Assembly: GCA_963845175.1 (NCBI GenBank)
Contig: CAWJRI010000012.1
Coordinates: forward strand, 13,928-77,927
Reading direction: 5' to 3'
DNA: 64,000 nt
Origin: an uncultured archaeon
Lineage (GTDB): Archaea > Nanobdellota > Nanobdellia > Woesearchaeales > CAIVOO01
Both the position numbers and the translations under genes were made by a program. How positions within the stretch are numbered: the stretch's first letter is position 1; each line of letters starts with the position of its first letter. Below, piece by piece: positions 1 through 64,000 of this stretch. The notes beneath the pieces are model-generated. The model had not been told where the DNA came from. It ran no database searches and was given only the letters and a program-made list of their open reading frames with translations.

Positions 1-512
1 CTAAGTCCGGATTTTGCCTGCGGAGATGTTGCCGGATTAATTATTGCTTCTGAATCAAATTGGTATTTGTCATGCTTAGGATAGCCCCATGGGTCTGTGC
101 CAGATGTCCATGACAAACTGACAGAATTTATGTGCTGGTCAGCCTGGGGTGTAAGCGAAGGACTTGTAGGCGGCGCGCATAAAGTAACATTTACTCTTGC
201 TGCTCCGAATGAGTCTGCAGTGCCTGTGTTTGTGCCTGTGCCAGGGGATTTGGCTGCATTAACTAAAACACCCCCTCCTGCATTAAGGTTGAGGTTTGCA
301 ACATCATAATACCCGCCCGGGTCAGAAGTGAAAGTTTTGACACAGCCGTCAGAACATCCGCTGACTGTAACTGTTACAGTCGCGCCTGAAACCTTATTTC
401 CATTCATATCAAGGATATAACCATCACATGTCCCAAGATAAATTGGCGCATAGACAACAGGAATAACTAACAAAACCAATGCAACAAGTAAAAACCTCTT
501 CATATTCTTCAT
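1..512 (-). CDS. Secreted adhesin-like protein, 5' part only (gene runs off the window start); paralog of the 562-aa protein at 1338..3026
   Basis: Absent from the ORF track because there is no stop in the window. Reverse translation from the ATG (rc of 510-512) gives MKNMKRFLLVALVLLVIPVVYA (signal peptide). This is followed by GTCDGYILDMNGNKVSGATVTVTVSGC (carboxypeptidase-regulatory-like beta-sandwich) and an FN3-like SLSWTSGTDPWGY repeat. The sequence is colinear with 2515..3026 and highly similar at nucleotide level. Confidence 0.75.
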   Translation of the reverse strand, partial: MKNMKRFLLVALVLLVIPVVYAPIYLGTCDGYILDMNGNKVSGATVTVTVSGCSDGCVKTFTSDPGGYYDVANLNLNAGGGVLVNAAKSPGTGTNTGTADSFGAARVNVTLCAPPTSPSLTPQADQHINSVSLSWTSGTDPWGYPKHDKYQFDSEAIINPATSPQAKSGL

Positions 513-534
513 TATTATTCGCCTATTTAAAAAA

Positions 535-1221
535 TTATTGCAAATTTGTGCGGTTGTAAAACAAATAAGCGCCTCCGGAATCCTTAATATTAATAAACTG
601 TCCCTCACCTGAAAATATTGTTTCAAAAGGATTTGAATAGGCGAGCGGGCTGTAAATCATGAATTCCTGGCTTGATGCATCCCACTTCATCACGTACCTG
701 TACTTATCGCCAAGGGTTGAAAGATGCTTTGTTATGTTTGTGCTGAATTCATAAGGATAAGTTGGTGTGTTCCAGCCAAACAAAAGGCTCAGGTTCAAAT
801 CACCAAAATTATTGCCATGACAGTAAAGGTCTGTTTTGTTGTTTTTTTCAAAATAAATGAAATAGCTGAGGTTCTCATTGAATCTATCAAAAGGATTTGA
901 ATAAGCAAGCGGGCTGTAAATCATGAATTCCTGGCTTGATGCATTCCATTGCATAAGATATCTATAGGAGTTGTTTATCTGCGAAAGCGCGCTTTCAACT
1001 GATTTGTTTGTGAGATTTGTGCAGAAAGATATTAGATTCCAGCCTTGCTCGAGCGGGATGAAGCAAACAGGAAGAATTTCAAGTCTAACCACTGCCGCAC
1101 CAGTTAGGGAATTATTTGCTTTTTCGCCAGTTTTTTCTGGAAGCGGGCTTAAAAGATAAATCGATAAAATCAACACATAAACAAGGATTGCGCACAGCAG
1201 ATACTTCATACCCCTTTTCAT
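535..1221 (-). CDS. N-terminally anchored/secreted 228-aa protein with an internal two-fold repeat (GWN...YRY[LV]M.W.ASSQEFMIYSPLAYSNPF); partner gene of the adhesin cassette
   Basis: ORF track. Hydrophobic N-terminus (YLLCAILVYVLILSIYLL). Two ~85-aa repeats. Paralog at 3049..3735 in the same position relative to an adhesin gene. Confidence 0.7.
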   Translation of the reverse strand: MKRGMKYLLCAILVYVLILSIYLLSPLPEKTGEKANNSLTGAAVVRLEILPVCFIPLEQGWNLISFCTNLTNKSVESALSQINNSYRYLMQWNASSQEFMIYSPLAYSNPFDRFNENLSYFIYFEKNNKTDLYCHGNNFGDLNLSLLFGWNTPTYPYEFSTNITKHLSTLGDKYRYVMKWDASSQEFMIYSPLAYSNPFETIFSGEGQFINIKDSGGAYLFYNRTNLQ

Positions 1222-1254
1222 ATTTGATTAGAACTGTTTTTTATTTAAAAATCT

Positions 1255-1298
1255 TTAGATTCTTTTGATATAAATCTTGAGTTTTCCAGTATGATTGC
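1255..1298 (-). pseudogene. 44-nt relic of the 3' end of a copy of the 146/162-aa gene (3769..4209); junction scar of the tandem duplication
   Basis: The reverse complement reads NHTGKLKIYIKRI*, matching the C-terminus NHTGKLKVYIKRI* of the gene at 3769. Homology stops abruptly at 1298 / 3812 (offset 2,514 bp). Confidence 0.7.
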
Positions 1299-1337
1299 TT
1301 AATAAAGCCAGTTTAAGCGTATAATTTTAAAAAATCC

Positions 1338-3026
1338 TTATGAGGATTTCTTTGCAGTAAATGTCAATACAACGTTTTTATTACCCACTCCTGCATCAGC
1401 CGGAACAATTAATTTAATTGATGTGTTAAACTCATTATTGCCTGCTCCAAATTTCAGTTTATCACACAATGTCGCAGCTGCGTTAGCTGTATTTATTTCC
1501 TTGTATGTGTTCAAGTAGGTTGAGTTATCACAAGCGCCAAGTTCTGTCTCCCAGCCAATTATCTCTAAGCCCGGAGCTGTTCCGCCTAGCCATGAAGTGA
1601 TATTTGAGCTTGCTGAAACATTAACTGTTTCGTTCACTGTTCCGTCATTTTTAATTTGGAGGTATTGCTCAGGCCAGGACCAGGTACCGCCTTCTGCTGC
1701 TGTATTGTTGCTTTCAAGCGTAGCACTTGAATTATCCCCTGCAACTCGTCCATCTCCAAAATCAATATCATATTTGACAGATATTGAAACTTCTGATGTT
1801 AGATTAATGGACACATTCCCCAAAAGATTGCATGAGATAGTGCATACTGGGCATAGACTAACAATAAACGAGTCCGCTGACCATGGAGAGCATTTTTCTG
1901 GATCGCAGGTTCTGACGCGCCAGTAATATATGCTGTCATTTGAAAGATTTGTTCTTGATATCGGAGCGATTGCGCTTATGTTACTGTAAAGCAGAGTTGA
2001 GAAATCATAGAAATGACTGAACTGGAATTCGTCGTGGACAGGGTCAAGTTCAGGGTCTATGCCTGATGTCCAGTTTAGACTTACATTAGTTAATGTTGTT
2101 GAAGGCTGATGTTCCAGAATGGGCGCTGAAGGCGCGGAGTTTGTTACTGAAAAGCTGTCTGATACCCAGGCAGAGCATCCGCCTGCGGCTTCACCGAGTG
2201 AATCACAGGTTCTGACACGCCAGGTATGAAATGTTCCTAAAAGAAGGCCAGATCTTGCCTGCGGACTTGATGCAGTTATATTTATCGCTTCAGAATCAAA
2301 CTGGAATTCGTTGTGAACTGGTGTATCATTTTCAGGGTCTGGGTATGATATCCAATTGAGCGAGACAGATGTGTTGTGTGAGTCAGCCTGGTCTGTCAAG
2401 TGCGGCGCTGGAGGCGCTGCATTTGTTATTGTAAATGTGCTTGAGCCCGGAGCAGAACAGCATTGGTCATTGCATGTCCAGACTCTCCAGGTATGCAATG
2501 TATTATAGCTAAGTCCAGATTTTGATTGTGGGCTATGTGCAGTTGTGTTCATGGTTCCTAAATCCAGTCGGAATTCGTCATACTGAGTATAGCCCCATGG
2601 GTCTGTGCCAGATGTCCATGACAAACTAACAGAATTTAAGTGCTGATCAGCCTGGGGTGTAAGCGAAGGGCTTGTAGGCGGATTGCACACAGTTACATTA
2701 ACTCTTGCTGCCCCAGACGGGTTTGCAATTCCTGTATTCAAACCCGTAGCAGTTGATTTGTTTGCGTAAACTGAAACAGTCCCTCCTGCGCTAAGTTTGA
2801 GGTTGGCAATAACATAATATCCAGTTGATTCAGAAATGTAATGTCCGACACAGCCGTCGCCAGAACATCCGCTTACTGTAACTGTGACAGTTGCTCCGGA
2901 AAAGGCGTTGCCATTCATGTAATGGATGTAGCCGTCGCATGTCCCCGTATAAACCTCTCCCGCATAAGCAATAGGAATAGCTAACAAAACCAATGCAGCG
3001 AGTAAAAACCTATTCATATTCTTCAT
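1338..3026 (-). CDS. Secreted 562-aa adhesin-like protein: signal peptide, CarboxypepD_reg-like domain, three FN3-like repeats, and a C-terminal domain homologous to the 199-aa protein at 5449..6048
   Basis: ORF track. Three repeats carry the pattern SL[SN]W[TI]S..DP....[YH][DN]EF....HTWRVRTC. The C-terminal ~170 aa (GNVSINLTSEVSISVKYDIDFGDGRV...NKNVVLTFTAKK) aligns with the 199-aa protein (GNVSVNLTSSVSVLVKYNINFGNGRV...KRNVVLTFTVK). Confidence 0.85.
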   Translation of the reverse strand: MKNMNRFLLAALVLLAIPIAYAGEVYTGTCDGYIHYMNGNAFSGATVTVTVSGCSGDGCVGHYISESTGYYVIANLKLSAGGTVSVYANKSTATGLNTGIANPSGAARVNVTVCNPPTSPSLTPQADQHLNSVSLSWTSGTDPWGYTQYDEFRLDLGTMNTTAHSPQSKSGLSYNTLHTWRVWTCNDQCCSAPGSSTFTITNAAPPAPHLTDQADSHNTSVSLNWISYPDPENDTPVHNEFQFDSEAINITASSPQARSGLLLGTFHTWRVRTCDSLGEAAGGCSAWVSDSFSVTNSAPSAPILEHQPSTTLTNVSLNWTSGIDPELDPVHDEFQFSHFYDFSTLLYSNISAIAPISRTNLSNDSIYYWRVRTCDPEKCSPWSADSFIVSLCPVCTISCNLLGNVSINLTSEVSISVKYDIDFGDGRVAGDNSSATLESNNTAAEGGTWSWPEQYLQIKNDGTVNETVNVSASSNITSWLGGTAPGLEIIGWETELGACDNSTYLNTYKEINTANAAATLCDKLKFGAGNNEFNTSIKLIVPADAGVGNKNVVLTFTAKKSS

Positions 3027-3048
3027 TATTATTCACCTATTTAAAAAA

Positions 3049-3735
3049 TTATTGCAAATTTGTGCGGTTGTAAAACAAATGAGCGCCTCCAGCATCATCT
3101 ATGTAAATAAACTGGCCCTCGGTTGGTAGTATTGTTTCAAATGGCTTTGAAGATGAAAGCGGGCTGTAAATCATGAATTTCTGGGCTGAAGCATTCCACT
3201 TCATCAGATACCTATATTTCCCGCCAAGGGTTGAAAGATATTTTGTTATGTTTGCAGTGACCATATAAGGATAAGTTGGTGTGTTCCAGCCGGACAACAG
3301 GCTCAGGTTCAAATTGCCAAAATCAGTGCCCTGACAGTAAAGGTGTGTTATGTTGCTTTCTTCAGAATAAATGAAATAACTGAGAGTTTCATTGAATTTT
3401 GTAAATGGGTTTGAAGATGAAAGCGGGCTGTAAATCATGAATTTCTGGGCTGAAGCATCCCATTCCATTACATATCTATATGAGCCGCTTATCTGCGAAA
3501 GCGCATTTTCAACTGACTTGTCTGTGAGATTTGTGCAGAAAGATATTAGATTCCAGCCCTGCTCAAGCGGGATGAAGCAGAAAGGAGCAATTTCAAATCC
3601 AACCACTGCCCCCCCTGTTATGGGGCTGGGCATTTTTTCTCCGGTTTTTTCTGCAGGCGGGATTAAAAGATAAATGAATAAAATCAATATACAAACAAGA
3701 ATTGCGCAGAGCAAATACATAATGTCCCTTTTCAT
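3049..3735 (-). CDS. Paralog of the 228-aa internal-repeat protein (535..1221)
   Basis: ORF track. Same length and architecture. Both of its internal repeats read ASAQKFMIYSPLSSS[NK]PF. Confidence 0.8.
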   Translation of the reverse strand: MKRDIMYLLCAILVCILILFIYLLIPPAEKTGEKMPSPITGGAVVGFEIAPFCFIPLEQGWNLISFCTNLTDKSVENALSQISGSYRYVMEWDASAQKFMIYSPLSSSNPFTKFNETLSYFIYSEESNITHLYCQGTDFGNLNLSLLSGWNTPTYPYMVTANITKYLSTLGGKYRYLMKWNASAQKFMIYSPLSSSKPFETILPTEGQFIYIDDAGGAHLFYNRTNLQ

Positions 3736-3768
3736 AAATGGTTAAAATTGTTTTTTATTTAAAAAGCT

Positions 3769-4209
3769 TTAGATTCTTTTGATATAAACCTTGAGTTTTC
3801 CAGTATGATTGCCAAGCGAAGCGCCTTCTGGCACAGTTGCGGTTATATTCACTGTTTTTGTTACATCTTTTTCAAGAACAAAGTCATTATCTGAAATCGT
3901 AACCCAGTTTTTTAAGTTGCCTGACGCAACTATCTGCACAAGAACAGGACTCTGATAATTGTGCTTTAATATGATCTTCTGCATCCCGCTGTTGCCGGCA
4001 GACATTTTCCCAAAATAAATCATTCCGGGAATTATGCCTATGCCAAAGCCTGATTTATCATCAACGACTTTCAGTAGCAGGTCATACTCTTTATAACTGA
4101 TTATTTTGTGACGGGTATAAAGTATCGACGTGACACCAATTATAATAAGTACAATAGTTAACAGCAAAACTAGAATCTTTAAAATGCTAAATTTCTGTTT
4201 CTTCCTCAT
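3769..4209 (-). CDS. N-terminally anchored small beta-sandwich protein (146 aa from the internal ATG; the track ORF extends to 4257)
   Basis: MRKKQKFSILKILVLLLTIVLIIIGV is a TM segment. The C-terminal pattern is FG..S.G......I..N......V.I..SG....WV..S...F.L......V.I.A.VP..A..G.H.G.L.V, which is CARDB/DUF11-like. Start chosen at M17 to limit overlap with the upstream gene. Confidence 0.65.
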   Translation of the reverse strand: MRKKQKFSILKILVLLLTIVLIIIGVTSILYTRHKIISYKEYDLLLKVVDDKSGFGIGIIPGMIYFGKMSAGNSGMQKIILKHNYQSPVLVQIVASGNLKNWVTISDNDFVLEKDVTKTVNITATVPEGASLGNHTGKLKVYIKRI

Positions 4210-5383
4210 TTTTATTTTTCTTTCTCCTCCAGAACCAGACGAGGTTGAAGATAACAAGCAGAATTAATATGAGTATAAGGATGTTTGTTGTTGTCAAATA
4301 ACTTCCGAATCCACTTTCAAATCCTTTTGCAGGCATTTCTGTCTTTCCGCCCTTAAGTACATCTATTGTTCCATTTTTGTATGAATAATGCATTTCATTG
4401 CTTCCTATCTCATTAAATGACAGCGCGATGTTTATTTTATAGCTGCCTACCAGAAGATTTGCTGTGTTAAGGTAGCCTGTAATATTTTTGATTTCCCACG
4501 AGCTCAGCGTCTTTTCAGAAGCGGAAAAAGTCATTAATTTATAGCTCCCATTTAATACGCTGACATCGGCAAAAAGGTTTTCAACGGGGTCGTTCCATTC
4601 ACTTTGAACTTCCACATTGAATCCATTAACCTGCTTTTCATAAACCTCTTTCGTATAATCAATTATTTTGACATTTAAAATTCCTATCCTAAAATTATCT
4701 TGGGCAGTTGTTGATTTCTCATCGTACTGGACTGTCGCGACTGCCTTGTAATTGCCCTGCTTCTGGCCTTTTGTATTCCATTTTGCATTCAGGGTTGCGC
4801 TGCCATAAATATCCACTGGCTTTTCGTCTGTTGCCACAGAACCAACCTTTTCATTTCCGTTGTAAATATCAATGACTGCCTTTGCGCCATTAATCTTTTC
4901 TGTGCCCACATTATTAACTGTCACAACAAACTCGGCGTCCTTGCCAAGCTTGGCGTCTTTTGCGTCCAAAGACGCTTCAGCGTACTTTCCCGGATACTGA
5001 ACAAAAATTTCAATTGGAGATATAACCTCTCCCCTTGCACCCACAGGCCCGCCTGTTCCTGTGGATTCTGTTGCAATAAAACGTATTGCATGGTTACCTG
5101 GCTTTTCTATCTTTTCAGGAAACTTCAGGCTGACATTTACACTGCCGTATTCCCCTGGATTAAGGAAAACCTTGTTTGAACTCAGGGTTGCGTATTCTGC
5201 CAAATCACCTGAAAGCTGCAGGTCAACATCCATTGCACTGTTCATGTTGCTCCTAAGCCTATAGGTTATTTGTGTCTCAAGATTTGGCTTGAAGTTTATT
5301 TTAGCCTCTGCGGGGGAAACACCCACTGAATAAACTATTGGAAGAACCAGCAGGAATATTAAAAGCGCAGTTAATTTCTTCAT
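4187..5383 (-). CDS. 398-aa surface protein: signal peptide, ~3 CARDB-like beta-sandwich domains, C-terminal TM and a basic tail
   Basis: ORF track. N-terminus MKKLTALLIFLLVLPIVYS. The motif FVVTVNNVGTEKINGAKAVIDIY is CARDB-like. C-terminus LILILILLVIFNLVWFWRRKKNK. The N-terminal domain is paralogous to the protein at 21235..21876. Confidence 0.8.
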   Translation of the reverse strand: MKKLTALLIFLLVLPIVYSVGVSPAEAKINFKPNLETQITYRLRSNMNSAMDVDLQLSGDLAEYATLSSNKVFLNPGEYGSVNVSLKFPEKIEKPGNHAIRFIATESTGTGGPVGARGEVISPIEIFVQYPGKYAEASLDAKDAKLGKDAEFVVTVNNVGTEKINGAKAVIDIYNGNEKVGSVATDEKPVDIYGSATLNAKWNTKGQKQGNYKAVATVQYDEKSTTAQDNFRIGILNVKIIDYTKEVYEKQVNGFNVEVQSEWNDPVENLFADVSVLNGSYKLMTFSASEKTLSSWEIKNITGYLNTANLLVGSYKINIALSFNEIGSNEMHYSYKNGTIDVLKGGKTEMPAKGFESGFGSYLTTTNILILILILLVIFNLVWFWRRKKNKNEEETEI

Positions 5384-5421
5384 TATTGTTCTGTGTTTGT
5401 CAAGAATTTATATACTTTTCT

Positions 5422-5444
5422 AAAAAAAGAAAAAAAGAAAAAAA
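5422..5444 (-). terminator. Oligo-T tract (minus strand) immediately after the stop of the 199-aa gene; candidate archaeal intrinsic terminator
   Basis: The plus strand reads aaaaaaagaaaaaaagaaaaaaa, 4 nt downstream (in the gene's orientation) of the stop at 5449-5451. A TATA-like element (tatataaatt on the minus strand, about 5408-5417) for the next gene follows. Confidence 0.45.
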
Positions 5445-5448
5445 TACT

Positions 5449-6048
5449 TTACACCATTTTAACGGTGAAAGTCAGCACTACGTTTCTCTTACCTGTTGAT
5501 GCGTCAGACGGTACAACTAATTTAATTGACGCATTGACAGTGTCTGCAGAGTTGCCATATTGCAGGTTCGGGCATAATACTGCTTGTGCGGTGGTGCTTA
5601 TGTCATGGTATGCAAATAATGTTGCATTATTTGTGCAGGCGCCAACTTCTGTCTGCCAGCCCCTAGTATATATAGCTGGATTTGTTCCACCTAGCCATGA
5701 CGCAACTGCGGTCGGTTCTGAGACATTAAGTGATTCGTTCACTGTTCCATCATTCTCAATGTATATGTACTGCTTAGAATATGTCCAGCTTCCGCCTTTT
5801 GCTGCTGTATTGTTGCTTTCAAGAGTTGAACTTAGATTGCTTCCTAAAACCCTGCCGTTTCCGAAGTTAATGTTATATTTAACCAACACTGAAACAGATG
5901 ATGTAAGGTTTACAGAAACGTTTCCAGTTGTTCCCCTCCCTGTTACGTACAGGACACTTGGCTTTCCAAAGCTCATAATGCCTACTACAGAAACAACAAT
6001 TGCAATTCCCACTAGAATCGCCAATGTTTTGTTTGAAATGTCTGCCAT
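5449..6048 (-). CDS. 199-aa N-terminally anchored/secreted beta-rich protein; candidate major structural (fibre) subunit with a possible TasA/CARDB-like fold
   Basis: ORF track. Strong SD (GGAGGTGA) about 6 nt upstream of the ATG and its own oligo-T terminator. The N-terminal motif DIS.KT.AIL..IAIV.S is shared with the 77-aa upstream protein. The body is homologous to the C-terminal domain of the 562-aa adhesin. Confidence 0.8.
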   Translation of the reverse strand: MADISNKTLAILVGIAIVVSVVGIMSFGKPSVLYVTGRGTTGNVSVNLTSSVSVLVKYNINFGNGRVLGSNLSSTLESNNTAAKGGSWTYSKQYIYIENDGTVNESLNVSEPTAVASWLGGTNPAIYTRGWQTEVGACTNNATLFAYHDISTTAQAVLCPNLQYGNSADTVNASIKLVVPSDASTGKRNVVLTFTVKMV

Positions 6049-6063
6049 TTATTTCACCTCCTT

Positions 6064-6297
6064 TTATGTTATCTCGAGCGTAACTTTTCCAGTTGCTGAA
6101 GCAACTGTGTTTTCTCCCTGTTGTTGATCCCCATTTATAACCCCGATTGACACTTGGGCTGTGCCTTCAGGGTTTGTTCCTTTTACCACTATACCCTTAT
6201 CTAGCATCTTCCATGTAGCAATCGCAGAAAGAACAATAGCAATTACCAAAAGAATCGCCACTGTTTTTTTAGAGATATCGTCACTCATGTTTTGCAC
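6064..6297 (-). CDS. 77-aa protein with the same conserved N-terminal hydrophobic segment as the 199-aa protein, plus a short beta-rich tail
   Basis: ORF track. SD-like GAGGTG upstream. DDISKKTVAILLVIAIVLSAIA aligns with ADISNKTLAILVGIAIVVSVVG of the next gene. Confidence 0.6.
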   Translation of the reverse strand: MQNMSDDISKKTVAILLVIAIVLSAIATWKMLDKGIVVKGTNPEGTAQVSIGVINGDQQQGENTVASATGKVTLEIT

Positions 6298-6390
6298 CTC
6301 TGATTTTTTACTATTTTATAATTTAAAAAAATTATAGATATATATAAATTTTTTGGTTTTTTAGTATATAGTTCTAAAATTTTGCGAAAA

Positions 6391-6587
6391 GTATATAAAA
6401 TACTTACATTGTAAGTACAAATAAAAAGATTTATATATTCTATACTTACATTGTAAGTAAAACATAAATTTTTATATATAAAATACTTACATTGTAAGTA
6501 AAGAAACACAGAATTTTTATATAAGTACCTACATTGTAAGTACAAATAAAAAGATTTATATATTCTATACTTACATTGTAAGTAAAA
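6391..6587. promoter_or_regulatory. Array of five TATA-box-like elements, each followed by a 17-bp palindrome TAC[TC]TACA-T-TGTAAGTA (candidate operator)
   Basis: Palindromes at 6401-6417, 6443-6459, 6484-6500, 6526-6542 (one mismatch) and 6568-6584. Centre-to-centre spacing is 42, 41, 42 and 42 bp. Each is preceded within 2-5 nt by (T)TTATATA. The last palindrome ends 3 nt before the first HTH reading frame. Confidence 0.6.
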
Positions 6588-6767
6588 TTGATACCTACTG
6601 AGATTTTCAAAGACCGTACATTAAGTGTTCTCGAAGCTATTGTTGAATATCTCAAGGAGCAGAATGGGCTTTCTTATCACAAAATTGCTGAGATGCTAAA
6701 CAGAAATGACAGGACAGTCTGGACATGCTATCATCGCGCAAAGCAGAAAAGGAAAGTGACAGAATGA
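6588..6767 (+). CDS. Mini HTH protein, copy 1 (59 aa if initiated at TTG 6588); possibly leaderless or untranslated
   Basis: Encodes (L/M)IPTEIFKDRTLSVLEAIVEYLKEQNGLSYHKIAEMLNRNDRTVWTCYHRAKQKRKVTE. There is no ATG and no SD. Its stop overlaps the ATG of copy 2 (ATGA). Confidence 0.4.
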   Translation: MIPTEIFKDRTLSVLEAIVEYLKEQNGLSYHKIAEMLNRNDRTVWTCYHRAKQKRKVTE

Positions 6768-6924
6768 TACCTACTGAGATTTTCAAAGACCGTACATTAA
6801 GTGTTCTCGAAGCTATTGTTGAATATCTCAAGGAGCAGAATGGGCTTTCTTATCACAAAATTGCTGAGATGCTAAACAGAAATGACAGGACAGTCTGGAC
6901 ATGCTATCATCGCGCAAAGCAGAA
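6591..6924 (+). repeat. Perfect 158-bp direct repeat (6591-6748 = 6767-6924), period 176 bp, duplicating the mini-HTH gene
   Basis: Read directly from the sequence. I found no mismatches across the 158 bp. Confidence 0.9.
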
Positions 6925-6943
6925 GAGAAAGAAAAATGAATGA
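6764..6943 (+). CDS. Mini HTH DNA-binding protein, copy 2 (59 aa), sigma-70 region 4 / LuxR / Tfx-N-like helix-turn-helix
   Basis: MIPTEIF...LSYHKIAEMLNRNDRTVWTCYHRAKQKRKKNE fits the pattern LS..EIAE.L.....TV.....RA..K typical of sigma70_r4/LuxR-type HTH. An ATG with a purine-rich stretch upstream is present. The track ORF start at 6725 is an out-of-frame read-through of copy 1. Confidence 0.65.
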   Translation: MIPTEIFKDRTLSVLEAIVEYLKEQNGLSYHKIAEMLNRNDRTVWTCYHRAKQKRKKNE

Positions 6944-9900
6944 AGACAAATTAAGCGAGCTGGAGAAGAGGTTTGAGGAGTGCAAGCTCTCGCTTACTGA
7001 ATATGATATCTTAAAAGAGAAGCTAATCAAGAAATATGACTTGGCTGAGCCAGCCAAACCTCCAAGAATAGAAAAGAAGAAGCCAAGAAAGCTGGCGATT
7101 GGAATAGCTGTTTTGGTTGTCTTGATTGGATTATTCTTCTTGGTAAAGGCGCCTTCATTTACCGGCTTGTTTATGCAGAATGTAAGCAACGAGACAAATG
7201 CCAGTATTAATATAAGTGTGGTTTTGAATGAAAGTCAGATAAATGAAACTTTGAATGTTTCAATTAAGAACATTGGTTTAGAGAATATAACTGAAAATCT
7301 AACTTCAAATAATTCAATCAAGAATATTAGTTTAGAAAACAAAATTAAAAAAATCATTCCAAAAACTGCGTTGGACAAATTAAATGACAAATTCAATGGT
7401 ATCAATTTTGAAAAGGATAAAAACTACTTAAAAATAAAACACAAAAAAGCAGAAATAAGGCTAAAGGGCGCGAATGAGTCAGAGATAAAAGAAGTCCAGG
7501 TTGCAAGCGAAGATGAGATTAAGATAAAAAATAAAAAAGCTTCTTTCGGAACGCCTGTTGTCGCGATAAACTCAATAAACATAACAAATGCCACAATTAT
7601 TCTGGACAAGGAAGGGCCTGTCAATAGGATTGTCTACTGCCCTGACTGGAATTTTACTGGAGAAAGCTGCTCTGCGTGGGTTGAAACAAACATTCCATTC
7701 ACGGATTTGGGCGACAAGATAAGCTTTACAGTGACCCACTTCACAGCTTATGCAGGAAGCTTTGTGACAAATGTTGCTTCTGAATGGGATGCGGGATTGT
7801 TCACAAACACTGAGAAACTTGGCAATGTGACAATTCTTTCTGGAGCGAACACAACAGGAACATATTTGAGCTACGTCTACAGAAATGGGACAACAGCAAA
7901 CGACGCAGTTATTGTGGACTGGACGAAACTTGCGTGGGTGGATGATTACAACGGAACAACACATTATCAGGAAGCGCCGGTAAGAAGTGGAATGGTCGGC
8001 TACTGGAAACTGAACAACAACACGCTGGACAGTAGCACAAAGCACAACAATATGACAAGCTACGAGGCAACACCAACGACAGAGTGCGTTTTCGGAACAG
8101 GGAACTGCGCTTATGATTTTGGTGGAACAAGCAGTTATATGACTGCATTGAACAGTGCCGACTTTGATTTTGGCACAGGAGATTTTACAGTAGAGGTATG
8201 GGTTTATCCAACAGGAGATCCTTCTTCAATGGAGGAAATAATAAACAAGGCAGACTCAACTTCTTATGCACCTTTCAGGATTTTAAGAGTGCCAACAGGA
8301 GGCGGACTAAATTATTTAATGTCGAACACCGCGGGAAGTTGGGTAACATACGGAGGCGTATGGTACGGAGACAGCGCATACGCACCGCTAAACAAGTGGA
8401 CACACATCGTGCTGACAAGAAATTCGGGTACAGCACACTTCTACGTGAACGGAGTGCAGGTTTCGAGTATGTCAGCAAACTACCAAGTCTATAATGACGC
8501 AAGCGAAGTCGCAATAGGCAGACTCCTGCATTACGGAACACCCTACTGGTTCCAGGGCAAAATAGACAATGTAATTATTTACAAAGACAAGGGACTAACG
8601 CAAGACGAAGTAAAAGAGGAATATGCAAGAGGCGCGAAAGAGCTGAACATAACTCTGGCGTACAGAACAACTAATCTGACGCAGGAAGTTTACAACACAA
8701 GCGGGCTGCTTGGCTGGTGGAAGCTGGACGAGAACGCGACAGACTTCTCAGGAAACGGCAACAACGGGAACATTGTCGGAGCAGCAAAAATAGGCGGATA
8801 TTTCAACAACAGCTACATGTTTGACCTTGCGTACCTCAAATACATAGACGTGGGAACAGGGCTGAACGCGCAAACTGTGATGACTCTCGAAGCCTGGGTA
8901 AACCCTCACAGTGGATATTCACATATAGGGGGCATAATATCAAAGTATCAACAGGGAGCAAGCCCAGCAGGAAGCTATTACATGGACATAGATGACGCAC
9001 TGCATCCCAACTATGCATTCTACGGGCTGTCTCCTTCATGCGCAGGGTCAGTAACAAGTTACACATTCCCGACAGATAAATGGACTTACTATGCAATTAC
9101 GTACGACGGAAGCAAGGTAATAACATACATCAACGGAAACGATATAGATGAAAGAGCCTGCTCCGGAACAATAACACAGTCGTCAGCAACAGTATGGATA
9201 GGAAACCTAAACCAGCCTGCATATTATTATAACTACTATGGCAAAATCGACAGCGCGAGAGTTTACAACAGAAGCCTTTCAGCAGAGGAAATAAAATACA
9301 ACTACTGGCATGCAAACTTTACAGGCAGAAACTTCGGAGCTTACAAGGCAGAAAGCCCAGCAACAATAAACCAAAACGCAAAATACTTCCAGTACAAGGC
9401 AAAACTAGTCAGCAACGCAAGTGGGTACACTCCATTCCTAGAAAAAACTGAAGCAAATTTCTCATTTACATCTGGTAACACTGCTCCGACGCAGGGAACT
9501 CCTAAATTAAATTCAACTCACAGAACAAACAAGTCAAATGAAAATCTGACTGTCTATAACACTTCAACCTACGATGCTGATGGTGATCATGTTACAAACA
9601 TAATCAACTGGTACAGAAACGGAAATTCAATAACTGCGCTGAACATGCCTTTCAATTCCAACAATTCAGCTGGAGCTGGAAAGACAAAAGATTATTCTGG
9701 AAATGGAAATAATGGAACTATTAATGGAGCGACGTGGAGTGCAACATCTGGATTTGACGGAAAAGGAGCATACAGCTTTGACGGAACAAACGACTACATT
9801 ACAATTCCACATTCATCTTCAATAAATATTATCTCAGGCCAAGCAACTTATTCAATGTGGCTCAAAAGAGGCAGGTCTGGAGCTACTGAAGTATTGTTTG

Positions 9901-12900
9901 ACAAGAACTCTGTAACACCAGAGCCAGTTTATATCAGGTTCAGCAATAATGACCGCATTTATATTCAGATATTTGCCAACGATGGCTCTTATCATTATTT
10001 TTTTGCTTCAAGCACTTCTACGATTACTGATACGGACTGGCATTTATTAGATGTAGTCTTTGATTATGATACTTGGACAAATTCAAAAATTTACATTGAT
10101 GGGGTGGCGGAAACATTATACAGCCCAACTCAATTTGGAACGCAAATTGCATTAACAAACACAGGGATACTTACTATTGGCTCACCTAATTCTGGTGCAG
10201 ATTATAATTTCAACGGCAAAATAGACAATGTAAGAATCTACAACAGAGCTTTGTCAGCAGCGCAGATAAAAGCATTGTACAACAACAGAACAGATAGAAT
10301 TGTCTCGCAGGAATTAAATGCAGGAGAAATCTGGAAAGCGTCGATCACGCCGAATGATGGTTACGCTGACGGACTGACAAAGTTCTCGAACAACGTAACA
10401 ATACTCAGCTCAGCTAATACAGCACCTACACAAGGGACACCAATACTGAATTCAACGCACGGCACAAATAGGTCAAATGAAAATCTGACTGTCTATAACA
10501 CTTCAACCTACGATGCTGATGGTGATCATGTTACAAACATAATCAACTGGTACAGAAACGGAAATTCAATAACTGCGCTGAACATGCCTTTCAATTCCAA
10601 CAATTCAGCTGGAGCTGGAAAGACAAAAGATTATTCTGGAAATGGAAATAATGGAACTATTAATGGAGCGACGTGGAGTGCAACATCTGGATTTGACGGA
10701 AAAGGAGCATACAGCTTTGACGGAAGCAATGATATAACTGTAAGTGATTCATCATCTCTTAAATTAGGAAGAGGGTCATTCACAATAAGTTTATGGCTCA
10801 AAACTGGTTATCATGGATATCAATTAATTCTTGGAAAATATAATCCTACTTATCCATATGAAGATTATGAAATTAGTATGTTAGATGCTTCAACAATAAG
10901 AGGCTGTGCAATAGACTGTGGCACGAGTGCTTGTGGATTTGGTTCTACAAGGTTCTGTCTTCCAGTAACTTTCTCGATTGCAGATAATCAATGGCATTAT
11001 ATTACTTATACGCGAAGTGGTAGTTTAGAAACATTCTATATTGATGGCGTTTCTTTAGGAACACTTACTCAAGGACCATTGAATACGGATTCTACAGGAG
11101 TGCTTCATATCGGCAGTACATCTTTTAGCGGAAAAATAGACAACATAATCATTTACAATAGAAGTCTGACAGCGCAAGAAATCAAGGCATTGTACAACAA
11201 TAGGACAGATAGGATTGTTTCGCAGGAGTTAAATGCAGGAGATATTTGGAAAGCGGCAGTCACCCCCAATGACGGCTACACAGACGGACTCACAAAATTC
11301 TCAAACAACATAACAATACTCAGCGCAGCTAATACGGCACCTACACAGGGAACGCCTAAATTAAATTCAACCCACGGCACAAACAGATCAAATGAAAACC
11401 TGACTGTTTACAATGTTTCGACTTATGATGCAGAAGGTGATCCTGTCACAAACATAATCAACTGGTACAAAAACGGAAATTCAATTATGGCTCTGAACAT
11501 GCCGTTCAACTCAAACAATTCAGCCGGAGCTGGGAAGACAAAAGATTATTCTGGACATGGAAATAATGGAACTGTTAATGGCGCAACCTGGATTTCAAAT
11601 GGAGGGTTTGACGGAAAAGGAGCTTACAGCTTTGACGGAAGCGATTATGTAAGCTGTGGAAATAGAGCAAAAACTGTATTAAATGATAGGCTTACTCTTG
11701 AAGCTTGGATTAAGCCGACTGTAGGAGCAACCAGTCCGATAGTTGGGAAAGACTCCCAATCTCCTGGCTGGGAAAGCTATGCAATGTCACTTTCAACTGC
11801 TGGAGAAGTTGTAATGCAACTTACGAATGGTGCAACTTACTCTTATGTTAAATCAAGCGGGGTTGTATCTAACGGAGTATGGTCACATGTTGCAGTAACT
11901 TGGCAATATACAGGAGCAGGAGGAATGACTGATGTTTCAATTTACATAAATGGAGTTAAGCAAACAAATTTCCTTGTTGCTCAAACAGGAGAGCCATCTA
12001 CTTTATCAGCAGCAACAGGAGATTTAAGAATTGGAATGCTCGCAAACCAGGCATATTATTTCACAGGCAAAATAGACAATGTAAGAATCTATAACAGAAG
12101 CCTGTCAGCAGAACAGATAAAAGCATTGTACCAGAATAGGACAGATAGGATTGTTTCGCAGGAGTTAAATGCAGGAGATATTTGGAAAGCGGCAGTCACC
12201 CCCAATGATGGTTATTCAGATGGACTGACAAAGTTCTCAAATAATGTGACAATACGCGCCCCAGCTGTAGCTAACACAGCATCTACACAAGGGACACCAA
12301 TACTGAATTCAACGCACGGCACAAATAGGTCAAATGAAAACCTGACTGTTTACAATGTTTCGACTTATGATGCAGAAGGTGATCCTGTTACAAACATAAT
12401 CAACTGGTACAGGAATGGAACTTCGATTGCTGTGCTAAATATGCCGTTCAACTCAAACAATTCAGCTGGAGCTGGAAAGACAAAGGATTACTCAGGCTTA
12501 GGAAATAATGGAACTGTTAATGGAGCAAAATGGATTCCAAATGGAGGGTTTGACGGAAAAGGTACATACAGCTTCGACGGAAGCGGAACTTACATAGATT
12601 TAGGAACAGGATTAAATGTACAAACCGAAATGACATTTGAAGCGTGGGTGATGCCACATTATCCATTTCCACAAATAGGAGCAATACTATCAAAGTTTAA
12701 TCAATACGGAAGTCCACCAGGAAGCTACTATTTTACAATAGATGGGAATTTACACCCGAATTACTATATTTATGGACCAGCTTGTTCGGGACAGGTAAAT
12801 AGTTATACATTCCCGACAGAACAATGGACGCACTACGCTGTAACGTATAATGGAAGTAAAGCAATAACATATATTAACGGACAGAAAGTAGATGAAATAA

Positions 12901-15900
12901 GCTGTTCGGGTGCGATACAGCATTCAGCGTCAAGCGTATGGATAGGGAATTTAAATCAGCCAGCATATTATTACAAATATTTCGGAAAAATAGACAGCGT
13001 AAGATTATACAATACATCTTTGTCAGCGGCGCAGATAAAAGCATTGTACCAGAATAGGACAGATAGGATTGTTTCGCAGGAGTTAAATGCAGGAGATATT
13101 TGGAAAGCGGCAGTCACCCCCAATGATGGTTATTCAGATGGACTGACAAAGTTCTCAAATAATGTGACAATACGCGCCCCAGCTGTAGCTAACACAGCAC
13201 CTACACAAGGGACACCAATACTGAATTCAACGCACGGCACAAATAGGTCAAATGAAAACCTGACTGTTTACAATGTTTCGACTTATGATGCAGAAGGTGA
13301 TCCTGTTACAAACATAATCAACTGGTACAGGAATGGAACTTCGATTGCTGTGCTAAATATGCCGTTCAACTCAAACAATTCAGCTGGAGCTGGAAAGACA
13401 AAGGATTACTCAGGCTTAGGAAATAATGGAACTGTTAATGGAGCAACCTGGAATGCAACAGCTGGATTCGATGGGAAAGGCGCCTACAGCTTTAATGGTA
13501 ATACTAATAATTACATATCCTGGACTTATACAAAACCTCAAAACAGCTTTACTATGGTGGCATGGGTCAAAGCAACTACAACGCACGAAATTGATTCTTT
13601 ATCGGATCCTCTTGGTGGAGTAAGCGGTGAAAAATATGTATTCTGGCCAAATCATGAAGCTAATAGTAGTGCTGGTGCTGGACTTTCTGTCGGAACAAAT
13701 GGTATAACTGTATACGAACATGGAGATTGGTACCTGCCTGCAGTTGCCGAATATATTGGTAACTTGTCAACACATTGGCACCACATTGCCATAGTTTACG
13801 CCAACAAGCAACCTAAAATTTATTTAGATGGCGCTTTAGTAAGTACTGGCGGAATATCCACGAGGACGATAGTTTATGCTCCAACCCAAATGGGTTCAGG
13901 TTCTTATGGTGGTTTCCCAGGTTTAATAGAAGATGTCCGTATCTACAACAGTTCATTATCAGCAGTAGAAATAAAAGCATTGTACAACAACAGGACAGAC
14001 AGGATTGTCTCGCAGGAATTAAATGTAGGAGATATTTGGAAAGCGTCAATCACGCCGAACGACGGCTACAGCGACGGGCTGACAAAGTTCTCAAACAATA
14101 TAACAATCAAAGCTAACATACCGCCGACACAGGGAACGCCGATATTGAACTCAAGCAAGAGGTTGAACAGATCAAATGAAAACCTGACTGTCTACAATGT
14201 CTCAACCTATGATGCTGACAGCGATCCTGTTACAAACATAATCAACTGGTACAGAAACGGAAATTCAATCATGGTTCTGAACATGCCGTTCAATTCGAAC
14301 AATTCAGCCGGAGCTGGGAAGACAAAAGATTATTCTGGACATGGAAATAATGGAACTGTTAGTGGAGCAACCTGGATTTCAGATGGAGGGTTTGACGGGA
14401 AAGGCGCATACAGATTCAATGATAGTAAGTCAGATTTCATCAATCTTGGAACAGGCAGTTCATTAACAATTGCAGATAAAATCACTTTAGAAGCATGGAT
14501 CTACCTTCCGGACTTAACAGGATATCATCCAATTATCTCAAAACAAGGATACAGTGTGTTAAGATACAATTACGCGTTTGGAACAAGTGGTGCAAATATT
14601 TACTTGTGGCTTGATGCAGAGGGTGGGGGGACAGCCGGAGAGATTATAACAACAGACAATCCTATCACAACAACAGGCTGGCATCACATAGTTGCCTCAT
14701 ATGATGGAAGTTACGAAGCCATTTATCTGGATGGTGTGGACGTAAAGCATCAAGTAGTATCTATAACGCTGGCAAATTCAGGCACACATGCCTGCTACAT
14801 AGGAAGAGAGGATTACAATACTGGAATCTCGGGGCTTTTCAACGGAAAGATAGATTCAGCAAGAATTTATCATCGAGCTTTGACTGCGCAGCAGATAAAA
14901 GCGTTGTACAACAACAGGACAGACAAGATTGTTTCGCAGGAATTAAGTGCTGGAGATGTTTGGAAAGCATCAATCACGCCGAATGACGGATACAGCGACG
15001 GGCTGACAAAGTTCTCAAACAATGTAACAATACTAAGTTCAGCAGCAGCAAATACACCGCCAACACAGGGAACGCCGATACTAAATTCTACTCACAGAAC
15101 AAATAAGTCGAATGAGAATCTGACTGTCTACAATGTCTCAACCTATGATGCTGACAGCGATCCTGTTACAAACATAATCAACTGGTACAGAAACGGAAAT
15201 TCAATCATGGTTCTGAACATGCCGTTCAATTCGAACAATTCAGCCGGAGCTGGGAAGACAAAAGATTATTCTGGACATGGAAATAATGGAACTGTCGATG
15301 GAGCGACGTGGAGTGCAACAGCTGGATTTGACGGGAAGGGTGCATACATGTTTAGCAGCAGTTATATTGAAAGAGCCTACGACCCTGACTTTACTCCAGG
15401 AACCAAAAGCTGGACAGTTGCGGCATGGATAAAAGTTCCGCTTACTGAGGGTCCACCGTCGTTCATTGCAGACTGGTATAGATGCGGCGCTAATCCTTCA
15501 TGCGGTAGTCCTGATTCTGCATTATACAGTCTAAGCATAATTAATAACAACAAAGTAAATTGGCATGTAAGAGATGATAATAGTAATGATGTATCACTAA
15601 CAAGTTCTTCAGCTGTTGCAGATAATAATTGGCATTATATAGTTGGAACTTTTGACCCAACAAATGACTTAACAAAGTTATATATAGATGGAGCTGAAGT
15701 TGCGACAAATAATACACCCTTAACTTCTCTTTCAGACGGCGGTGTGTCAATACCATTAGAAATTGGACGACGTTTTGTAACAGGATGGGGTTCACCAAGT
15801 GGTTATTTGTACGGCAAAATAGACGATGTAAGAATCTATAGCAGAGCGCTGACAGCTGCGCAGATAAAAGCGTTGTACAACAACAGAACAGATAGGATTG

Positions 15901-18900
15901 ATTCGCAGGAATTAAAAGTTGGAGAGACTTGGAATGCGAGCGTTACGCCGAACGACGGCTACGCAGATGGGTTGACAGAATTCAGCAATTCGGTCACTAT
16001 TAAGTCGTCAACCCCTCCAAACATAACGAAGGTACAGCTGCATGACAAAAACAAAAAGCCGATAACAAACAAGACGCTCGTAAAAGCAGGGGAAAATATA
16101 ACAATAAATGTGACTGTGGCGCAGACAGAGGGAACAGTGAGCAGCGTCTGGATAAAAGTATGGAAAACTGTTGCAAACGCATTTACAACAATCTTTGAAG
16201 GAGTCCTAAATTTAATTTCTGGCAATCTGTGGCAGATAACAATAACAACAAATGGAAGCTGGACGCATGGCACGAATTACACCATCTACGCGAATGACAC
16301 AACTAATATAATAACGTCAAGAAATGAGAAAGTGTTTGTCAATAATCTGCCAACACAGGGTGTGCCGGCATTAAGTTCTCTCCTTAGAAGAAATGGAACA
16401 AATGAAAACCTAACTGTTTACAATACATCTACATATGACAGAGACAAAGATCCTGTTACAAACATAATCAACTGGTACAGGAATGGAACTTCGATTGCTA
16501 TGCTGAACATGCCGTTCAATTCGAACAATTCAGCCGGAGCTGGGAAGACAAAAGATTATTCTGGACATGGAAATAATGGAACTGTCGATGGAGCGACGTG
16601 GAGTGCAACAGCTGGATTTGACGGGAAGGGTGCATACAGCTTCACTGGAACAAATGGAGAATACATAGATGCAGGAAACGTGCCAGGAATAAATGGAGCA
16701 TCTGCATTGTCAGTTGAAGCCTGGGTTTATGTTAATGCATTTTCAGGCGATAATGGAATTGTTGCGAAAAGAGTTGCAGGCGTTGGAGAGGGCTTTCAGC
16801 TTATAAGTTATGATAGTGGAGGCAATCATTTCCATTGGTATCCAGAAACAACCGGAACAAATAATGTTGCTTCTTCAGTTAAAAATAAAGTTATCAATAC
16901 TTGGTATCATGTCGTTGGAACTTATGATGGTTCTTACGCAAGGATTTATGTTAATGGCGTTCTTGAGGATACACAAGTGGTTACGGGAACAATAATATCT
17001 TCAGCAGCGTCAATATGGATAGGAAATTATTATAGCACAGACCACCCTTTTGACGGCAAAATAGACAGCATAAGAATATACAATAGAGCGCTAAGTCCGG
17101 CGCAGATAAAGGCATTATACAACAACAGAACAGATTTAATTGTCGCTGAAGAAACAAAAAGCAAGGAAACATGGAAGGCGTGCATAACGCCGAACGACGG
17201 CTACGGAGACGGACCAACAAACTGCTCAAACAATCTCACAATAAATACAGCTCCAACGGTTGTACTGGCAGGCCCTGCCAATAACTCTGTTTGGAATATC
17301 CCGCCAACCTTCAGCTGGACTTATTCTGACAGCGACAATGATGTCCAGCAAGAATACCATATTATTATGGACAATGATAGTGACTTCTCCTCGCCGGAGA
17401 TAAATAGCACGGTAGTGAGCAGCAACAATTACACGCAGATAATGCCAAACAATCCAGGCAGTTATTACTGGAAAGTTCAGGTTTACGACGGCAAGGAATG
17501 GAGCAACTTCTCTGGCACAAGAAAGTTCACAACTACATGCCTAAGCCCATACAATGATATGTACATTAATTCAAACACAAAGCTGTGCAGCGGAACTTTC
17601 CATATTAATGACAGCTACCCTGATGGCGTCTTGATTTTAAATGCATCAGACATAATCTTAGACTGCAACAATGCAACTTTAATTGGAAATGGAGCGAACT
17701 ATGGGATTTATGTCAATCAAAAAAACAATATTACAATCAAGAACTGCATATTGAAAAATTATAATTATGGGATCTATTCTTGGTATTCGAACAATTCCAA
17801 AATAATAAATAATAAATTTTCCAACAGCACAATATATTTGTCTTCTTCACATTATTTCAACATAATAAGCAATTATATAAGCGCAAGTGGAAAACTCATA
17901 GACCTTGAGGGTTCTCGTCATACAAATATTTTCAACAATAAGATAAGCAAGAACCTATCTATTGATTTGTTTACCGGAAGTGGCAGCGGTGGACAGATTT
18001 ATGCATATCATTCACCCTACACTTATGCGCTAAATAACACATTCAAATATTCTGGAGGCATAAGGTTTTCCTGGAGCGACAACAGCAGCGCAGTCAACAA
18101 TACAGTTACTGATTTTAGCACAGCTTTTGCTGGCTTGATTGGCGTAGATGGTTCTAATGGGATTCTTTTCGAAGGAAACAATATAACAAACACAATGGGG
18201 CTGCTTGGTGCATTATATGCAGATGGTTCAAAAAATGTAATAATTAAAAGAAACAAAGTAGAGAACAACTTGCTCATGATGCTAACAATTACAAACTGCA
18301 ATAATATAACCGTCAGAGACAATAATCTAATGTCGAACAAAGACGCATGGTACATAAAGAACATATCTGCTATTTACGAAGAAATTACAAACCAGACTTT
18401 CCCGACATCCCTTGGAATTGACGGTTCGTCGTCATTCTTAATGACTTTGTTACAGCAGCTTTTCAGCCATGTTGAATCTGGCGCATTTAATATAAGTGGA
18501 GGAAATATAACGGGCGTTAATCTGGATGCTATGTCTTTATTGAAAATTCTCGGTCCGGTTTATTCGACAAATGTCAACAATATGACCTTAGTTAGCAACA
18601 ATCTAACCTTTGACAGCTTTAAAATTATGGCGAATCTGAGAGCTAACAAAGTTGATGTTAAGCGCGATGATGTTTCATTTGGAGCAGCTGTCGCGTACAT
18701 CGAAGGAAGTGATAATATTATCGAAAATAACTCTTTCATATTCAACAATAGCGGAGTTTCAATACACAGCTATGGAAATGTCACAGACATAGAAAACAAC
18801 AGATTAAACATAATTCTGGGTTCCTTCGCCCTGCAGGGAAATTCGAACAGAGTCTACCATAACAAGATGGCAATTGAAAAAAGCGGCATTGACCTGAATT

Positions 18901-21242
18901 CGCATACAAATACAACAATTGAAAATTCAACAGCTGTTAACGGCAAAGTATTCAGTATGAATATTTTAGGAAATAATAATGTTGCAAGCAATAATGATGT
19001 GCTTATCAAGGATTTGAATATAAATATAACTACCCATGGAAATAATGTTGACTTAAAAAAACTGTCAATCAATAATCTAACCATTGCGTTAGTTATTGTC
19101 GGAGGCTCGAACAACACCATCGAATCAAATAATGCAAAATATCATAATGCAAAATTATGGATCAGATCAGACGCAACAGATTATACAAAAATACATGACA
19201 CTGTTTTTGACTATAATTTTGTCTCATCCATTGGGCTAATGAATGCCAATAAAACCACAGTAAAAAACAATGTATTGACAATGGAAAATGCCGGCTTCGG
19301 CCTTGATATTATTCATGATGCATTTTATTCGACAAATATCACAAGGCTAATTTTCGGAGGAGTCGGCCTTATTAGCTCAAACAACAACACCATAGTCAAC
19401 AATTCGTTCATAGGCAACTCGCCTACTGCAAGCATCTCATTAACTCCCGCAAACGCAAAAAACAACACAATCAGCATAATTTATACGCTTCTGCTTGCAA
19501 TGCATAACTCCACTAATAATTATTTCGCAAACAACACAATTGTAAACAACACAATAAGTGAATCATTGGCTTCGCTGTTCAGCCCTTCGCTAGGGAACAA
19601 ACTAAGCATCCAGAAGCCAGGTATTTTGATTGACTCAGACAACAACAAAATATTTTCAAACAAAGTTTACAACAGCGGAAACTTTGATGCCTGGATAAAT
19701 GGAACAAACAACTCGTTCAGGCTTAACAGCTTTCTTTCAAATGGCATCGGCGGAAAGAAAAGCTTCTACGGTTCATACTCGCCGATGCACTACAATGGAG
19801 AGTATTTCAACGATACATATGGTTTTGTCGTCATAGGATCCGGCATTCAGGTTGTAACAGTAGACAACACATTAATAACACCAGCAAATGGCACCAACAA
19901 TTATGATCTTATGCTGTTCAACGACACAGTGGGTGCACTTGGAAATGGAACTGGAAAAATGTCAACCGCATTCTGTATAGGATGTTATGCTGGCGGCATA
20001 ATCAATTGCAGCGCTTTAGATGCTGCGCTTAGCTCTCCAGGTGCCTGCCGCTATTACAAACACAATGCGCTTGTAGGCCAGGGCGCTGGACAGGATTATT
20101 TGTTCAATGACATCTTCAACTCCACTTATTATGTGATACATAGCTACACTTCGCCACCTTCGATAAATTTGAAGGACTTCAGCAATAATTACTGCGTCGC
20201 TGGCGAAGGAAACTTCTATGAAGAATCGATACCTATGTCTAGAATCGGCTCGAATGACTGCGGTCTCAGCAATTTGACAAGCCCAACCGCAGGGAACTAC
20301 AACGACGGAACAGTAAAAATAAACTGGACAAGGCAGAGCGCCATGAGCACTGTAACCTATGACATCTTGCTTAACAGAACATGGACAGGAGTTGAAACGC
20401 TCCTTGCAAGAACTGTGGGGCTTAACTACCTCTGGAATACCACTGGCTACGAACCAGGCATTTACAGCATAAGGCTTGTTCCATGGATAGTCGGAAGCAG
20501 GCATAACGCGACAAATGCAAAAAGTGAAGAATTTGACCTAAACGGCACGATTCCTGCGACACCTTTGTTAATTTCGCCGGCAAACGATTCAACTCTGATC
20601 GACAGGACACCGACGATGAACTGGACAACTGTAGCAGGCAGCGGAATCACGTATCAGCTGCTGGTTGATAATGACACATCATTCGCTTCACCCGAAATAA
20701 ACGTCACAATCTCTGACACAAATTACACGCCGCTGACTGACATGAAGTTTGGAACGCACAACTGGAAAGTAAGGGCTTACAGAGGGGTTTTATATAGCAG
20801 TTTCAGCACGCAGAGGAATTTCACAATAATCACAAGCATCAGCTGCTCGCTGCCTGTGGCTGCTATTAATTTTGGAAATATAGATAAGGATGCAATTAAG
20901 AATACACAGAGCGAGAATCCTGCACCAATGATTGTCCGGAACAACGGAAACCTGAAACTCAACATTTCAATCAATTCAACTGACTTGTGGAAGTCACAAC
21001 CGAATCCGTCATCCTACTACCAGTTCAGGATCGACAAGAATGAAAGCAATGCATGGGATTCTGCGCTTAATGATTCATGGCACAATCTAGTCAAGACAAC
21101 TCCGCTGGTGGCAATCAGCGGACTGAAATACCATAGCGAAAGCAATTCAGCGGAAATCGAGCTTCAGATAACAGGACCGCCTGATGAAGGTGCAGGATCA
21201 AAGAAATCACAATTAAATGTGTGGTGCAGCCAAGATGAATAA
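6936..21242 (+). CDS. Giant (4,768 aa) N-terminally anchored surface protein: SHOCT-like cytoplasmic head, one TM, a sequon-rich stalk, ~10 LamG (concanavalin-A-like lectin) modules, Ig/FN3-like domains, a right-handed parallel beta-helix (PbH1) region and a C-terminal beta-sandwich
   Basis: A single uninterrupted ORF. Start taken at ATG 6936 (MNEDKLSELEKRFEE), because the first 18 aa of the track ORF are the HTH gene in another frame. TM is LAIGIAVLVVLIGLFFLV. LamG hallmarks (WTH.A.TY.G....YI[ND]G, GKIDNVRIYNR.LS..[EQ]IKALY) recur 10 times. Beta-helix repeats (N.TIKNC.L.N...GIY...S.NN.I.NN) span about 17540-19760. N-x-S/T sequons are abundant throughout. Confidence 0.9.
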   Translation: MNEDKLSELEKRFEECKLSLTEYDILKEKLIKKYDLAEPAKPPRIEKKKPRKLAIGIAVLVVLIGLFFLVKAPSFTGLFMQNVSNETNASINISVVLNESQINETLNVSIKNIGLENITENLTSNNSIKNISLENKIKKIIPKTALDKLNDKFNGINFEKDKNYLKIKHKKAEIRLKGANESEIKEVQVASEDEIKIKNKKASFGTPVVAINSINITNATIILDKEGPVNRIVYCPDWNFTGESCSAWVETNIPFTDLGDKISFTVTHFTAYAGSFVTNVASEWDAGLFTNTEKLGNVTILSGANTTGTYLSYVYRNGTTANDAVIVDWTKLAWVDDYNGTTHYQEAPVRSGMVGYWKLNNNTLDSSTKHNNMTSYEATPTTECVFGTGNCAYDFGGTSSYMTALNSADFDFGTGDFTVEVWVYPTGDPSSMEEIINKADSTSYAPFRILRVPTGGGLNYLMSNTAGSWVTYGGVWYGDSAYAPLNKWTHIVLTRNSGTAHFYVNGVQVSSMSANYQVYNDASEVAIGRLLHYGTPYWFQGKIDNVIIYKDKGLTQDEVKEEYARGAKELNITLAYRTTNLTQEVYNTSGLLGWWKLDENATDFSGNGNNGNIVGAAKIGGYFNNSYMFDLAYLKYIDVGTGLNAQTVMTLEAWVNPHSGYSHIGGIISKYQQGASPAGSYYMDIDDALHPNYAFYGLSPSCAGSVTSYTFPTDKWTYYAITYDGSKVITYINGNDIDERACSGTITQSSATVWIGNLNQPAYYYNYYGKIDSARVYNRSLSAEEIKYNYWHANFTGRNFGAYKAESPATINQNAKYFQYKAKLVSNASGYTPFLEKTEANFSFTSGNTAPTQGTPKLNSTHRTNKSNENLTVYNTSTYDADGDHVTNIINWYRNGNSITALNMPFNSNNSAGAGKTKDYSGNGNNGTINGATWSATSGFDGKGAYSFDGTNDYITIPHSSSINIISGQATYSMWLKRGRSGATEVLFDKNSVTPEPVYIRFSNNDRIYIQIFANDGSYHYFFASSTSTITDTDWHLLDVVFDYDTWTNSKIYIDGVAETLYSPTQFGTQIALTNTGILTIGSPNSGADYNFNGKIDNVRIYNRALSAAQIKALYNNRTDRIVSQELNAGEIWKASITPNDGYADGLTKFSNNVTILSSANTAPTQGTPILNSTHGTNRSNENLTVYNTSTYDADGDHVTNIINWYRNGNSITALNMPFNSNNSAGAGKTKDYSGNGNNGTINGATWSATSGFDGKGAYSFDGSNDITVSDSSSLKLGRGSFTISLWLKTGYHGYQLILGKYNPTYPYEDYEISMLDASTIRGCAIDCGTSACGFGSTRFCLPVTFSIADNQWHYITYTRSGSLETFYIDGVSLGTLTQGPLNTDSTGVLHIGSTSFSGKIDNIIIYNRSLTAQEIKALYNNRTDRIVSQELNAGDIWKAAVTPNDGYTDGLTKFSNNITILSAANTAPTQGTPKLNSTHGTNRSNENLTVYNVSTYDAEGDPVTNIINWYKNGNSIMALNMPFNSNNSAGAGKTKDYSGHGNNGTVNGATWISNGGFDGKGAYSFDGSDYVSCGNRAKTVLNDRLTLEAWIKPTVGATSPIVGKDSQSPGWESYAMSLSTAGEVVMQLTNGATYSYVKSSGVVSNGVWSHVAVTWQYTGAGGMTDVSIYINGVKQTNFLVAQTGEPSTLSAATGDLRIGMLANQAYYFTGKIDNVRIYNRSLSAEQIKALYQNRTDRIVSQELNAGDIWKAAVTPNDGYSDGLTKFSNNVTIRAPAVANTASTQGTPILNSTHGTNRSNENLTVYNVSTYDAEGDPVTNIINWYRNGTSIAVLNMPFNSNNSAGAGKTKDYSGLGNNGTVNGAKWIPNGGFDGKGTYSFDGSGTYIDLGTGLNVQTEMTFEAWVMPHYPFPQIGAILSKFNQYGSPPGSYYFTIDGNLHPNYYIYGPACSGQVNSYTFPTEQWTHYAVTYNGSKAITYINGQKVDEISCSGAIQHSASSVWIGNLNQPAYYYKYFGKIDSVRLYNTSLSAAQIKALYQNRTDRIVSQELNAGDIWKAAVTPNDGYSDGLTKFSNNVTIRAPAVANTAPTQGTPILNSTHGTNRSNENLTVYNVSTYDAEGDPVTNIINWYRNGTSIAVLNMPFNSNNSAGAGKTKDYSGLGNNGTVNGATWNATAGFDGKGAYSFNGNTNNYISWTYTKPQNSFTMVAWVKATTTHEIDSLSDPLGGVSGEKYVFWPNHEANSSAGAGLSVGTNGITVYEHGDWYLPAVAEYIGNLSTHWHHIAIVYANKQPKIYLDGALVSTGGISTRTIVYAPTQMGSGSYGGFPGLIEDVRIYNSSLSAVEIKALYNNRTDRIVSQELNVGDIWKASITPNDGYSDGLTKFSNNITIKANIPPTQGTPILNSSKRLNRSNENLTVYNVSTYDADSDPVTNIINWYRNGNSIMVLNMPFNSNNSAGAGKTKDYSGHGNNGTVSGATWISDGGFDGKGAYRFNDSKSDFINLGTGSSLTIADKITLEAWIYLPDLTGYHPIISKQGYSVLRYNYAFGTSGANIYLWLDAEGGGTAGEIITTDNPITTTGWHHIVASYDGSYEAIYLDGVDVKHQVVSITLANSGTHACYIGREDYNTGISGLFNGKIDSARIYHRALTAQQIKALYNNRTDKIVSQELSAGDVWKASITPNDGYSDGLTKFSNNVTILSSAAANTPPTQGTPILNSTHRTNKSNENLTVYNVSTYDADSDPVTNIINWYRNGNSIMVLNMPFNSNNSAGAGKTKDYSGHGNNGTVDGATWSATAGFDGKGAYMFSSSYIERAYDPDFTPGTKSWTVAAWIKVPLTEGPPSFIADWYRCGANPSCGSPDSALYSLSIINNNKVNWHVRDDNSNDVSLTSSSAVADNNWHYIVGTFDPTNDLTKLYIDGAEVATNNTPLTSLSDGGVSIPLEIGRRFVTGWGSPSGYLYGKIDDVRIYSRALTAAQIKALYNNRTDRIDSQELKVGETWNASVTPNDGYADGLTEFSNSVTIKSSTPPNITKVQLHDKNKKPITNKTLVKAGENITINVTVAQTEGTVSSVWIKVWKTVANAFTTIFEGVLNLISGNLWQITITTNGSWTHGTNYTIYANDTTNIITSRNEKVFVNNLPTQGVPALSSLLRRNGTNENLTVYNTSTYDRDKDPVTNIINWYRNGTSIAMLNMPFNSNNSAGAGKTKDYSGHGNNGTVDGATWSATAGFDGKGAYSFTGTNGEYIDAGNVPGINGASALSVEAWVYVNAFSGDNGIVAKRVAGVGEGFQLISYDSGGNHFHWYPETTGTNNVASSVKNKVINTWYHVVGTYDGSYARIYVNGVLEDTQVVTGTIISSAASIWIGNYYSTDHPFDGKIDSIRIYNRALSPAQIKALYNNRTDLIVAEETKSKETWKACITPNDGYGDGPTNCSNNLTINTAPTVVLAGPANNSVWNIPPTFSWTYSDSDNDVQQEYHIIMDNDSDFSSPEINSTVVSSNNYTQIMPNNPGSYYWKVQVYDGKEWSNFSGTRKFTTTCLSPYNDMYINSNTKLCSGTFHINDSYPDGVLILNASDIILDCNNATLIGNGANYGIYVNQKNNITIKNCILKNYNYGIYSWYSNNSKIINNKFSNSTIYLSSSHYFNIISNYISASGKLIDLEGSRHTNIFNNKISKNLSIDLFTGSGSGGQIYAYHSPYTYALNNTFKYSGGIRFSWSDNSSAVNNTVTDFSTAFAGLIGVDGSNGILFEGNNITNTMGLLGALYADGSKNVIIKRNKVENNLLMMLTITNCNNITVRDNNLMSNKDAWYIKNISAIYEEITNQTFPTSLGIDGSSSFLMTLLQQLFSHVESGAFNISGGNITGVNLDAMSLLKILGPVYSTNVNNMTLVSNNLTFDSFKIMANLRANKVDVKRDDVSFGAAVAYIEGSDNIIENNSFIFNNSGVSIHSYGNVTDIENNRLNIILGSFALQGNSNRVYHNKMAIEKSGIDLNSHTNTTIENSTAVNGKVFSMNILGNNNVASNNDVLIKDLNINITTHGNNVDLKKLSINNLTIALVIVGGSNNTIESNNAKYHNAKLWIRSDATDYTKIHDTVFDYNFVSSIGLMNANKTTVKNNVLTMENAGFGLDIIHDAFYSTNITRLIFGGVGLISSNNNTIVNNSFIGNSPTASISLTPANAKNNTISIIYTLLLAMHNSTNNYFANNTIVNNTISESLASLFSPSLGNKLSIQKPGILIDSDNNKIFSNKVYNSGNFDAWINGTNNSFRLNSFLSNGIGGKKSFYGSYSPMHYNGEYFNDTYGFVVIGSGIQVVTVDNTLITPANGTNNYDLMLFNDTVGALGNGTGKMSTAFCIGCYAGGIINCSALDAALSSPGACRYYKHNALVGQGAGQDYLFNDIFNSTYYVIHSYTSPPSINLKDFSNNYCVAGEGNFYEESIPMSRIGSNDCGLSNLTSPTAGNYNDGTVKINWTRQSAMSTVTYDILLNRTWTGVETLLARTVGLNYLWNTTGYEPGIYSIRLVPWIVGSRHNATNAKSEEFDLNGTIPATPLLISPANDSTLIDRTPTMNWTTVAGSGITYQLLVDNDTSFASPEINVTISDTNYTPLTDMKFGTHNWKVRAYRGVLYSSFSTQRNFTIITSISCSLPVAAINFGNIDKDAIKNTQSENPAPMIVRNNGNLKLNISINSTDLWKSQPNPSSYYQFRIDKNESNAWDSALNDSWHNLVKTTPLVAISGLKYHSESNSAEIELQITGPPDEGAGSKKSQLNVWCSQDE
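9476..17240 (+). repeat. Eight tandem ~0.9-1.3 kb coding modules (small beta-sandwich split by a LamG domain) with 100%-identical nucleotide blocks in the linkers and divergent LamG cores
   Basis: Module starts (N[TI][AP]PTQGTP) are near 9476, 10413, 11328, 12270, 13190, 14113, 15050 and 16340. Identical blocks: 9533-9786 = 10472-10725; 12114-12528 = 13032-13446 (1 mismatch); 14184-14359 = 15120-15295; 15213-15348 = 16503-16638. Confidence 0.9.
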
Positions 21243-21876
21243 GCTGAACAGAACAGGGCTTGTGATGTTTTTGCTAGCTGTGCTTGTGTGCAGCTCTGCG
21301 CTTGCACTTGGGATAGGAACAAACAACAAGGTAATTAAATATGAGCCGAATGTTCAAAAATCAGCCAGTGTCTATATAATAAATGATGAGCATAAAGACA
21401 TGAATGTCGAAATATCTGCTGCTGGCTCGCTTGCAGAGTATGCGACAGTTCCGAACACATTATTTGTTTCGGCTTCAGAGGACATAAAGAAGTTCAGCAT
21501 TGATTTCACGCTGCCGAAAGGCCTGGAAGAAGGCGACTTAAAAGTGATTGCCTCCGAAGCAACTATTCAGAACAGTCAGATAGGCGCGAAGGTGCACGCA
21601 ATTGCAGAGGTAAAGATAGATTTCTCAACAGGTGCAGCAAAAGAAGAAAATGCAAATGTTAAGAAAGTCAATCTTGGGGAGCATCTGACAAATGTGCAAG
21701 AAGCTGATCCTTTCGGCATTAAGAAAGGGGCTGCTGCAAAATACAACATAGTAAAGGCGCTGCTAATACCCTCAATAGCAATAATTACAATAGTTATCGT
21801 AGATTTAATATTTTATTACAGAAGGAGAAAGGCAAAGCGTGGCCAGGAGCGTTTTAGCGAGCTTGGGAAGCTTTAA
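21235..21876 (+). CDS. 213-aa surface protein: signal peptide, one beta-sandwich domain, C-terminal TM and a basic tail; paralog of the N-terminal domain of the 398-aa protein
   Basis: The ATG at 21235 overlaps the giant gene's stop by 8 nt (ATGAATAA). AAGSLAEYATVPNTLFV aligns with LSGDLAEYATLSSNKVFL (398-aa protein). C-terminus IAIITIVIVDLIFYYRRRKAKR. Confidence 0.75.
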   Translation: MNKLNRTGLVMFLLAVLVCSSALALGIGTNNKVIKYEPNVQKSASVYIINDEHKDMNVEISAAGSLAEYATVPNTLFVSASEDIKKFSIDFTLPKGLEEGDLKVIASEATIQNSQIGAKVHAIAEVKIDFSTGAAKEENANVKKVNLGEHLTNVQEADPFGIKKGAAAKYNIVKALLIPSIAIITIVIVDLIFYYRRRKAKRGQERFSELGKL

Positions 21877-21951
21877 TATCCTCATAAATATTTCGTAATA
21901 TATTCAACAGAGAATAGAAAAAGATAAATAAGAGTTTGGATATTCTAACTT

Positions 21952-23544
21952 ATGCACCCTGCAAAATGGATAATAGTGACTGGAGGGGTTCTATCTGGGC
22001 TTGGTAAAGGCACTGCAGCAGCTGCCATAGGCTTGTTGATTAAGAACAATCTTAAAATTGTTACTGTCAAATGCGATGGTTATTTGAATGTGGATCCCGG
22101 GACCATGAACCCCATAGAGCACGGCGAAGTCTTTGTTCTCGATGACGGCGGCGAAGTTGACATGGATTTTGGCCACTATGAAAGGTTTCTCAATACAAAC
22201 TGCAAATTTGAGTGGAATCTTACATCGGGAAAAATATTCAATTCAGTTATTGAAAAAGAAAGAAAAGGGGAGTTCTTGGGAAAAACAATCCAGATTTACC
22301 CGCACATTGTTGATGAAATAAAGAAAAGATTTAATCAAATAGCTGAGAAGGAGAAAGCGGACATAATGCTTATAGAAATAGGAGGCACAATAGGAGACAT
22401 AGAAAATTCGTGGTTTACAGAGGCAGTGAGGCAGCTGAAAAAAGATGTTGGCCCTGAGAATATAATCTATGTTCATTTAACCTATGTCCCTTTTTTGCAT
22501 TCTGTTGGAGAGCCGAAAACAAAGCCGGCGCAAAGAGACATTGCGCTTCTGAGGGAAAAAGGAATCCAGCCCAACATAATTATCGCAAGAAGCAAGGAAA
22601 TGCTTTCAAAGAAGCACAAGGAGAAGATAGCTCTTTTCTGCGACATTGATGAAGAATGTGTCATAAGTGGAAGAGACATAGACACAATTTACGAAATTCC
22701 GTTGATGTTCAAGAAAGAAGGCATGATAGACCTTCTGGTTAAAAAACTTGGCATGAGTGCGACAGATTTGTCAGAGTGGGAGATGCTTGTTGAAAAAATT
22801 AAAAATCCAGAGCAGGTTGTCAGGGTGGCAATTTGCGGGAAATACACTGAATTAAGGGACTCCTATGCGAGCATAATTGAAGCTTTGGCGCATGCGGGAG
22901 CCCATTTGGGTGCGAAGGTTAGCCTCAAATGGGTTGAAACAACAGATATAGAAGAAGGAAAAGTAAATATCGAGGAAGCCCTAAATGATGTCAAAGGAAT
23001 CATTATACCTGGAGGTTTTGGAACAAGGGGCGCAGAAGGAAAAATAGAAATGATAAAGTATGCGCGAGAGAAAAATATTCCTTTTCTTGGACTGTGCTTT
23101 GGCTTGCAGCTGGCTGTTGTTGAGTTTGCAAGAAATGTCTGCGGCTTGGATGCAAATTCTGAAGAGGTTGATGAAAAAACAAGCAACCCGGTAATAGCTA
23201 TCCTGCCTGAGCAGATAGGAATTGATAAGAAAGGGGGCACCATGAGGCTGGGCTCGTACACTGCAAAGCTGAAAGAAGGGACATTGGTTCAAAATCTCTA
23301 CAAATCAAACGTGGCTGCCGAGAGGCACAGGCACAGGTATGAGGTAAATCCTAATTATCATGATATTCTGCAAAAAAATGGCTTGGTTTTTTCTGGGATT
23401 TCTGAAAACAGAAGGCTTGTTGAATTTATAGAGCTTCCTGAAAATAAGTTTCATGTTGCTACGCAGGCGCATCCGGAATTCAAATCAAGACTTTTGAAGC
23501 CTTCTCCCCTATTTTATGGTTTTGTCAGTGCATGTATGGGCTGA
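21952..23544 (+). CDS. pyrG: CTP synthase
   Basis: N-terminal VTGGVLSGLGKG, C-terminal glutamine amidotransferase motif GLCFGLQLAVVEFARN, 530 aa. Confidence 0.95.
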   Translation: MHPAKWIIVTGGVLSGLGKGTAAAAIGLLIKNNLKIVTVKCDGYLNVDPGTMNPIEHGEVFVLDDGGEVDMDFGHYERFLNTNCKFEWNLTSGKIFNSVIEKERKGEFLGKTIQIYPHIVDEIKKRFNQIAEKEKADIMLIEIGGTIGDIENSWFTEAVRQLKKDVGPENIIYVHLTYVPFLHSVGEPKTKPAQRDIALLREKGIQPNIIIARSKEMLSKKHKEKIALFCDIDEECVISGRDIDTIYEIPLMFKKEGMIDLLVKKLGMSATDLSEWEMLVEKIKNPEQVVRVAICGKYTELRDSYASIIEALAHAGAHLGAKVSLKWVETTDIEEGKVNIEEALNDVKGIIIPGGFGTRGAEGKIEMIKYAREKNIPFLGLCFGLQLAVVEFARNVCGLDANSEEVDEKTSNPVIAILPEQIGIDKKGGTMRLGSYTAKLKEGTLVQNLYKSNVAAERHRHRYEVNPNYHDILQKNGLVFSGISENRRLVEFIELPENKFHVATQAHPEFKSRLLKPSPLFYGFVSACMG

Positions 23545-23588
23545 CCAAAACATTTATAAACAGACTTATTTCTTTTTTAACGGGGGAA

Positions 23589-24473
23589 ATGAAAAATATA
23601 ATAGGAAAAATAACTGAAATCTATGATAAAAAATACAAAACACTACTTATATTCCCGCTAATAATGTTCATTTTATCAATTGCAGTTATTGGCGGCCTTT
23701 ACATCAAGACCGGCGATTTTTTCTACAAGGGTGTGAGCCTCAAGGGGGGCACGACAATAACTGTGCAGACAAACGAAACAGTTGATGTTGACAAGTTAAG
23801 GACGCTTTTAATCAAGGAGACAGGAGAGGATGTTGTTGTTAGGGAGCTTTCGACAACAGGCACACAGCTTGGCATAATCGTAGAGACAACTGCGCAGATT
23901 CCTGACAAGACAGTTGAAATTATAAAACAAAATGTAAAGGTTTCTACAATAAACACAGAAACAACCGGGCCAAGCCTGGGCGCAAGCTTTTTCAGGGAGG
24001 CTGTGATTGCCGTGCTTATTGCATTTGTCTTCATGGCGATTGTTATCTTGATTTATTTCAGGAATCCTGTTACAAGCGGCTACATAGTGCTCTGCGGATT
24101 GTGTGATATACTGTTCGCGTGGGCAATGACAATTGTTTTGGGCGTAAAAGTTTCAACTGCAGGAATCGCAGCCATGCTTATGCTTATCGGCTATTCAGTT
24201 GACACAGACATCCTGCTTACAACAAGGGTGCTAAAAAGAGAAGGGGATATTTTTGAAAAGATAAAGGGCGCGCTTTCTACAGGAACGACAATGACTTTTG
24301 CTGCGCTGGCTGCGACAGGAATTGCATATTTGACAATGCCTTCAGATGTCCTGAGGCAGATAATGCTTGTGCTTTTCTGGGGCCTTGTCGCTGACTTGTG
24401 GAACACCTGGATTACCAACGTTGGATTGTTAAGATTATACCTGGAAAAAAAGAATAAAAATGTCAGAACTTAA
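23589..24473 (+). CDS. secF: Protein-export membrane protein SecF
   Basis: GVSLKGGTTITV periplasmic head followed by 5-6 TM segments. Immediately precedes and overlaps secD. Start moved to ATG 23589 (GGGGGAA upstream). Confidence 0.85.
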   Translation: MKNIIGKITEIYDKKYKTLLIFPLIMFILSIAVIGGLYIKTGDFFYKGVSLKGGTTITVQTNETVDVDKLRTLLIKETGEDVVVRELSTTGTQLGIIVETTAQIPDKTVEIIKQNVKVSTINTETTGPSLGASFFREAVIAVLIAFVFMAIVILIYFRNPVTSGYIVLCGLCDILFAWAMTIVLGVKVSTAGIAAMLMLIGYSVDTDILLTTRVLKREGDIFEKIKGALSTGTTMTFAALAATGIAYLTMPSDVLRQIMLVLFWGLVADLWNTWITNVGLLRLYLEKKNKNVRT

Positions 24474-26184
24474 AAGACTGTTCAGGAGCGGAAGGGTCAT
24501 ACTTTTAGTCATACTGCTACTTCTTTCAATAGTTGCCATTTATCCAAACTTCTGGAACAAGGGGGTTGCAATAAGATCTGTTGTAAAGGACGGGCCTGCC
24601 TACGTTGGGGGAATTCAAAGCCCGAAGCCGACAGCTTCCCCGATGTCAAGGGAAAAAATTGTTTCCATAAATAACATACCAGTAAACAATGTTAATGATT
24701 ATTATGGTGTGATTGGCAAGCTTGCCTATAATGTCAGCGCCCAGGTAAGGACAAACAAGGGTACATACATGGTCAGGCCTGAATACAGTTTCACGCTTGT
24801 TACGACAAATGAGACTGAAAAGCTTAACAAAACAGTAGAAGTTTTTGATGAGAAACTAAATAAAACAATAAACAAGACAGAATCCTATGAAGCACCAAAG
24901 GAAAAGAAAGTTTATTCTAATGAACTGTGGTTTGGCTTGAGTGTTTACGATGCTCCAACAACAAACATAAGAAAAGGCCTTGACTTGGAAGGTGGGACAA
25001 GAGTTTTATTGCAGCCGGCAGAAAAGGTAAGCAAGGATACGCTTGATACAATGATAATGAGCATGGAGCAGAGGCTTAATGTCTATGGAATAAGCGATGT
25101 AACAATAAGTCCTGTAACAGATCTTTCAGGCAACCAGTTTATCATGGTCGAGATTGCCGGCGTAACAGAGGAAGAAGTGAGAAGCCTGCTGGAGACTCAG
25201 GGCAAGTTCGAGGCAAAGGTCGGCAATAAAAGTGTTTTCCTCGGCGGAAATGATATAACTTATGTATGCAGGACAGCTGAATGCTCTGGCTTGGACCCTT
25301 ATCATGGCTGCAGCCAGTACCAAGATGGCTGGGCATGCAGCTTCAGGTTCTCGATTGCGCTGAACCCCGCTGCTGCAAAGAGAGAGGCAGATGCAACAAA
25401 GGATTTGAGTTTAGTGACAAAATCTGGCGAGTCATATTTGAACGAGACACTTGACCTTTATCTTGATGACCAGCCAGTTGATTCCTTGAACATAGGTGCT
25501 GACTTGAAAGGCAGAGTTATCACAGACATCCAGATTTCCGGCTCAGGCACAGGCAAGCTGCAGCAGGAAGCTGCAAATGATGCGCTGCAGAACATGAAGA
25601 GGCTGCAGACAATCCTTGTAACTGGCTCGCTGCCTGTCAAGGTAAATATTGTAAAAATAGATTCGATAAGCCCTCTCCTTGGGAAAGAGTTTACAAAAAG
25701 TGCATTAATCATGGCTGTGCTTGCGACACTGGCTGTTGTCCTGATTATTTATTTGAAATACAGAGAGATAAGGATTACAATACCAATAGCAATCACATTA
25801 ATCTCTGAAATAATTATCCTGCTCGGTGTAGCATCGTTAATTGGCTGGAATCTAGATCTGGCGTCAATTGCCGGAATAATTGTTGCTGTTGGAACGGGTG
25901 TGGATGATCAGATAGTTATAACTGACGAGACATTGAAAGGGGATGCTGCAAGGCTGCTGAGCTGGAAGGAGAAATTCAAGAGGGCTTTCTTCATAATAAT
26001 GGCTGCCTACTTTACTGTATTAGTTTCAATGATTCCATTGCTTTTTGCAGGAGCTGGCCTGCTGAAAGGATTTGCAATAACAACAATAATAGGAATTTCA
26101 GTCGGCGTTTTCATAACAAGGCCTGCCTACGCAGCCATTGTCGAGATTATCCTAAGGCACAAGGAAGAAGTTAAAGCCAGCTGA
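24460..26184 (+). CDS. secD: Protein-export membrane protein SecD
   Basis: GLDLEGGTRVLLQP motif, large extracytoplasmic domain, C-terminal 6-TM bundle, 14-nt overlap with secF. Confidence 0.85.
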   Translation: MSELKRLFRSGRVILLVILLLLSIVAIYPNFWNKGVAIRSVVKDGPAYVGGIQSPKPTASPMSREKIVSINNIPVNNVNDYYGVIGKLAYNVSAQVRTNKGTYMVRPEYSFTLVTTNETEKLNKTVEVFDEKLNKTINKTESYEAPKEKKVYSNELWFGLSVYDAPTTNIRKGLDLEGGTRVLLQPAEKVSKDTLDTMIMSMEQRLNVYGISDVTISPVTDLSGNQFIMVEIAGVTEEEVRSLLETQGKFEAKVGNKSVFLGGNDITYVCRTAECSGLDPYHGCSQYQDGWACSFRFSIALNPAAAKREADATKDLSLVTKSGESYLNETLDLYLDDQPVDSLNIGADLKGRVITDIQISGSGTGKLQQEAANDALQNMKRLQTILVTGSLPVKVNIVKIDSISPLLGKEFTKSALIMAVLATLAVVLIIYLKYREIRITIPIAITLISEIIILLGVASLIGWNLDLASIAGIIVAVGTGVDDQIVITDETLKGDAARLLSWKEKFKRAFFIIMAAYFTVLVSMIPLLFAGAGLLKGFAITTIIGISVGVFITRPAYAAIVEIILRHKEEVKAS

Positions 26185-26247
26185 GAAATTCTGTATTTTT
26201 TCAAGCTTTTCACAATATTTAAATATTTATCTCTTTTATTGGAATAT

Positions 26248-26955
26248 ATGGATGACCTATTCAAAAAGAATCTTGAGCTGACAAAGAAGAGGCTCAGGGA
26301 AAGTGTAAAATTCGACACCCTGCTTGTGCAGGCAATAAACAACATTGACGAATTAAACAAATCCACAAATCTGCTTGCAAAGAGGCTTAGGGAGTGGTTC
26401 GAGCTTTACAATCCGGAGTTTTCAAAGGATATTCCGGACAATGATAAATTTGCAGAGCTTGTGACAAGAAAGCAGGATAAAAAAGAAAAAGGAAGTATGG
26501 GCGCAGAGCTTCCTGAAAATGATTTGAGGCAGATGAGGGGTCTTGCAGCTGAAATAAACAATCTTTACAAGCTAAAAGAGAATGAGACAGGCTATGTGGA
26601 AGAGCTCATGCAGAAGAACTGCCCAAATATGGAAAAGGTTGCAGGAGCGTTGATTGGCGCGAAGCTGATTGAGATTGCAGGCTCGCTTGAGAGGCTTGCA
26701 AAAATGGCTGCATCTACTGTGCAGATGCTTGGCGCCGAAAAGGCATTGTTCAGGCACATAAAGACAGGCGCAAAGGCGCCGAAGTACGGCGTGATTTTTG
26801 CGCATCCTTTTATTTCAGAGGCGAAAATTGATAGAGGAAAGAGGGCAAGGGCTCTGGCAGACAAGATTTCAGTCGCCGCAAAGGTTGATTTTTTCAAGGG
26901 CGAATTCGCGGCTGACAGGCTCCTGCAGGAATTGAAAAAGAAATTCGGAGGTTAA
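26248..26955 (+). CDS. nop5: C/D box sRNP protein Nop5 (Nop56/58), short form with NOSIC and Nop domains only
   Basis: LLVQAINNIDELNKSTNLLAKRLREWFELYNPEF (NOSIC) and LGAEKALFRHIKTGAKAPKYGVIFAHPFI (Nop domain). Located upstream of fibrillarin. First ATG is 26248 (the track start 26239 is TTG). Confidence 0.8.
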   Translation: MDDLFKKNLELTKKRLRESVKFDTLLVQAINNIDELNKSTNLLAKRLREWFELYNPEFSKDIPDNDKFAELVTRKQDKKEKGSMGAELPENDLRQMRGLAAEINNLYKLKENETGYVEELMQKNCPNMEKVAGALIGAKLIEIAGSLERLAKMAASTVQMLGAEKALFRHIKTGAKAPKYGVIFAHPFISEAKIDRGKRARALADKISVAAKVDFFKGEFAADRLLQELKKKFGG

Positions 26956-26956
26956 A

Positions 26957-27154
26957 ATGGCAATACAGGTTTTGCATGCAAAAGACAAGAAGAAAAGAAG
27001 GATTGGAGTTGTTGAGTACCTAATAGGGATTGTGGCTCTGGGGATATCAGTTGGGCTGTTTTTGAACACAGACAAATATGCGTATGCACTGTCAACATTT
27101 ACATTGCTGGCAGCAGTCTATATGATTATTAACGCAAGAACGCAGTGGCTATGA
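26957..27154 (+). CDS. 65-aa two-TM membrane protein wedged between nop5 and fibrillarin
   Basis: Starts 1 nt after the nop5 stop. Its stop overlaps the flpA ATG (ATGA). Two hydrophobic helices are present. No recognisable family. Confidence 0.45.
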   Translation: MAIQVLHAKDKKKRRIGVVEYLIGIVALGISVGLFLNTDKYAYALSTFTLLAAVYMIINARTQWL

Positions 27155-27771
27155 ACAAGTTCAACGGAGTTTTTGTTGAAGGCAGAAGGATTTATACGCG
27201 AGATTTAATTAGCGGAAAGCCCTCTGAGTGGGATCCAAGAAGAAGCAAGCTTGCTGCTGCAATTGCAAAAGGCATTTCAGAGATTGGGATAAAGGAAGGT
27301 AACACTATTCTTTATCTTGGCGCCTCTTCAGGCACAACAGCTTCGCATGTCTCTGACATTGTCGGGAAGAACGGCTTTGTTTTTGCATTAGATTCATCGC
27401 CAAGAATGGTCAGGGATTTGGTGTTTGAGTGCGAAAGGAAAAAGAACATGGCGCCATTGCTTGAGGACGCGAACCATCCTGAAAGATACAACGAGAATGT
27501 GACAAAGGTTGATGTTGTTTATCAGGACATCAGCCAGAGGAACCAGTCAGAGATTTTCCTGAAGAACTGCAGGGCTTTCCTGAAAAAAGGCGGGTTTGGC
27601 CTGCTGGCTGTGAAGGCCAGGTCAGTGGATGTCACAAAGAAGCCAGTTGAAATATTCAAAATTGCCAGGGAAGATCTTGAAAAAGAAATGGAGATTGTGG
27701 ACAGCAGGCAGTTGGAGCCGTTCGAGAAGGACCACATGTTGTTTGTTTGCAGAAATAAGAAAAATATATAA
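27151..27771 (+). CDS. flpA: Fibrillarin-like rRNA/tRNA 2'-O-methyltransferase
   Basis: WDPRRSKLAAAI, ILYLGASSGTTASHVSDIVG (SAM-binding motif), and a position following nop5. Confidence 0.9.
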   Translation: MNKFNGVFVEGRRIYTRDLISGKPSEWDPRRSKLAAAIAKGISEIGIKEGNTILYLGASSGTTASHVSDIVGKNGFVFALDSSPRMVRDLVFECERKKNMAPLLEDANHPERYNENVTKVDVVYQDISQRNQSEIFLKNCRAFLKKGGFGLLAVKARSVDVTKKPVEIFKIAREDLEKEMEIVDSRQLEPFEKDHMLFVCRNKKNI

Positions 27772-27794
27772 ACCGTTGAAACAGATTTCTATAT

Positions 27795-29207
27795 ATGATA
27801 AAATTTTACAGCACATTAAGCAAAAAAATAGAGGAATTTAAGCCTGTTAAGAATGATTTTGTAAGGATTTACAACTGCGGGCCGACTGTTTATGATTATG
27901 ATCATTTAGGGCATATGTGGACATACACCATGGCTGACCTAATACGAAGAGTTCTCGAATACAATAAATTAAAAGTCAAGCAGGTAATGAACATAACTGA
28001 TGTTGGGCATCTGACAGAAGGGGATGTGGACAAGATGCTGATTGCATCTGAAAGGGAAAAAAAGACACCTAAGCAAATCTGCGACTTTTATACAAAAATA
28101 TTCATGGAGAACAGGAAGAAGCTGAATATTCTTGAACCGCACATAATCTGCAAGGCAACAGAGCATATTAAGGAGATGCAGGGATTGATTAAAAAATTGC
28201 TTGACAGGGGCTATGCCTATAAAATTTCAGGCGGAGTTTACTATAATGTTCCAAAATTCAAGGATTATGGAAAATTATCAGGGAACACTGTTGAAAGGCT
28301 GGAAGCCGGTGCAAGAATAGAGGTAAACCCTGAAAAAAAGCATCCTGCTGATTTCGCGCTATGGATTATTGCAAAGCCGGAGCATCTGATGCAGTGGGAC
28401 TCGCCCTGGGGCAGGGGTTATCCTGGCTGGCACATAGAATGCAGCGCAATGTCTACAAAATATCTGGGCGACGAGCTTGATATACATACCGGCGGCGAGG
28501 ACAACATATTCCCGCACCATGAAAATGAAATTGCACAGAGCGAAGGCGCAACTGGAAAGAAATTTGTAAAAGTCTGGATGCACACCCGCTTCCTGAATAT
28601 TGAAGGGGAAAAGATGTCAAAAAGCCTCGGAAATTTCATGAGGCTGCAGGACATCGAAAAAAAAGGATTCGAACCTCTGGCTTTGAGATATTTGTTTTTG
28701 ATAACTCATTACCGCACGCCGCTGAATTTTACCTGGGAAGGGCTGAAGGCGGCTGACACTGCCTGGAAGAGGGTGCTGGAGTTTGTTGATGTCCTGAAAA
28801 ATCTGAAAATAAAATACGGGCACAACGACGAAATCGACGAGCTGATTGAAAAGTCAAGGGAAGCGTTCAAGGAAGCAGTAAATAATGACCTGAACACCCC
28901 AAAAGCTGTTTCTGTGCTGTTTGACTTCATGAACAAGGTAAACAAGTTCATTGCAGAGAAGAAGCTTGACCAGAAGAATGTCCTTGAAAGCTACAATTTA
29001 GTTAAGGATTTTGACAGTGTACTTGCGATTCTGAAGGAAGAAGAGGAATTTAAAGCTCCAAAAGACGTTAAAAAACTGCTTGAAGACAGGGAAAAGGCAA
29101 GAAAGGAAAAGGATTGGACTAAGGCAGATGAAATAAGGGAAAAAATAAAGAAAAAAGGTTTTATTATTCTTGATTCCGATTCAGGGCCGAGGCTGAAAAA
29201 AGTTTAA
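27795..29207 (+). CDS. cysS: Cysteine--tRNA ligase
   Basis: YNCGPTVYDYDHLGH (HIGH motif) and KMSKSLGNF (KMSKS motif), 470 aa. Confidence 0.95.
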   Translation: MIKFYSTLSKKIEEFKPVKNDFVRIYNCGPTVYDYDHLGHMWTYTMADLIRRVLEYNKLKVKQVMNITDVGHLTEGDVDKMLIASEREKKTPKQICDFYTKIFMENRKKLNILEPHIICKATEHIKEMQGLIKKLLDRGYAYKISGGVYYNVPKFKDYGKLSGNTVERLEAGARIEVNPEKKHPADFALWIIAKPEHLMQWDSPWGRGYPGWHIECSAMSTKYLGDELDIHTGGEDNIFPHHENEIAQSEGATGKKFVKVWMHTRFLNIEGEKMSKSLGNFMRLQDIEKKGFEPLALRYLFLITHYRTPLNFTWEGLKAADTAWKRVLEFVDVLKNLKIKYGHNDEIDELIEKSREAFKEAVNNDLNTPKAVSVLFDFMNKVNKFIAEKKLDQKNVLESYNLVKDFDSVLAILKEEEEFKAPKDVKKLLEDREKARKEKDWTKADEIREKIKKKGFIILDSDSGPRLKKV

Positions 29208-29581
29208 ATTCTGCCCTGCCAAAAATTCGGAGAGTTTCTGTAATTGCTTTCTGTTATGTTCCTTAGCTCCGCCTGATCCCCAAACCTATTAAAAGGTATT
29301 TCCACAGGCATGAAAGGAGGCTCGTAGGCAACCATGACCTGAATATATCTTCCTGAATTGTGTATATTTTCTATCTGCACGCCTTCTTTTTCAAGAACAT
29401 CTCCAAGGTCATCTGTGCTGATTGTCCTTTGTTCATCTATTCTTTTCCTTGAAGACTCGTTCAAAGATATTCTGCCTTTCAAAATAGATTGCAAAAGCAG
29501 ATTCTGCATGTATAATTTAACATGGCTGTCTCCCTGCACTTTTATGTTGCTATAACCAAATAAATCGCTAACTGCATTCAT
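29204..29581 (-). CDS. Hypothetical 125-aa protein, 4-nt coupled downstream of valS
   Basis: ORF track. Its ATG overlaps the valS stop. No recognisable motifs. Confidence 0.5.
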   Translation of the reverse strand: MNAVSDLFGYSNIKVQGDSHVKLYMQNLLLQSILKGRISLNESSRKRIDEQRTISTDDLGDVLEKEGVQIENIHNSGRYIQVMVAYEPPFMPVEIPFNRFGDQAELRNITESNYRNSPNFWQGRI

Positions 29582-32010
29582 ATTTTCACCCCAAGTTCTC
29601 CATATTTTATCTCTTTTACGCTGTGCGCCTCTTTAATGTCTGCCTCGATGCTCTTGAATTTCTCGGGCATCGTAAGAAGAGTGACTTCAGCTTTTAAGCT
29701 TTTCCCCGCGTCCTTCTTTGTTTTCCATATTAAAGAATTTAACTCCAATAATTCCTCTTTTTTAAACTCCAGTTCATATTCCTCGTCAGCTTTCGGAAAC
29801 TCCTCCAGATGGATGTCTTTTCCCCTGAACTCGCTGTAAATCTTGTACGTTATCATCGGAATGACAGGCGCAAAGACCTTGAGCATTTTTTCAAGGCAGT
29901 GTATCAGCGTGAAGACTGCGGCGTTCTGCTCCTCTTTTGAGAATTTATTGTTGTCATTATAAGCCCTGCCCTTAACAAGCTCCAGATAATGCGACGCGAA
30001 TATTTCCCAGAGGAAGTTTTTCAGGTCAATGATTGGGTTATGGAAGTCGTACTTTTCAAACTTGATTCTTGCATTTTTTACAATTGAATTTATTTCATTT
30101 ATTATCCACTTGTCAAGCGCAGTCAATTCTATCTTGCCTTTCGGCTCAGGGAACATCAGTATGAATTTAGATACATTCCAAAGCTTTGTCAGGGTTTTTC
30201 CTGCACCGTCTATTCTTTCTTCAGAGCACCTGAAATCTGTCCTATCAAGATTTCCCTCAACAACGCACCATAGCCTGAGCGGCTCTGCGCCGAATTTTTC
30301 TATTATTTTTTGGGGATCTATTGAGTTGCCTGCTGATTTTGACATCTTCTTTCCTTTATCGTCAAGAATGTGATAGTTTACCCAGACATCCCTGAATATC
30401 GCCTTTCCAGTCAGCAGGTAGTCCTTGAACAAAGTATAATAAAGCCAAGTTCTTACAATCTCCTTGCCCTGCGGCCTTAGCGAGCATCTGCTGTTCTTTT
30501 CAAAGAATTCTAAATCGCGCGAATACTTGAGTATGTAAAGTGGAGAGATTGAGGAATCAAACCAGGTGTCAAAGACCCTTTCATCGCCTTTTATTTTTCC
30601 TGAGCCGCACTTCGGGCATTTCTTGACCGGAGCTGGCTCTTTCCATGGCCTGTAATACTTTCCCTTCAGCGGCAGAATCAGCTCCCCGCATTCGCAATGC
30701 CAGACAGGAACTTCTGTCGCGTAATATCTTCTTCTTGAGATTGGCCAGTCAATTGAAATTGAATTGACCCAGTCGAGATAAATCTGCTTGCTTTCAGGTG
30801 CGTAGAAATTTATCATTTCTGCAATTTCAAGCATCTTGTCCTTGAATTCAATCTGCTTCAGATAGAACTCGTTCATTGCTATGAACTCTATCTCGTCTTT
30901 TGAGCGCTCGCATATCGGCGTGCGGTGATTTATCTGCGTCTGCTTGACAAGAAGCCCTTTTTCCCGCAGTGTTTCAATTATCTTTTTTCTTGCTTCCCTG
31001 ACTTTCAGCCCTTCGAGCAGGCCCGCATTTTCATTCATTTTTCCGTCTGCGTTTATCGCAATCGTGGGAACAAGATTCATCTCCCTGAAGAAGCGGATGT
31101 CAGAAAGGTCTCCTGCAGAGCACATCATGGCAAGCCCAGTTCCTTTCTCTATTTCTGCCATTGGATGCGTTTTTATTGGAACTTCTTTTTCAAAGACAGG
31201 TATTATTGCTGTTTTCCCGGCAAGGTGCTGGTAGCGTTCATCATCTGGATTGAATATGACCATCCCGCAGGTGCAGATAAGCTCAGGCCTTGTTGTTCCG
31301 ATTATTATGTCCTCTCCTGTTTCCTTGACTTTGAAAATTACGTCATTGAAAAGAGTCGGCTTTATCTCATAAATAACCTCTGCATCTGCAAGGGTTGTCC
31401 GGCAGCCGGGGCAGTAGTTGTTTATTCTTTCGTCTTCGTAAATAAGCCCTTTGTTGTACAAATCAATGAATGTTTCCTGCGTCAATGCGCGGTAATCATC
31501 TGAATCTGTGTGGTACAAATCGCCGATTCCTGTCCCGAGCTTCCAGGAGTTGAAGCTTATCGCAAGCTTCTGGAACGAATCAACTGATTCTGTGCTTGAC
31601 TCCTGTAGAACCTTCTCGCACATTTTCAGGAATTCCTCCCTGCTTACTTCATTGAATTTCTTGCCGAATTTCTTTTCAGCAGCCATCTCAATCGGAAGCC
31701 CGTTCCTGTCGAGGCCGAGCGGGAAAAGAACATTGAAGCCTATCATTCGCCTGAATCTTGCGAACATGTCCATGAGGGAGTAGGTTGCTGCATGGCCCAT
31801 GTGAATGGGCGTATTGACATAGGGCGGAGGAGTGTCTATGGAATAAACTGGCTTTAATGACTTTTTGTCAAATTTAAACGGGTTTTTAAGGAATTCGCCA
31901 GATATTTGTTTTTCAAACTCCTTAGTCCAGGCCTTGTCCTTTAATTTTGATTCCATAACTGCCTTATCTTGGAAAGAATTTAAATGCTTTACTGTTTTTT
32001 GTATACTCAA
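29578..32010 (-). CDS. valS: Valine--tRNA ligase
   Basis: PPYVNTPIHMGHA (HIGH-type motif), TTRPELI..G.V.FNPDDERY (ValRS signature), KMSKSAGN, 810 aa. Confidence 0.88.
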   Translation of the reverse strand: MSIQKTVKHLNSFQDKAVMESKLKDKAWTKEFEKQISGEFLKNPFKFDKKSLKPVYSIDTPPPYVNTPIHMGHAATYSLMDMFARFRRMIGFNVLFPLGLDRNGLPIEMAAEKKFGKKFNEVSREEFLKMCEKVLQESSTESVDSFQKLAISFNSWKLGTGIGDLYHTDSDDYRALTQETFIDLYNKGLIYEDERINNYCPGCRTTLADAEVIYEIKPTLFNDVIFKVKETGEDIIIGTTRPELICTCGMVIFNPDDERYQHLAGKTAIIPVFEKEVPIKTHPMAEIEKGTGLAMMCSAGDLSDIRFFREMNLVPTIAINADGKMNENAGLLEGLKVREARKKIIETLREKGLLVKQTQINHRTPICERSKDEIEFIAMNEFYLKQIEFKDKMLEIAEMINFYAPESKQIYLDWVNSISIDWPISRRRYYATEVPVWHCECGELILPLKGKYYRPWKEPAPVKKCPKCGSGKIKGDERVFDTWFDSSISPLYILKYSRDLEFFEKNSRCSLRPQGKEIVRTWLYYTLFKDYLLTGKAIFRDVWVNYHILDDKGKKMSKSAGNSIDPQKIIEKFGAEPLRLWCVVEGNLDRTDFRCSEERIDGAGKTLTKLWNVSKFILMFPEPKGKIELTALDKWIINEINSIVKNARIKFEKYDFHNPIIDLKNFLWEIFASHYLELVKGRAYNDNNKFSKEEQNAAVFTLIHCLEKMLKVFAPVIPMITYKIYSEFRGKDIHLEEFPKADEEYELEFKKEELLELNSLIWKTKKDAGKSLKAEVTLLTMPEKFKSIEADIKEAHSVKEIKYGELGVKI

Positions 32011-32051
32011 GAATAGATATCTATTTAAGGCGAAAAAATATCTGGGTTAAG

Positions 32052-33263
32052 ATGAATGGGGGTCCGTGGGTCAAAAGATATGAGCCGAAATCTCTTAATG
32101 AGATTGAAGGCCAGGAAAGAGGGGTTGCAAAGCTGAAGGACTTTGTTGTTAATTTCTCGAAACAGAGGAAAAAGGCGTTGATAATCTATGGCGCTGTTGG
32201 CTGCGGAAAGAGCGCAGCTGTGAAGGCGCTGGCAAATGAGCTGAACTGCGAGCTGCTTGAGGTAAACGCGTCTGACACAAGGAACGCAGAGGCAATTGAA
32301 AGCATTGTCGGTAATGCGCTGAAGCAGAAAAGCTTTTTCTTTCAGGGAAAAATAATCATGCTTGATGAAATTGACGGAATTTCCGGGCAGGAGGACAGGG
32401 GAGGTGTTTCTGTTCTTGCAAAACTGATTGAAAATTCAGCTTATCCAATAATAATGGTTGCGAACGACCCCTTTGACAAGAAATTTTCCGAGCTGAGGAC
32501 AAGGGCTGAGCTTGTTGAATTTGAGGTTTTGAATTCTCTGCATGTTTTCAATGTCCTGAAAAAAATATGCGAAAAAGAAAAAATCATGTTTGATGAAACT
32601 GCGTTGAAAATGCTTGCAAGGAGGGCTGGCGGCGACCTGAGGGCTGCGATAAATGATTTGGAAAGCATGACAACCGGCGGGAAGCTGACAAAGGAGATGA
32701 TTGAAGAGCTTTCTGAAAGGGAAAAGACAGAATCAGTGATTCAGGGGTTAACCAAGGTTTTTAAGACAACTGACCCGCTTGTTGCAATTGACGCCTTTGA
32801 AAGGGTTGATGAAGACAGGGAGAAGCTGATTTTCTGGCTCGACGAGAACCTACCGAAGGAATACACAAAGCCCCATGAACTTGCGAAGGCGTATCATTAT
32901 CTTTCTCTGGCTGATATTTTTGGAAAAAGGATAATGAGAAGGCAGGACTGGCGCTATCTTGTTTATATAAATTCATTTTTGACAGCGGGTGTAGCGGTTT
33001 CAAAAGACAAGAAATACGACCATTTTGTCAGCTACAGGCCCACGACAAGGATACTGAAGATGTGGCAGGCAAACATGAAGTACCAGAAAAGAAAGGCAAT
33101 TGCAGAAAAGGTTGCGCTGAAGACGCACTGCTCAACAAAAAAGGCGCTGCAGGACACGCTTCCTTACCTGAAAGTTATTTTCGAGAAAAACAAGAAGGAA
33201 GCTGAGAAAATCGGGAACTTCCTTGACTTGGACAAGGAAGAGGTCAAGTGGCTGGAAGCATGA
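32052..33263 (+). CDS. rfcL: Replication factor C large subunit
   Basis: PWVKRYEPKSLNEIEGQE, Walker A GAVGCGKSA, LEVNASDTRN, DEIDG. Confidence 0.85.
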   Translation: MNGGPWVKRYEPKSLNEIEGQERGVAKLKDFVVNFSKQRKKALIIYGAVGCGKSAAVKALANELNCELLEVNASDTRNAEAIESIVGNALKQKSFFFQGKIIMLDEIDGISGQEDRGGVSVLAKLIENSAYPIIMVANDPFDKKFSELRTRAELVEFEVLNSLHVFNVLKKICEKEKIMFDETALKMLARRAGGDLRAAINDLESMTTGGKLTKEMIEELSEREKTESVIQGLTKVFKTTDPLVAIDAFERVDEDREKLIFWLDENLPKEYTKPHELAKAYHYLSLADIFGKRIMRRQDWRYLVYINSFLTAGVAVSKDKKYDHFVSYRPTTRILKMWQANMKYQKRKAIAEKVALKTHCSTKKALQDTLPYLKVIFEKNKKEAEKIGNFLDLDKEEVKWLEA

Positions 33264-33796
33264 TAATATTGGTTGATATGGACGGCGTAATCGCAGATTT
33301 TGAAAAAGGCTTTTTAGACAATTACAGAAGATTGCACCCCAATAAACCATATGTTCCTCTTGAAAAAAGAACTGTGTTTCACACCAAAAACCAATATCCA
33401 AAGGAACTGCACCCAATAGTCGAATCTGTTTACCAAGCCCCTGGATTCTACCTTTCACTGCCTGTAATTGAAGGCAGTATCGAAGCCATGCTGGAGATTA
33501 GCAAAAAGCACGATGTGTTTATCTGCACAAGCCCTCTTTCAAAGTATGAAAACTGCGTCCTGGAAAAATACAAATGGGTGGAGAAAAATCTTGGAAAAGA
33601 GTGGGTCAAGAAAATTATCGTTGCAAAAGACAAGACACTTGTATCAGGAGGCAGGCTTATCGATGACAACCCTAAAATAACTGGTGTAAAAATCCCTGAA
33701 TGGGAGCATATCATATACGACCAGCCCTACAACAGGTCAGAAAATTCAAAAAGAAGAATAAACTGGAAAAATTGGAAATCTGTGTTGAATATGTGA
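33260..33796 (+). CDS. 5'(3')-deoxyribonucleotidase-like HAD phosphatase (NT5C family)
   Basis: ILVDMDGVIADFEKGF (HAD motif I). The size and remaining pattern fit NT5C. The ATG overlaps the rfcL stop (ATGA). Confidence 0.75.
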   Translation: MIILVDMDGVIADFEKGFLDNYRRLHPNKPYVPLEKRTVFHTKNQYPKELHPIVESVYQAPGFYLSLPVIEGSIEAMLEISKKHDVFICTSPLSKYENCVLEKYKWVEKNLGKEWVKKIIVAKDKTLVSGGRLIDDNPKITGVKIPEWEHIIYDQPYNRSENSKRRINWKNWKSVLNM

Positions 33797-33817
33797 TTGA
33801 TTTACTGGAGGCGCAAA

Positions 33818-34462
33818 ATGGATAAAACATTTTTTGATAACCTGAAAAAGAAAGCAAAGGAATTCATGGAAATAGGCGGCAGCCATGAGTTCAGCCATGT
33901 GGAAAGAGTTTACAAGCTTGCGGTAAAAATTGCAAAAAATGAGAAAGCTGATATAGATATAGTGAAGGCAGCTGCCCTGCTGCATGATATTGCAAGAATC
34001 ATGGAGGACAGCGGGAAAATAAAGTGTCATGCAGAGGAAGGAGCTAGGATTGCGGGAAAAATTTTGGAAAAAACAAATTTTCCAAAGGAGAAAATCAAAG
34101 AGGTTTGCGAAGCGATAAGGCTGCACAGATTCAGCAGGGGCTTAAAAGCAGAAACAAAGGAAGCAATGATAATCCAGGACGCTGACAGGCTGGATGCAAT
34201 TGGGGCAATTGCCATCGCAAGGGTATTTGCGCATGGTGGAAAAATGAATAGGCCAATACATTTCGATACTGCAAAACCAAAAGAGGATTATGATGGTTCC
34301 GGTTCAGAATCAAGTTTTGTTCATTTTCATGAGAAAATATTGAAAATAAGGCCGGAATTGTTTAATACAAAAACTGGAAGAAAAATAGCAGAGCACAGGT
34401 ATAATTTCGTTAAGGTATTTATGAAAAAATTCTTAGATGAGTGGAATGGAGGCGCAAAATGA
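33818..34462 (+). CDS. HD-domain phosphohydrolase
   Basis: [14 protein letters not shown]...AALLHDIAR...[17 protein letters not shown] lies 7 nt upstream of ATG 33818. Confidence 0.8.
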
Positions 34463-34830
34463 CACAACTAAACCAAATCTACAAATGCAATGTCTGCGGG
34501 AACATCGTTGAAGTGGCTCACGCAGGAGTGGGGCAGCTTGTCTGCTGCGGTCAGCCAATGGAATTACTGACTGAAAAAAATAAGGATGTCGGGCAGGAGA
34601 AGCACATGCCTGTAATTGAAAAAACAAACAAAGGAATCAAGATAAAGGTTGGCTCTATTCCACATCCAATGGAGGAGAAGCACTACATCGAGTTCATTGA
34701 AGTAATTTCAAACGGCAATGTCAGCAGGAAATTCTTGAAGCCAGGGGACAAGCCAGAGGCGGAATTTGAAGTCAGCGAAGCTGTCAGCGCAAGGGCTTAC
34801 TGCAATGTGCACGGGCTGTGGAAATCATAG
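34459..34830 (+). CDS. dfx: Desulfoferrodoxin (2Fe superoxide reductase)
   Basis: N-terminal desulforedoxin-like CNVCGN...VCCGQPM and C-terminal SOR domain EKHMPVIE...[13 protein letters not shown]...CNVHGLWK. Confidence 0.85.
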
Positions 34831-34878
34831 TCCAAAACCCGCGAAAAGTATATAAATAAACCCTGCTTGAAGTCATAT

Positions 34879-36369
34879 ATGGAAGCAGAAAAGCTTAAAG
34901 AGCTTGTAAGCTACATTGTTGAAAAAGGGTTTATATGGGGTCCTGAGCCGGAAATATATGGCGGAACAGCAGGATTCTACACCTATGCGCCGCTTGGAAA
35001 ACTGCTTAAAAACAATGTGGAAGGCGCAATAAGAAGCGTTCTGCAGGCAAATGATTTCTGGGAAGTCGAGTGCCCAACTGTAATGAAGAAAGAGGTTTGG
35101 GAGGCGTCCGGACATCTTGGCGGATTCTCAGACCCGATGATTCAGTGCTCGAAATGCGATTCTATTTTCAGGGTCGACACGCTGCTTGAGGAAAATGGAA
35201 TAAAGCCGGACAAAGACCCGCTGAAGCAGGTCATTGAAAGCAAGATTAAATGTCCAGGCTGCAAAGGCAATTTCAAAAATGAAATCAAAAAGCACAGCCT
35301 GATGATGCGCACAATAGTGGGTGTTGACACAGAGGCGTACAACAGGCCTGAAACAGCAACAACAACCTATCTTCCGTTCCAGAGATTTGCTGATTTCTTC
35401 AGGAAGAAAGTTCCATTCGGCGTTTTCCAGATTGGAAAAGCTTACAGGAACGAGATAAGCCCGAGGCAGCATGTGCTGAGATGCCGAGAGTTTACGCAGG
35501 CAGAGGCCCAGCTGTTCATTGGAAAAGAGCAGAAGGATGATTTTGAAAAATATGAGAAAGTGAAAAACGAGAAGCTGCCTCTGTGGCCGCACCAGCTGCA
35601 GGAAAAAGGAAAGCCAAAGATGATAGGTCTGGATGAAGCGCTGAAAAACAAATATTTGAAAAACAAGGCATATGCCTGGTGTTTGTATATTGCCTACAAG
35701 CTTTTTAGGGAGATAGGCATTCCAGAGGAAAAGATAAGACTTAGGCAGCACCATCCCGATGAGAAAGCATTCTATGCCGATGACGCTTGGGACATAGAGA
35801 TAAACCTTAACACATTTGGTTGGTTTGAATGCTGCGGAATCCATGACCGGACAGATTATGACCTGAAGCAGCATGCAAAATTCTCAGGAAAGAAGCTTGA
35901 GATATTCAGCGAGGATTTGAAAAAAAGCATTGTTCCTCATGTGCTTGAAATAGCATTCGGCACAGACAGGCCTGTTTTTGCGCTGCTTGACTTGTTTTAT
36001 GAGAAAAAGGAAAAGGAGGAAGGAAAATCCCTGCTGAAGCTTCCTGCAAATCTTGCGCCAGTCAAAGTCGCTGTATTTCCGCTTGTGAACAAGGATGAAT
36101 TGCTGGCATTGTCAGGCAAAGTTTATGATGAGCTGAGCAAGGAATTTATTGCCATATTTGACAAGTCAGGTGCGATTGGAAGAAGATATCTTAGGCAGGA
36201 TGAAATTGGAACTCCCTTCTGCCTCACTGTTGACTTCGATTCTATCAAGGGAAATGACATAACAATAAGGGAGAGGGACACAGCAAAGCAGAAAAGGGTA
36301 AAAATCAAGGATTTGAGTGAAATTTTGAGAAAATTAATAAATAAAGAAGTAAAATTTGATGTAATATGA
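34879..36369 (+). CDS. glyS: Glycine--tRNA ligase (archaeal/eukaryotic alpha2 type)
   Basis: GFIWGPEPEIYGGTAGFYTYAPLG, FRNEISPR, class II motif 3 region GTDRP. First ATG is 34879. Confidence 0.9.
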   Translation: MEAEKLKELVSYIVEKGFIWGPEPEIYGGTAGFYTYAPLGKLLKNNVEGAIRSVLQANDFWEVECPTVMKKEVWEASGHLGGFSDPMIQCSKCDSIFRVDTLLEENGIKPDKDPLKQVIESKIKCPGCKGNFKNEIKKHSLMMRTIVGVDTEAYNRPETATTTYLPFQRFADFFRKKVPFGVFQIGKAYRNEISPRQHVLRCREFTQAEAQLFIGKEQKDDFEKYEKVKNEKLPLWPHQLQEKGKPKMIGLDEALKNKYLKNKAYAWCLYIAYKLFREIGIPEEKIRLRQHHPDEKAFYADDAWDIEINLNTFGWFECCGIHDRTDYDLKQHAKFSGKKLEIFSEDLKKSIVPHVLEIAFGTDRPVFALLDLFYEKKEKEEGKSLLKLPANLAPVKVAVFPLVNKDELLALSGKVYDELSKEFIAIFDKSGAIGRRYLRQDEIGTPFCLTVDFDSIKGNDITIRERDTAKQKRVKIKDLSEILRKLINKEVKFDVI

Positions 36370-37196
36370 GAAGTAAAAAGGCAATAATAGGGAGTCTTGC
36401 AGCTGTTTTTATAGCGCTTATTATTTTGAACTTGTATGGAAATAATGCCTCAATTACCGGCTATGTTGCCAGGTCATCAGGCGATGTTCTTATTGATGTG
36501 CAGATAGTTGCAGCCAGCGACGCATTTAAGATGCTGGGAGAAGGGGCAAAGATATGTGCTGTGGTTGAAATGGACAAAAACACAACATATTATTTTGAAA
36601 TAAAAAAAACAGCCGGTTCATTTGTTCCTGAATCTAAATACTGCGCAGACCCGTCAAATGATGCTCTCACAATAAAATTCAATTCCTATGATGATTTTAC
36701 AAACTTCAAATCAGATCCTGCGGCTTTCCTGGGAAGCAAACAAAATACAGGTTATTATTTTTTCCCGTCAAAATATATACAGAGCGGTGGAGCAATCAAC
36801 TGTGATGCGGAATTCCAGCAGAGGTATTGTGCAGCTGCACAGTTTTTCTGGACAAAAGAGCAGTTAACAAGTCTGCAGCTTGACTGCTGTGCTAATTACG
36901 CGCTTCCGGCAGATGTTGAAAATCAAATAAAAACGCTGAAAACAGGGGCTGTCGAAAAGCCGGCAACTTTGATAAACACCACAAACCTAATAATAACAGT
37001 TGTGTTGCTGGCTGTGCTTGTTGCTTTGGTCCTTATTCTTTTAACAAAGAAAAAGCCAAAGATAAGCCCTGAAATAAAAGAGTATGTGGATAACAGCAGG
37101 GCGCAGGGCTTCACAAACGATCAGATAAGGGAGGCGCTTATGCAGAGCGGCTGGAAAGAGAAGGATATTAATAATATGCTGGGCAAAACTTTATAA
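36366..37196 (+). CDS. 276-aa bitopic membrane protein: Cys-containing extracytoplasmic domain and a short helical cytoplasmic tail
   Basis: N-terminal TM, second TM IITVVLLAVLVALVLILL, tail SRAQGFTNDQIREALMQSGWKEKDINNML. The ATG overlaps the glyS stop. Confidence 0.6.
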   Translation: MRSKKAIIGSLAAVFIALIILNLYGNNASITGYVARSSGDVLIDVQIVAASDAFKMLGEGAKICAVVEMDKNTTYYFEIKKTAGSFVPESKYCADPSNDALTIKFNSYDDFTNFKSDPAAFLGSKQNTGYYFFPSKYIQSGGAINCDAEFQQRYCAAAQFFWTKEQLTSLQLDCCANYALPADVENQIKTLKTGAVEKPATLINTTNLIITVVLLAVLVALVLILLTKKKPKISPEIKEYVDNSRAQGFTNDQIREALMQSGWKEKDINNMLGKTL

Positions 37197-37219
37197 ATTG
37201 TTCTTTTATCTCTTTTCCC

Positions 37220-37579
37220 ATGATTAAGGATTTAGAAGTCAAGCAGGGAAATGTGGAATTAATTGCAGAAGTTGCTGAAGTGGGCAATATAAGGGAGTTC
37301 AACAAATTCGGAAAATCAGGAAGAGTTGCAACAGCCATTCTGAAGGATGAGACAGGCGAGATAAAACTAAGCCTGTGGAACGAGCAGATAGACAATGTTC
37401 ATGCCGGCGACAAGGTTCACGTTAAAAATGGCTATGTCAGCGAATGGCAGGGAGAGAAGCAGCTGACAACAGGAAGGCTTGGAACAATTGAAGTGACTGA
37501 AAAGGGAAAGAACCCTGAAAAAGCAAAGGAAGAGATAACTGAAGAAATTCCTGAAGCCAAAGAAGAAGAGATAGAATAA
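37220..37579 (+). CDS. Single OB-fold ssDNA-binding protein (SSB/RPA-like) with an acidic C-terminal tail
   Basis: The OB pattern GRVATAILKDETGEIKLSLWNEQ...GDKVHVKNGYVSEWQGEKQL, followed by the tail EEITEEIPEAKEEEIE. Confidence 0.7.
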   Translation: MIKDLEVKQGNVELIAEVAEVGNIREFNKFGKSGRVATAILKDETGEIKLSLWNEQIDNVHAGDKVHVKNGYVSEWQGEKQLTTGRLGTIEVTEKGKNPEKAKEEITEEIPEAKEEEIE

Positions 37580-37685
37580 GGGGCGGTAGCTCAGCCTGGG
37601 ACTTGTCAATGATTTAGCCAGACAAGCAGGAAAGAGCACACGGCTGAAGACCGTGGTGTCGGGGGTTCAAATCCCCCTCGCCCCA
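37580..37685 (+). tRNA. tRNA-Phe: tRNA-Phe (anticodon GAA) with a ~30-32 nt intron in the D-loop
   Basis: Acceptor GGGGCGG/TCGCCCC with discriminator A. D-stem GCTC...GAGC. Anticodon arm CACGG-CTGAAGA-CCGTG. T-arm GGGGG-TTCAAAT-CCCCC. The D-loop region is 41 nt rather than about 9-11 nt and contains the hairpin CTTGTC-N13-GACAAG. Confidence 0.75.
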
Positions 37686-37728
37686 TTTATTTTTCTGCAA
37701 AGCAATAATAATTCATAGTAAATTGTTC

Positions 37729-39975
37729 TTATCCGCCAAGACTGGATTTAAGAATGCTCCCTGCAACAAGGTTGAAGATAATCATAATAGCCAAGGCAAG
37801 AAACACATACATCACTGTTGACCTTGTCAAATTCTGGCCAATCATGTATTCTTCATTCAATTTATCAACCCCGTTTTCTACGCCATTGGCCATAATTGTC
37901 AAGATATAAACTATTTGCACCACATAAATTCCAACGATAATCTGAAAATAAAACGTGGGAATGCCGTCGCCAAAAATATCCATCAAGCCGGCACCTGTCC
38001 CACCGGCAGAAGCTGCTCCGCCTGACTGTATTTTCGTGAGCTGCTCGCCAAGCCTTCCGATTATGGTTGTAATCATTGAGGTTATTCCAATCACAATACC
38101 AGAGATTGCCGGCGTAAGAAAATTTATCTGCGACTTCATGTCTGAGATTACATCAGCCATCAGGTCTTTCAATCTTTCGTCAACCTTATGTATTTCCTTT
38201 ATATAGGTTGAAACATTGATTATTGCCTGGGCTGCTATCATAGGCCCGCGTTTCGAGCTTTCAATAAGAACCTTCATTGAGCTGTCGATGAGATGAGAAG
38301 GATAGTTCAGGATGGCTCCCATCTTCGGATCAAATATTGCCTGCTCTACGCTAAAGCCCAATCTTCTTATATTCATCATCACTGCATTGAAAAAATCGCC
38401 TGAAGTTGTTCCCTCTGTCACGCTTGCAACCTTTTCAAAGGCAATCTCCGCAGGCAGTCCGTCTGCCAGCCTGTTTCCAAGCTGGAAAAGCGCAGAGGCG
38501 AAATCCTGCTCGAGCTTTTTGATATTTTCCCTTATCTGCATCACTGACTTTGACCTTATTTTGTAATAAATTCCTATACTCAGCCCCAGTGCCAAAGGCA
38601 ATGCCAAGCTCGCTATCGCAGCACCAAGACCATAGGGCCCGATTATCAGACCGGGTGTCTTCATCGATTCCCTATATTCAAGAAACTTGAACTGAATGTC
38701 CTTCATTTGCTCAGGTGTTGTGTATTGGTTGATAATCATGACATAGGGTGATTTAAGGGAAAATCCTATGTCCCATTTCGCGTCAGGAATAACTTTGTGA
38801 AGAATAAGTGGAGAAACTGAACAAACAAATAAGACTGCTCCAATAATTATGCTTATCACAAGCGGGGTGAAATTTATTTCAGCGCCAAGAAATTTGAGCC
38901 TGACCTTTTTGTATTTTTTCAGTTCTGGATTCGCCTCTGCAATATCCGCTTCACCATATCCTGTCGGCCTTTTTGAAAGAATGTTCGTTGTTAGGTAATA
39001 AACGCCTACAGGCAGTATTATGTTATAAAGCATTGCCAGCTGATACCAGGTAACGCCTTCCATGAAGCTGACAACAAGCGGCAGGATGACAAGGCCGAGT
39101 ATCGGCAGTATTATTCCAAGCATATGAAGCATTGTTATGGGTGACTTGAGATTTTGGGCGTAATGAAGCATTTTCTCGTATGTTTCCTCAAGAATTACTG
39201 TGAGCGACTTGTCCAGAACCGCAACCCTTCTTTCCTCGGAGCTTTCATACAATGATGATTCTAAAAGATGGAACGACTCTATGAATTCCATGTTCCATTT
39301 TTTCCATGTTTCCAAATAGGATTCAAGCGATTCCTTGACATTCTCATATTTTTCTGTCTCAACATCCCACATAACCTTCTTCAAATCAAGCGAAAGCGGC
39401 GGGGAAAGATGTTCGGATGCAAACTCTATTGCTCTTTCAATATTTGAGGTGTGCCTCATGTAGGTGACAACATAAAAAATACAGAGAACCATTTGGTTGG
39501 ATGCCTTCATTCTCCATTTGTTTGCCATAAAATCTGGAAATTTTGACAATGGAAAAATCAAGACAGCACCTATTATCATAGAAACAAGCATGAAAAACGT
39601 TGATGGGCTTCCGCCTGATACTGAAGGTATTGCGAAGCTGAGAAAAACTGTGACAAGAATGAACGCAACAGGCAGGAAATATGATGCACTCACAACCCCG
39701 GCAGGCGTTATGTTCAAATGGCATATTTTTATGTCCTCTTCAAGCTCCTTCCACCTTTTTTCATCGGGCTTAAGCTTGAGTATCTTTTCAGAAATATTGC
39801 AGAGCTTTTCATAGAATGACATGTGCTTCGGCATGTAAGTTTCCTTGAATTCCTTGTACTCAACAGAAGTTATAGGCCTTGCATTAACAGCCTGGCCGGG
39901 GGAAACTGTGCCTGCCTCTAGCTTTCCCTTATATTTAGAAATTAGTTCCTTTATCTCTTCTTCGGGTATTGGCAT
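37729..39975 (-). CDS. 748-aa polytopic membrane protein, candidate FlaJ/TadC/PilC-like platform protein (divergent)
   Basis: Starts 1 nt after the stop of the secretion ATPase gene. About 9 or more TM segments are separated by two cytoplasmic helical regions. The assignment rests mainly on gene context. Confidence 0.55.
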   Translation of the reverse strand: MPIPEEEIKELISKYKGKLEAGTVSPGQAVNARPITSVEYKEFKETYMPKHMSFYEKLCNISEKILKLKPDEKRWKELEEDIKICHLNITPAGVVSASYFLPVAFILVTVFLSFAIPSVSGGSPSTFFMLVSMIIGAVLIFPLSKFPDFMANKWRMKASNQMVLCIFYVVTYMRHTSNIERAIEFASEHLSPPLSLDLKKVMWDVETEKYENVKESLESYLETWKKWNMEFIESFHLLESSLYESSEERRVAVLDKSLTVILEETYEKMLHYAQNLKSPITMLHMLGIILPILGLVILPLVVSFMEGVTWYQLAMLYNIILPVGVYYLTTNILSKRPTGYGEADIAEANPELKKYKKVRLKFLGAEINFTPLVISIIIGAVLFVCSVSPLILHKVIPDAKWDIGFSLKSPYVMIINQYTTPEQMKDIQFKFLEYRESMKTPGLIIGPYGLGAAIASLALPLALGLSIGIYYKIRSKSVMQIRENIKKLEQDFASALFQLGNRLADGLPAEIAFEKVASVTEGTTSGDFFNAVMMNIRRLGFSVEQAIFDPKMGAILNYPSHLIDSSMKVLIESSKRGPMIAAQAIINVSTYIKEIHKVDERLKDLMADVISDMKSQINFLTPAISGIVIGITSMITTIIGRLGEQLTKIQSGGAASAGGTGAGLMDIFGDGIPTFYFQIIVGIYVVQIVYILTIMANGVENGVDKLNEEYMIGQNLTRSTVMYVFLALAIMIIFNLVAGSILKSSLGG

Positions 39976-39976
39976 T

Positions 39977-42241
39977 TTATTTCATCTGATACTTTTTTGC
40001 GGCTGCTTTCAGCCATTCATTAAATTCAAAGAAAATTCTTTTTGGGTCCAATGCGCCAAATTCTTCCCTCACTGTCTCTGAAATCTTGTGGAACTGGTCG
40101 TTACATAATACTACAAAATCAGCTTCCAGAAGCTCTGGCCTCTTTGCTGCATCTGAAATATCAACGATTGCCTTCTTGATATCCGCCCTCAACTGAACGT
40201 TTTCCCAGACAGCATCCCAGTTGCCTGCCCATTCCTTAACATTTCCTGCTATCGCTTTCAGTATGTCTGAATCGCCGTTTATCAAGTCATTGGAGCATTC
40301 AAGCTGGTCATGTTTTGATTCATATTTCATCAAATCGACAAATCCATGCTCGAGCAGCGGATCCTCCTCCCATTGCTTCCTTACCTCTGTAATGGAAGTG
40401 ACGCGCCTCCACCTGTGCATTCCGTCGGGGGATTTTATCGGGTTTGCAACAACAATTATGTCTGTTGCCTTGAATGATGTTTTTGGCACTTGCAAATCAT
40501 TTACAACCCTGTCATAAACTCCATAGGGGGAATCGCCATGGATTGTTCCTGCAACAACATTTGCAAGTGCGCCAACCCTCATTGCCTCGTAAAGCGCCCT
40601 TGCCTCTGTGCTCCTTACTTCACCAACAATCAGGGCAGAATCTCCCAGGCGCAGCGTCGTTCTTATGCCTTCATCTGCAGGTACTTCTGTTGTTCCTTTT
40701 GACATTGCGCTTGCAACCTTCATCTGCTGTATGTTGTATCCAAGATTCATTAAAGATCTTACAGGCAGTTCAAGCGTATCCTCGATTGTTATCATCCTGT
40801 AAGTTCTCATAACCTCAACCATTAAAGAGGCGAGAAGGGATGTTTTTCCTGCGCTTCTTGTCCCTGCAACCAGCAATGTCCTGTTTCCATCAATTATGAA
40901 GCTAAGAAGCCCTGCCGCAAGCGGGTTTAACATTCCCTGTTTTATGAAAAGCGGAAGTGTCCATGGCTTGTCCCTGTGCCTTCTGAATGCAAACGCAAGC
41001 CCTGTTGGATCAAGCGGCGGAGCAATAACACCTACCCTTGCCCTCGATCCAGGTATTTCTATTTCTGTATCTAAAATAGGATTTGCCTCGTCAAGCGGTC
41101 TGCCTGAAATCATCCTCAGCTTCGAGGCCCAGGACTCTGCCTCTGACCTTGTTATTATTGCATTTGTCCTGCAGTTGTCGAAATCCGCATGAACTATGAA
41201 CATCGGCGACTGGCCGGGCGGGCTGTTGATTGTTATGTCCTGTATTTTTTCATCCTGAAGAAGCACTTCAACAAGCCCGAAGCCGACAGTGTACCTGATT
41301 AATATTTCTGACAGCTCCACAATCTCGTCTTCTGTCAGAGTCATATTTCTGTATTTTGCAAGCTCCTCTATCAAATCCTTTCCGACGTTGAAGAAAACCT
41401 GCCTCATCCTATCAGGCTGCGTGAATTCCTCTGCCGTCGGCTTGTGCTCAGCCATTATTTTTCTTGCGGCATCCAAAACTTCATATTTTTCCTCTGAAAG
41501 CTTGAATTCAGGCGGCAGCATGTGATAAAGTGTATGGACTGTGTCAGGAAGTGTGAAGGCAGTTATTTCAGTGCCCTTTACCGTGTAGCTTGCAATCTCC
41601 TCTCCGCCAATCGGGTATGTTGCCATCAGCTTCGTAAACATGAAGTCCGGCTTTATCGCTGGCCTGAAAATTTTCTTGTAAACAGAGCGGTCAAGTTCGT
41701 AGCCGGCAAGATAGGGCTTGGCGATTGTAACCAACCTTGTTTTTTCCAAAAGAGAAAGTAAATATGTAATCAGTGAAAGGTATCTTTGCTGTCCCTGGAT
41801 TTCGGCATCTACGGTGTACTGCTCAAGTTTTATCCTTTCAGTTCTGAGAAGCCTTTTAAGTTCAACATAGCAACCCAGCGGATCTGAAGTGAGCAGCTGG
41901 AAAATTATTCTTTGGATATCATTGTATCTCTGCTCCTGGTCTCTTTTAAATGTCCCGCCAAAGCTCAGCGCCTCCAGGTTGAAAATATCCTTTTGCTTCA
42001 AAAGCCTATTGTATAGAAATGCAATCTCATTGAGAAGCTGGACCTGGTCAAACTCATATTCATAATCTCTTTTTTGGTAGAATATAACCTTTGTAACATT
42101 GCCGACTTCTGCAAGCTTGGCAATTGTCATTGACATGCAGTTTGGGTCGTCTTCAAGGGATGGCACCCTTAAATACTTTTCATAGTCTATTTTTAGTGTG
42201 ACTTCCCCGCCTTCCCTTGTTACATCATAATCGCCAGGCAC
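39977..42241 (-). CDS. Type II/IV secretion-family ATPase (FlaI/PilB/VirB11-like) with long N- and C-terminal extensions (754 aa)
   Basis: Walker A VAGTRSAGKTSLL, ITIEDTLEL (Asp box), ALIVGEVRSTEA (Walker B), AGTIHGDSP (His box). GTG start. Confidence 0.85.
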   Translation of the reverse strand: MPGDYDVTREGGEVTLKIDYEKYLRVPSLEDDPNCMSMTIAKLAEVGNVTKVIFYQKRDYEYEFDQVQLLNEIAFLYNRLLKQKDIFNLEALSFGGTFKRDQEQRYNDIQRIIFQLLTSDPLGCYVELKRLLRTERIKLEQYTVDAEIQGQQRYLSLITYLLSLLEKTRLVTIAKPYLAGYELDRSVYKKIFRPAIKPDFMFTKLMATYPIGGEEIASYTVKGTEITAFTLPDTVHTLYHMLPPEFKLSEEKYEVLDAARKIMAEHKPTAEEFTQPDRMRQVFFNVGKDLIEELAKYRNMTLTEDEIVELSEILIRYTVGFGLVEVLLQDEKIQDITINSPPGQSPMFIVHADFDNCRTNAIITRSEAESWASKLRMISGRPLDEANPILDTEIEIPGSRARVGVIAPPLDPTGLAFAFRRHRDKPWTLPLFIKQGMLNPLAAGLLSFIIDGNRTLLVAGTRSAGKTSLLASLMVEVMRTYRMITIEDTLELPVRSLMNLGYNIQQMKVASAMSKGTTEVPADEGIRTTLRLGDSALIVGEVRSTEARALYEAMRVGALANVVAGTIHGDSPYGVYDRVVNDLQVPKTSFKATDIIVVANPIKSPDGMHRWRRVTSITEVRKQWEEDPLLEHGFVDLMKYESKHDQLECSNDLINGDSDILKAIAGNVKEWAGNWDAVWENVQLRADIKKAIVDISDAAKRPELLEADFVVLCNDQFHKISETVREEFGALDPKRIFFEFNEWLKAAAKKYQMK

Positions 42242-42351
42242 AATACACCTCTTTTATTACTTTACTATAATAACACAAAATTTTATTTATTTAGTTATTT
42301 AAAAAGATTATTTAGGAATATATAAATATTACGTGTTATTTAATTGGAAAA

Positions 42352-42792
42352 ATGGCAAAGGAAGAAACGCCTGCTGGATCCACGGCGCCAGCAGTGCCAA
42401 AGACAAAGGAGCCGGCAATTGGTTTTGCTGAAGTGGCGAAGGAAGTCAACAACATAGAAAGGGCAATAAAAGTTCTAGAGGACAGGGTTTATAATCTTAG
42501 GGAAAAGGAAAAGATTGACAGCGAAAATGTGCTTGACACTAACAAAAAGGTTTTTGGCGAGATAAGGGTAATAAATTCTGACCTGCTTGATGTGAAAAGG
42601 GACGTTGAAGACATAAAAACAAAATTAAGGCTGATAATCAGCGATTTGAGAGTCTCGGCAAAGAAAGAAGAGATAGACCAGCTAAAAAAATATTTGGATC
42701 TGTGGGAGCCGCTTAATTTTATCACGAGAGGAGAGGTTGAAAAAATAGTTGAATCTATTATTGAAGACAAATTAAGAGAGAAAGGTTTATAA
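42352..42792 (+). CDS. 146-aa coiled-coil protein, divergent from the ATPase gene
   Basis: ORF track. Heptad-rich sequence with a low-complexity N-terminus. Confidence 0.55.
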   Translation: MAKEETPAGSTAPAVPKTKEPAIGFAEVAKEVNNIERAIKVLEDRVYNLREKEKIDSENVLDTNKKVFGEIRVINSDLLDVKRDVEDIKTKLRLIISDLRVSAKKEEIDQLKKYLDLWEPLNFITRGEVEKIVESIIEDKLREKGL

Positions 42793-42800
42793 AGATTAAA

Positions 42801-43388
42801 ATGCCAGAAGGTATTCCAACAGATGCTGTGCTTAAGCTTAGGGCACAGAGCCTGAGCAACAATCAGATAATTCAGACACTGCAGAGGCAAGGTTATAGCG
42901 TTCAGCAGATATCTGATGCAATGTCTCAGGCAGAAATGAAATACACCGTTGAGGGAGCTCCAATTTCAGGTGAAAAAATGCCAGAAGAACAACCATACTA
43001 TCCAGAAAATTATTCTGCAGGAGGGGAATCAGCGCAGCAGCCGACTTTCTCTGCAAAAAGCCTGCAGCCGATTGTTGAGAAAATAGTTGAGGAAAAGTGG
43101 GCGGAGCTTCTGAGGGACTTGGAGAAGCTTGCCAACTGGAAGGAAAAAACAGATGAAAGGCTTACAAAAATAGAATCGCAGCTGCTTGTTCTGAAAGACT
43201 CGTTTGACAGGCTTCATGAAGGTGTTCTTGGGCAGATTTCCGAATATGATAAAAGCATGAAGGATGTTGGAATCAGCGTGAAGGCAATGGAGGACGTGTT
43301 CAAAAAAGTTCTTCCGGGATTTGTCGAGAATGTTTCTGAATTGTCAAGAATAACACAGGAAATGAAGAAAACCACTGCAAAGAAATGA
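42801..43388 (+). CDS. 195-aa protein: small N-terminal helical domain, an acidic/Pro linker and a C-terminal coiled coil
   Basis: ORF track. The N-terminus LRAQSLSNNQIIQTLQRQGYSVQQISDAM resembles the tail of the protein at 36366..37196. Confidence 0.55.
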   Translation: MPEGIPTDAVLKLRAQSLSNNQIIQTLQRQGYSVQQISDAMSQAEMKYTVEGAPISGEKMPEEQPYYPENYSAGGESAQQPTFSAKSLQPIVEKIVEEKWAELLRDLEKLANWKEKTDERLTKIESQLLVLKDSFDRLHEGVLGQISEYDKSMKDVGISVKAMEDVFKKVLPGFVENVSELSRITQEMKKTTAKK

Positions 43389-43390
43389 TG

Positions 43391-43954
43391 TCAGGGTTTT
43401 GATTCTTCTGTTAAAAGCCAGATTGCAAACACAGCAATAAGCATAACGAAAAAGAAACTGAGGACTTTTGGACTAAAGAATGCCGTGCCTATATTATGAG
43501 AAACAGATGCTGTTGCTGTTCCGTTAACTGATGTCACATTTCCTCCACCAGTGTAAGCCAAAAGGCTGCTTCCGTAGACAGATGCAAATGACCCCATAAA
43601 TATTATTATTGCAATTATCAAAATCCAGTAGAATGCTGATCCTTCACTTCCGACAACTGCCTTTGAAAGCCAGTCATCTTGCACGCCAAACATTTTGTAA
43701 ATGACAAAGAGCAGGAATAGAAACATCATAACCACGACAAAGGCAGGCGCCATTGTGTCTATCAGCTTTATAACATTCGGCGAAAGCAGGGTGATAACTG
43801 CTAGGCAAAGCGCCAGTATGGCCCTGATTCCCGCCCTTCCTTCACCAAAAAACTTAAACGCCTCCATAGCAGCGTAGGCAACCACAAAGACAAAAAGAAA
43901 AGAGAAAACAGTAGAGATATTCTGCAAAAGTCCTATGTCAAGAAATGTTGCCAT
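43391..43954 (-). CDS. 187-aa five-TM membrane protein, paralog 3 of a tandem triplet
   Basis: ORF track. Same length and hydropathy layout as the two upstream genes, but more diverged. Confidence 0.6.
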   Translation of the reverse strand: MATFLDIGLLQNISTVFSFLFVFVVAYAAMEAFKFFGEGRAGIRAILALCLAVITLLSPNVIKLIDTMAPAFVVVMMFLFLLFVIYKMFGVQDDWLSKAVVGSEGSAFYWILIIAIIIFMGSFASVYGSSLLAYTGGGNVTSVNGTATASVSHNIGTAFFSPKVLSFFFVMLIAVFAIWLLTEESKP

Positions 43955-43969
43955 TTTATTAGGTATGTT

Positions 43970-44542
43970 TTATGGTTTCTTGGCCAACTTCGTCAATTCT
44001 TCGAAAAGGCCTCCTTTTTTTTCGCCGGGCTCCTTTGTTATGTAAGCCATCAGCACGAAAAATACAATTACGATGATTATTAATGCTTGTGTGCTCGGAT
44101 CCTCAAGGAAATAGAGCCAGCTTGGAAGGTTTTGAAAATAACCTGCTGCATTTACAAATACAAATATGACAAATAGTATGGCAAGTCCTATCATCCAGCC
44201 TGTTGCTTTGCTTTCTGCAAAGTTTGTTCCGCCCCATAATCCAAGCAAAAGCAGCAACATCACAACTGCAATTATGCCGACTGAAATGTTCGGCAGTGCA
44301 CTGTTAATTATATTGACAACATCTGCCTGTTGCGAGTACATTCCTGTGACATGCGGGATTACTACTGCAAGCCCCATAACCAATGCGACAATGATGTGAA
44401 CGTTTTTCTTTTCCTTGCCAAACAGCTCTGTTTTCTCCATTACTGCAAAAACAAGCGTGAATACCAGCAAAAAAGGCAGCAGAACATCTGCCACGCCAGC
44501 CTGCTGAAGGTAAAGAATTGCATCCTGAAAATTAATAGCCAT
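43970..44542 (-). CDS. 190-aa five-TM membrane protein, paralog 2 of a tandem triplet
   Basis: The N-terminus AGVADVLLPFLLVFTLVFAVMEKTELFG matches LGIYDVILPFLLVFSIVFAILEKTKVLG of paralog 1. Confidence 0.65.
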   Translation of the reverse strand: MAINFQDAILYLQQAGVADVLLPFLLVFTLVFAVMEKTELFGKEKKNVHIIVALVMGLAVVIPHVTGMYSQQADVVNIINSALPNISVGIIAVVMLLLLLGLWGGTNFAESKATGWMIGLAILFVIFVFVNAAGYFQNLPSWLYFLEDPSTQALIIIVIVFFVLMAYITKEPGEKKGGLFEELTKLAKKP

Positions 44543-44552
44543 GTTGTATCAC

Positions 44553-45116
44553 CTATCCTTTCTTTTCCTCCTTTTTCGGACTTTTTGTCACGAACCACAT
44601 GAATCCCACAACAACTATTGCCAGGATAATTGTGCCGACTGTGTTTCCTGACCAGTTTGATGAAATGTAACTAAATATATAATCAAGCCACGTCTGACCT
44701 GAGTCTGTCTTTATTGCGTGCAGGAATATTGCGACTATCGCAATAAACATGAAAAAAGAGAAGAATATCATCCATGGGTCATCCCATTTGAATTTTGTTT
44801 CCTCTGTGCCGAGAAATACGCCGACAAGCATTAGGAATGATACAGCCAGCAAAATCAGCAGCACAATGTTCGCCATTGTCTCGTTCACAATTGCAACAAG
44901 CTTTGTTGAGCCGACAACCAAAAATGCAATTACAAACGCAACCATTGAGTTGAGGTTCTTTTTTGTCAGCTTCTTTTCAGCGTCCTCGTATCCCAGCACT
45001 TTTGTCTTTTCAAGTATTGCAAAAACAATAGAGAAAACAAGCAGGAACGGCAAAATCACATCATAAATGCCAAGCTGGTTAAAAAACTCTATAACACCTC
45101 TAAACGTAGTTGCCAT
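44553..45116 (-). CDS. 187-aa five-TM membrane protein, paralog 1 of a tandem triplet
   Basis: ORF track. Intergenic gaps within the triplet are 10 and 15 nt. Confidence 0.65.
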   Translation of the reverse strand: MATTFRGVIEFFNQLGIYDVILPFLLVFSIVFAILEKTKVLGYEDAEKKLTKKNLNSMVAFVIAFLVVGSTKLVAIVNETMANIVLLILLAVSFLMLVGVFLGTEETKFKWDDPWMIFFSFFMFIAIVAIFLHAIKTDSGQTWLDYIFSYISSNWSGNTVGTIILAIVVVGFMWFVTKSPKKEEKKG

Positions 45117-45196
45117 ATAGCTGTTTTAACTATATTCTATATATAAATGTTGCGTTTTTAGAAAAGTTTATAATAATCATTTCCAAAGGAAGTTTT

Positions 45197-46627
45197 ATGG
45201 AAGATATAGAGCTTAAAAAGGAAAACGAATTTATATGGACTATGCCTAAAAAAGGCGCAATGGCTGTGCCTGCAAAGGTTTATGCCTCTGAAAAACTGCT
45301 TGGCAAGATAAAGGAAGACAGAACATTGATGCAGTTGAGAAATGTCGCCTGCCTGAAAGGGATAATTAAGCATGCTTTGGTCATGCCTGATGCGCACGAA
45401 GGTTATGGTTTTCCAATCGGAGGAGTTGCTGCGTTTGACATGCGCGATGGAATTATTTCGCCTGGCGGGGTTGGCTATGATATAAACTGCGGCGTAAGGC
45501 TGCTGAGGACAGATTGGAATGTAAATGATGTTCTTGCAAAAAGAAAAGAGCTTTTGAATGAAATTTTTAAGGAGGTTCCTGCAGGTGTCGGAAAAGGCGG
45601 AATCACGAAATTGCCAAGGGATGTTCTGATGGAAGTACTTTCAAAAGGCTCGAAATGGGCGCTTGATAATGGCTATGGCGCAAAAGAGGATTTGGAAAGG
45701 ACAGAGGAGAACGGATGTATGGCAGGAGCAGACCCTCATTTTGTCTCAAGCACTGCGCTGGCGAGGGGAATGCCCCAGCTTGGAACTCTTGGAAGCGGGA
45801 ATCATTTTCTTGAAATACAGAAGGTTGACAAGATTTTCAACAAGGAAATTGCTGAAAAGTTTGGAATTCAGAAAGAGGGGCAGATTACTGTAATGATTCA
45901 CTGCGGTTCTCGCGGACTTGGCCATCAGGTTGCTTCTGATTACATAAAAAAGATGGAAGACAAATACGGCTTCAAGGACTTGCCTGACCGCGAGCTTGTC
46001 AATGCGCCAATACAATCAGAGCTTGGGCAGGAATATTACAAGGCGATGTGCTGCGCGATAAATTATGCGTTTGCAAACAGGCAGATGATTTGCCATTGGA
46101 CTCGCGATGTTTTCAAGAAGGTAATGGGAACAAGCGACGGGGTGAGGCAGGTTTATGATGTCTGCCACAATCTTGCAAAGTTTGAGAAGCATTTAATTGA
46201 CGGCAAAGAGGAAAAGGTCTGCGTGCACAGGAAAGGCGCCACGCGTTCATTCGGTCCTGGAAGAGAAGAAATTCCAGAGATTTACAGGAAAGTCGGACAG
46301 CCGGTGATAATTCCGGGAAGCATGGGAACTGCCTCCTATCTTATGGTTGGGACAAAGACAGCTGAAGAGGTTTCTTTTGGAAGCACGGCGCACGGCGCAG
46401 GAAGGGTGATGAGCAGGATGGCTGCACTGAGGCAGTTCAGCGGCGAGCAGATAAAGCATTCGCTTGAAGGAAAAGGCATTGAGCTGAAATCAGCTTCGTG
46501 GAAAGGCGTTGCAGAGGAAGCGCCTGAGGTCTACAAAGACATAGATGAGGTTGCAAGGGTTTCTAATGGATTAGGAATCGGGAATCTTGTTGCAAGATTA
46601 GTTCCGATTGGTGTCATGAAAGGCTGA
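45197..46627 (+). CDS. rtcB: RNA-splicing ligase RtcB
   Basis: PDAHEGYGFPIGGV, GYDINCGVRLL, HCGSRGLGHQV, HGAGR. First ATG is 45197. Confidence 0.95.
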   Translation: MEDIELKKENEFIWTMPKKGAMAVPAKVYASEKLLGKIKEDRTLMQLRNVACLKGIIKHALVMPDAHEGYGFPIGGVAAFDMRDGIISPGGVGYDINCGVRLLRTDWNVNDVLAKRKELLNEIFKEVPAGVGKGGITKLPRDVLMEVLSKGSKWALDNGYGAKEDLERTEENGCMAGADPHFVSSTALARGMPQLGTLGSGNHFLEIQKVDKIFNKEIAEKFGIQKEGQITVMIHCGSRGLGHQVASDYIKKMEDKYGFKDLPDRELVNAPIQSELGQEYYKAMCCAINYAFANRQMICHWTRDVFKKVMGTSDGVRQVYDVCHNLAKFEKHLIDGKEEKVCVHRKGATRSFGPGREEIPEIYRKVGQPVIIPGSMGTASYLMVGTKTAEEVSFGSTAHGAGRVMSRMAALRQFSGEQIKHSLEGKGIELKSASWKGVAEEAPEVYKDIDEVARVSNGLGIGNLVARLVPIGVMKG

Positions 46628-46936
46628 TTATTTCTTCCCTACTTTTTCTTCCTTTAGAATCATTTTTGCAATCAGGAAAACAACGAATGCAATTATTATG
46701 AAGTTTATCAGTTCGCCGAGAAATGCGCCCCAGCCAATTTTGAACGGACCAAGCACCAGGATAGCTGTCTTCCATGCTCCGCCTGGCATGAATGGGGTTA
46801 TGAGTGGCATTATTATGTTGTCAACAAGTGATTTTATCAGGGCCGTTGAAGTTATACCCATCACAAAACCGATTGCAAGAGCAATAACCTTATATTCCTT
46901 AAGAAACTCTAAAAATTCTCTCATGAGTTGTTTCAT
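46628..46936 (-). CDS. mscL: Large-conductance mechanosensitive channel
   Basis: FLKEYKVIALAIGFVMGITSTALIKSLVDNIIMPLI, 102 aa, two TM segments. Confidence 0.85.
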   Translation of the reverse strand: MKQLMREFLEFLKEYKVIALAIGFVMGITSTALIKSLVDNIIMPLITPFMPGGAWKTAILVLGPFKIGWGAFLGELINFIIIAFVVFLIAKMILKEEKVGKK

Positions 46937-46972
46937 TTTTTATTTAAATTCGATTTACATTTATTAACTTTT

Positions 46973-47245
46973 CTATATGCCGAATGCGTCTGAGAATTCC
47001 CTGACTTTCTTGTAATTCTCAATGAAAGAAAAGCCCTTGTCAGTCAATTGAAAGACTTTTTTGTTTTTTACTGTATTTTCCACAACCAATTCCTTGTTTT
47101 TTAGGTAATCGAGATAGGAATTCATCCGATTATGCGAGAGGTTTGACTTATAAAGTAAGTGAGTTGGCTTGATTCTACCGCCTTTCTCTTGGATTGCCCT
47201 TAGCATATCGTTTACGATTTCCAGTTTTGTTCTTCTTTCTTGCAT
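46973..47245 (-). CDS. Winged-helix DNA-binding protein (HTH_45-like)
   Basis: RRTKLEIVNDMLRAIQEKGGRIKPTHLLYKSNLSHNRMNSYLDYLKNKELV is typical of small archaeal wHTH regulators. Confidence 0.7.
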   Translation of the reverse strand: MQERRTKLEIVNDMLRAIQEKGGRIKPTHLLYKSNLSHNRMNSYLDYLKNKELVVENTVKNKKVFQLTDKGFSFIENYKKVREFSDAFGI

Positions 47246-47858
47246 TTAGTAGACACCTGATTATGACATAGAATAAAATTGCGAATCCAACCAACTGGAT
47301 TATGTTGCTTATGTTATACATTAGGTTGCTGTAGTTGATAAAGATGAGAAGCGCGTGTGCAATCAGCATGAAAACAAATGAAATGAAAACCAACAAACTT
47401 AATGTTGTTTTTTTGCTGCGGTAATTTGAAAAGAAGCTTGGCACAACAAAAAGAAGCGCAAGCGTTGTGAGCAGGTGAAAAAGAAGTGCATTGTCAAGTG
47501 ACAGGATGAATGAAATTATGACTGTCAAGAAAAGGAAAAGCGCTGCCTTATTATCAAGATTAAGCGAAAGAATCGCAAGAACAATATATCCAATTGTGAT
47601 TAAAAGCGAATAGACAAAATAGCCCCTGTTGAAAGCGCTGAACAGGTTTGCAAGGTTTGTCTGGAAAAGCAGCACCAGGTTCGTAAGCAAAAGAACAAAG
47701 AAGCTTAAGCCGATGATGCTAAATGAAACTGCAAAATATTTGTGCCTTTTTTCAGATGTCAGCTTGTATGCCTTGTAGCCCATGAATGCAACTAGAAAAG
47801 AGGCAAACATTGAAACTGTCTCTGTAATAAAGTCAAATATAGATAAACTGACTTGCAT
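47175..47858 (-). CDS. 227-aa seven-TM membrane protein
   Basis: ORF track. Its basic C-terminal tail overlaps the wHTH gene by 71 nt in another frame. Confidence 0.55.
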   Translation of the reverse strand: MQVSLSIFDFITETVSMFASFLVAFMGYKAYKLTSEKRHKYFAVSFSIIGLSFFVLLLTNLVLLFQTNLANLFSAFNRGYFVYSLLITIGYIVLAILSLNLDNKAALFLFLTVIISFILSLDNALLFHLLTTLALLFVVPSFFSNYRSKKTTLSLLVFISFVFMLIAHALLIFINYSNLMYNISNIIQLVGFAILFYVIIRCLLNARKKNKTGNRKRYAKGNPRERR

Positions 47859-48070
47859 ATGTGTTAGTTCTTTTTTTTAGTTTTTAAAGTTTGTGGATTA
47901 TTGATGCAGATTAAGGCTTCCTAATGTATTTATTGATGGCGGTAATAATAGATAGTATGAGAATCGTACGCATATTCACTAAAAAGGAACCATTGTCAGA
48001 AATTGACCAAAGCGAAAAAAACAAGGAGGTGGTGATACGCAACAAATAACACCTAAAATGTCTGCCCAGG

Positions 48071-48088
48071 CCAGCCCTGCGGGGCTGG
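48071..48088 (-). terminator. 7-bp GC-rich hairpin (CCAGCCC-TGCG-GGGCTGG) directly after the metallophosphoesterase stop
   Basis: Seen in the sequence. A T-containing stretch follows on the minus strand. Function inferred. Confidence 0.35.
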
Positions 48089-48691
48089 TCATATTTCTAT
48101 TATCTTCCCAGCCTTACCTACATTAATCACTCTTGTCTTTCCTATCTTTTCCTCTATTCCTTCTGCCTCATGAACATGCGAGCACAGCAGAATGTCTGGC
48201 TTGAATTCGTCGATTGCCTTTCTTATCCCCTTGCTTCCTGGGAAGAACTGCGTGAATTTCTCCATGATTGTTTCTGACGGATGAACATGAGTTATCATTA
48301 TTTTTTTCTTGTAATTCTTTATATTCTCGAACCCTTTCTTTAGCGCGCTGAATATTTCGCTTTCAGACAGCTGGAACAAGCCGATGTTTGCCCCGCCGCA
48401 GCCGAACAATCCAACGTCTTTGTACTTGATTGAGTAGCCGTGAAGGTTGATAACATCATAAAGCTCTGCAAGGAAGTCAGCTGTTGCAATTGTCTCGTGA
48501 TTGCCTGGTATGAGAATGACTTTCTTGCCTTTCTTGACAAACGGACCGATAATGCCTTCTGTGCTTTTCTCTGCCATTGTCAAATCACCGCAGAGGATGA
48601 CTAGATCTACCTTTTCCTTCTCAGCCTGGTCAGCCAGCTTCTTTGCCTGGCCTGTGTCCCCATGTATGTCTCCTGCTGCTAGGATTTTCAT
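48089..48691 (-). CDS. Calcineurin-like metallophosphoesterase (YfcE/MJ0936-like)
   Basis: MKILAAGDIHGD, ILCGDLT, GNHE, ITHVHP, CSHVHE. Confidence 0.85.
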   Translation of the reverse strand: MKILAAGDIHGDTGQAKKLADQAEKEKVDLVILCGDLTMAEKSTEGIIGPFVKKGKKVILIPGNHETIATADFLAELYDVINLHGYSIKYKDVGLFGCGGANIGLFQLSESEIFSALKKGFENIKNYKKKIMITHVHPSETIMEKFTQFFPGSKGIRKAIDEFKPDILLCSHVHEAEGIEEKIGKTRVINVGKAGKIIEI

Positions 48692-48850
48692 AGCTTAACT
48701 GTGGAGGATATAGTTTAAAAATATGATTATTTTCTATATTCTAATTAAACAAGGCCATTTAACCTCAATCTACACACTACCACTGGACATCCCTTGTCGC
48801 GGCGTATTTAAACCAAACAGATCTAGTTTATTCTAAAAGAGGTGATTAAA

Positions 48851-48991
48851 ATGAATACAGAAACAAGAAGATTCATCGCAAAGGAAGTATACGGCGTGCC
48901 TGAAATCACAGGCAGTTTCCAAAGCAAGATACACGAACTTTTTTACACTCAGACAAGAGCGCTTACCCTGAAAACAGCAGGTGCAAGATGA
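48851..48991 (+). CDS. Possible 46-aa small protein (below the ORF-track cutoff)
   Basis: The ATG is preceded by AGAGGTGAT at -13 to -5. It translates as MNTETRRFIAKEVYGVPEITGSFQSKIHELFYTQTRALTLKTAGAR*. A hairpin plus T-tract lies about 50 nt downstream. Confidence 0.3.
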   Translation: MNTETRRFIAKEVYGVPEITGSFQSKIHELFYTQTRALTLKTAGAR

Positions 48992-49042
48992 GAATCAAGC
49001 TAAGGTGTTTCAAAAAACGCTAGCACATACGCCCCAAAAGCC

Positions 49043-49069
49043 AACGGTAGCTTTAAAAAAGCTACCGTT
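49043..49069 (+). terminator. 9-bp hairpin AACGGTAGC-N9-GCTACCGTT followed by a T-rich tail
   Basis: Seen in the sequence, between the small ORF and the tsaC start. Confidence 0.4.
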
Positions 49070-49082
49070 CTCTTTCTATTTT

Positions 49083-49634
49083 ATGAAGATTTACAATGGA
49101 CTTGAAGAAAAAGAAGAAATAATGTTTGAAATTGAATGCGGCGCTGTCTTCATCTATCCGACTGACACAATTTATGGCATCGGATGCAATGCAACTGATT
49201 CTAAGGCAGTCAGAAGAATAAGAAAAATTAAGGTAAGTAAAAAGCCATTTTCAGTTATTGTGCCTGGAAAGAAATGGATTGAGAACAACTGCGTTATTGA
49301 AACGCAGCATCAAAAATACCTGAAAAAACTTCCTGGCAAATACACTTTAATTTTAAAATTAAAAAACAAGGATTCAATTGCGAGAGAGGTTTCAACAAAG
49401 ACAATTGGCGTGAGAATTCCAAAAAACGAATTCTCAAAGCTTGTTGAAGATCTTGGATTCCCTGTTGTGACAACAAGTGTGAATGAAACAGGAAAGAAAT
49501 TCCTGACAAACTTAAAAAATCTGGATAAAAAAATCGAAAGGCAGGTTGATTTTGCAGTTGATGCTGGCAAAATCAATGGAAAGCCATCCACAATCATTGA
49601 TTTGACGCAAAAAAAGCCAAGAATTCTGCGCTAG
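49083..49634 (+). CDS. tsaC: Threonylcarbamoyl-AMP synthase (YrdC/TsaC domain only)
   Basis: GAVFIYPTDTIYGIGCNATD...KPFSVIV...IGVRIP...TTSVN. First ATG is 49083. Confidence 0.85.
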   Translation: MKIYNGLEEKEEIMFEIECGAVFIYPTDTIYGIGCNATDSKAVRRIRKIKVSKKPFSVIVPGKKWIENNCVIETQHQKYLKKLPGKYTLILKLKNKDSIAREVSTKTIGVRIPKNEFSKLVEDLGFPVVTTSVNETGKKFLTNLKNLDKKIERQVDFAVDAGKINGKPSTIIDLTQKKPRILR

Positions 49635-50701
49635 AACTCAGTCAATCTCTTGTCAGCGCCGTATTTTATTATCGTCGTGTTTCCTTCTGAACCGCCTGTC
49701 ACTCTTTCCGACGCTATGAACTTGTTCTCTGCGAGCTTCGCTATCTTCCGCTGAAATGATTTGTAAGCCATTTTTCCGCCTTTTTCCTGGTAAATCTTGT
49801 AAAGCTCACCTATTTTCCTACCTGAGTTGTCCTTCACAATCTTAAGAATATCATTTGATTCCTCATCAAGCTCATCTTTTTTCTTTATTGAGAAATCGCT
49901 TAGCTTGCTTATTGCCTTTTTCGCGTGCTTCTCCTCTATTGTCTTTGACGCAGAGTCCTCTGCAGAAAGCCCCGCCTCCCTCAGAAGATAAAGCCCGATT
50001 CTTATGTCGCCAATCTCAAATGTCTTTTTTGAAATCATGTCAAGCGCCTTCTGCTCAAGCACATTCGGCGCAAATGCATAGCCTGCACGCTCCTTCAAAA
50101 TTCCCTTTGTCTCTATTTCATTATAAGGTTTGAACTCAAGAGTCTCAGGCACAAGCCTTGATTTTATCCGGTTATCAATTTCGTCAATGAAAGTCTTGTA
50201 ATTTGTTATCAGGAAAACGCTTTTCCTAAAAATTTCTTCAAGAATTGTGTAAATGAAGTCAAACTCCTCTGCCTTGTCTATCTCATCAAAGACAAAAACA
50301 GCTGATTTCTTGTTGATAATGTTCTTGATGACTTCAAAAAGCTCCTCTGTCCTCTTGTTCTGTGTAAACTTATAACCAATGATGCTGCAGATTTCAAGCA
50401 CAACCTTGTAGGTTGTGTTCTTCTGCCAGCAATTTATGTAAATCGGGATGACATCGTCTGTCTCTTCCTCAAGCTCTTTAATGACATGAAGGCAGGCAAC
50501 TGTCTTTCCAACTCCCGGAGGTCCATGGATTATAATATTTCTTCCATTCCTGTTTTCAAGCAAGGGCTTTATCCTACTTGCAATGTAATGCTGCTGACTC
50601 TCCCTATATGGAATTAGCTTTGGCACAAAAGTGTAGTCCAGCGCTAATTCATTCAAAAATAGCGATTCAGACCCCCCAAGCATATTCCTGAAAATACCCA
50701 T
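49631..50701 (-). CDS. cdc6: Orc1/Cdc6 replication initiator
   Basis: IIHGPPGVGKT (Walker A), VFVFDEIDK (Walker B), C-terminal winged helix. Confidence 0.9.
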   Translation of the reverse strand: MGIFRNMLGGSESLFLNELALDYTFVPKLIPYRESQQHYIASRIKPLLENRNGRNIIIHGPPGVGKTVACLHVIKELEEETDDVIPIYINCWQKNTTYKVVLEICSIIGYKFTQNKRTEELFEVIKNIINKKSAVFVFDEIDKAEEFDFIYTILEEIFRKSVFLITNYKTFIDEIDNRIKSRLVPETLEFKPYNEIETKGILKERAGYAFAPNVLEQKALDMISKKTFEIGDIRIGLYLLREAGLSAEDSASKTIEEKHAKKAISKLSDFSIKKKDELDEESNDILKIVKDNSGRKIGELYKIYQEKGGKMAYKSFQRKIAKLAENKFIASERVTGGSEGNTTIIKYGADKRLTEF

Positions 50702-50755
50702 AGTTATACATAAACATAGCTAATATTTATATATTTATATCCTATACTGAATGCC

Positions 50756-52684
50756 ATGCCGACCATAGAAAGTCTGATTAAGAAAGTAAAAGAGTATAGC
50801 CCTTCTGTAAATGACGCGCTGATAAGGAAGGCATATGAAGTTGCTGAAAAAGCTCACAGAAATGAGAGAAGGGCATCTGGCGAGCCGTTCATAGTCCACC
50901 CACTTTCTGTTGCAGAGTCGCTTGCCGAGTTCAAGATGGATGAAGCTTCAATCTGCGCAGCCCTGCTTCACGATGTTGTTGAGGACACGCCCGAATCAAT
51001 TGACAGGATCAAAAGCGAATTTGGCGATGAGATTGCAATGCTTGTTGACGGCGTCACAAAAATAACAACATTAAAGTCAAAGAGCAGGGAGGAGTACCAG
51101 ACAGAATCATTGAGAAAAATGCTTTTCGCAACTGCAAAGGATATCCGGGTGATAATAATAAAACTTCTAGACAAGCTTCACAACATGAAAACTCTCGAGT
51201 TCCTGCCAAAGGAAAAACAGCTGAGGATTTCAAAGGAAGTTATGGATGTTTACGCACCGATTGCATACAGACTTGGGATTGAAAAGATAAAAAATCAATT
51301 GGAAGATCTGGCATTCAAGTATCTCGAGCCTGAAAAATTCAATGAAATTGAGGAAAAGATAAAGAAAAACAAAAGAGCAAGAGAGGAGCAGATAGAAAAG
51401 CTAAGGGAGTTTCTTGAAGGCGCACTTAAGGAGCACAACATACCCTGCAAGGTTGTCGGGAGGCTGAAGAACATTTACTCAATCTACAAAAAGATGGTAA
51501 GGAAAGAGAGAACATTCGAGGAAATATTTGATGTTGTTGCATTAAGGGTTGTGACTGACACACCAGACAACTGCTACAAAGTAATCGGAATCATTCACAG
51601 CATGTGGAAGCCGATTCCAAGAAGGTTCAAGGACTTCATTGCCATACCTAAGGTTAACATGTACCAGTCATTACATGATGTTGTCATAGGCGAAGGCGGA
51701 ACAATAATTGAGATACAGGTTAGGACAGAGGAGATGGACAAGTTAGCAGAGGAAGGGATTGCTGCTCACTGGAAATATAAGGGGCTTGAAACAGACAAGA
51801 AGTTTGACAAGAAGCTGAGCTGGCTGAAGGAAATAATGGACTGGCAGCAGGACGCTTCTGCAAAAGAATTTGTTGAGTCATTGGAAATAGATTTTTTCAA
51901 GGATGAAATTTATGTTTTCACGCCAAAAGGCGATGTTATAGAGCTGCCAAAGGGCTCCACGCCGATTGATTTTGCTTACTCAATTCATTCAGGCATCGGC
52001 GACCACTGCATCGGCGCAAAGGTCAACGGCACATTCGTGAGCCTGAGGCATGAATTGAGGACAGGTGATGTTGTTGAGATAATGACTTCAAAAACGCAGA
52101 AGCCAAGCGTCGGCTGGATGAAGATTGTAAAGACAGCAAAGGCGCTGAGCAAAATCAAAAAATACCTTTATGAGGAAAAGAAGATTCCTGTAAGAGGTAC
52201 CAAGAAGATTGAGAGAAAGGAGCTGTCTGTTTCAGGAGGACAGGGAATACTGCTGATTGAAGGTGTCAAAAATCCAAAAATAAAGCTTGCAAAATGCTGC
52301 AATCCCCTGCCTGGACAGGATATTATCGGCTACGCTGATAAAATCAGAGGGGTTGTAATACACAAGGCAGACTGCGGTAATTCTAAGTTAAAAGACACGC
52401 AGAAGAGAAAGGTTAAGGTACACTGGAGAAGCGAATTCAGTGCATTTATCGAGCTGAAAGTGGAGGCGCTTGACAGGGTTGGCCTGCTTGCTGACATTCT
52501 TAACACAATCGCGGCAACAGGCACTAATCTGGAGACTGCAAACGCGAAAATGCTTGGCAAGGATATGTCAGAATGTACGTTCAAGATAAAAGTTGAAGAT
52601 CTGGACCACATAAGGGATTTAATAGAAAGAATAAAGAAATTAAAGGACATAAAAAAGATTTATATTGGAAAGCTTGGTGTTTAG
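50756..52684 (+). CDS. rel: Long RelA/SpoT homolog (bifunctional (p)ppGpp synthetase/hydrolase architecture: HD, synthetase, TGS, ACT)
   Basis: HD domain: H..ERRASGEPFIVHPLSVA...LLHDVVEDT. Synthetase domain: GRLKNIYSIYKKM...VVALRVV...YQSLHDVV...IEIQVRT. TGS domain: IYVFTPKGDVIELPKGSTPIDFAYSIHS. ACT domain: DRVGLLADILNTIA. Confidence 0.9.
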   Translation: MPTIESLIKKVKEYSPSVNDALIRKAYEVAEKAHRNERRASGEPFIVHPLSVAESLAEFKMDEASICAALLHDVVEDTPESIDRIKSEFGDEIAMLVDGVTKITTLKSKSREEYQTESLRKMLFATAKDIRVIIIKLLDKLHNMKTLEFLPKEKQLRISKEVMDVYAPIAYRLGIEKIKNQLEDLAFKYLEPEKFNEIEEKIKKNKRAREEQIEKLREFLEGALKEHNIPCKVVGRLKNIYSIYKKMVRKERTFEEIFDVVALRVVTDTPDNCYKVIGIIHSMWKPIPRRFKDFIAIPKVNMYQSLHDVVIGEGGTIIEIQVRTEEMDKLAEEGIAAHWKYKGLETDKKFDKKLSWLKEIMDWQQDASAKEFVESLEIDFFKDEIYVFTPKGDVIELPKGSTPIDFAYSIHSGIGDHCIGAKVNGTFVSLRHELRTGDVVEIMTSKTQKPSVGWMKIVKTAKALSKIKKYLYEEKKIPVRGTKKIERKELSVSGGQGILLIEGVKNPKIKLAKCCNPLPGQDIIGYADKIRGVVIHKADCGNSKLKDTQKRKVKVHWRSEFSAFIELKVEALDRVGLLADILNTIAATGTNLETANAKMLGKDMSECTFKIKVEDLDHIRDLIERIKKLKDIKKIYIGKLGV

Positions 52685-53016
52685 TGCCTTGCCTCAAATT
52701 CTGCAACGCATTTGTCAGAGCAGAACTTATGCATCTTCTCATTGATTCTTTTCTCAACTGGATTTTTTCCAAGCACTTTTTTGCAGTTGTCGCAAACTGC
52801 GTCTTCTCCTTCTTCGCCCTCTGAAAATCCTGCTTCCCAACTATCTATCTCATCATCTTCGACAAGCTTTTCCCTTCCCTCTTCTGAGTAAACATCCTCT
52901 TCTTTCTCGCCTGTCTCCATCTCCAATTCCAGCTCATCTGAGCTTTCCTCGTGCTCCTCTGGCTCGTCCTCGAAGCTATCTTTCTTTGACTCATCCTCTT
53001 CGTCGTCCCTTTTCAT
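52681..53016 (-). CDS. Highly acidic 111-aa protein with a C-terminal TRASH/MYM-like zinc ribbon
   Basis: CDNCKK...(21 aa)...CSDKC, preceded by about 70 aa rich in D/E. The ATG overlaps the serS stop. Confidence 0.6.
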   Translation of the reverse strand: MKRDDEEDESKKDSFEDEPEEHEESSDELELEMETGEKEEDVYSEEGREKLVEDDEIDSWEAGFSEGEEGEDAVCDNCKKVLGKNPVEKRINEKMHKFCSDKCVAEFEARH

Positions 53017-54293
53017 TTTTTCCCTCCTATGACTTTGATTCCATTCATATAAGGCACCAGGACTTTTGGAACAGTCAATGTGCCGTCTTTGTTCTGGTAA
53101 TTTTCCAAGATTGCAACCATTGCCCTTGAGGTTGCAATGGCTGTATTGTTAAGCGTGTGTGGAAAATATGTATTTTTTCCATCTGTTACCTTTATGTTTA
53201 ATCTTCTCGCCTGCGCAGCCTCCATGTTTGTGACTGAAGTTATTTCAAAATAATCATTTTTTCTTGGGGACCATGCTTCCAGATCAGCTGACTTTGCTTT
53301 TAGGTCAGAAAGATCACCTGAGCAACATTCTATTTCCCTTATTGGAAGCCCAAGTTTCTTGAATATTGCTTTGGAATGATTCTGCATTTCTTCATAAAAC
53401 TTATAGGAATCTTCTGGCTCGCATATAACAACCATTTCCTGCTTGTTAAACTGGTGTGTCCTGAAAAGCCCTTTCTCATCTATTCCATGGCTTCCAATCT
53501 CTCTTCTGAAGCACGGGGAAAATCCAGTTAGTTTTATTGGCAGGTCTTTTTTGCTTATTGTCTGGTTGATGAACATGCCAATCAAAGGATGCTCTGAGGT
53601 TGCAATGAGAAAGAGGTCTTCTCCTTCGATCTTATACGACATCTGTGCTATGTCTTCCTTTGAGTAAACTCCCTTCAAAACATTCTCCCTTATCATCCAG
53701 GGTGGCTCAACATACAGGTATCCCTTTTTAATCATGTAATCTCTTGCATAATTTATCAGTGCCATGTTAAGCTGTGCAAGCTCTCCTTTGAGAAAATAAA
53801 ATCCGTTTCCTGATGTTCTTGCCGAAGCGTCAAAATCAGCAACTCCAAGCGCTTCTGCGAGCTCGGCGTGGCCCTTCACACTAAAGTTTAATTTCTTGGG
53901 CTTGCCTATCACTTCCCGAACAACATTTTCCTTGTTGTTTTTTCCTATTGGAACAGATTTATGGATTATGTTTGGGATAACTAGAAGAATTTCTTTTATT
54001 CTCTGCTTGAATTTTTCCTGCTCTTCTTCAGCCTGCATAAGTTTCTGTGGTATTTCTTTTGCTTCTTTCAGCTCATTTGAAGCGCTTTTGCCTTCTTTCT
54101 TGAGCTTGTTTATCTTTTCAGAAAGTATATTTCGCTGCTGCCTTAATTTCTCAGACGTCTGCAAAAGCTTGCGGTATTTCTCATCTTTTTCAATAAGCTC
54201 GTCAACTAGCTTAAGCTTTGAGTCCTGAAATTTCTTTTTTATGTTTTCCTTCACAACTTCAGGATTTTCCCGTATGAATTTTATGTCAAGCAT
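53013..54293 (-). CDS. serS: Serine--tRNA ligase
   Basis: N-terminal coiled-coil arm, motif 2 FSPCFRREIGSHG, motif 3 region, 426 aa. Confidence 0.95.
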   Translation of the reverse strand: MLDIKFIRENPEVVKENIKKKFQDSKLKLVDELIEKDEKYRKLLQTSEKLRQQRNILSEKINKLKKEGKSASNELKEAKEIPQKLMQAEEEQEKFKQRIKEILLVIPNIIHKSVPIGKNNKENVVREVIGKPKKLNFSVKGHAELAEALGVADFDASARTSGNGFYFLKGELAQLNMALINYARDYMIKKGYLYVEPPWMIRENVLKGVYSKEDIAQMSYKIEGEDLFLIATSEHPLIGMFINQTISKKDLPIKLTGFSPCFRREIGSHGIDEKGLFRTHQFNKQEMVVICEPEDSYKFYEEMQNHSKAIFKKLGLPIREIECCSGDLSDLKAKSADLEAWSPRKNDYFEITSVTNMEAAQARRLNIKVTDGKNTYFPHTLNNTAIATSRAMVAILENYQNKDGTLTVPKVLVPYMNGIKVIGGKK

Positions 54294-54367
54294 ATCCTAA
54301 CTTATCAAATCAGGGTTTATAAAATTTTGGGTAAAAGTTTATAAAACAGCCCTGTTTTGTATACATC

Positions 54368-54937
54368 ATGCTTAACTCAAAGGATTTTGATGGAATGAGG
54401 GATGAAATCTCAAAGTTTGATGAGCAGCGCGAGCTTCTGATAAAGGATTCCAGAAATGTTATAAAGCTTTCAAAGCAGATAATTTACGGGATTCATAGGG
54501 GAGAAAATATTGACAAATTAATAGAAAGCATCAAGGCAGAGCTTGCAAATCTTACAAAGCTTACAAAAGTTCATCCTGAACTTTATTACTCACCAACCTA
54601 TAAGATGGCTGTGCAGGAGTTTGTTGAGGCGCTTGCGTATTATCATTTTGTTAAGGAGAACAAGATACCAACACACAAGGAGCTTGAAGTTGATTCAGAA
54701 GGCTATCTTCTCGGCATCTGCGACCTGACAGGCGAGCTTGTAAGAAAGGCTATTGATTCTGCAATAAAAGGAAATACTGAAATGGCGCTTAAAATTAAGG
54801 AGACTGTTTCTGAAATTTATGGCGAATTCTTGAAGTTCGATTTCAGGAACGGACTTTTAAGGAAAAAGTTTGATGGAATAAAATATGACCTTAAAAAACT
54901 TGAGGATCTTGCATTGAACCTGAAGCTGAAGAAATAA
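54368..54937 (+). CDS. Translin-family protein
   Basis: The length and the pattern R..V...S...I...HRG......YL.G..DL.GEL.R fit archaeal translin homologs. Confidence 0.65.
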   Translation: MLNSKDFDGMRDEISKFDEQRELLIKDSRNVIKLSKQIIYGIHRGENIDKLIESIKAELANLTKLTKVHPELYYSPTYKMAVQEFVEALAYYHFVKENKIPTHKELEVDSEGYLLGICDLTGELVRKAIDSAIKGNTEMALKIKETVSEIYGEFLKFDFRNGLLRKKFDGIKYDLKKLEDLALNLKLKK

Positions 54938-54938
54938 G

Positions 54939-55577
54939 ATGTACAAGAAAGAAGGTATTGAGATAAATAGGATAAATCATTCCTGCTTCAAGATAAGCTA
55001 CACTAAAATAATCTACACAGACCCTTTCAAAATAGAAAACAATCTTGAGCCGGCTGACATTATTCTGATAAGCCATGAGCATTTTGACCATTGCTCTCCA
55101 GAGGATATTGCAAAAATACTGAAAAATGACACGCTAATTATCTGCACGCCCGACTGCCTGAGCAAGCTTTCAAGGCTTGATAAAGGGCGCACAGCTGTTA
55201 TGAGGCCTGGCGAGAAATTAAAAGTAAGCGAGCTGGTTGAAATCGAAGCAGTGCCGGCGTACAACATAAACAAGAAATTTCATCCGAAAGAAAATGAATG
55301 GGTTGGCTATGTGATTTCCCTTGGAAGCAGGAGAATTTATTTTGCAGGCGACACTGATTTCATTCCTGAAATGAAGGAGCTTAAAAACATAGAAGTGGCG
55401 CTGATGCCTGTCTCTGGGATGTATGTGATGACTGCTGAGGAAGCTGCAAATGCTGTCAATTCATTTAGGCCAAAAATGGCTATTCCCATGCATTATGGTG
55501 GAAGTATTGGAAAAGAAGATGATGCGCAGAGGTTTAAGAAGTTGGCAAAGGTTGAGGTTGTAATACTGGAGAAGTAA
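54939..55577 (+). CDS. Metallo-beta-lactamase fold hydrolase (UPF0173-like)
   Basis: ILISHEHFDHCS (HxHxDH) and YFAGDT. Confidence 0.8.
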   Translation: MYKKEGIEINRINHSCFKISYTKIIYTDPFKIENNLEPADIILISHEHFDHCSPEDIAKILKNDTLIICTPDCLSKLSRLDKGRTAVMRPGEKLKVSELVEIEAVPAYNINKKFHPKENEWVGYVISLGSRRIYFAGDTDFIPEMKELKNIEVALMPVSGMYVMTAEEAANAVNSFRPKMAIPMHYGGSIGKEDDAQRFKKLAKVEVVILEK

Positions 55578-55631
55578 TTTTCAATATTGTAAATAATCAC
55601 TTTTATATATTTCTTTTAAAAAATAAGGATT

Positions 55632-57383
55632 ATGCGCAGAACACACACTTGCGGTGAACTTACAAAAAATGAGATTGGAAGCAAGGTAATTCTAGATGGC
55701 TGGGTTCATGTAAGGCGTGACCATGGCGGACTGACTTTCATTGATTTGAGGGACAGGTACGGCTTTACGCAGGTTGTTTTTGACCCGAAGACATCAAAGC
55801 AGGCACACGAACTTGCCTATGGCTTGAGAAGAGAGGATGTTGTTGAAATTGAAGGTGTTGTCAGGCAGAGGCCGAAGGGGACAGAAAACCCAAAAATGAT
55901 AACAGGTGATGTTGAAGTTGCAGTTTCAAAGCTTGATATTCTTAACAAGTCAGAAACCCCTCCTTTGGAGGTTGATGACAGGATTGCTGCAAACGATGAT
56001 ATGAGATTAAAATTCCGTTATCTTGATTTGAGAAGGCCTGTAATGCAGAAGCATCTGCTGATAAGGCATAAGGCAATGCAGGCAACAAGGGAGTATCTCA
56101 ATTCAAAAGGATTTCTTGAAATAGAAACCCCATTATTGGTCAGGAACACGCCAGAGGGCGCCAGAGATTTTTTGGTTCCAAGCAGGATTAATCCTGGAAA
56201 AACATATTCTCTGCCACAGAGCCCCCAGCTTTACAAGCAATTGCTTATGGTCAGCGGCTGTGATAGATATTATCAGCTTGCGCGCTGCCTAAGAGATGAA
56301 GACTTGAGAGTTGACAGGCAGCTTGAATTCACGCAGATAGATTTGGAGATGAGCTTCATAAATGAATTTGACATTTACGAATTAACAGATGAATTAATGA
56401 AGCGCATTTTCAAGAAATCAATTGATGTTGATTTGAAAATTCCATTCCCAAGGATTCCCTACAAGGAAGCGATGGACAAATACGGCTGCGACAAGCCGGA
56501 CCTGAGGTTTGGAATGGAGCTGTTTGACGCGACAGCTATTCTTAAAAAATCTGATTTTGAGATTTTCAAGAAAGCGGAGATGATTAAGGGATTGTGCGCA
56601 AAGAAATGCTCATTCACAAGAAAAGAGCTTGACCATTTCATTAATCTCGTGAAGCCATATGGCGCAAAAGGCCTTGTCTCGATAAAAATAGAGAAAGATG
56701 AAATGGAGTCTTCTGTCACAAAATACATGAATGCAGGAATTCAGTCTGAGCTGAAGAAGAAATCAGGCGCTGGCGACGGCGATGTGATATTCTTGGTTGC
56801 TGACAAGCCTGCTGTTGTGAATGCCTCGCTCGCCGCTTTAAGAAATCATTTGGGAAAAGAATTGAAGCTTTACAATGAAAAGGAATTCAAATTCTGCTGG
56901 GTTGTTGACTATCCAATGTTCGGCTGGAGCGAGGAAGAGGAGAAATGGGAGCCGATGCATCACATCTTCACAATGCCGAAGCCAGACCACATTCCATTAT
57001 TGGACAAGGACCCTTCAAAAGTGCTTGGCCAGCTTTACGACCTTGTGCTCAACGGGATTGAGATTGCCTCCGGCTCGATAAGGATTCACAGGCCAGACAT
57101 ACAGGAAAAGGTTCTGAACATAATCGGCATTTCAAAAAAAGAGGCAAATGAGAAATTCGGATTCTTGATGGAGGCATTCAAATACGGCGCGCCTCCTCAC
57201 GGCGGAGTTGCGCCTGGATTTGATCGCTTAGTCGCGTTGATGTGCGGCTTCAATGATATCAGAGAGGTAATTGCATTCCCAAAAACAAAGGCAGGCGAAT
57301 GTCCGATGGACGGCTGCCCTTCTGATCCGGATCCAAATCTTCTTAAGGAATTGCACATGAAGTTTGATGTCGGAAAAAAATGA
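55632..57383 (+). CDS. aspS: Aspartate--tRNA ligase, bacterial type (with GAD insertion domain)
   Basis: RTHTCGEL, LPQSPQLYKQLLM, FTQIDLEMSF, GGVAPGFDRLVALM. It is 583 aa with a ~290-aa segment between motifs 2 and 3. Confidence 0.93.
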   Translation: MRRTHTCGELTKNEIGSKVILDGWVHVRRDHGGLTFIDLRDRYGFTQVVFDPKTSKQAHELAYGLRREDVVEIEGVVRQRPKGTENPKMITGDVEVAVSKLDILNKSETPPLEVDDRIAANDDMRLKFRYLDLRRPVMQKHLLIRHKAMQATREYLNSKGFLEIETPLLVRNTPEGARDFLVPSRINPGKTYSLPQSPQLYKQLLMVSGCDRYYQLARCLRDEDLRVDRQLEFTQIDLEMSFINEFDIYELTDELMKRIFKKSIDVDLKIPFPRIPYKEAMDKYGCDKPDLRFGMELFDATAILKKSDFEIFKKAEMIKGLCAKKCSFTRKELDHFINLVKPYGAKGLVSIKIEKDEMESSVTKYMNAGIQSELKKKSGAGDGDVIFLVADKPAVVNASLAALRNHLGKELKLYNEKEFKFCWVVDYPMFGWSEEEEKWEPMHHIFTMPKPDHIPLLDKDPSKVLGQLYDLVLNGIEIASGSIRIHRPDIQEKVLNIIGISKKEANEKFGFLMEAFKYGAPPHGGVAPGFDRLVALMCGFNDIREVIAFPKTKAGECPMDGCPSDPDPNLLKELHMKFDVGKK

Positions 57384-57664
57384 AAGTTGACGCTGAACTT
57401 ATAAAAAGAGTTGCTGCAAATGCTCGGCTTAACCTTAGTGGCAATGAAATAAGAGAGTTCATTCCGCAGTTCAAGGAAATAATTGATTATTTCTCAAAGC
57501 TCGATGAAGCTGATGTAAAAGACACAAAGCCGAGCTTCCAGCCTGTTGAAATAAAAAATGCAGTGAGGGCTGACAAGGCAGGCGCTTCATTGACGCAGGA
57601 AGAGGCATTGAGAAACGCCCAGCACAAGAAAGACGGATATTTTAAGGGGCCGAGAGCTGTATGA
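57380..57664 (+). CDS. gatC: Asp/Glu-tRNA amidotransferase subunit C
   Basis: 94 aa, with 4-nt overlaps to both aspS and gatA. IKRVAANARLNLSGNEI. Confidence 0.85.
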   Translation: MKVDAELIKRVAANARLNLSGNEIREFIPQFKEIIDYFSKLDEADVKDTKPSFQPVEIKNAVRADKAGASLTQEEALRNAQHKKDGYFKGPRAV

Positions 57665-59040
57665 AAACAAATGAATTTGTCAATGAAGTTAAAAAAGGGA
57701 ATATCTCAGTAGAAGAAAATACAGAAAATATCCTAAAGGAAGCTGAAAAAGTAAATTCAGAATACAAATATTTTAATGTCATCTCAAAAGAGCTTGCGCT
57801 GAAGCAGGCAATAGAGCTGGACAAGAGAATAAAATCCGGCAAGGCAAAAGGAAGATTGCTGGGAGTTCCTGTTTCTGTGAAGGACTGCATCTGCGTAAAA
57901 GATGTTGAGTCAAGGGCAGGCTCAAAGATACTTGAAGGCTACCTGCCAGTATTCAATGCAACTGCTGTCCAAAGAGCGATTGACGAAGGCGCAGTCATAA
58001 TTGGAAAGACTGCCCAGGATGAATTCGGATTTGGAAGTTTCTCAGCAAATGTCGGACTCGGCTTCAACAGGCCCCTGAATCCTTTTGATAAAACAAGGGC
58101 TTGCGGCGGAAGCTCTGGTGGAGCAGCTGGCTGGGCACAGAAGACAAAAAACACGCAAATCTCATTGGGCCAGTCAACAGGCGGCTCAATTGCCTGTCCT
58201 GCATCCTTCTGTGGCGTTGCCGGACTGACACCAACATACGGACTTGTTTCAAGATACGGGCTGATTGATTATGCCAATTCATTAGATAAGATAGGCTCGA
58301 TTGCAAAAACAATTGAAGACGCTGAGTTGATGCTTGACATAATTTCCGGGCATGATTTAAGGGATTCGACATCAGTGAAAGAGGGAATGCAGAAGCCTTC
58401 TGTCAAAAAGATTGCGATAATCAAAGACAGCTTCAAGGACATTGATGAAAATGTTAAGAAAGTTGTGCTGAAAAAGCTTGAAGGAATCGATTATGATGAA
58501 ATAACACTGCCATTGACAAACAAGTATGGGATTGCTGTTTATTACCTGCTTGCGACTTCAGAGGCTTCAACAAACCTTGCAAAATATTGCGGAATGAGAT
58601 ACGGCGCCCATGACAAGCTTGAAGGAAGCTTTAATGAGTATTTTTCAAAAGTAAGAAGCGATAATTTTGGAAAAGAAGCAAAGAGAAGGATAATATTGGG
58701 CACATTTGCAAGGATGTCGGGCTTCAGGGACGCCTATTACCTTAAGGCTGCAAAAATAAGGACAAAGATAATTGAAGAATACAAGAAAATTTTCAAGAAA
58801 TATGATGTAATTATCTCGCCGACAATGCCTATTCTTCCGCCAAAGTTTGATGAAATAGAGAAATTAACGCCTTTGCAGAACTACATGATGGACATAATGA
58901 CAGTAGGCCCAAATCTTGCAGGCCTGCCGCATCTTTCAATCAATGCAGGCTTTGCAAAAGAGCTGCCTGTCGGAATTATGCTTACAGCAGACCATCTGAA
59001 AGAGAAGAATTTAATTGAATTGGGAAAGAGGCTGGAATGA
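57661..59040 (+). CDS. gatA: Asp/Glu-tRNA amidotransferase subunit A
   Basis: Amidase signature GGSSGGAA...GGSIACPASFCGV. Confidence 0.95.
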   Translation: MKTNEFVNEVKKGNISVEENTENILKEAEKVNSEYKYFNVISKELALKQAIELDKRIKSGKAKGRLLGVPVSVKDCICVKDVESRAGSKILEGYLPVFNATAVQRAIDEGAVIIGKTAQDEFGFGSFSANVGLGFNRPLNPFDKTRACGGSSGGAAGWAQKTKNTQISLGQSTGGSIACPASFCGVAGLTPTYGLVSRYGLIDYANSLDKIGSIAKTIEDAELMLDIISGHDLRDSTSVKEGMQKPSVKKIAIIKDSFKDIDENVKKVVLKKLEGIDYDEITLPLTNKYGIAVYYLLATSEASTNLAKYCGMRYGAHDKLEGSFNEYFSKVRSDNFGKEAKRRIILGTFARMSGFRDAYYLKAAKIRTKIIEEYKKIFKKYDVIISPTMPILPPKFDEIEKLTPLQNYMMDIMTVGPNLAGLPHLSINAGFAKELPVGIMLTADHLKEKNLIELGKRLE

Positions 59041-60437
59041 AACCTGATGTAATGGTTGGAATGGAGGTTCATGTCGAGCTTGACACAGAGTCAAAGCTTT
59101 TCTGCGGCTGCTCCACAACAGCTGAAATTCCAAACAGCGCAACCTGTGAAGTTTGTCTTGGCCATCCTGGCTCAAAGCCTGTTGTAAACAAGAAGGCAAT
59201 TGACTTCGCGCTGAAGCTTGCGCTTGCATTGAACTGCAAAATCTCGCCTGAACTAATTTTCTCAAGAAAATCATATTTCTATCCAGACATGTCAAAAAAT
59301 TACCAGATAACGCAGTACGAGATTCCGCTTGGAAAAGAGGGAAGCATAAAGACAGGTGAGAAAGAAATTGGGATTATAAGAGTGCATCTTGAGGAAGATC
59401 CTGCTTCGCTGGTGCATAAGGGCAGCATGGAAACCTCTCCCTATGTTCTTATCGATTACAACAGAAGCGGAAGGCCGCTCTGCGAGATTGTAACAAAGCC
59501 TGACATAGGCAGCGCAGAAGAAGCGCGCGATTTCATGAAAAGGCTGATTACGATTCTGAGGTATTTGAAGATATTTGACATCAAAAAATGCATAATCAAG
59601 GCAGATGTAAATGTTTCAGTTGCAGAATCCGGCAACACAAAGGTTGAGATAAAAAATGTTTCCGGATTCAAGGAGATAGAAAATGCAGTCAAATATGAGG
59701 TTGAAAGGCAGAAAAAGGAAGTGAAGGAAGGAAAGAATATAAAACAGGAGACAAGGGGCTGGAACCCTGAAACAGGCACGACATTTTTTTTGAGAAGCAA
59801 GGAAACAGAAGAGGATTACGGCTATATTTTTGACCCCGACTTGGTTGTCATAGATATAACAAAAGAATCAATTGAAAAGGCAAAGAAGGACATGCCTGAG
59901 CTTCCTTCTGAAAAAGCGAAAAAATTTGTGAAGCTGCACAAAATAAAGCCAGAGGATGCTGAGATTCTGTCATCTGAAATAATCCTTGCTGACTTGTTTG
60001 AAAAGCTTGCAGCTGAGATAAATCCGCTTGTTGCAGCGAAATGGCTGAGAAGGGAGCTGCCAAGAATCGCACATTATAATAAAAAGGAGCTTGAAGAGCT
60101 TGACATAGATGAAAAGCACATCATCGAGCTTCTGGCAATGGTCGAAAAAGGCGAGATAACAGAGGCAGTTGCAAAGAAAATCCTGGAAAAGATGCTTATC
60201 AAGACATTCTCGCCAAAAGATTATGTGAAAAGGGAGAAATTAAGCATGGTTGCAGGCGCTTCTGAGCTTAAGAAGCTTTGCGAGGAAGCTGTGAAAGAGA
60301 ATCCAAATGTTGTTGAGGATTACAAGAAGGGAAAGCTTGAGGCTTTGAATTTCTTGGTCGGGCAGGTCATGAGAAAAACAAAAGGAACTTCCAATCCTGT
60401 GGAATTAAAAGAAATAATTAAAAAAATAATAAATTAA
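59037..60437 (+). CDS. gatB: Asp/Glu-tRNA amidotransferase subunit B
   Basis: VGMEVHVEL, RVHLEEDP, C-terminal YqeY-like tail (LNFLVGQVMRKTKG). Confidence 0.95.
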   Translation: MKPDVMVGMEVHVELDTESKLFCGCSTTAEIPNSATCEVCLGHPGSKPVVNKKAIDFALKLALALNCKISPELIFSRKSYFYPDMSKNYQITQYEIPLGKEGSIKTGEKEIGIIRVHLEEDPASLVHKGSMETSPYVLIDYNRSGRPLCEIVTKPDIGSAEEARDFMKRLITILRYLKIFDIKKCIIKADVNVSVAESGNTKVEIKNVSGFKEIENAVKYEVERQKKEVKEGKNIKQETRGWNPETGTTFFLRSKETEEDYGYIFDPDLVVIDITKESIEKAKKDMPELPSEKAKKFVKLHKIKPEDAEILSSEIILADLFEKLAAEINPLVAAKWLRRELPRIAHYNKKELEELDIDEKHIIELLAMVEKGEITEAVAKKILEKMLIKTFSPKDYVKREKLSMVAGASELKKLCEEAVKENPNVVEDYKKGKLEALNFLVGQVMRKTKGTSNPVELKEIIKKIIN

Positions 60438-60856
60438 ATGCAAACTCCGTCCTTGCACCCATTCGGGCACTTGTGCACATCTGTCTGCGGCTTTCCTGTG
60501 TCGCTGCAAAAATACTCATTCAGATAGCCATTATTACCTGTTACGCAGATATCTTCTTTTTCATATTTAATACCCAAGGTATTCACGCCAGAGATATTTC
60601 CTTTTACTGCATAATTTTTCCCGCCATCAGAATCCATGCACCTTTTATCCCCAACAGGCTTAACTTCTTCCTGGGGAGCTGCTGCTGGCATTGCTTGTCC
60701 TTCTGATGATGCTGAAGGCATAGCAGATGTTGGCGTTGATGCTGGCGCTGAAGGCATAGCAGATGTTGGTGTTTGCGCTGCAGCCTCGGGCGCTTTTTTT
60801 GCACAACCCGCTAGCAAGAATGCCGCAACCAAAAACAAAACAATAAGTCTTTTCAT
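60434..60856 (-). CDS. 140-aa putative lipoprotein: lipobox, Pro/Ala/Ser/Thr-rich linker with a tandem TPTSAMPSA repeat, and a 6-Cys C-terminal domain
   Basis: MKRLIVLFLVAAFLLAGC. GAGGTG lies 7 nt upstream of ATG 60856. C-terminus is CMDSDGG...C.TGNNGYLNEYFC....C.NGC.DGVC. Confidence 0.65.
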   Translation of the reverse strand: MKRLIVLFLVAAFLLAGCAKKAPEAAAQTPTSAMPSAPASTPTSAMPSASSEGQAMPAAAPQEEVKPVGDKRCMDSDGGKNYAVKGNISGVNTLGIKYEKEDICVTGNNGYLNEYFCSDTGKPQTDVHKCPNGCKDGVCI

Positions 60857-60894
60857 AATCACACCTCTTTGCATTAATTATTTTTTTCAGATAT

Positions 60895-62103
60895 TTATAA
60901 AGCTTTCTTTTTTATCTCAAAAACTTTCAAGGCATCTTCAACAACCCTTTTCTCAAAATCCGCTATTTTTTCATCTTCTTCCTTTTCCTTATTAAGCACA
61001 CTCATGAGATCATTAACAAGTTTTCTTTCATTTTGGTTTATTTTTATCTGGTTTATATTCTCCTCGATTAGTTTGCTTTCAACTTCTTCTACAGAGCCAA
61101 TCTTAACAGCTTCAAACTCCCTTGTTTCAAGGCTTGAAACATTTTTCATTACAAAATAAGCGCCTTTTTCATACAGTCTACTGTAAATCTGACTGAAATT
61201 AATATCAGAAATCATTCCCTCTTTAAGCTTTCCGGACAGCCTAAGTGTCACAATTGTGTTAAAAAATTCTTTGTGTTTAATATCTTCAAAAAGTTCCTGC
61301 TCAACTTCCTGCGGATTTTTGAGGCTGCAGTTTATCTTGATTGAAAGAACATTTTGAATTTGTACAGGCTGCCACTCCGCATTGTCATCTTCTACAATGA
61401 AGAATCCGCCATTGCCAAACTTCTCAAGCTCCCTGAAGTTCGCCGGAAACAATGCGCCTGGGTAAACAATTGGCCCGTAGCCTTTTTCTTTTACATTTAT
61501 CACTTCGTGCACATGCCCGCCTGCATAATAATTAAAGTTTTTTGGCAGATATGAAAGCGGTGCAGAATCCATCTTGTCCATGTCTGCTGGCTTTAGTTCA
61601 GACAGTGCGGTATGAAACATGAATATTTTGTAGCCAGGCTCCTGCTCAAGATTTGCTTTTTCAAGATTTTCATAATAATTTCTTTCAAGCATTCCTTTCC
61701 TGCCAACAATCCCCGTGATTTTTGCGCCCGTTTTCTTGTCAACTGTAAAATTTAATTTAAGAATGTTATTTTCAGCGCTTCCCTTGAAAACATTTACCAG
61801 CAGGCCTGCGTGCTCAAGAACGTCAATTATTGTCCTGCCAGATGGCGAAAAATCATGGCTTCCTGCAACTGCATAAGCCTGAATGTCCTTATCTTTAAGC
61901 TCCTTTAGCTTCTTGACAACAACCTTAAGATTATCTATACTGGGCAAAGAGTTATTGAACAAATCGCCTGTTATAAGCACAAAATCGAGGTTTTTTTCTA
62001 TAACAATATTTATTGCCTTTTCAAAGGCTTTGGCAGCTATAAAGCTCAATTTAGGCTCTCTCCAGCCTCCTATGTGGCAGTCACCCAGATGCGCGAATTT
62101 CAT
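60895..62103 (-). CDS. mre11: Mre11/SbcD-family DNA repair nuclease (metallophosphoesterase)
   Basis: MKFAHLGDCHIG, LITGDLF, VAGSHD, GGHVHE. Start set at the internal ATG (rc of 62101-62103), since the 93-aa upstream extension in the track has no homology logic. Confidence 0.8.
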   Translation of the reverse strand: MKFAHLGDCHIGGWREPKLSFIAAKAFEKAINIVIEKNLDFVLITGDLFNNSLPSIDNLKVVVKKLKELKDKDIQAYAVAGSHDFSPSGRTIIDVLEHAGLLVNVFKGSAENNILKLNFTVDKKTGAKITGIVGRKGMLERNYYENLEKANLEQEPGYKIFMFHTALSELKPADMDKMDSAPLSYLPKNFNYYAGGHVHEVINVKEKGYGPIVYPGALFPANFRELEKFGNGGFFIVEDDNAEWQPVQIQNVLSIKINCSLKNPQEVEQELFEDIKHKEFFNTIVTLRLSGKLKEGMISDINFSQIYSRLYEKGAYFVMKNVSSLETREFEAVKIGSVEEVESKLIEENINQIKINQNERKLVNDLMSVLNKEKEEDEKIADFEKRVVEDALKVFEIKKKAL

Positions 62104-62258
62104 GTTTTTATATGGTTTAAACAAATATTTAATAGTATCTTTTACTACTTTTATGTGGTAAAAATAGAAAGATTTATACTCTGCGAATTTTTGAGCCAGA
62201 AGCCCATATGGCTTTGTTTTCGAGCACCTGACAAGCATAAAAAACAGGAGGCTCGCAA

Positions 62259-62645
62259 ATGGCAAGGGGAATCCGCAAAGATTGTTTAGGAGAGTATGAG
62301 AAGCTGAAAAAGGACATAATGGACAAGTTTCCAGATTTGGATGCTCGTAATTTATGTGTTTTATTGGGCAGACTCGGGACATTTCATTACAGCAAAAAGA
62401 CTTTAATCATGGGCAGGGAAAGGGAGATATACAATTTCCTGGTTGAAAACTCCTACAACCCCTACACTGTGTACAGGTGGGCACTGCTTGAAAGGGTTCC
62501 CGAGGAGATAAAGTTCCAGCTAAAGAACCATTACCTGAGCCTGAAAAGAGCAAGCAGCGCATTCTTTCAGCAAAGGCATGAAACAGAAACAAGCCTTCAA
62601 AGAGACATAAGGGAGCTTGGTTTAAGATTAATAAGGGAGATGTGA
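62259..62645 (+). CDS. Hypothetical 128-aa protein
   Basis: GGAGG lies 7-8 nt upstream of the ATG. No recognisable motifs. It overlaps the next reading frame by 4 nt (ATGTGA). Confidence 0.5.
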   Translation: MARGIRKDCLGEYEKLKKDIMDKFPDLDARNLCVLLGRLGTFHYSKKTLIMGREREIYNFLVENSYNPYTVYRWALLERVPEEIKFQLKNHYLSLKRASSAFFQQRHETETSLQRDIRELGLRLIREM

Positions 62646-62745
62646 CAAGAATGGCAAACATAAGGGCAGTCAAGGAAAGGGGAAGAAAGCTTCCAAATGT
62701 ATTAAACAAAAAACAGTTGTTGCAGCTGTTTGGCTGCATTGAGCT
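62642..62745 (+). pseudogene. Possible 5' fragment of a tyrosine recombinase/integrase gene
   Basis: MANIRAVKERGRKLPNVLNKKQLLQLFGCIE resembles the N-terminal '..LP.VL..EE...L' segment of Xer/phage integrases. The rest of the frame is low-complexity nonsense. Weak evidence. Confidence 0.25.
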
Positions 62746-62917
62746 TGGGTCTATTTTGCTCCAATCTTCAGTAGTTGTTGGAGGAGCGTCAGGATCGTAT
62801 AGCACTGCTGCGTTAACGATTTTGATAACTAATAAAAATATAATTATTAGTAATATTCGCTCTTTTTTAACCATATATAGTTATATTTATTATTTTGTTT
62901 AAAAATCTAACTATAAA

Positions 62918-63526
62918 TTAATTAGAATTTGGCAAATATTTTGTATTAATTACCTCTATTACCTTTTGGGCTTCTTCAGAATACTTACCATTGAGTTCTA
63001 TTACTTTTTTATAAAATTCTATGGATCTCAAAAGAAATATTCTATTATTTTTACTTTTTCCTAGTTCTTTATAAGTTAATGCTAAATTTCTCCAAAATAA
63101 TTGATTATCAGGATCTAATTCCGTTGCTTTTTTGTTAAAAGGTATTGATTCTTCATATTGTTTTTTTCCATATAATCCAGAACCAAAATCATCGTATATT
63201 TGCGCTGCAACTCGTTTTGCATTTAGATTTAATTTTGTTATATTATATTTTTCTAAAATATCAACAAAATTTTTACAGTATTGAATTAAACTATCATAGT
63301 TATTTGACTGATATAAATTTTCAGATTTTTCTTGATTATAAACTTCAATCAACTTATACAATACCTCATCCGGTGCTTTTGTTCCAAAATAACTGTTTGC
63401 TTCTTTTTCCAGTTGAGAAGCCTCTTGCTTTTTCGGCTCTTCAGCATTCGCCCTGCTAACCAAATAAGGAGAACTCAATAACCCAACCAATCCAAGCCCA
63501 ACAATTGCCTTCTTTAGCCCATTCAT
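62918..63526 (-). CDS. Secreted TPR-repeat protein
   Basis: Signal peptide MNGLKKAIVGLGLVGLLSSPYLVSRANA. TPR-like segment YEESIPFNKKATELDPDNQLFWRNLALTYKELG. AT-rich codon usage. Confidence 0.75.
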   Translation of the reverse strand: MNGLKKAIVGLGLVGLLSSPYLVSRANAEEPKKQEASQLEKEANSYFGTKAPDEVLYKLIEVYNQEKSENLYQSNNYDSLIQYCKNFVDILEKYNITKLNLNAKRVAAQIYDDFGSGLYGKKQYEESIPFNKKATELDPDNQLFWRNLALTYKELGKSKNNRIFLLRSIEFYKKVIELNGKYSEEAQKVIEVINTKYLPNSN

Positions 63527-63625
63527 TCATATATGAATTGCGCTTCTACTATTTAAACCTTTCTATTATTGTCACTATATAATGGTAAAATTTATATACT
63601 TAAATACTATTCATATAATATTAAA

Positions 63626-64000
63626 ATGATGAATAGTACGCTTGAACAAGACGCTGAAAGATTTTATAGAGAATTTAGAAATAAACTAAACACAGTATTT
63701 CTCTATATGTTGAATAACTGCAATTTTGAATGTAAACATTGCTACATGGGAGAAAAAATAAATTTTGATAGATTGTCATTTAATGAAATAAAATCAATTC
63801 TTACTCAAACATTTGAACTTGGTGCCAAACATATTATATTTCTGGGTGGAGAACCCACCTTGCACCCAGATATTTTGAAAGCGATTAGATTTGCAAAGAA
63901 AATAGGATTTAACAAAATTTGCGTTGATACAAATGGAAGTTTTCCGATAAAATTTTTGGATGATTCCAACTTCAAGTTGATTGATGTGTTATCTTTCAGT
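63626..64000 (+). CDS. Radical SAM enzyme, N-terminal part (gene runs off the window end)
   Basis: CNFECKHC (Cx3Cx2C) and IIFLGGEPTL (GGE motif). Confidence 0.8.
   Translation, partial: MMNSTLEQDAERFYREFRNKLNTVFLYMLNNCNFECKHCYMGEKINFDRLSFNEIKSILTQTFELGAKHIIFLGGEPTLHPDILKAIRFAKKIGFNKICVDTNGSFPIKFLDDSNFKLIDVLSFS

Follow-up and report, generated by a model that had tools for sequence, protein, structure and literature searches.

Homology-limited intragenic gene conversion as the likely homogeniser of conserved module frames in a giant LamG surface protein of a DPANN archaeon

DPANN archaea need to attach physically to the cells of their hosts, and their giant LamG proteins are usually put forward as the molecules that recognise the host. 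To our knowledge, diversification of these proteins is largely unexplained apart from the action of DGRs. LamG/ConA-like surface proteins of DPANN lineages (e.g. Nanohaloarchaeota) are large, sequon-rich, secreted or anchored, and strain-specific, as is the protein examined here, and have been proposed as host-attachment factors (PMC7443923). DGRs, found in Nanoarchaeota and other DPANN archaea, offer small symbiotic archaea another means of varying ligand-binding surface proteins: with the aid of a template repeat, a reverse transcriptase mutates adenine-templated positions in a C-type-lectin fold (PMC5006420, PMC5758913). Bacterial periscope proteins (i.e. SasG/Aap, Rib and the Sgo_0707 SHIRT arrays) are long surface proteins with tandem repeats, in which the entire repeat is near-identical, stalk length varies and the very high DNA identity between repeats is proposed to drive intragenic recombination (PMC8201768). 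In Neisseria pilE/pilS, Borrelia vlsE and Mycoplasma genitalium MgPa/MgPar, conserved sequence on either side of the variable segments provides the homology for non-reciprocal transfer and the products are mosaic; the donors are silent cassettes located away from the expressed gene, and it is the variable part that moves at high frequency (PMC2169797, PMC3828179).

The locus described here, within a 64-kb stretch of DNA (the window), is best read as an archaeal variant of repeat-driven surface-protein variation. Like the periscope genes it encodes a long surface protein with tandem repeats, and as in the pilE/pilS-type systems a conserved part (the frame) brackets a variable segment (the core) with mosaic products. 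Unlike in periscope proteins, the frame alone is homogenised and the putative ligand-binding core differs from repeat to repeat, the cores being saturated in dS and far from near-identical at the DNA level. Unlike in pilE/pilS-type systems, modules of a single expressed gene serve both as donors and as recipients, and it is the conserved part that the recent tracts cover; silent copies were not found in the window, where frame HMMs gave no match outside 9240-17246 on either strand. The fold is LamG rather than that of the DGR targets, and apart from the frame tracts there are no long repeats and no near-identical TR/VR-like pair. DGR-type hypermutation was rejected on this ground, on the unequal lengths of the cores and on the purifying selection acting on one core type (below). 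In the searched literature on DPANN LamG surface proteins, a nested host-domain/LamG module, frame-limited tracts and core turnover were not found described.

The source is a tiny, symbiotic DPANN archaeon of the Woesearchaeota/Nanoarchaeota type. The chromosomal neighbourhood is archaeal (i.e. pyrG, SecD/F, Nop56/58, fibrillarin, RFC and aaRS genes) and the taxonomy of relatives agrees; Rfam and tRNA scans of the window gave zero matches. The giant gene (6936..21242; this and all features below lie on the + strand) sits in an ORF that opens at 6882, with a probable ATG start at 6936 (MNEDKL...), and encodes 4768 aa in a reading frame that is intact over 14.3 kb, with zero N in the window. The protein has a single N-terminal TM anchor (7092-7145), 10 LamG domains, a beta-helix region and Ig-like domains. 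The PF13385 profile (Laminin_G_3/concanavalin A-like lectin) scored 730.9 bits over 10 stretches against a curated cut-off of 27.6, and 177 N-X-S/T sequons were counted versus 98 expected from composition. The product is a membrane-anchored, probably heavily N-glycosylated putative adhesin, and may act in host recognition. Two LamG domains are free-standing, LamG-A (7989..8624), which has no host-domain frame, and LamG-B (8706..9308), whose sequence is 61% identical at the aa level to the core of module M4, as compared to at most 40% for any pair of framed cores. The post-array part (17247..21239) begins with an Ig_Rha78A_N-like domain (17247-17540) and comprises a right-handed beta-helix region and C-terminal Ig-like domains.

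The eight modules announced by the preliminary description, with their common frame (N[TI]APTQGTP... to IWKA..TPNDGY.DG.), were all located at 9477-17246 within this one ORF, each of ~305 aa. These are M1 (9477..10406), M2 (10416..11321; core 10716-11129), M3 (11331..12257; core 11631-12065), M4 (12273..13175; core 12573-12983), M5 (13191..14111; core 13491-13919), M6 (14115..15035; core 14415-14843), M7 (15051..16004; core 15351-15812) and M8 (16341..17246; core 16641-17054), whose frame is the most divergent of the eight; a unique Ig-like insert (16005..16340) separates M7 and M8. Mean aa identity among modules was 85% for the N flank, 77% for the C flank and 28% for the cores, which are 20-40% identical pairwise and 137-154 aa long, so the cores do differ extensively in sequence and length as had been claimed. 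The constant blocks are not linkers, as first described, and consist of two halves of a host domain together with the conserved first and last strands of LamG. In M1, the host N-half (9477-9653) is followed by the constant N part of LamG (9654-9776), the variable core (9777-10214), the constant C part (10215-10295) and the host C-half (10296-10406).

Nesting of LamG inside a small split domain was borne out by DPANN homologues containing the host domain uninterrupted and without LamG (i.e. L004 1433-1717, L004 4526-4813 and L011 7439-7723), in which the N-flank part (profile positions 1-53/64) runs straight into the C-flank part (28-63). When spliced together, the window halves were colinear with these copies at ~50% identity and with a 4-residue gap. 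An AF2 model of M1 had a pTM of 0.89, an overall pLDDT of 89.4 and a pLDDT of 95-98 in both host halves, as confidence scores of the prediction. Foldseek matched the model best in the PDB to clostridial neurotoxin Hc-N and trans-sialidase lectin domains, at E ~1e-9 and with ~240 of 310 columns aligned, and AF2 and Foldseek thus agree on a LamG jelly-roll beta-sandwich. The host domain gave no Pfam match at E<=10 and no sequence or profile match in the PDB. The uninterrupted homologues, the spliced alignment and the AF2 model support a module made of a ~95-aa beta-rich host domain split by LamG in one loop, a nested arrangement that is widespread in Woesearchaeota and Nanoarchaeota.

Long identical tracts connect the frames of different modules. 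Exact direct repeats were recovered, as claimed, for M1/M2 (T1; 254 nt, 9533..9786 = 10472-10725, in the N flank and ending at the core boundary), M6/M7 (T3; 176 nt, 14184..14359 = 15120-15295) and M7/M8 (T4; 136 nt, 15213..15348 = 16503-16638). T3 and T4 overlap by 83 nt, a stretch common to M6, M7 and M8. A further repeat (T2; 12114..12528 = 13032-13446) had the reported size of 415 nt and single mismatch, but is shared by the M3-M4 and M4-M5 junctions rather than by modules 4 and 5; it covers a C flank, the linker and the next N flank, and is composed of 168 nt (12114-12281 = 13032-13199) and 246 nt (12283-12528 = 13201-13446). Shorter tracts were also present, of 65 nt in M2/M5 and of 74 nt shared by the C flanks of M2/M3/M4. 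Each of the four longest independent tracts links neighbouring modules, for which chance gives C(7,4)/C(28,4)=0.0017. Simple unequal crossover was discarded as an origin of the tracts: a core would then have been duplicated as well, and no duplicated core is present.

Recombination was examined by a GENECONV-like permutation of polymorphic sites and by the PHI test. Seven pairs were significant in all by permutation, with a global P of 2e-4 for M1/M2, M4/M5 and M3/M4(C), 0.002 for M6/M7 and 0.024 for M7/M8; the PHI test gave P<=0.001 for N and C flanks alike. Breakpoints were mapped as partner switches in M2 and M7, where the nearest paralogue changes within a single flank, as the claim of shifting partners had held. 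The M2 N flank is M4/M5-like over columns 5-66 and identical to M1 over columns 57-300; the M5-like and M1-like parts overlap by 10 nt at the switch, and M1 and M2 differ at 17 of the first 60 nt and at none of the following 240. Segment distance matrices showed this switch, and resolved the M7 N flank into a left part identical to M6 and a right part identical to M8. Within the window, dS was 0.12-0.46 between partner flanks, 0.4-1.4 between other flank pairs and saturated between cores (dN ~1). With long identical tracts and mosaicism both present, concerted evolution by intragenic gene conversion is supported, and these tests, the partner switches and the dS of partner flanks, which lies below the between-genome value (0.6-0.8; see below) while that of cores is saturated, upheld the earlier proposal of gene conversion.

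The frame is not uniformly identical, as flanks outside the tracts differ by a dS of 0.4-1.4; there it is kept by ordinary purifying selection (dN/dS ~0.1) and not by DNA-level identity. All distant relatives show the same conserved frame and divergent core, with 50-66% aa identity in flanks and ~30% in cores.

The sole close relative found (L001) is a MAG contig assembled from short reads and truncated within the module array; its CTP synthase is 94% identical and the locus is syntenic. Protein searches with the M1 module, and with the Ig insert, M8 and the next domain, gave (near-)full-length matches of at most 44%, a few short partial ones of 48-60% and no further close relative. A metagenome scan with the post-array region gave zero matches, and one with the module alignment gave relatives of at most 45% identity and a few short partial matches of 46-58%. 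Nucleotide divergence between the window and L001 is 11-17%, as compared to one difference in the 415 nt of T2; dS is 0.6-0.8 for pyrG, secF, secD and the unique parts of the giant gene, and the post-array part is 66-74% identical. Flanks of positional orthologues differ by a dS of 1.1-3.1, versus 0.12-0.46 between partner flanks in the window. Paralogues were closer than orthologues over N-flank columns 166-245 (0-12 differences among window copies, 10-16 from L001) and C-flank columns 49-144 (0-22 and 24-33, respectively). This was not so for the M8 frame and the C-flank end of M7, which both keep orthology to L001.

The Ig-like insert, conserved between window and L001, anchors positional orthology; the frames of positions 7 and 8 are orthologous in the two genomes but enclose different cores. 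The last L001 module carries M8-type frame signatures (NNLPTQG, YDRD and IVAEET.SKE.W.AC) and a core that is 65% identical to that of M1 and 21% identical to that of M8. The position-7 module ('La') has a C-flank end with 8 differences from M7 and 19-22 from other window modules, and a core at most 31% identical to every window core. Comparison of the M1-type core between window and L001 gave a dN of 0.26 and a dS of 1.0 (dN/dS ~0.26, i.e. purifying selection), indicating that cores are not hypermutating and that their 20-40% identity is ancient. These two module positions in one genome pair are consistent with exchange of cores between related genomes, and to the extent of this one comparative case so is the suggestion that frames act as handles for core shuffling.

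We consider it likely that homology-limited intragenic gene conversion homogenises the frames of this giant putative DPANN adhesin of nested modules, and that the same homology permits replacement of cores. The conserved frame comprises both halves of the host domain plus the first and last LamG strands, and surrounds an old, module-specific core formed by the central ~140 aa of each LamG. Short non-reciprocal recombination would repeatedly copy 60-415 nt of frame between modules, most simply by out-of-register pairing with the adjacent module of a sister copy, or a second copy, of the genome. A tract can traverse only homologous sequence and so would halt at a non-homologous core; frames would thus evolve in concert while cores keep their identities. 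With homology flanking every core, double recombination or gap repair could swap one core for another, which would leave related genomes with different cores in orthologous frames. Misaligned pairing and gap repair are the putative molecular route, and shuffling may carry a selective value.

The exact blocks could instead have been made during assembly or polishing if the flanks were really ~80-95% identical, with bubble-popping, multi-mapped polishing or chimeric graph paths yielding both blocks and mosaics and a mis-join via a shared flank yielding the swap in L001. Blocks of 136-415 nt do exceed typical k-mers and read lengths, and L001 breaks within the array, where a chimeric join is possible. 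Exact repeats are also scarce elsewhere: in ten genomes with the same module (the distant relatives L002-L011) few of at least 40 nt were found and none at the 136-415 nt of the window, and flank-only near-identity was not found in any of loci L002-L030, so strong homogenisation is either lineage-specific or an artefact. Against this, the M1/M2 transition is abrupt, 10 nt of overlap where M2 changes partner are too few for a k-mer-graph mis-join, and the giant gene is open throughout in an N-free window. The partly decayed 65- and 74-nt tracts and the graded dS of 0.12-0.46 look like events of different ages, and the M8-type signatures flanking an M1-type core at the end of L001 would require two mis-joins; an artefact is therefore judged unlikely.

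Recent duplication of whole modules, with foreign cores later brought in from other LamG genes in the genome or acquired horizontally, was rated as improbable. Whole-module duplicates do exist in relatives (L006 modules 15/16 and L002 modules 1/4), modules 2/6 of L003 are more alike in the core (92%) than in the N flank (79%), and some other genomes have two such loci each. But every tract would require a duplication and, in addition, the replacement of one or two cores, tracts lying wholly within a flank and bordered by different partners on the two sides (M2 and M7) would be left unexplained, and the window holds no donor copies elsewhere. Very improbable for the tracts is the absence of any recombination, in which case the modules would be old duplicates, with frames preserved by purifying selection, cores diverging freely or under positive selection and identical stretches that are simply the most constrained. 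The low dN/dS of flanks and the frame/core contrast in all distant relatives fit such a history, yet protein constraint leaves synonymous differences, and the same flank columns have a dS of 0 in partner pairs and 0.4-1.4 in non-partner pairs. The permutation and PHI tests reject it for the tracts, and it stays true for the background conservation of the frame.

A stronger version of the favoured gene-conversion reading is that frames are maintained as recombination handles, forming a self-contained cassette-exchange device that would reshuffle, replace, gain and lose lectin cores at appreciable frequency within a population and alter host or glycan specificity without silent loci or a retroelement. 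This is judged unlikely; if true, the array would amount to an intragenic counterpart of antigenic-variation systems in a genome-reduced, episymbiotic archaeon. The locus offers a testable picture of a nested module, very recent frame-limited conversion and different cores in orthologous frames. If this picture is true, module boundaries are defined, which would be useful for annotation and for expression of single lectin cores, and active homologous recombination would shape adhesin repertoires in a minimal-genome lineage.

The repeat array lies wholly within a single 14.3-kb ORF (6882-21242, + strand), whose true start is probably the in-frame ATG at 6936 (i.e. MNEDKL...); the 18 codons from the mechanical start (6882-6935) fall, in another frame, within the second of two helix-turn-helix ORFs. 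The giant protein carries one hydrophobic anchor near its N terminus (7092-7145), 177 N-X-S/T sequons as compared to 98 expected from composition and, by Pfam, ten Laminin_G_3 stretches (730.9 bits), a right-handed beta-helix region and Ig-like domains. Neighbouring genes encode CTP synthase, SecF/SecD, Nop56/58, fibrillarin, RFC, several aminoacyl-tRNA synthetases and a type-IV-secretion-type ATPase. The protein features, these neighbours and the taxonomy of the relatives show that a DPANN archaeon carries this surface-protein gene on its chromosome.

Directly upstream, the near-palindrome TACTTACATTGTAAGTA occurs five times at ~42-nt spacing (6392-6588) and is absent from the rest of the window (chance expectation 0.01); this set resembles an operator array. 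The 59-aa helix-turn-helix ORF, with matches to Sigma70_r4_2/HTH_23, is present in two tandem copies (6588-6943; 176-nt unit, 98% identical), the second of which overlaps the probable start codon. The pair is a candidate dedicated regulator of the giant gene and represents a further very recent duplication in this region. Surrounding genes at 4187-6297 (- strand) and 21217-21876 (+ strand) seem to encode additional envelope proteins. Two ORFs (5449-6048 and 6064-6297, - strand) have pilin-like N termini of class-III-signal type, two others (4187-5383, - strand; 21217-21876, + strand) have in common a signal peptide, a 'LAEYAT' motif and a C-terminal TM segment, and all four gave zero Pfam matches.

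Eight modules (M1-M8; 301-318 aa each) with the proposed frame were recovered at 9477-17246, a unique Ig-like insert of ~112 aa (16005-16340) separating M7 from M8, and every repeat figure of the preliminary description was reproduced. Exact repeats of 254 nt (9533-9786 and 10472-10725; M1/M2), 176 nt (14184-14359 and 15120-15295; M6/M7) and 136 nt (15213-15348 and 16503-16638; M7/M8) were observed, and the 415-nt repeat (12114-12528 and 13032-13446) consisted of 168 and 246 identical nt around one mismatch. Shorter exact tracts were also present (65 nt in M2/M5; 74 nt in the C flanks of M2, M3 and M4). Mean amino acid identity among modules was 85% for the first 100 residues and 77% for the last 64; the LamG cores (137-154 aa) diverged in sequence and length as had been described, with a mean amino acid identity of 28% (20-40%).

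The constant blocks had been regarded as linkers, but frame HMMs resolved them into host-domain halves and conserved LamG strands. Each module runs from the N-half of the host domain (module residues 1-59) through the conserved first strands of LamG (residues 60-100) to the variable LamG core (after residue 100), the conserved last LamG strand and helix (GKID...NNRTD, 27 aa) and the host-domain C-half (37 aa). This five-part module was derived from uninterrupted host domains in two homologous DPANN loci and from the colinearity of the spliced halves. In these genes, frame HMMs detected units without LamG, in which C-flank positions 28-63 come immediately after N-flank positions 1-53/64 (L004, 1433-1717 and 4526-4813; L011, 7439-7723), and the window halves, when spliced, were colinear with the natural domains (~50% identity; one gap of 4 residues). 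The genes with these uninterrupted ~95-aa domains also encode LamG-bearing modules. In agreement with five parts, N-halves and C-halves are equal in number in the array, eight of each, with no C-half standing alone ahead of M1, and the Ig insert follows the M7 C-half and precedes the M8 N-half. Modelled with AF2 from a 40-sequence alignment, M1 had a pLDDT of 89.4 (95-98 in both halves) and a pTM of 0.89, and Foldseek aligned ~240/310 M1 residues to the LamG-type jelly rolls of clostridial neurotoxin Hc-N and trans-sialidases. LamG is thus predicted to be nested inside a small domain, as had been suspected, with support from the LamG-free units in homologous genes, the colinear splice, the half counts and the model. 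Since it has neither a Pfam nor a PDB sequence match, the host domain represents a small and previously undescribed family of domains from DPANN surface proteins.

Beyond the tracts, the flanks behave as ordinary conserved coding DNA. Non-partner flank pairs exhibited dS of 0.4-1.4 and dN of 0.06-0.28, indicating that purifying selection accounts for protein constancy but not for nucleotide identity. A GENECONV-like tract test, with permutation of polymorphic sites, gave a global P of 2e-4 for M1/M2, M4/M5 (N flank) and M3/M4 (C flank), 0.002 for M6/M7, 0.019 for M2/M5 and for the C flanks of M2/M3 and M2/M4, and 0.024 for M7/M8. Homoplasy was detected in each flank by a PHI-type test (P<=0.001). 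Partners shifted as claimed, the nearest module changing within single flanks of M2 and M7: the first 60 nt of M2 have 1-2 differences from M4/M5 and 17 from M1, after which M2 is identical to M1, and the M7 N flank matches M6 exactly in its left part and M8 exactly in its right part. All four longest independent tracts join adjacent modules (chance ~0.002, i.e. C(7,4)/C(28,4)). The M3-M4/M4-M5 tract takes in an entire junction, from C flank through linker to the following N flank, and separates three different cores, and the M1/M2 tract ends three codons inside the core.

Production of the identical blocks by polishing or repeat collapse is improbable, as the divergence transitions are abrupt (30% to 0%), the two parts of M2 overlap at its switch by 10 nt, too little to permit a k-mer graph mis-join, tract ages are graded and the 14.3-kb reading frame is intact. 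Unequal crossover was rejected as the tract source because it would duplicate the core too and zero duplicated cores were present. The economical reading is non-crossover gene conversion bounded by homology loss at the cores, where tracts would halt; the earlier proposal of gene conversion is supported by the tract test, the PHI-type test, the partner shifts and the lack of a duplicated core.

The timing of these events was examined against L001 (uncultured archaeon bin-2373), the sole close relative found, which is syntenic for the giant-gene 3' end, a small membrane ORF, pyrG, secF and secD (CTP synthase, 94% amino acid identity). Window-L001 dS was 0.60 for pyrG, 0.63 for secF, 0.82 for secD, 0.77 for the Ig insert and 0.60 for the post-array part. 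Partner flanks within the window had a dS of 0.12-0.46, and orthologous-position flanks 1.1-3.1; across N-flank columns 166-245 and across C-flank columns 49-144, the window copies resembled each other more than they did L001. An M1-type core was recognisable in both genomes (65% amino acid identity, dN 0.26, dS 1.0), indicating that cores do not hypermutate and that the 20-40% core-core identity long predates the window/L001 split. The frames are 'younger' than the cores inside them, the signature of concerted evolution. The latest conversion events would be very recent, with 1 difference per 415 nt as compared to 11-17% between-genome nucleotide divergence.

Positional orthology with L001 was anchored by the unique Ig insert (~88% amino acid identity, counted from the alignment), the M7 C-flank end (8 differences from the position-7 module of L001 versus 19-22 from other window modules) and M8-specific frame signatures at either end of the last module (NNLPTQG, YDRD, IVAEET.SKE.W.AC...CSNN.TIN). 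The core of the last L001 module was 65% identical to the M1 core and 21% to M8, and the position-7 core matched none of the window cores (<=31%). Core replacement by recombination in both flanks (i.e. gap repair) fits this one genome pair, in which L001 is a short-read contig ending within the array. The suggestion that constant blocks act as recombination handles predicts such core replacement, and the different cores in the orthologous frames of this one pair are consistent with it. The L001 contig begins inside the array, 165 nt before the N flank of a module; such a break would be expected if the L001 frames were also near-identical and broke short-read assembly. The free-standing LamG-B (8706-9308) and the M4 core (12573-13064 compared) share 61% amino acid identity (72% at the nucleotide level over 246 nt), a likeness exceeding that of any two framed cores, so one core type occurs with and without the host-domain frame. 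The reverse pattern in the distant locus L003 (6347-7207 versus 10001-10861; cores 92% and N flanks 79% nucleotide identity) suggests that a core was copied into another frame. Both pairs hint that cores may move independently of frames.

All relatives from genome collections were DPANN (Woesearchaeota, Nanoarchaeota and Pacearchaeota MAGs and SAGs). Tandem modules of the same type occur in many DPANN genomes, one SAG having 17 or more copies, with frames 50-66% and cores ~30% identical. Exact repeats of >=40 nt were few in L002-L011, none as long as the 136-415 nt of the window, and flank-only near-identity was absent among L002-L030. So far, strong homogenisation has been seen only in the lineage of the window; the high N-flank identity (84%) is shared by L001. 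One contig with DPANN-type modules (CAZKVI010000014.1) was binned in a 'Methanosarcinales' MAG; mis-binning may explain this, or it may hint at a host association.

Repeat-driven intragenic recombination is well known in bacterial surface proteins (periscope proteins, PMC8201768), and several antigenic-variation systems are based on segmental gene conversion with conserved flanks (PMC2169797, PMC3828179). The window array, however, lacks the whole-repeat identity that defines periscope proteins, has no silent donors of the pilS type within 64 kb and fails the defining features of diversity-generating retroelements. Neither the nested module, frame-confined conversion nor different cores in orthologous frames were found described in the literature searched. 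Large LamG proteins of DPANN archaea are recognised as probable attachment factors (PMC7443923), and non-synonymous polymorphism is elevated in Nanoarchaeota surface proteins (PMC6142677). Real intragenic concerted evolution is well supported for this gene and there is evidence for cassette turnover; the case is an archaeal variant of known intragenic concerted evolution and repeat-driven variation.

Follow-up and report, generated by a model that had tools for sequence, protein, structure and literature searches.

A tRNA-Phe gene with a predicted protein-spliced D-loop intron in an archaeon of the Woesearchaeales

Genes and features of the locus

The DNA analysed in the present study, a stretch of 64,000 nt (the window), belongs to a metagenome-assembled genome (MAG; hereafter G000) of the Woesearchaeales (DPANN), which comprises 687 kb in 20 contigs and is approximately 65% complete. 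Between positions 34867 and 37685 of the plus strand, a class II aaRS gene of 500 aa with an HGTP_anticodon domain (34867-36369), a 276-aa ORF with no Pfam match, an OB-fold SSB gene and a tRNA-Phe gene follow one another head to tail, overlapping or separated by at most 23 nt, and this stretch looks like one transcription unit ending in the tRNA (Table 1). The SSB ORF ends at 37579 and nucleotide 1 of the tRNA is 37580, in agreement with the preliminary description of this DNA, which had placed the tRNA right after the SSB stop codon. The T-rich tract behind the discriminator is a probable archaeal terminator. Immediately downstream of the tRNA, a 748-aa ORF with no Pfam match lies on the opposite strand (37729-39975, minus), and the gene next to it encodes a 754-aa T2SSE-type secretion ATPase (39977-42241). 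The gene for the RNA ligase RtcB is found 7.5 kb downstream of the tRNA, as previously noted; this distance is no evidence of linkage.

The 106 nt at 37580-37685 contain every arm of a tRNA-Phe(GAA), as originally described. In order, these nucleotides comprise the acceptor strand GGGGCGG, UA, the D-stem strand GCUC (GCTC in the DNA), 41 nt, the second D-stem strand GAGC, A, the anticodon arm CACGG-CUGAAGA-CCGUG, the variable loop GUGUC, the T arm GGGGG-UUCAAAU-CCCCC, the acceptor strand UCGCCCC (TCGCCCC in the DNA; the stem includes a G7-U66 wobble) and the discriminator A. CCA is not encoded. The 41 nt between the D-stem strands contain the inverted repeat CTTGTC-N13-GACAAG, also seen earlier. 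In the ARAGORN drawing of the spliced sequence, GAA stands in a 7-nt loop of a cloverleaf with A73 and with G20 in the D-loop, and this spliced sequence is 94-100% identical to the intronless tRNA-Phe genes of relatives.

Table 1. Features of the tRNA-Phe locus, its predicted intron, the splicing enzymes and other intron-bearing tRNA genes of G000
Feature	Position	Strand	Basis or remark
OB-fold SSB gene, 119 aa	37220..37579	+	TAA 37577-37579; Pfam Ssb-like_OB, E 3.9e-9
tRNA-Phe 5' exon, nt 1-21 (acceptor 5' strand, U8 A9, D-stem GCTC, D-loop AGCCUGGG up to G20)	37580..37600	+	ARAGORN on spliced sequence; 100% match to intronless G001 gene
Central helix, exon strand CCUG, D-loop 16-18	37595..37598	+	pairs with 37627-37630; MFE and centroid fold
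5' splice-site bulge GGA	37599..37601	+	fold; predicted cut after 37600
Predicted 32-nt intron ACTTGTCAATGATTTAGCCAGACAAGCAGGAA, tRNA position 20/21	37601..37632	+	BHB cleavage rule on MFE fold; independent BHB scan
Intron hairpin, 6-bp helix CUUGUC/GACAAG, 13-nt loop	37602..37626	+	fold
Central 4-bp helix, intron strand CAGG	37627..37630	+	fold
3' splice-site bulge AAA	37631..37633	+	fold; predicted cut after 37632
tRNA-Phe 3' exon (A21, D-stem 3' strand, anticodon arm with GAA, variable loop, T arm, acceptor 3' strand, A73)	37633..37685	+	
T-rich tract TTTATTTTT	37686..37694	+	directly after discriminator
RtcB RNA ligase gene, 505 aa	45110..46627	+	Pfam RtcB, E 3.5e-171, 570 bits; expected exon-joining enzyme
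EndA gene, 174 aa	L031 1264-1788 (G000:C14)		PF01974 (102 bits) and PF02778
tRNA-Asn(GUU), 22-nt intron at 15/16	C19:7184-7279	-	BHB scan
tRNA-Glu(UUC), 49-nt D-loop intron	C13:8092-8215	-	BHB scan
tRNA-Cys(GCA), 23-nt intron at about 8/9 (after nt 8) and 37-nt anticodon-region intron	C7:12615-12747	+	BHB scan
Multi-intron tRNA gene, Val or Ala	C18:2310-2448	+	

The intact locus escapes the standard finders. ARAGORN (default and -i) called no tRNA on the unspliced locus and no gene within the 64-kb window, Rfam at the gathering threshold gave no tRNA match anywhere in the window, and an Rfam E-value scan of the locus returned T-arm fragments only. The spliced form, on the other hand, is accepted by ARAGORN. 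A whole-genome search with the Rfam tRNA model gave a partial, sub-threshold match of 25 bits (C12:51542-51604), and the assembly yielded no further match to tRNA-Phe. The same holds beyond this gene: ARAGORN found 11 tRNAs in G000 without intron handling and 22 with it. The BHB scan added further intron-bearing tRNA genes of G000, namely tRNA-Glu (D-loop), tRNA-Asn (15/16) and tRNA-Cys (about 8/9 and the anticodon region). Many expected tRNAs were not detected in this incomplete assembly. Standard finders thus miss an essential tRNA-Phe and many other tRNAs of G000, and since intron-bearing tRNAs are overlooked in this way, DPANN genomes can seem to lack tRNAs that are actually present.

The bulge-helix-bulge and the boundaries of the insert

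The full 106 nt fold with RNAfold at -45.9 kcal/mol (z = -2.9; 1 of 200 shuffled sequences was equally good), and the MFE structure equals the centroid. The fold consists of the cloverleaf together with the 6-bp helix, the GGA bulge, the 4-bp CCUG/CAGG helix and the AAA bulge, that is, two 3-nt bulges on opposite strands with a 4-bp helix between them and the splice sites inside the bulges. This 3-4-3 geometry is in the correct strand register, with the order of 5' helix strand, bulge and flanking helix on both strands. Under the bulge-helix-bulge (BHB) rule, cleavage takes place after the second nucleotide of the bulge. Applied to both bulges, this rule places the predicted cuts at 37600|37601 and 37632|37633 and thus delimits an intron of 32 nt that separates G20 from A21. 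In the preliminary description, a strict BHB could not be folded by eye and the splice sites were regarded as uncertain, a view that no longer holds because a canonical 3-4-3 BHB folds. As for a strict motif, the 3-4-3 core is present but the strict hBHBh' form is not: A14 and G15 (37593-37594) are unpaired opposite the 3' bulge and part it from the D stem. The resulting 2x3 internal loop makes the motif a relaxed, HBh'-like form. The relaxation is confined to the outer side of the motif; on the inner side, the 5' bulge is directly followed by the 6-bp helix. In the folded tRNA body, A14 and G15 normally form the tertiary pairs U8-A14 and G15-C48.

Excision of 37601-37632 yields a 74-nt tRNA-Phe(GAA) with the D-loop AGCCUGGGA, as called by ARAGORN, consistent with the earlier estimate that the removal of some 30-32 nt would restore the D-loop. 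A brute-force BHB scan of the 687-kb genome, in which ARAGORN was run on each spliced candidate, independently recovered exactly this intron.

Other identities of the insert were rejected. A box C/D guide RNA sits in the euryarchaeal tRNA-Trp intron, with RUGAUGA as the C box and CUGA as the D box; the present 32 nt are too short for such a guide and contain only AUGAUU, with no CUGA D box. The size of the insert and its BHB register speak against a group I intron or a mobile-element insert, and both were rejected. A blastn-short search for a copy of the intron elsewhere in the genome gave chance 9-12-mers only, and nothing was found in favour of intragenomic transposition as the origin of the intron.

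Relatives with and without the intron

The sharpest comparison comes from a genome of the same genus, G001, whose tRNA-Phe gene is intronless: nt 1-22 and nt 54-101 of the query align side by side with 100% identity, and the overlap in this alignment is a single ambiguous A (A22 or A54). In two further relatives (G003 and G010), the intron is also absent and the junction falls at the exact predicted place; most relatives carry an intronless tRNA-Phe with the D-loop AG(C/A)CUGGGA. At the sequence level, the intronless gene of the same genus confirms the predicted junction and the boundaries of the insert. G000 and G001 do not differ at any of the 69 comparable exon bases, whereas their SSB genes share 82% and the upstream kilobase 78% identity, a pattern that would indicate selection on the exons. 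The absence of the insert from so close a relative, and the assembly of the MAG in 20 contigs, might be taken to mean that the insert is an artefact of assembly or binning, such as a chimeric join or a mis-assembled repeat. We regard this as extremely improbable, as the insert lies inside a 98-kb contig, no other copy was found in the genome by blastn-short, and the BHB architecture is common to independent assemblies from other studies.

The same D-loop site is used elsewhere in the order. The D-loop motif GCTCAGCCTGG-N-CAGGNNAGAGC was found by pattern search in 16 of 401 Woesearchaeales genomes, distributed over 15 genera (control matches, 0), in tRNA-Phe (10), tRNA-Lys (5) and tRNA-Ala (1) genes; one further tRNA-Phe gene with a 20/21 intron, L051, came from the set of SSB loci. 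All 16 matches in the order contain CAGG, as the search pattern demanded, and the other two helices carry no covariation information because they were fixed by the pattern. The intron-internal helix beside the bulge, in contrast, covaries in 17 related D-loop introns: its sequence differs and its pairing is kept. All four pairs of this inner helix show changes on both sides, and compensatory cells number 20, compared with 6.0 +/- 2.2 in shuffles (0 of 500 shuffles). The whole structure pairs at 93.6% (27-42% in slid controls), and a separate count gave a mean of 3.9 consecutive base pairs against 0.68 in shuffled sequences. These results suggest that the 20/21 type of D-loop intron is common in the Woesearchaeales.

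These comparisons also bear on the possibility that the locus is a disabled or decaying copy of tRNA-Phe, whose insert is never removed, with a working gene in the unassembled third of the genome. Since the genome is only about 65% complete, a second tRNA-Phe gene could indeed be unassembled, as could a second endonuclease subunit, and both the rejection of the locus by standard finders and the lack of strictness on the outer side of the BHB would fit a decaying gene. A decaying copy is nevertheless very improbable, given that the position of the insert matches the BHB register exactly and its removal leaves a perfect cloverleaf, that the exons are identical to an intact congeneric gene although neighbouring DNA has diverged to 78-82%, that the assembly holds no second match, and that the same kind of insert occurs at the same site in at least 10 other genomes with compensatory changes in the helix.

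The D-loop 20/21 pattern was found in none of the six other members of the family of G000. Because G000 alone within the family has the 20/21 intron, a recent gain in its lineage is more parsimonious than several precise losses. The pair of G000 and G001, with identical exons with and without the intron, therefore offers a clean natural example of the recent gain or loss of an archaeal tRNA intron. In a rough spliced alignment of approximately 65 tRNA-Phe genes, about 26 are intronless, and the others carry introns near 4/5, 18/19, 20/21, 27-31, 37/38, 45-47 and 59-61; these positions are approximate, with a possible error of a few nucleotides at the boundaries, and loci with low scores cannot be relied upon. 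Intron positions in tRNA-Phe vary even among the genera of this family.

Two kinds of unusual tRNA-Phe introns were observed elsewhere in the Woesearchaeales. First, the genes at L116 (G254:C155, about 965-1230) and L120 (G076:C112) apparently contain up to six introns. At L116, the gene spans 264 nt, and excision of segments of 30, 33, 24, 48, 26 and 29 nt, at sites near 4/5, 20/21, about 28/29, about 38/39, 45/46 and 60/61, leaves a 74-nt tRNA-Phe that ARAGORN accepts; a perfect central helix of 4 bp with 3-nt bulges is seen at four of the junctions, and the other two are relaxed. Because not every junction is strict, a combinatorial strict-BHB search left both L116 and L120 without a complete solution, and the introns were parsed manually. 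To our knowledge, the published maximum in Archaea is three introns per tRNA gene, a number that the putative six introns of these genes appear to exceed. Second, the anticodon-loop introns of tRNA-Phe at L112, L113, L115, L019 and L053 are 36-54 nt long and carry UGAUGA and CUGA or GAUGA around a short hairpin (for example, GAUCUGAUGAGGC...CAAUGA...CAGAG). In this they are similar to box C/D or k-turn elements, and a guide-RNA-like nature is possible.

Processing of the transcript and comparison with known systems

Both enzymes expected for splicing, the endonuclease EndA and the ligase RtcB, are encoded in G000. The best solved relatives of the EndA are the alpha4 EndA of M. jannaschii (1a79) and the alpha subunit of N. 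equitans. It aligns without gaps to 1a79 over residues 3-174 and shows a 6-residue gap opposite the KKGKRSER loop of N. equitans (basic loop 90-98), which is the Nanoarchaea/ARMAN-2 loop, L3 (PMC3488258, PMC5829648). No specificity loop insertion (CSL/L1, ASL/L2 or the N. equitans loop 90-98, L3) was seen in the alignment, and phmmer --max against all ORFs of the approximately 65% complete assembly found no paralogue that could serve as a second (beta) subunit or as a fused multi-unit EndA. In 39 of 41 relatives, closed genomes included, a single EndA match exceeds the cut-off, in open frames of mostly 175-250 aa. Because it is gapless to the M. jannaschii enzyme, lacks the L3 loop and has no paralogue, the EndA of G000 looks like the plain alpha4 type, with the oligomeric state deduced from these features. 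The cleavage of relaxed motifs has been tied to specificity loops of EndA (PMC5829648, PMC3488258). A relaxed motif together with an EndA without the N. equitans loop therefore counts against the explanation preferred here, and a loop-less EndA in an intron-rich genome and order would be at odds with a requirement for specificity loops or heteromers. An intron-rich lineage with a plain endonuclease of the alpha4-like type thus provides a direct test of what sets the substrate range of EndA.

From the observed fold, the exact boundaries of the insert, the presence of the splicing enzymes and the comparative pattern, we conclude, with a probability of roughly 0.88, that 37580-37685 (plus strand) is a functional tRNA-Phe(GAA) gene of a Woesearchaeales archaeon in which an archaeal intron of 32 nt, of the protein-spliced type, lies between G20 and A21, and we infer that this intron is actually spliced.

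How the tRNA is transcribed is a separate question. In 15 of the 22 tRNA genes of G000, a TTTATAAA/TTTAAATA-type box is present at about -35 to -25, and no TATA box was found within 60 nt upstream of tRNA-Phe. As the tRNA abuts the SSB stop codon without a TATA box, co-transcription with SSB and release of the 5' end by RNase P, which the preliminary description had taken to be implied, is plausible and is the best inference. The gene order SSB, tRNA-Phe is widely shared among relatives, and in G001 the tRNA also stands directly after the SSB TAA (zero spacer). The G001 SSB gene itself (L037 1500-1861, CAIMOB010000060.1) is interrupted near codon 100 by an in-frame stop, and the acidic tail is then read in a different frame, owing to either a frameshift or an error of assembly; the final TAA still abuts the tRNA. 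Alternatively, the intron could be real and spliced, and the tRNA transcribed independently from an unrecognised promoter of its own within the SSB coding sequence. In favour of this, promoters in archaea may be degenerate, and five other tRNA genes of G000 also have no obvious TATA box. We nevertheless consider independent transcription unlikely, in view of the lack of a TTTAWATA-type A/T-rich octamer within the upstream 60 nt (the best candidate is AAGAAATT), the conservation of the zero-spacer arrangement in G001, the presence of a spacer with a clear TTTATAAA box in more distant relatives, and the archaeal RNase P RNA of G000 (160 bits), available for the processing of a long leader.

Herein, we propose the following pathway for the maturation of this tRNA. 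The gene would probably be transcribed as the tail of the SSB transcript, since it lacks a recognisable promoter and its first base directly follows the SSB stop codon; RNase P would free the 5' end. In the precursor, D-loop nucleotides C16-G18 (CCUG) would pair with CAGG of the intron to form the 4-bp central helix of the BHB, with the splice sites carried by the 3-nt bulges GGA and AAA. The single 174-aa EndA would then cut after the second nucleotide of each bulge, RtcB would join the exons into the 74-nt tRNA with the restored D-loop, and CCA would be added thereafter.

Taken together with the survey of the order, these observations allow a broader and tentative reading, to which we give somewhat short of an even chance, namely that the Woesearchaeales are a second hot spot, as yet unexplored, for the fragmentation of tRNA genes and depart jointly in three respects from the published picture. 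First, an insert-less, M. jannaschii-like alpha4 EndA may process many non-canonical and partly relaxed BHB introns. Second, turnover may be fast, with 20/21 as a recurrent insertion site in tRNAs that share a GCUCAGCCUGG D-arm, and the pair of G000 and G001 may capture a recent gain. Third, single tRNA genes may contain up to six introns. If true, this reading would challenge the need for specificity loops or a heteromeric EndA.

Several elements of the present findings have precedents. Position 20/21 is a listed non-canonical position of archaeal tRNA introns (PMC4090602), and alpha4-type EndAs and increased tRNA disruption have been described in DPANN, including Woesearchaeota RBG_13_36_6 (PMC5829648). 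Introns at 20/21 and in the D-loop, as well as tRNA disruption in DPANN, are thus already published, and the present intron is an expected kind of feature. Three systems are close enough for comparison. The first is the pre-tRNA-Glu(UUC) of Methanopyrus kandleri, whose relaxed HBh' D-loop intron at 20b/21 has been studied in vitro (Kaneta et al. 2018, PMC5829648). In both cases, a protein-spliced D-loop intron lies just before A21 and the BHB is relaxed on one side. The M. kandleri intron is removed by EndA, as predicted for the present one, and the mature tRNA-Glu has been seen by RNA-seq (PMC5829648). The two differ in the tRNA (Phe instead of Glu), in the phylum, in the EndA, which is (alpha-beta)2 in M. 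kandleri compared with the single alpha4-like subunit here, and in the additional canonical intron of the M. kandleri gene, as the present tRNA-Phe has the D-loop intron only. The second system is that of the Thermoproteales (Sugahara 2008; Fujishima 2010; cited in PMC4090602 and PMC4033280). There, the introns are likewise defined by BHBs and occupy many positions including 20/21, with rapid turnover between close relatives and use of the same site in different tRNAs; unlike here, the EndA is (alpha-beta)2 with a Crenarchaea-specific loop, and different tRNAs share similar intron sequences, whereas G000 has no second copy of its intron. The third is that of the disrupted tRNA genes of DPANN (Kaneta 2018), from the same superphylum and phylum. 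The alpha4 enzymes of that survey were associated with the L3 loop, an insertion that the EndA of G000 does not have; the survey genomes and G000 share a single-subunit EndA, many non-canonical introns and tRNA sets that standard tools predict incompletely.

Follow-up and report, generated by a model that had tools for sequence, protein, structure and literature searches.

A secretion-type ATPase and membrane platform linked with coiled-coil and five-TM proteins in a woesearchaeal genome, a candidate motor and scaffold module of a DPANN type IV filament

Seven neighbouring genes of an uncultured member of the Woesearchaeales probably code for the module that forms the motor and scaffold of a pilus-like machine of the type IV filament class that is specific to cluster-2 DPANN archaea, a reading to which we give a probability of roughly 60%. 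The genes lie within a stretch of 64,000 nucleotides, here called the window, and a first reading of this stretch from its letters alone (the sequence-only reading) had placed all seven open reading frames at the coordinates and on the strands that are given here.

37729..39975, minus strand: membrane platform, 748 aa, polytopic, divergent T2SSF/TadC/FlaJ
39977..42241, minus strand: ATPase, 754 aa, GspE/TadA/FlaI superfamily secretion/assembly ATPase
42242..42351, no strand: AT-rich divergent intergenic region of 110 bp, separating the coiled-coil gene pair from the ATPase operon
42352..42792, plus strand: cc146, 146 aa, predicted cytoplasmic coiled-coil protein with heptad contrast, TM-free
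42801..43388, plus strand: cc195, 195 aa, predicted cytoplasmic coiled-coil protein with heptad periodicity, TM-free
43391..43954, minus strand: tmA, 187 aa, 5-TM membrane protein, the most divergent of three paralogs
43970..44542, minus strand: tmB, 190 aa, 5-TM membrane protein with the N-terminal motif ADVLLPFLLVFTLVFAVMEKT
44553..45116, minus strand: tmC, 187 aa, 5-TM membrane protein, the best conserved paralog

The ATPase starts with GTG, preceded by the ribosome-binding site GAGGTG, and its stop codon (39977-39979) is separated by the expected 1 nt from the start codon of the platform (39973-39975), which is apparently translationally coupled to it. The AT-rich character of the divergent region is also borne out, with 15.5% GC over its 110 bp compared to 40.8% in the window, and TATA-like runs can be read on either strand, where two archaeal promoters are presumed to lie.

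The 754-aa protein is, by its family matches and motifs, a GspE/TadA-type ATPase with intact nucleotide-binding motifs. It belongs to PF00437 (T2SSE), which it matches with 49 bits (E=4.6e-13) where the gathering score of Pfam is 24.9 bits, and all four boxes that had been read in it are in place, the Walker A box GTRSAGKT at residue 460, the Asp box IEDT at 486, the Walker B box VGEVR at 539 and the His box GTIHG at 565. Within NCBIfam it matches FlaI (4.8e-36) and TadA (2.6e-35), both far under their cut-offs; for the archaellum ATPase FlaI (NF058587) it reaches 124.6 bits, which falls short of the equivalog cut-off of 550. Among solved structures, a sequence search of the PDB puts archaeal GspE and CpaF closest to it, and not FlaI (afGspE, 2OAP, 1.6e-28; CpaF, 5e-23; FlaI, 4e-16). 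An N2-type domain is present, with residue 288 aligning with residue 100 of afGspE and residue 36 of CpaF, and homology to archaeal GspE, CpaF and FlaI spans residues ~288 to ~647. As this homology begins at about residue 288, the family-specific N-terminal part is ~290 aa long, ~190 aa of it beyond afGspE, thus the extension of about 430 aa proposed earlier was too long, as was the one of about 110 aa at the C-terminus, where the tail exceeds that of afGspE or FlaI by just ~30-40 aa. The N-terminal 295 aa give a confidently folded model (pLDDT 81.6), for which Foldseek found no credible structural match in the PDB. The ATPase has more than 6000 homologs, the best 120 of which are full-length with 65-100% identity, and some homologs carry inteins at the Asp box and Walker B.

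The 748-aa protein is, going by its modelled fold and its sequence family, a divergent T2SSF/TadC/FlaJ-type platform. The window's own protein matches PF00482 (T2SSF) with 12.1 bits (E=0.2), under the cut-off of 25.2, and a search of PDB sequences with the platform-family profile returned nothing significant. PF00482 is matched at E<=0.1 by 16 of 31 diverse members of the family (best 2e-6), NCBI calls one Aenigmarchaeota member a 'T2SS F family protein', and the model of the platform (pLDDT 70) has the GspF/PilC fold, with Foldseek matches to the cytoplasmic domains of OutF (5nbg), EpsF (2vmb/3c1q) and PilC (2whn) at prob 0.98-1.0, TM 0.70-0.75 and rmsd ~2.9 A. It was the fold comparison and the Pfam scans of family members alone that revealed the likeness to T2SSF. 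With its 8-9 TM segments, the protein also comprises a pair of helical cytoplasmic domains and, at ~358-448, a small insert rich in beta structure. It may be internally repeated, residues 130-345 aligning with 465-748 over 141 columns in register (hhalign P=0.007). The proposal that the two proteins form a T2SSE/T2SSF-type pair is supported by the family matches, the PDB search, the Foldseek result and the naming by NCBI.

The platform is present in at least 559 species genomes, and in most of the related loci fetched it lies adjacent to the ATPase, with a few loci having a platform and no adjacent ATPase. Both proteins are exceptionally well conserved, with a median identity of 65% in the ATPase and 59% in the platform, compared to 52.5% for the neighbouring RFC and 41% for the neighbouring tRNA synthetase. 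It would be unusual for adhesion pili to be better conserved than adjacent housekeeping genes, which may be a sign of a different role.

Neither an A24 prepilin peptidase nor FlaF/G/H, archaellin or any pilin family was found among the scanned or gene-called open reading frames of the window, and pilus genes (pilin, Peptidase_A24) are also absent from the 9 kb past its end. The earlier statement that the window holds no protein with a class III signal stands in that none has family support, but three N-termini are ambiguous between a class III-like signal and a signal anchor, those of the genes at 36366-37196 (MRSKKA followed by IIGSLAAVFIALII), 535-1221 (MKRG followed by MKYLLCAILVYVLIL) and 5449-6048; Pfam supports none of the three. 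The picture is different in three related loci, L085, L087 (a distant, unclassified relative) and L088 (an Aenigmatarchaeote), in which the homologous platform is found in operons with 2-9 genes that have class III-like signals (MKG followed by xALE, MKKG followed by NVWIW). The pilin-like genes of these runs share an MKG/MKKG leader, a hydrophobic segment of ~20 aa and, in many cases, a Glu close to +5, and they are identified by this N-terminal pattern alone, with Pfam assigning them to no family. The idea of a non-canonical machine without pilins thus comes down to a local feature of gene order in this lineage. As the platforms of relatives are found in pilin-like operons, the most economical reading would be an ordinary pilin-assembling, pilus-type machine with its pilins encoded elsewhere in the genome. 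It has been reported that the pilins of DPANN type IV pilus islands are unrecognisable (PMC6393860).

In such a machine the ATPase hexamer would dock beneath the platform, and hydrolysis of ATP would drive the lifting of pilins from the membrane and their polymerisation into a surface filament. The pilins would come from another part of the genome and be matured by a putative peptidase, and the filament would serve attachment to, or exchange with, the host cell.

It is unlikely that the ATPase/platform pair and its 5-TM and coiled-coil partners instead drive something besides pilus assembly, such as the export or extension of the coiled-coil proteins as attachment fibres, or the building of a membrane channel or cytoplasmic bridge that leads to the host. 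A machine of this kind, independent of pilins, would be in keeping with the housekeeping-like conservation, the inteins in catalytic motifs, the unique N-terminal module of the ATPase that has no structural match, the pilin and peptidase not found near the ATPase and platform in this lineage, and the likeness to sigma-1, a viral attachment protein, that Hamm et al. (2024, Nat Commun 15:6449, PMC11291902) report as predicted for the DPANN coiled-coil proteins. It is however opposed by cc146 and cc195 themselves, in which a signal peptide, a class III signal and a TM segment were looked for and none was found, and by the homologous platforms of L085, L087 and L088 being embedded in pilin-like gene arrays. 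Furthermore, to our knowledge all T2SSE/T2SSF pairs that have been studied, those of the type IV filament superfamily, act on pilin-like substrates. A stronger version, in which the platform, the ATPase with its unique N-terminal module, the coiled-coil pair and the hetero-trimeric 5-TM set became an essential membrane machine of the Woesearchaeales that needs no pilin, is quite improbable. It would explain both the conservation above adjacent replication and translation genes and the hosting of inteins, and if true such a machine might build a cell-to-cell bridge or export attachment fibres, as required by these obligate symbionts.

A filament may also import rather than attach. The gene content of a short, retractile, competence-type pseudopilus that takes up DNA or other host material would be identical to that of a pilus machine, and strong conservation suits an essential supply function in DPANN cells, which are generally known to be missing many biosynthetic pathways (PMC11291902). 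Such an uptake function is nevertheless improbable, as the locus was not found to contain a ComEA/ComEC-like or DNA-binding component and the window has a single ATPase with no dedicated retraction ATPase; none of the data separate uptake from adhesion.

Both accessory sets, the coiled-coil pair and the 5-TM triplet, are linked to the ATPase and platform and travel together with them across large evolutionary distances. In 31 of the 47 informative Woesearchaeota loci the coiled-coil pair and the three 5-TM paralogs lie directly upstream of the ATPase and platform. Within L087 homologs of both sets share an operon with the ATPase, none of the housekeeping neighbours of the window is there and, compared to the window, the coiled-coil pair has switched strand, and in L088 a homolog of the 5-TM proteins adjoins the platform, the 5-TM family being the only one of the accessory sets that is present; the flanking genes of L087 and L088 are entirely different. 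The sequence-only reading had let its proposal stand or fall with T2SSF similarity in the 748-aa protein and with synteny between the ATPase and its neighbours in some relative, and both were found, because the accessory genes are kept in L087 and L088 and the T2SSE/T2SSF identity is supported. It is very improbable that the accessory genes are mere neighbours in an inherited gene order with no relation to the function of the ATPase and platform. That could be argued from the OB-fold/Ssb, tRNA synthetase and RFC genes, which are likewise syntenic with the ATPase and platform in many Woesearchaeota loci, and from the accessory genes being absent beside the pair in 16 of the 47 loci, but such an order would not account for the operon of L087, in which the housekeeping genes are gone and a strand has switched, nor for the 5-TM homolog next to the platform in L088, and Hamm et al. 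independently link coiled-coil genes to CpaF/TadC across DPANN phyla (PMC11291902).

The 146- and 195-aa proteins had been taken for coiled coils, and this is upheld by strong heptad periodicity and the lack of TM segments. In cc195 a low-complexity linker joins a small helical domain at the N-terminus to a C-terminal coiled coil (heptads at ~100-175). An HMM of cc146 matches 46 open reading frames that precede the ATPase across the loci, the distant L087 among them (3e-24), and cc195 is kept beside cc146 in the 31 loci with the full accessory set, its match in L087 being 3.4e-36. Against Pfam and NCBIfam both proteins gave sub-threshold generic coiled-coil matches and no known family, and the Arch_fla_DE domain of the scaffold proteins FlaC/D/E (ArlCDE) was found by these searches in neither. 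When compared by hhalign the two proteins align with P=2e-4, which may reflect coiled-coil composition alone. The C-terminus of the 276-aa protein at 36366-37196 resembles the N-terminus of cc195 over just 30 residues. By analogy, cc146 and cc195 may form a cytoplasmic scaffold or adaptor, possibly acting via the family-specific N-terminal 290 aa of the ATPase. Whilst an ATPase/platform pair with cytoplasmic coiled-coil proteins beside it recalls the archaellum motor, with its FlaI/FlaJ and its FlaX or FlaC/D/E, and FlaI is the best NCBIfam match of the ATPase, a divergent archaellum motor is exceedingly improbable and largely refuted, since the match is far under the FlaI cut-off, afGspE and CpaF match better than FlaI, and FlaH, FlaF, FlaG, archaellin and Arch_fla_DE were not found in the window.

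Each of the three 187-190-aa proteins has 5 hydrophobic segments, as had been read, and their paralogy is supported by HMMs that cross-match and by identities of tmC of 33% to tmB and 15% to tmA; the N-terminal motif said to be common to tmB and tmC is also present. Across genomes tmA, tmB and tmC form three orthologous subfamilies, with a median identity of 49% for tmC, and a profile search with the 5-TM alignment gave more than 1300 homologs, all of them Woesearchaeota/Nanoarchaeia proteins with no assigned name. Their matches in Pfam and NCBIfam are sub-threshold noise with no known family. Two other identities were considered for these proteins and rejected. As divergent prepilin peptidases they lack a GxGD-type motif, as well as any residue that is invariant across the three subfamilies, and as non-canonical pilins they have five TM segments, with the R-G of the tmC leader unconserved and the segment that follows it not hydrophobic. 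By analogy, tmA, tmB and tmC may form a hetero-oligomeric membrane collar around the platform.

The type of locus is not new, and the window holds a well-conserved, uncharacterised example of DPANN loci that have been described before. Hamm et al. 2024 (PMC11291902) report loci with CpaF, TadC and coiled-coil genes as a conserved feature of cluster-2 DPANN, and name Woesearchaeota, Pacearchaeota, Nanoarchaeota, Nanohaloarchaeota, Aenigmarchaeota and Undinarchaeota. Like these loci, that of the window combines an ATPase akin to CpaF and a platform akin to TadC with coiled-coil proteins, of which the published loci have one or two that are specific to DPANN; its place in cluster-2 DPANN also rests on the Woesearchaeota/Nanoarchaeia affiliation of its homologs. 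Several proteins of such loci, coiled-coil proteins included, were detected by proteomics in Ca. Nanohaloarchaeum antarcticus, and filament genes are missing from the drawing of one of the two loci published (PMC11291902). The coiled-coil proteins described there are NAR1_03220 and NAR1_01690 (PMC11291902), to which cc146 and cc195 may be orthologous. A difference is the triplet of 5-TM paralogs; since transmembrane proteins go unmentioned in the paper's main text, where the word 'transmembrane' has 0 occurrences (PMC11291902), the triplet, as a conserved partner of the ATPase and platform, may be an undescribed component.

With archaeal type IV pili and Tad-like systems (afGspE, CpaF/TadA, TadC/PilC; Makarova et al. 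2016, PMC4858521) the locus has in common an ATPase with an N2-like domain and a RecA-like domain with the four boxes, a T2SSF-type platform, putatively of two repeats, immediately downstream and, in its relatives and by sequence pattern, arrays of pilins with class III signals. It differs from them in the extra conserved module of ~290 aa at the N-terminus of the ATPase, which has no structural match, in the larger platform with its beta-rich insert, in having two coiled-coil and three 5-TM proteins outside the arCOG and Pfam families that are associated with type IV pili, in the lack of pilins in the Woesearchaeota locus, and in unusually high sequence conservation.

The module is among the most conserved non-housekeeping gene sets of Woesearchaeota/Nanoarchaeia, and the platform family extends to Aenigmarchaeota. 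DPANN archaea live attached to other cells, and the means by which they attach and feed are largely unknown. With its spread over so many species genomes and its reach to Aenigmarchaeota, the module is a strong candidate for the core of the apparatus of host contact. The components listed here, namely the platform, an ATPase whose N-terminal module is novel, three 5-TM subunits and the coiled-coil pair, and their connection with pilin arrays in relatives provide concrete targets for structure prediction of the complex, and for proteomics and cryo-ET in the few DPANN archaea that are cultivated.

The source of the window is a Woesearchaeota-like DPANN archaeon, with close homologs all carrying the labels Woesearchaeota, Nanoarchaeota or Nanoarchaeia; the window's proteins are also encoded on an NCBI contig and a Logan contig. 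Many genome records with the Woesearchaeota-type locus of the window (loci L010-L081) are titled 'uncultured Methanosarcinales archaeon', which looks like a taxonomic mislabel of MAGs. An ORF listing recovered, in their places, all the genes described in the sequence-only reading, with RtcB beyond them:

37729-39975, minus strand, 748-aa platform protein
39977-42241, minus strand, 754-aa secretion ATPase, GTG start
42352-42792, plus strand, coiled-coil protein of 146 aa (cc146)
42801-43388, plus strand, coiled-coil protein of 195 aa (cc195)
43391-45116, minus strand, three five-TM (5-TM) proteins of 187, 190 and 187 aa
beyond the 5-TM ORFs, plus strand, RtcB

The stop codon of the ATPase is separated by 1 nt from the start codon of the platform, GAGGTG lies immediately 5' of the ATPase GTG start, and the 110-bp spacer at 42242-42351 has 15.5% GC against 40.8% for the window. 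On the other side of the platform a tRNA-Phe(GAA) gene (37581-37687, plus strand) is interrupted in its D-loop, where an intron would be non-canonical, by an insertion of ~28-31 nt; the interrupted gene is missed by ARAGORN and by Rfam at the gathering threshold, and with the insert removed ARAGORN calls tRNA-Phe.

The 748-aa protein alone barely reaches PF00482 (E=0.2), and a profile of its close homologs found nothing among PDB sequences. When 1.8 billion representatives were searched by profile, 1231 clusters were retrieved, and of 31 diverse full-length members (25-50% identity) 16 match PF00482, the best at 2e-6; NCBI gives one Aenigmarchaeota member the name 'type II secretion system F family protein'. 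Foldseek matches the AlphaFold model (pLDDT 70) to the OutF, EpsF and PilC cytoplasmic domains with probabilities of 0.98-1.0 and TM of 0.70-0.75. The protein has 8-9 TM segments, its two halves align in register, although weakly (hhalign P=0.007), and it is a divergent platform; the family matches, the named member and the Foldseek matches therefore bear out the T2SSF similarity that had been proposed.

The ATPase exceeds the Pfam T2SSE cut-off with Walker A, Asp box, Walker B and His box all intact, and its top NCBIfam matches are FlaI at 124.6 bits (cut-off 550) and TadA at 122 bits (cut-off 373); it is a superfamily member but an equivalog of neither. Among solved structures archaeal GspE (2OAP, 1.6e-28) ranks above CpaF (5e-23) and FlaI (4e-16), with alignments covering residues ~288-647, which limits the family-specific part to the first ~290 residues. 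An N-terminal extension thus exists as was claimed, but it is not of 430 residues, and the long C-terminal extension proposed with it is a tail just slightly longer than that of afGspE or FlaI. Residues 1-295 are conserved family-wide, including in the distant relatives L085 and L087, and are predicted to fold confidently (pLDDT 81.6) in three parts, one alpha/beta, one a helical bundle and one beta-rich, with no credible match in the PDB. Inteins of ~500 aa, with LAGLIDADG and splicing domains, occur in the ATPase homologs P0030, P0050 and P0105 and in loci L017, L044 and L046, inserted at ~residue 490 (Asp box) or ~residue 545 (Walker B).

HMMs built from the window proteins were searched against all ORFs of the fetched loci, 47 of which extend upstream of the ATPase by 4.5 kb or more. 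In 31 of these the gene order is that of the window, with cc146 and cc195 and from two to four 5-TM genes, mostly three; the other 16 have unrelated genes there instead. This adjacency alone does not prove linkage, because the OB-fold, synthetase and RFC housekeeping genes are likewise syntenic with the ATPase and platform, and it is the distant relatives that are decisive. In L087, an unclassified relative whose platform is 28% identical, the housekeeping neighbours are absent and all genes lie on one strand, in the order three 5-TM homologs, cc146 homolog (3e-24), cc195 homolog (3.4e-36), ATPase, CARDB and SpoIIM-like proteins, platform, and six to nine genes with MKG/MKKG leaders preceding a hydrophobic stretch, the series closed by a VWA protein. 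In L088, from an Aenigmatarchaeote, a 5-TM homolog (7e-11) directly adjoins the platform, beyond which are five MKG|xALE-type genes, a Flg_new_2 protein and a VWA protein, whilst in L085 two platform paralogs lie on either side of two pilin-like genes and the ATPase. Together these arrangements argue that the accessory genes are functionally linked to the ATPase and platform and that the family is tied to class III-signal substrates, in support of the reading as a surface machine with linked accessory genes.

The accessory proteins cc146, cc195 and the 5-TM proteins match no Pfam or NCBIfam family, and a 5-TM profile search returned unnamed DPANN proteins only. Alignment resolves the 5-TM proteins into three orthologous subfamilies, which suggests three distinct subunits, and their lysine-rich C-termini suggest, by the positive-inside rule, an N-out, C-in topology. 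An enzymatic role is argued against by the absence of any residue invariant across the three subfamilies. Both coiled-coil proteins show heptad periodicity with no TM segments or signal peptides, cc195 having in addition a small N-terminal helical domain. By analogy, cc146 and cc195 may form a cytoplasmic scaffold or adaptor, and the 5-TM proteins a membrane collar. A 276-aa protein (36366-37196, plus strand) begins with a class III-like sequence (MRSKKA|IIGS...) and has an outer domain rich in Cys, a TM segment at its C-terminal end and a short cytoplasmic tail resembling the cc195 N-terminal domain over 30 residues (pairwise E=2e-5); just a few loci have it at the equivalent position.

Neither an A24 peptidase nor a pilin family was found by Pfam in the scanned window ORFs and 9 kb past the window end, the content being housekeeping genes, SecDF, a surface-protein cluster and a giant protein; three N-termini in the window are ambiguous. 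The reported lack of pilins holds for the scanned ORFs, but its likeliest meaning is that the pilins are encoded elsewhere, and a pilin-independent essential machine is improbable. Downstream of a platform paralog, L087 (12206-21829) and L088 (12124-22115) have long same-strand arrays of pilin-like genes, some very large (571-1020 aa), each array ending in the VWA-domain protein and none of its genes matching a Pfam pilin family. The window's surface-protein cluster (535-6127, minus strand), next to the giant 4786-aa ORF (6882-21242, plus strand), is probably a cell-surface locus. Its proteins are secreted or membrane-anchored and of unknown family, and two of them, at 535-1221 and 3049-3735, are paralogs of 228 aa that have an internal repeat and MKRG/MKRD leaders. 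The window also has a 642-aa long RelA/SpoT homolog (50756-52684, plus strand) with HD, RelA_SpoT, TGS and ACT domains, a type uncommon in archaea.

Nanoarchaeal ATPases with no identifiable pilins have been described (Makarova et al. 2016, PMC4858521), as have DPANN type IV pilus islands with pilins that are 'dark matter' (Makarova et al. 2019, PMC6393860). Loci of CpaF, TadC and coiled-coil proteins are known from Nanohaloarchaeota, Woesearchaeota, Pacearchaeota, Nanoarchaeota, Aenigmarchaeota and Undinarchaeota, and proteomics of Ca. Nanohaloarchaeum antarcticus detected several locus proteins, the coiled-coil proteins included (Hamm et al. 2024, PMC11291902). The window locus matches that description, with cc146 and cc195 as putative counterparts of the published coiled-coil proteins, and the system is a member of this already reported DPANN type IV pilus-like class; the 5-TM proteins go unmentioned in the main text of Hamm et al. 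Its new features are the conserved 5-TM triplet, the orphan N-terminal module of the ATPase, the inteins and conservation at a housekeeping level. A platform pattern scan matched at least 559 species-level genomes, and relative to the window proteins the fetched loci have a median identity of 65% for the ATPase and 59% for the platform, compared with 58% for the neighbouring OB-fold protein, 52.5% for RFC, 51% for RtcB and 41% for the tRNA synthetase, a level of constraint on the ATPase and platform that is unusual among pilus components.

Follow-up and report, generated by a model that had tools for sequence, protein, structure and literature searches.

The open reading frame at positions 50756–52684 (+ strand) of the window, i.e., the whole 64,000 nt stretch analyzed from a very small archaeon of the symbiotic (DPANN) type, starts with an ATG and encodes a 642 aa long RelA/SpoT homologue (RSH). 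Pfam, NCBIfam, AlphaFold2 and Foldseek point to a predicted bifunctional (p)ppGpp synthetase/hydrolase of the Rel type. This is very probably the correct assignment, with the protein belonging to a DPANN clade that stems from one old bacterial acquisition. The assignment draws on the domain content, the intact catalytic residues, the fold, the clade membership, the native status of the gene and the purifying selection on it; the enzymatic activity, the (p)ppGpp signal and its trigger are predicted. The presence of an RSH in this lineage is already published (PMC8407392) and adds little as discovery. Since about half of the relatives carry an RSH and this 2021 report exists, the gene represents a good candidate for a test and not a new discovery.

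The NCBIfam family model TIGR00691 (spoT_relA) matches the whole protein with 732.4 bits, above the cut-off of 499.2. The 642 aa protein scores below the NCBIfam cut-offs of both the SpoT equivalog (NF008303, 582 vs 947) and the RelA equivalog (NF008124, 436 vs 728). Among the genes assembled, it is the sole RSH-family member detected; with the genome just 65% complete, a second one may exist.

Domain organization and active sites

The HD hydrolase domain is at residues 26–175 (positions 50831–51280, + strand; PF13328, HD_4, E 2e-49). A comparison of alignment columns with 208 homologues shows that the metal-binding and catalytic residues are all kept, i.e., H48, H72-D73, E76-D77, D139 and N143 (pattern HHDEDDN), and the same columns are conserved in 140–144 of the 144 bacterial-side sequences. 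The HD..ED motif, described as intact in an earlier sequence-only reading of this DNA, is located at H72-D73 and E76-D77, alongside H48, D139 and N143.

The synthetase domain is found at residues 235–343 (positions 51458–51784, + strand; PF04607, RelA_SpoT, E 4e-41). Its motifs are GRLKNIYSIYKK (235–246), D259, RFKD (290–293), YQSLH (303–307) and EIQVRT (319–324). The first of these starts with G235-R236-x-K238, R290-F-K-D293 represents the basic RxKD form, and the last contains E319-x-Q321-x-R323. The 65 archaeal-clade sequences show no variation at R236, K238, D259, D293, Y303, H307, E319, Q321 and R323. A check of the two active sites thus finds every hydrolase and synthetase residue present. 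The meaning of the RxKD and ExDD motifs for this protein is presumed from established knowledge of RelSeq and RelA, and we take Y303 and H307 of the G-loop, together with RxKD, to be those of GDP/GTP-using Rel enzymes.

In several sister lineages the alignment columns show that the hydrolase residues are lost and the synthetase is kept, which implies that the activity balance has shifted repeatedly within the archaeal clade. A RelA-like split, with ExDD paired with a dead hydrolase, was considered and rejected; ExDD is mostly found with an intact HD domain and a dead HD domain mostly with RxKD.

The regulatory half begins with a TGS domain at residues 385–444 (positions 51908–52087, + strand; PF02824, E 9e-26). 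In the structure alignment H411 is opposite residue 420 of 6yxa_A, i.e., H420 of B. subtilis Rel, and it is invariant in alignment A1. The TGS histidine is near the tRNA CCA end in RelA (H432 in E. coli RelA; PMC5291266).

Residues 445–513 (positions 52088–52294, + strand) represent a shortened helical linker, as delimited by the column count, the absence of PF19296 and the model. The distance from TGS to the zinc finger is approximately 67 residues in the archaeal clade (range 57–81 across 65 sequences), vs a median of 140 for the bacterial-side sequences; these lengths are counts of alignment columns, a regular-expression measure having missed 118 of 209 sequences. Pfam matches PF19296, the helical/ribosome-intersubunit region, in the bacterial homologues but not in the 642 aa protein. 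The AlphaFold2 model of the linker displays one long helix (461–475), a short one (452–455) and a disordered loop (478–495). When aligned to the 797 aa chain 8fr8_I, the query skips from residue 477 to 500 while the chain proceeds from 553 to 652. The linker of E. coli RelA consists of five helices that wrap the A/R-tRNA (PMC5291266). As judged from the alignment and the predicted structure, the short linker is a clade-wide departure from bacterial Rel, with essentially one long helix left. With the helical linker trimmed in this way, activation in the bacterial manner is not to be assumed.

The zinc-finger or ribosome-intersubunit (RIS) domain follows at residues 514–545 (positions 52295–52390, + strand). 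Its four residues C514, C515, H536 and C540 are invariant in 65/65 archaeal-clade sequences and are kept in 142–143 of the 144 on the bacterial side. The C-terminal ACT/RRM domain is at residues 566–636 (positions 52451–52663, + strand; PF13291, ACT_4, E 2e-14), and is modeled as a beta-alpha-beta-beta-alpha-beta fold at a pLDDT around 90. The complete long-RSH layout proposed from the sequence holds for the HD, synthetase, TGS and ACT domains, all of which are recognized by Pfam, but not for the region between TGS and the zinc finger; since PF19296 has no match, the layout is complete apart from the shortened helical linker.

The model of the entire protein has a mean pLDDT of 84.1. The best Foldseek matches are RelA on the ribosome (5IQR), B. 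subtilis Rel (6YXA), SpoT (7QPR) and the catalytic domains of S. aureus Rel (7OIW).

Genomic context and native status

The divergent neighbor of the RSH gene is orc1/cdc6 (positions 49631–50701, – strand). The protein has Cdc6_lid and AAA domains by Pfam, and its TIGR02928 score of 181.2 bits is barely below the cut-off of 181.3. The two start codons are separated by 54 bp (positions 50702–50755), in agreement with the spacing and the neighbor given in the sequence-only reading, and this region is a putative divergent promoter with TATA-like motifs in both directions. A TTTATA begins at position 50726, which is –30 relative to the RSH ATG, and on the minus strand an ATATAA begins at position 50732, which is –31 relative to the orc1 ATG. 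Across the genome, 386 genes have a non-coding stretch upstream, and TATA-like motifs in front of these genes are most frequent between –31 and –27 relative to the start codon. A Shine-Dalgarno-like motif was not found before the RSH ATG. The RSH gene, which in its family stands head-to-head with orc1/cdc6, appears to use a leaderless promoter of the archaeal type with the TATA element as its putative signal.

Downstream, a small acidic TRASH/zf-FCS protein (positions 52681–53016, – strand; ORF call and Pfam) is convergent with the RSH gene and has a 4 nt overlap with its stop codon. A TRASH homologue adjoins the RSH gene in a same-genus MAG (L014) and is on the opposite side of it in genome G022 (L039).

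The gene order Sua5, orc1, RSH, TRASH, SerRS, translin, AspRS recurs in an independently assembled MAG of the same genus; a locus search with the RSH protein alone returned the same-genus MAG only. The orc1-RSH-SerRS order is common to a closed 1.3 Mb genome of another family (L039). The orc1-RSH adjacency is kept in four genomes of family f1 (G001, G003, G004 and G005), and orc1 is one gene further from the RSH gene in G022 (f17) and G034 (f29). Adjacency to orc1 was rejected as a clade-wide trait; it is confined to f1, f17 and f29, and elsewhere a Kae1/TsaD or ThiF-type E1 gene is upstream.

The composition of the RSH gene is typical of its host. The codon-usage fit is at the 80th percentile and GC3 at the 67th percentile, the tetranucleotide distance is below that of 96% of 2 kb windows, and the GC content is flat over the whole window. 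The dN/dS value is 0.031 at a dS of 0.54 in comparison with the same-genus copy, and the gene is under strong purifying selection. An RFC large-subunit-like AAA+ protein and Orc1 are encoded to the left of the RSH gene on the same contig, and to the right are the archaea-specific GatD/GatE pair, HerA and a YGR210-type GTPase. Translin, between SerRS and AspRS in the shared gene order, is a further archaeal marker on the contig. The archaeal 16S gene of this genome is on a different contig, and Rfam and ARAGORN scans of the window gave nothing useful for taxonomy.

These properties bear on the reading that the RSH gene and the DNA to its right were mis-assembled or mis-binned from a bacterium. 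Both the composition and the archaeal markers argue against it, as does the archaeal-style TATA box at –30. What speaks for it is that long RSHs are typical of bacteria (the TIGR00691 cut-off is passed by 10/10 bacterial and 0/4 archaeal control genomes), that an AspRS of the bacterial type, with a GAD domain, is encoded 3 kb downstream of the RSH gene, and that the MAG is only 65% complete. Such contamination is refuted for practical purposes, because independent assemblies share the gene order, and its probability is close to nil. The chimera with a bacterial part from approximately 50.7 kb, which the sequence-only reading had raised, is refuted by the archaeal markers on both sides and by the same order in the independent MAG. 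Its own proposal of a domesticated native gene is borne out by the host-typical composition, the flanking archaeal markers, the TATA motif, the recurring orc1-RSH synteny and the low dN/dS.

Distribution and origin of the archaeal RSH clade

TIGR00691 is above its cut-off in 29/61 genomes of the host's order, and strong matches are present in 52 of the 301 genomes of its class; the carriers include single-contig complete genomes. Close homologues in archaeal MAGs are annotated by NCBI as (p)ppGpp synthetase/hydrolase. An mSystems 2021 report (PMC8407392) gives frequencies of RelA/SpoT of 41.7% for Woesearchaeota, 21.3% for Pacearchaeota, 19% for Nanoarchaeota and 69% for Diapherotrites. Among the literature matches listed, it is the only one that joins SpoT or ppGpp with any of the first three of these groups. 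The sequence-only reading had regarded archaeal occurrences as sporadic and this one as unusual, a view that does not hold, as the phylogeny and the screen of relatives place the protein in one coherent archaeal clade that is common in its lineage and whose occurrence there is already published.

In unrooted trees the archaeal RSHs are on one side of a branch with a support of 99 (FastTree) and an SH-aLRT value of 91 (IQ-TREE, LG+C20). The 642 aa protein groups with the RSHs of archaeal genomes, with which it has the short linker in common, and apart from the longer bacterial-type forms. Seven of the bacterial-side representatives have names, six of them Firmicutes and the other a Deltaproteobacteria cluster, and the rest are taken as bacterial by length and PF19296 content. 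The nearest bacterial-side sequences (P0149, P0152, P0170, P0222 and P0230) are 670–702 aa in length and have an intermediate linker.

The nearest relatives of the RSH are archaeal, with 44–97% identity and the same short architecture, and the RSHs of family f1 form a starred sub-clade whose synteny is conserved at only 55–65% identity. Both observations argue against the view that this one lineage recently received the gene from a bacterium by sporadic horizontal transfer, which is what the earlier reading assumed for archaeal RSHs in general. The best-scoring named non-archaeal matches, Firmicutes Rel with 54–55% identity over the N-terminal three quarters of the protein, would be in keeping with such a transfer, as would the bacterial origin predicted for DPANN RelA/SpoT in PMC8407392. 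But there is no compositional trace in the gene and the archaeal clade is separate from all longer forms, and a recent transfer is highly improbable. The DPANN (Nanoarchaeia or Woesearchaeota-type) long-RSH clade would most simply be explained by one old acquisition from bacteria, after which the gene may have been inherited within families and lost in many lineages. The RSHs of the host's order are divided between two sub-clusters within the archaeal clade, so that the gene may at times have passed from one DPANN lineage to another.

Possible function and comparison with known enzymes

In the proposed mechanism (p)ppGpp, the starvation signal of bacteria, would be formed in the synthetase domain by pyrophosphate transfer from ATP onto GDP or GTP, and it would be hydrolyzed back in the HD domain. 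Which of the two activities prevails would depend on the C-terminal TGS, zinc-finger and ACT domains. As the gene is genuinely domesticated and both catalytic centers are intact, (p)ppGpp metabolism in the host archaeon is plausible. The retention of the TGS histidine, the zinc finger and the ACT domain suggests that the enzyme would sense ribosome-bound uncharged tRNA, although the linker is approximately half length. A tentative further step, one that may well prove incorrect, is that the clade runs a genuine archaeal stringent response, where the enzyme would dock on the archaeal ribosome by its TGS, zinc-finger and ACT domains and read uncharged tRNA, and (p)ppGpp would control the growth of host-dependent DPANN archaea.

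An active RSH may also function without a bacterial-style stringent response, e.g., under ribosome-independent, SpoT-like control through small ligands or partner proteins, by making or degrading other nucleotides such as (pp)pApp, or by acting on host-derived alarmones or nucleotides. Archaeal ribosomes differ from bacterial ribosomes, which is a point in favor of this reading, and the loss of hydrolase residues with retention of the synthetase in several sister lineages is another. The linker also favors it, in that the five tRNA-wrapping helices of RelA (PMC5291266) are replaced here by one long helix and a disordered loop, and so does the large dependence of DPANN archaea on hosts (PMC8204110). 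However, there is strict conservation of H411, of the C/C/H/C residues of the zinc finger and of the ACT domain, which would be difficult to account for in an enzyme that no longer sensed the ribosome or tRNA. The residues Y303 and H307 and the RxKD motif, presumably of the GDP/GTP-using Rel type, also count against it, and such a departure from the bacterial scheme is unlikely.

If an archaeal stringent response is real, (p)ppGpp would be a true second messenger in Archaea, a domain in which it has so far gone undetected. The RSH is a clean candidate for a first biochemical test in that it has intact active sites, purifying selection, host-type expression signals and no second RSH-family gene in the assembly. 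With most of the tRNA-wrapping linker missing across the clade, the question arises of whether a bacterial stringent factor was re-fitted to the archaeal ribosome or ribosome sensing was abandoned.

The DPANN RelA/SpoT of PMC8407392 represents the same gene in the same lineage, and the counts given there agree with 29/61 and 52/301. Presence and predicted origin are taken from that report; the shortened linker, the intact active sites, the synteny with orc1, the putative promoter and the dN/dS come from the present analysis.

E. coli RelA (5IQR, 5KPV) and A. baumannii SpoT (7QPR) are of the same superfamily and match the full-length fold with Foldseek E values of 7e-41 and 8e-37. E. coli RelA is without the hydrolase residues and has ExDD, whereas the archaeal RSH keeps these residues and has RxKD. 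Another close counterpart is the bifunctional bacterial Rel (B. subtilis 6YXA, 6HTQ and 8ACU, S. aureus 7OIW and RelSeq 1VJ7), with which the order HD, SYNTH, TGS, zinc finger, ACT is held in common. Sequence identity to B. subtilis Rel (6YXA) is 50% over 479 Foldseek columns, and the catalytic half superposes on S. aureus Rel (7OIW) with a target TM-score of 0.95 and an rmsd of 2.0 Å. The catalytic residues, the basic RxKD and the TGS histidine of bacterial Rel are all matched. The archaeal RSH differs in its linker, which is approximately 70 residues shorter (~67 vs ~140) with PF19296 undetected, and in its setting, i.e., an archaeal host, an archaeal ribosome and a putative leaderless TATA promoter.

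Coding content and catalytic residues of the RSH gene

The gene for the RelA/SpoT homologue (RSH) is at positions 50756..52684 of the plus strand and encodes 642 aa from an ATG start. The long open reading frame with hydrolase, synthetase, TGS and ACT domains that had been read from the sequence alone is borne out by Pfam, where HD_4 (26–175), RelA_SpoT (235–343), TGS (385–444) and ACT_4 (566–636) are all far over their cut-offs, and by the NCBIfam model TIGR00691 (spoT_relA), which scores 732 bits (cut-off 499). The protein falls under the NCBIfam gammaproteobacterial equivalog cut-offs, with scores of 582 vs 947 for SpoT and 436 vs 728 for RelA. In the assembly, which covers about 65% of the genome, no further RSH-family genes were found.

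Inspection of both catalytic centres shows that the hydrolase and synthetase residues are all present. The hydrolase set consists of H48, H72-D73, E76-D77, D139 and N143. The synthetase set consists of G235-R236-x-K238, D259, the basic R290-F-K-D293, Y303/H307 and E319-x-Q321-x-R323, and its residues are invariant in 65/65 archaeal-clade sequences. An RxKD motif with an intact HD is the mark of bifunctional Rel and not of RelA, as is known from RelSeq and RelA. Judged by these residues, the enzyme very probably both synthesises and breaks down (p)ppGpp. Several close homologues from metagenome-assembled genomes (MAGs) carry the NCBI label 'bifunctional (p)ppGpp synthetase/guanosine-3',5'-bis(diphosphate) 3'-pyrophosphohydrolase'. 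The protein is a clean candidate with which to test alarmone metabolism biochemically in Archaea for the first time.

Native context and upstream region

Contig C12 is 98 kb in an assembly of 687 kb and 20 contigs (~65% complete, contamination 1.2%), and an archaeal 16S rRNA is present in the genome (1398 bits vs the archaeal SSU model). Genes of archaeal or eukaryote type flank the RSH gene on this contig. An RFC-like clamp-loader subunit, a T2SSE-type secretion ATPase, RtcB and Orc1 are to the left, translin is to the right inside the window, and HerA, TruD, a YGR210-type Obg-like GTPase and the archaea-specific GatD/GatE pair are further right, past the window. The gene is typical of its host in codon usage and GC, with a synonymous-codon fit at the 80th percentile and GC3 at the 67th when ranked with the 562 genes from a crude gene call, and GC across the window is flat. 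Its tetranucleotide distance to the genome average is below that of 96% of 2-kb windows. An independent assembly from the same genus, CAIMOB01 ('uncultured archaeon ... AlinenSediments_bin-2373'), has an RSH with 97% identity and shares with the window the gene order Sua5, orc1, RSH, TRASH, SerRS, translin, AspRS. Because archaeal genes lie on both sides, the composition is host-like and the same order recurs in an independent MAG, bacterial contamination and a chimeric contig are excluded in practice. The source names of close homologues are 'Nanoarchaeota archaeon' and 'Candidatus Nanoarchaeia archaeon'; with the genome size, they put the organism with DPANN archaea of the Woesearchaeota/Nanoarchaeia type. 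Comparison with the same-genus copy gives a dS of 0.54, a dN of 0.017 and a dN/dS of 0.031; the gene is under strong purifying selection. The proposal of a native, domesticated gene is well supported by composition, synteny, dN/dS and a promoter-like element.

This element is in the gap between the RSH gene and its left neighbour, orc1/cdc6 (49631..50701, minus strand), whose divergent start codon is 54 bp away, as the sequence-only reading had it. In the 386 genes of this genome that have 45 nt or more of non-coding upstream sequence, TATA-like motifs are sharply concentrated at -31 to -27 relative to the start codon (81 begin at -30 and 80 at -29, over a background of ~10), and a Shine-Dalgarno-like motif is present in only 50/386. 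Such TATA spacing is a signature of leaderless archaeal transcripts. Most transcripts of this genome therefore look leaderless, given the peak at -30/-29 and the few Shine-Dalgarno-like motifs. TTTATA begins at 50726, exactly -30 from the RSH ATG, and on the minus strand ATATAA begins at -31 from the orc1 ATG; the two sites in one gap thus form a compact AT-rich element common to both divergent genes. The bacterial-derived RSH gene would employ host-type signals, with the AT-rich element as a putative promoter. In a same-genus MAG locus (L014) the 45 nt 5' of the RSH start, TATA element included, are nearly identical to the window. The same locus has an extra 265-aa ORF (877 bp, L014:3125-4000) between orc1 and RSH.

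The head-to-head orc1-RSH arrangement is present in four further genomes of the own family (f1), with RSH identities of 60–97%, and is retained with one small gene between in families f17 and f29. Other clade members have a different divergent upstream gene, either Kae1/TsaD (six loci, group A of the same order) or a ThiF-family E1-like enzyme of ~316 aa (ten loci in other orders of the class: L016, L017, L019, L022, L025-L028, L030 and L032). Adjacency to orc1 is thus characteristic of individual families, not of the clade as a whole, and no sign of a functional tie between orc1 adjacency and replication was seen in the compared RSH loci. Next to the ThiF-type gene in family f74 (L027, L028, L030, position -2) comes a conserved ORF of 80 aa that has no Pfam match. 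The right neighbour of the RSH gene (52681-53016, minus strand) encodes an acidic 111-aa TRASH/zf-FCS protein; there is a 4-nt overlap with the RSH stop codon, and the next gene is serS. Such a small acidic TRASH zinc-ribbon protein is also the neighbour of RSH in the same-genus MAG and in f17. In f17 (L039, the RSH locus of genome G022, position -1) it is between orc1 and RSH, on the opposite side of RSH from that in the window, so it accompanies the RSH/orc1 locus and not strictly serS.

Other features of the contig may be mentioned here. The AspRS in the window (within 55632-60437) is of bacterial type (GAD domain; aspS_bact 717 bits), and the archaeal GatD/GatE pair is on the same contig (G000:C12:94143-97264 = L056:16216-19337); the genome seems to have both tRNA-amidation systems. 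A single ORF of 4786 aa (6882-21242, plus strand) spans 14 kb. No tRNAs were reported across the window by ARAGORN or by Rfam at the gathering threshold.

Distribution and phylogeny

No archaeal long RSH turned up in a 2011 survey of RSH proteins (PMC3153485). The gene had been proposed to be an unusual, sporadic occurrence in this domain; a screen of relatives shows instead that it is common in the lineage and falls in a single archaeal clade. TIGR00691 is matched over its curated cut-off in 29/61 genomes sampled from the same order, some of them single-contig and 100% complete; this includes 7/7 of the own family (the present genome among them) and 22 of the 54 other families sampled. Class-wide, strong matches are found in 52/301 genomes (51/204 high-quality) from several orders. 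A 2021 comparative-genomics study of DPANN gives RelA/SpoT frequencies of 69.0% for Diapherotrites, 41.7% for Woesearchaeota, 21.3% for Pacearchaeota and 19.0% for Nanoarchaeota genomes, with a predicted bacterial origin (PMC8407392); the counts for the order and class here agree with it. It is the only paper on SpoT or ppGpp with Woesearchaeota, Pacearchaeota or Nanoarchaeota among the matches listed.

All but one or two of 53 archaeal RSHs recovered are 616–677 aa in length. Phylogenies were made with FastTree from 209 sequences (53 archaeal-genome proteins, the 150 top representatives of a library of 1.8 billion proteins and six named Rel proteins of Firmicutes) and with IQ-TREE (LG+C20+F+G4) from 86 rows, with columns filled in <60% of rows dropped. 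In these trees, which are unrooted and in which most bacterial-side representatives are called bacterial by length and PF19296 content, the archaeal copies are together on one side of a branch. FastTree places all archaeal-genome sequences and twelve representatives of 627–648 aa on one side and 144 longer sequences on the other with 99% support, and in IQ-TREE the archaeal/bacterial label changes once only (SH-aLRT 91). The own family is a starred sub-clade in both trees. Sequences of the same order are in two separate sub-clusters within the archaeal clade, which may reflect some transfer among DPANN lineages. The protein belongs to the DPANN long-RSH clade, known since 2021.

The long RSHs of several DPANN families have lost the HD/ED residues while the synthetase residues are invariant (for example HHGNKDN or HHG--VN vs HHDEDDN): L027-L031 (f74), L043/L044 (f59), L034 (f86), L032 (f106), L045/L046 (f67) and L042 (f29). 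Their residues suggest enzymes with synthetase activity only. ExDD-type motifs are found with an intact HD in other families (f94, f101, f102), so ExDD and HD loss are not coupled, unlike in RelA. Relatives without a long RSH often have proteins of ~200 aa that match the HD part alone of TIGR00691 and resemble putative small alarmone hydrolases (G011:C51:5333-5815, G048:C1:52972-53463, G043:C19:11572-12069, G052:C3:63090-63542, G040:C2:71994-72362 and G037:C3:21502-21867). Some genomes have synthetase-only fragments (G036:C58, G020:C12, G002:C107).

Predicted fold and the shortened linker

An AlphaFold2 model made with 70 homologues as input has a mean pLDDT of 84.1. When superposed, the catalytic half fits the catalytic domains of S. 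aureus Rel (target TM-score 0.95, rmsd 2.0 A) and also RelSeq, and among the matches of the full-length model are ribosome-bound RelA (5IQR, E 7e-41), Rel of B. subtilis (6YXA) and full-length SpoT (7QPR). The one structural difference lies in the linker that joins TGS to the zinc finger; its median length is 67 residues (range 57–81) in the archaeal clade and 140 (75–159) on the bacterial side. Pfam PF19296 is absent from the protein, and its alignment to 8fr8_I, the full-length 797-aa GTP pyrophosphokinase RelA chain, skips ~75 residues.

The regulatory half is otherwise conserved. H411 of TGS aligns with residue 420 of the B. subtilis chain, and its counterpart in RelA is the histidine beside C74 of the A/R-tRNA (PMC5291266); zinc-finger residues C514, C515, H536 and C540 and the ACT domain are also conserved. 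These three modules are probably still used to sense some translation-linked cue. The geometry of such sensing must be unlike that in Bacteria. Genuine ribosome-based sensing is given somewhat less than an even chance, and regulation independent of the ribosome is a live alternative. The linker of E. coli RelA has five helices and is wrapped round the tRNA acceptor arm (PMC5291266), whereas that of the archaeal protein is modeled as one long helix (461–475) with a short helix (452–455) and a disordered loop (478–495).
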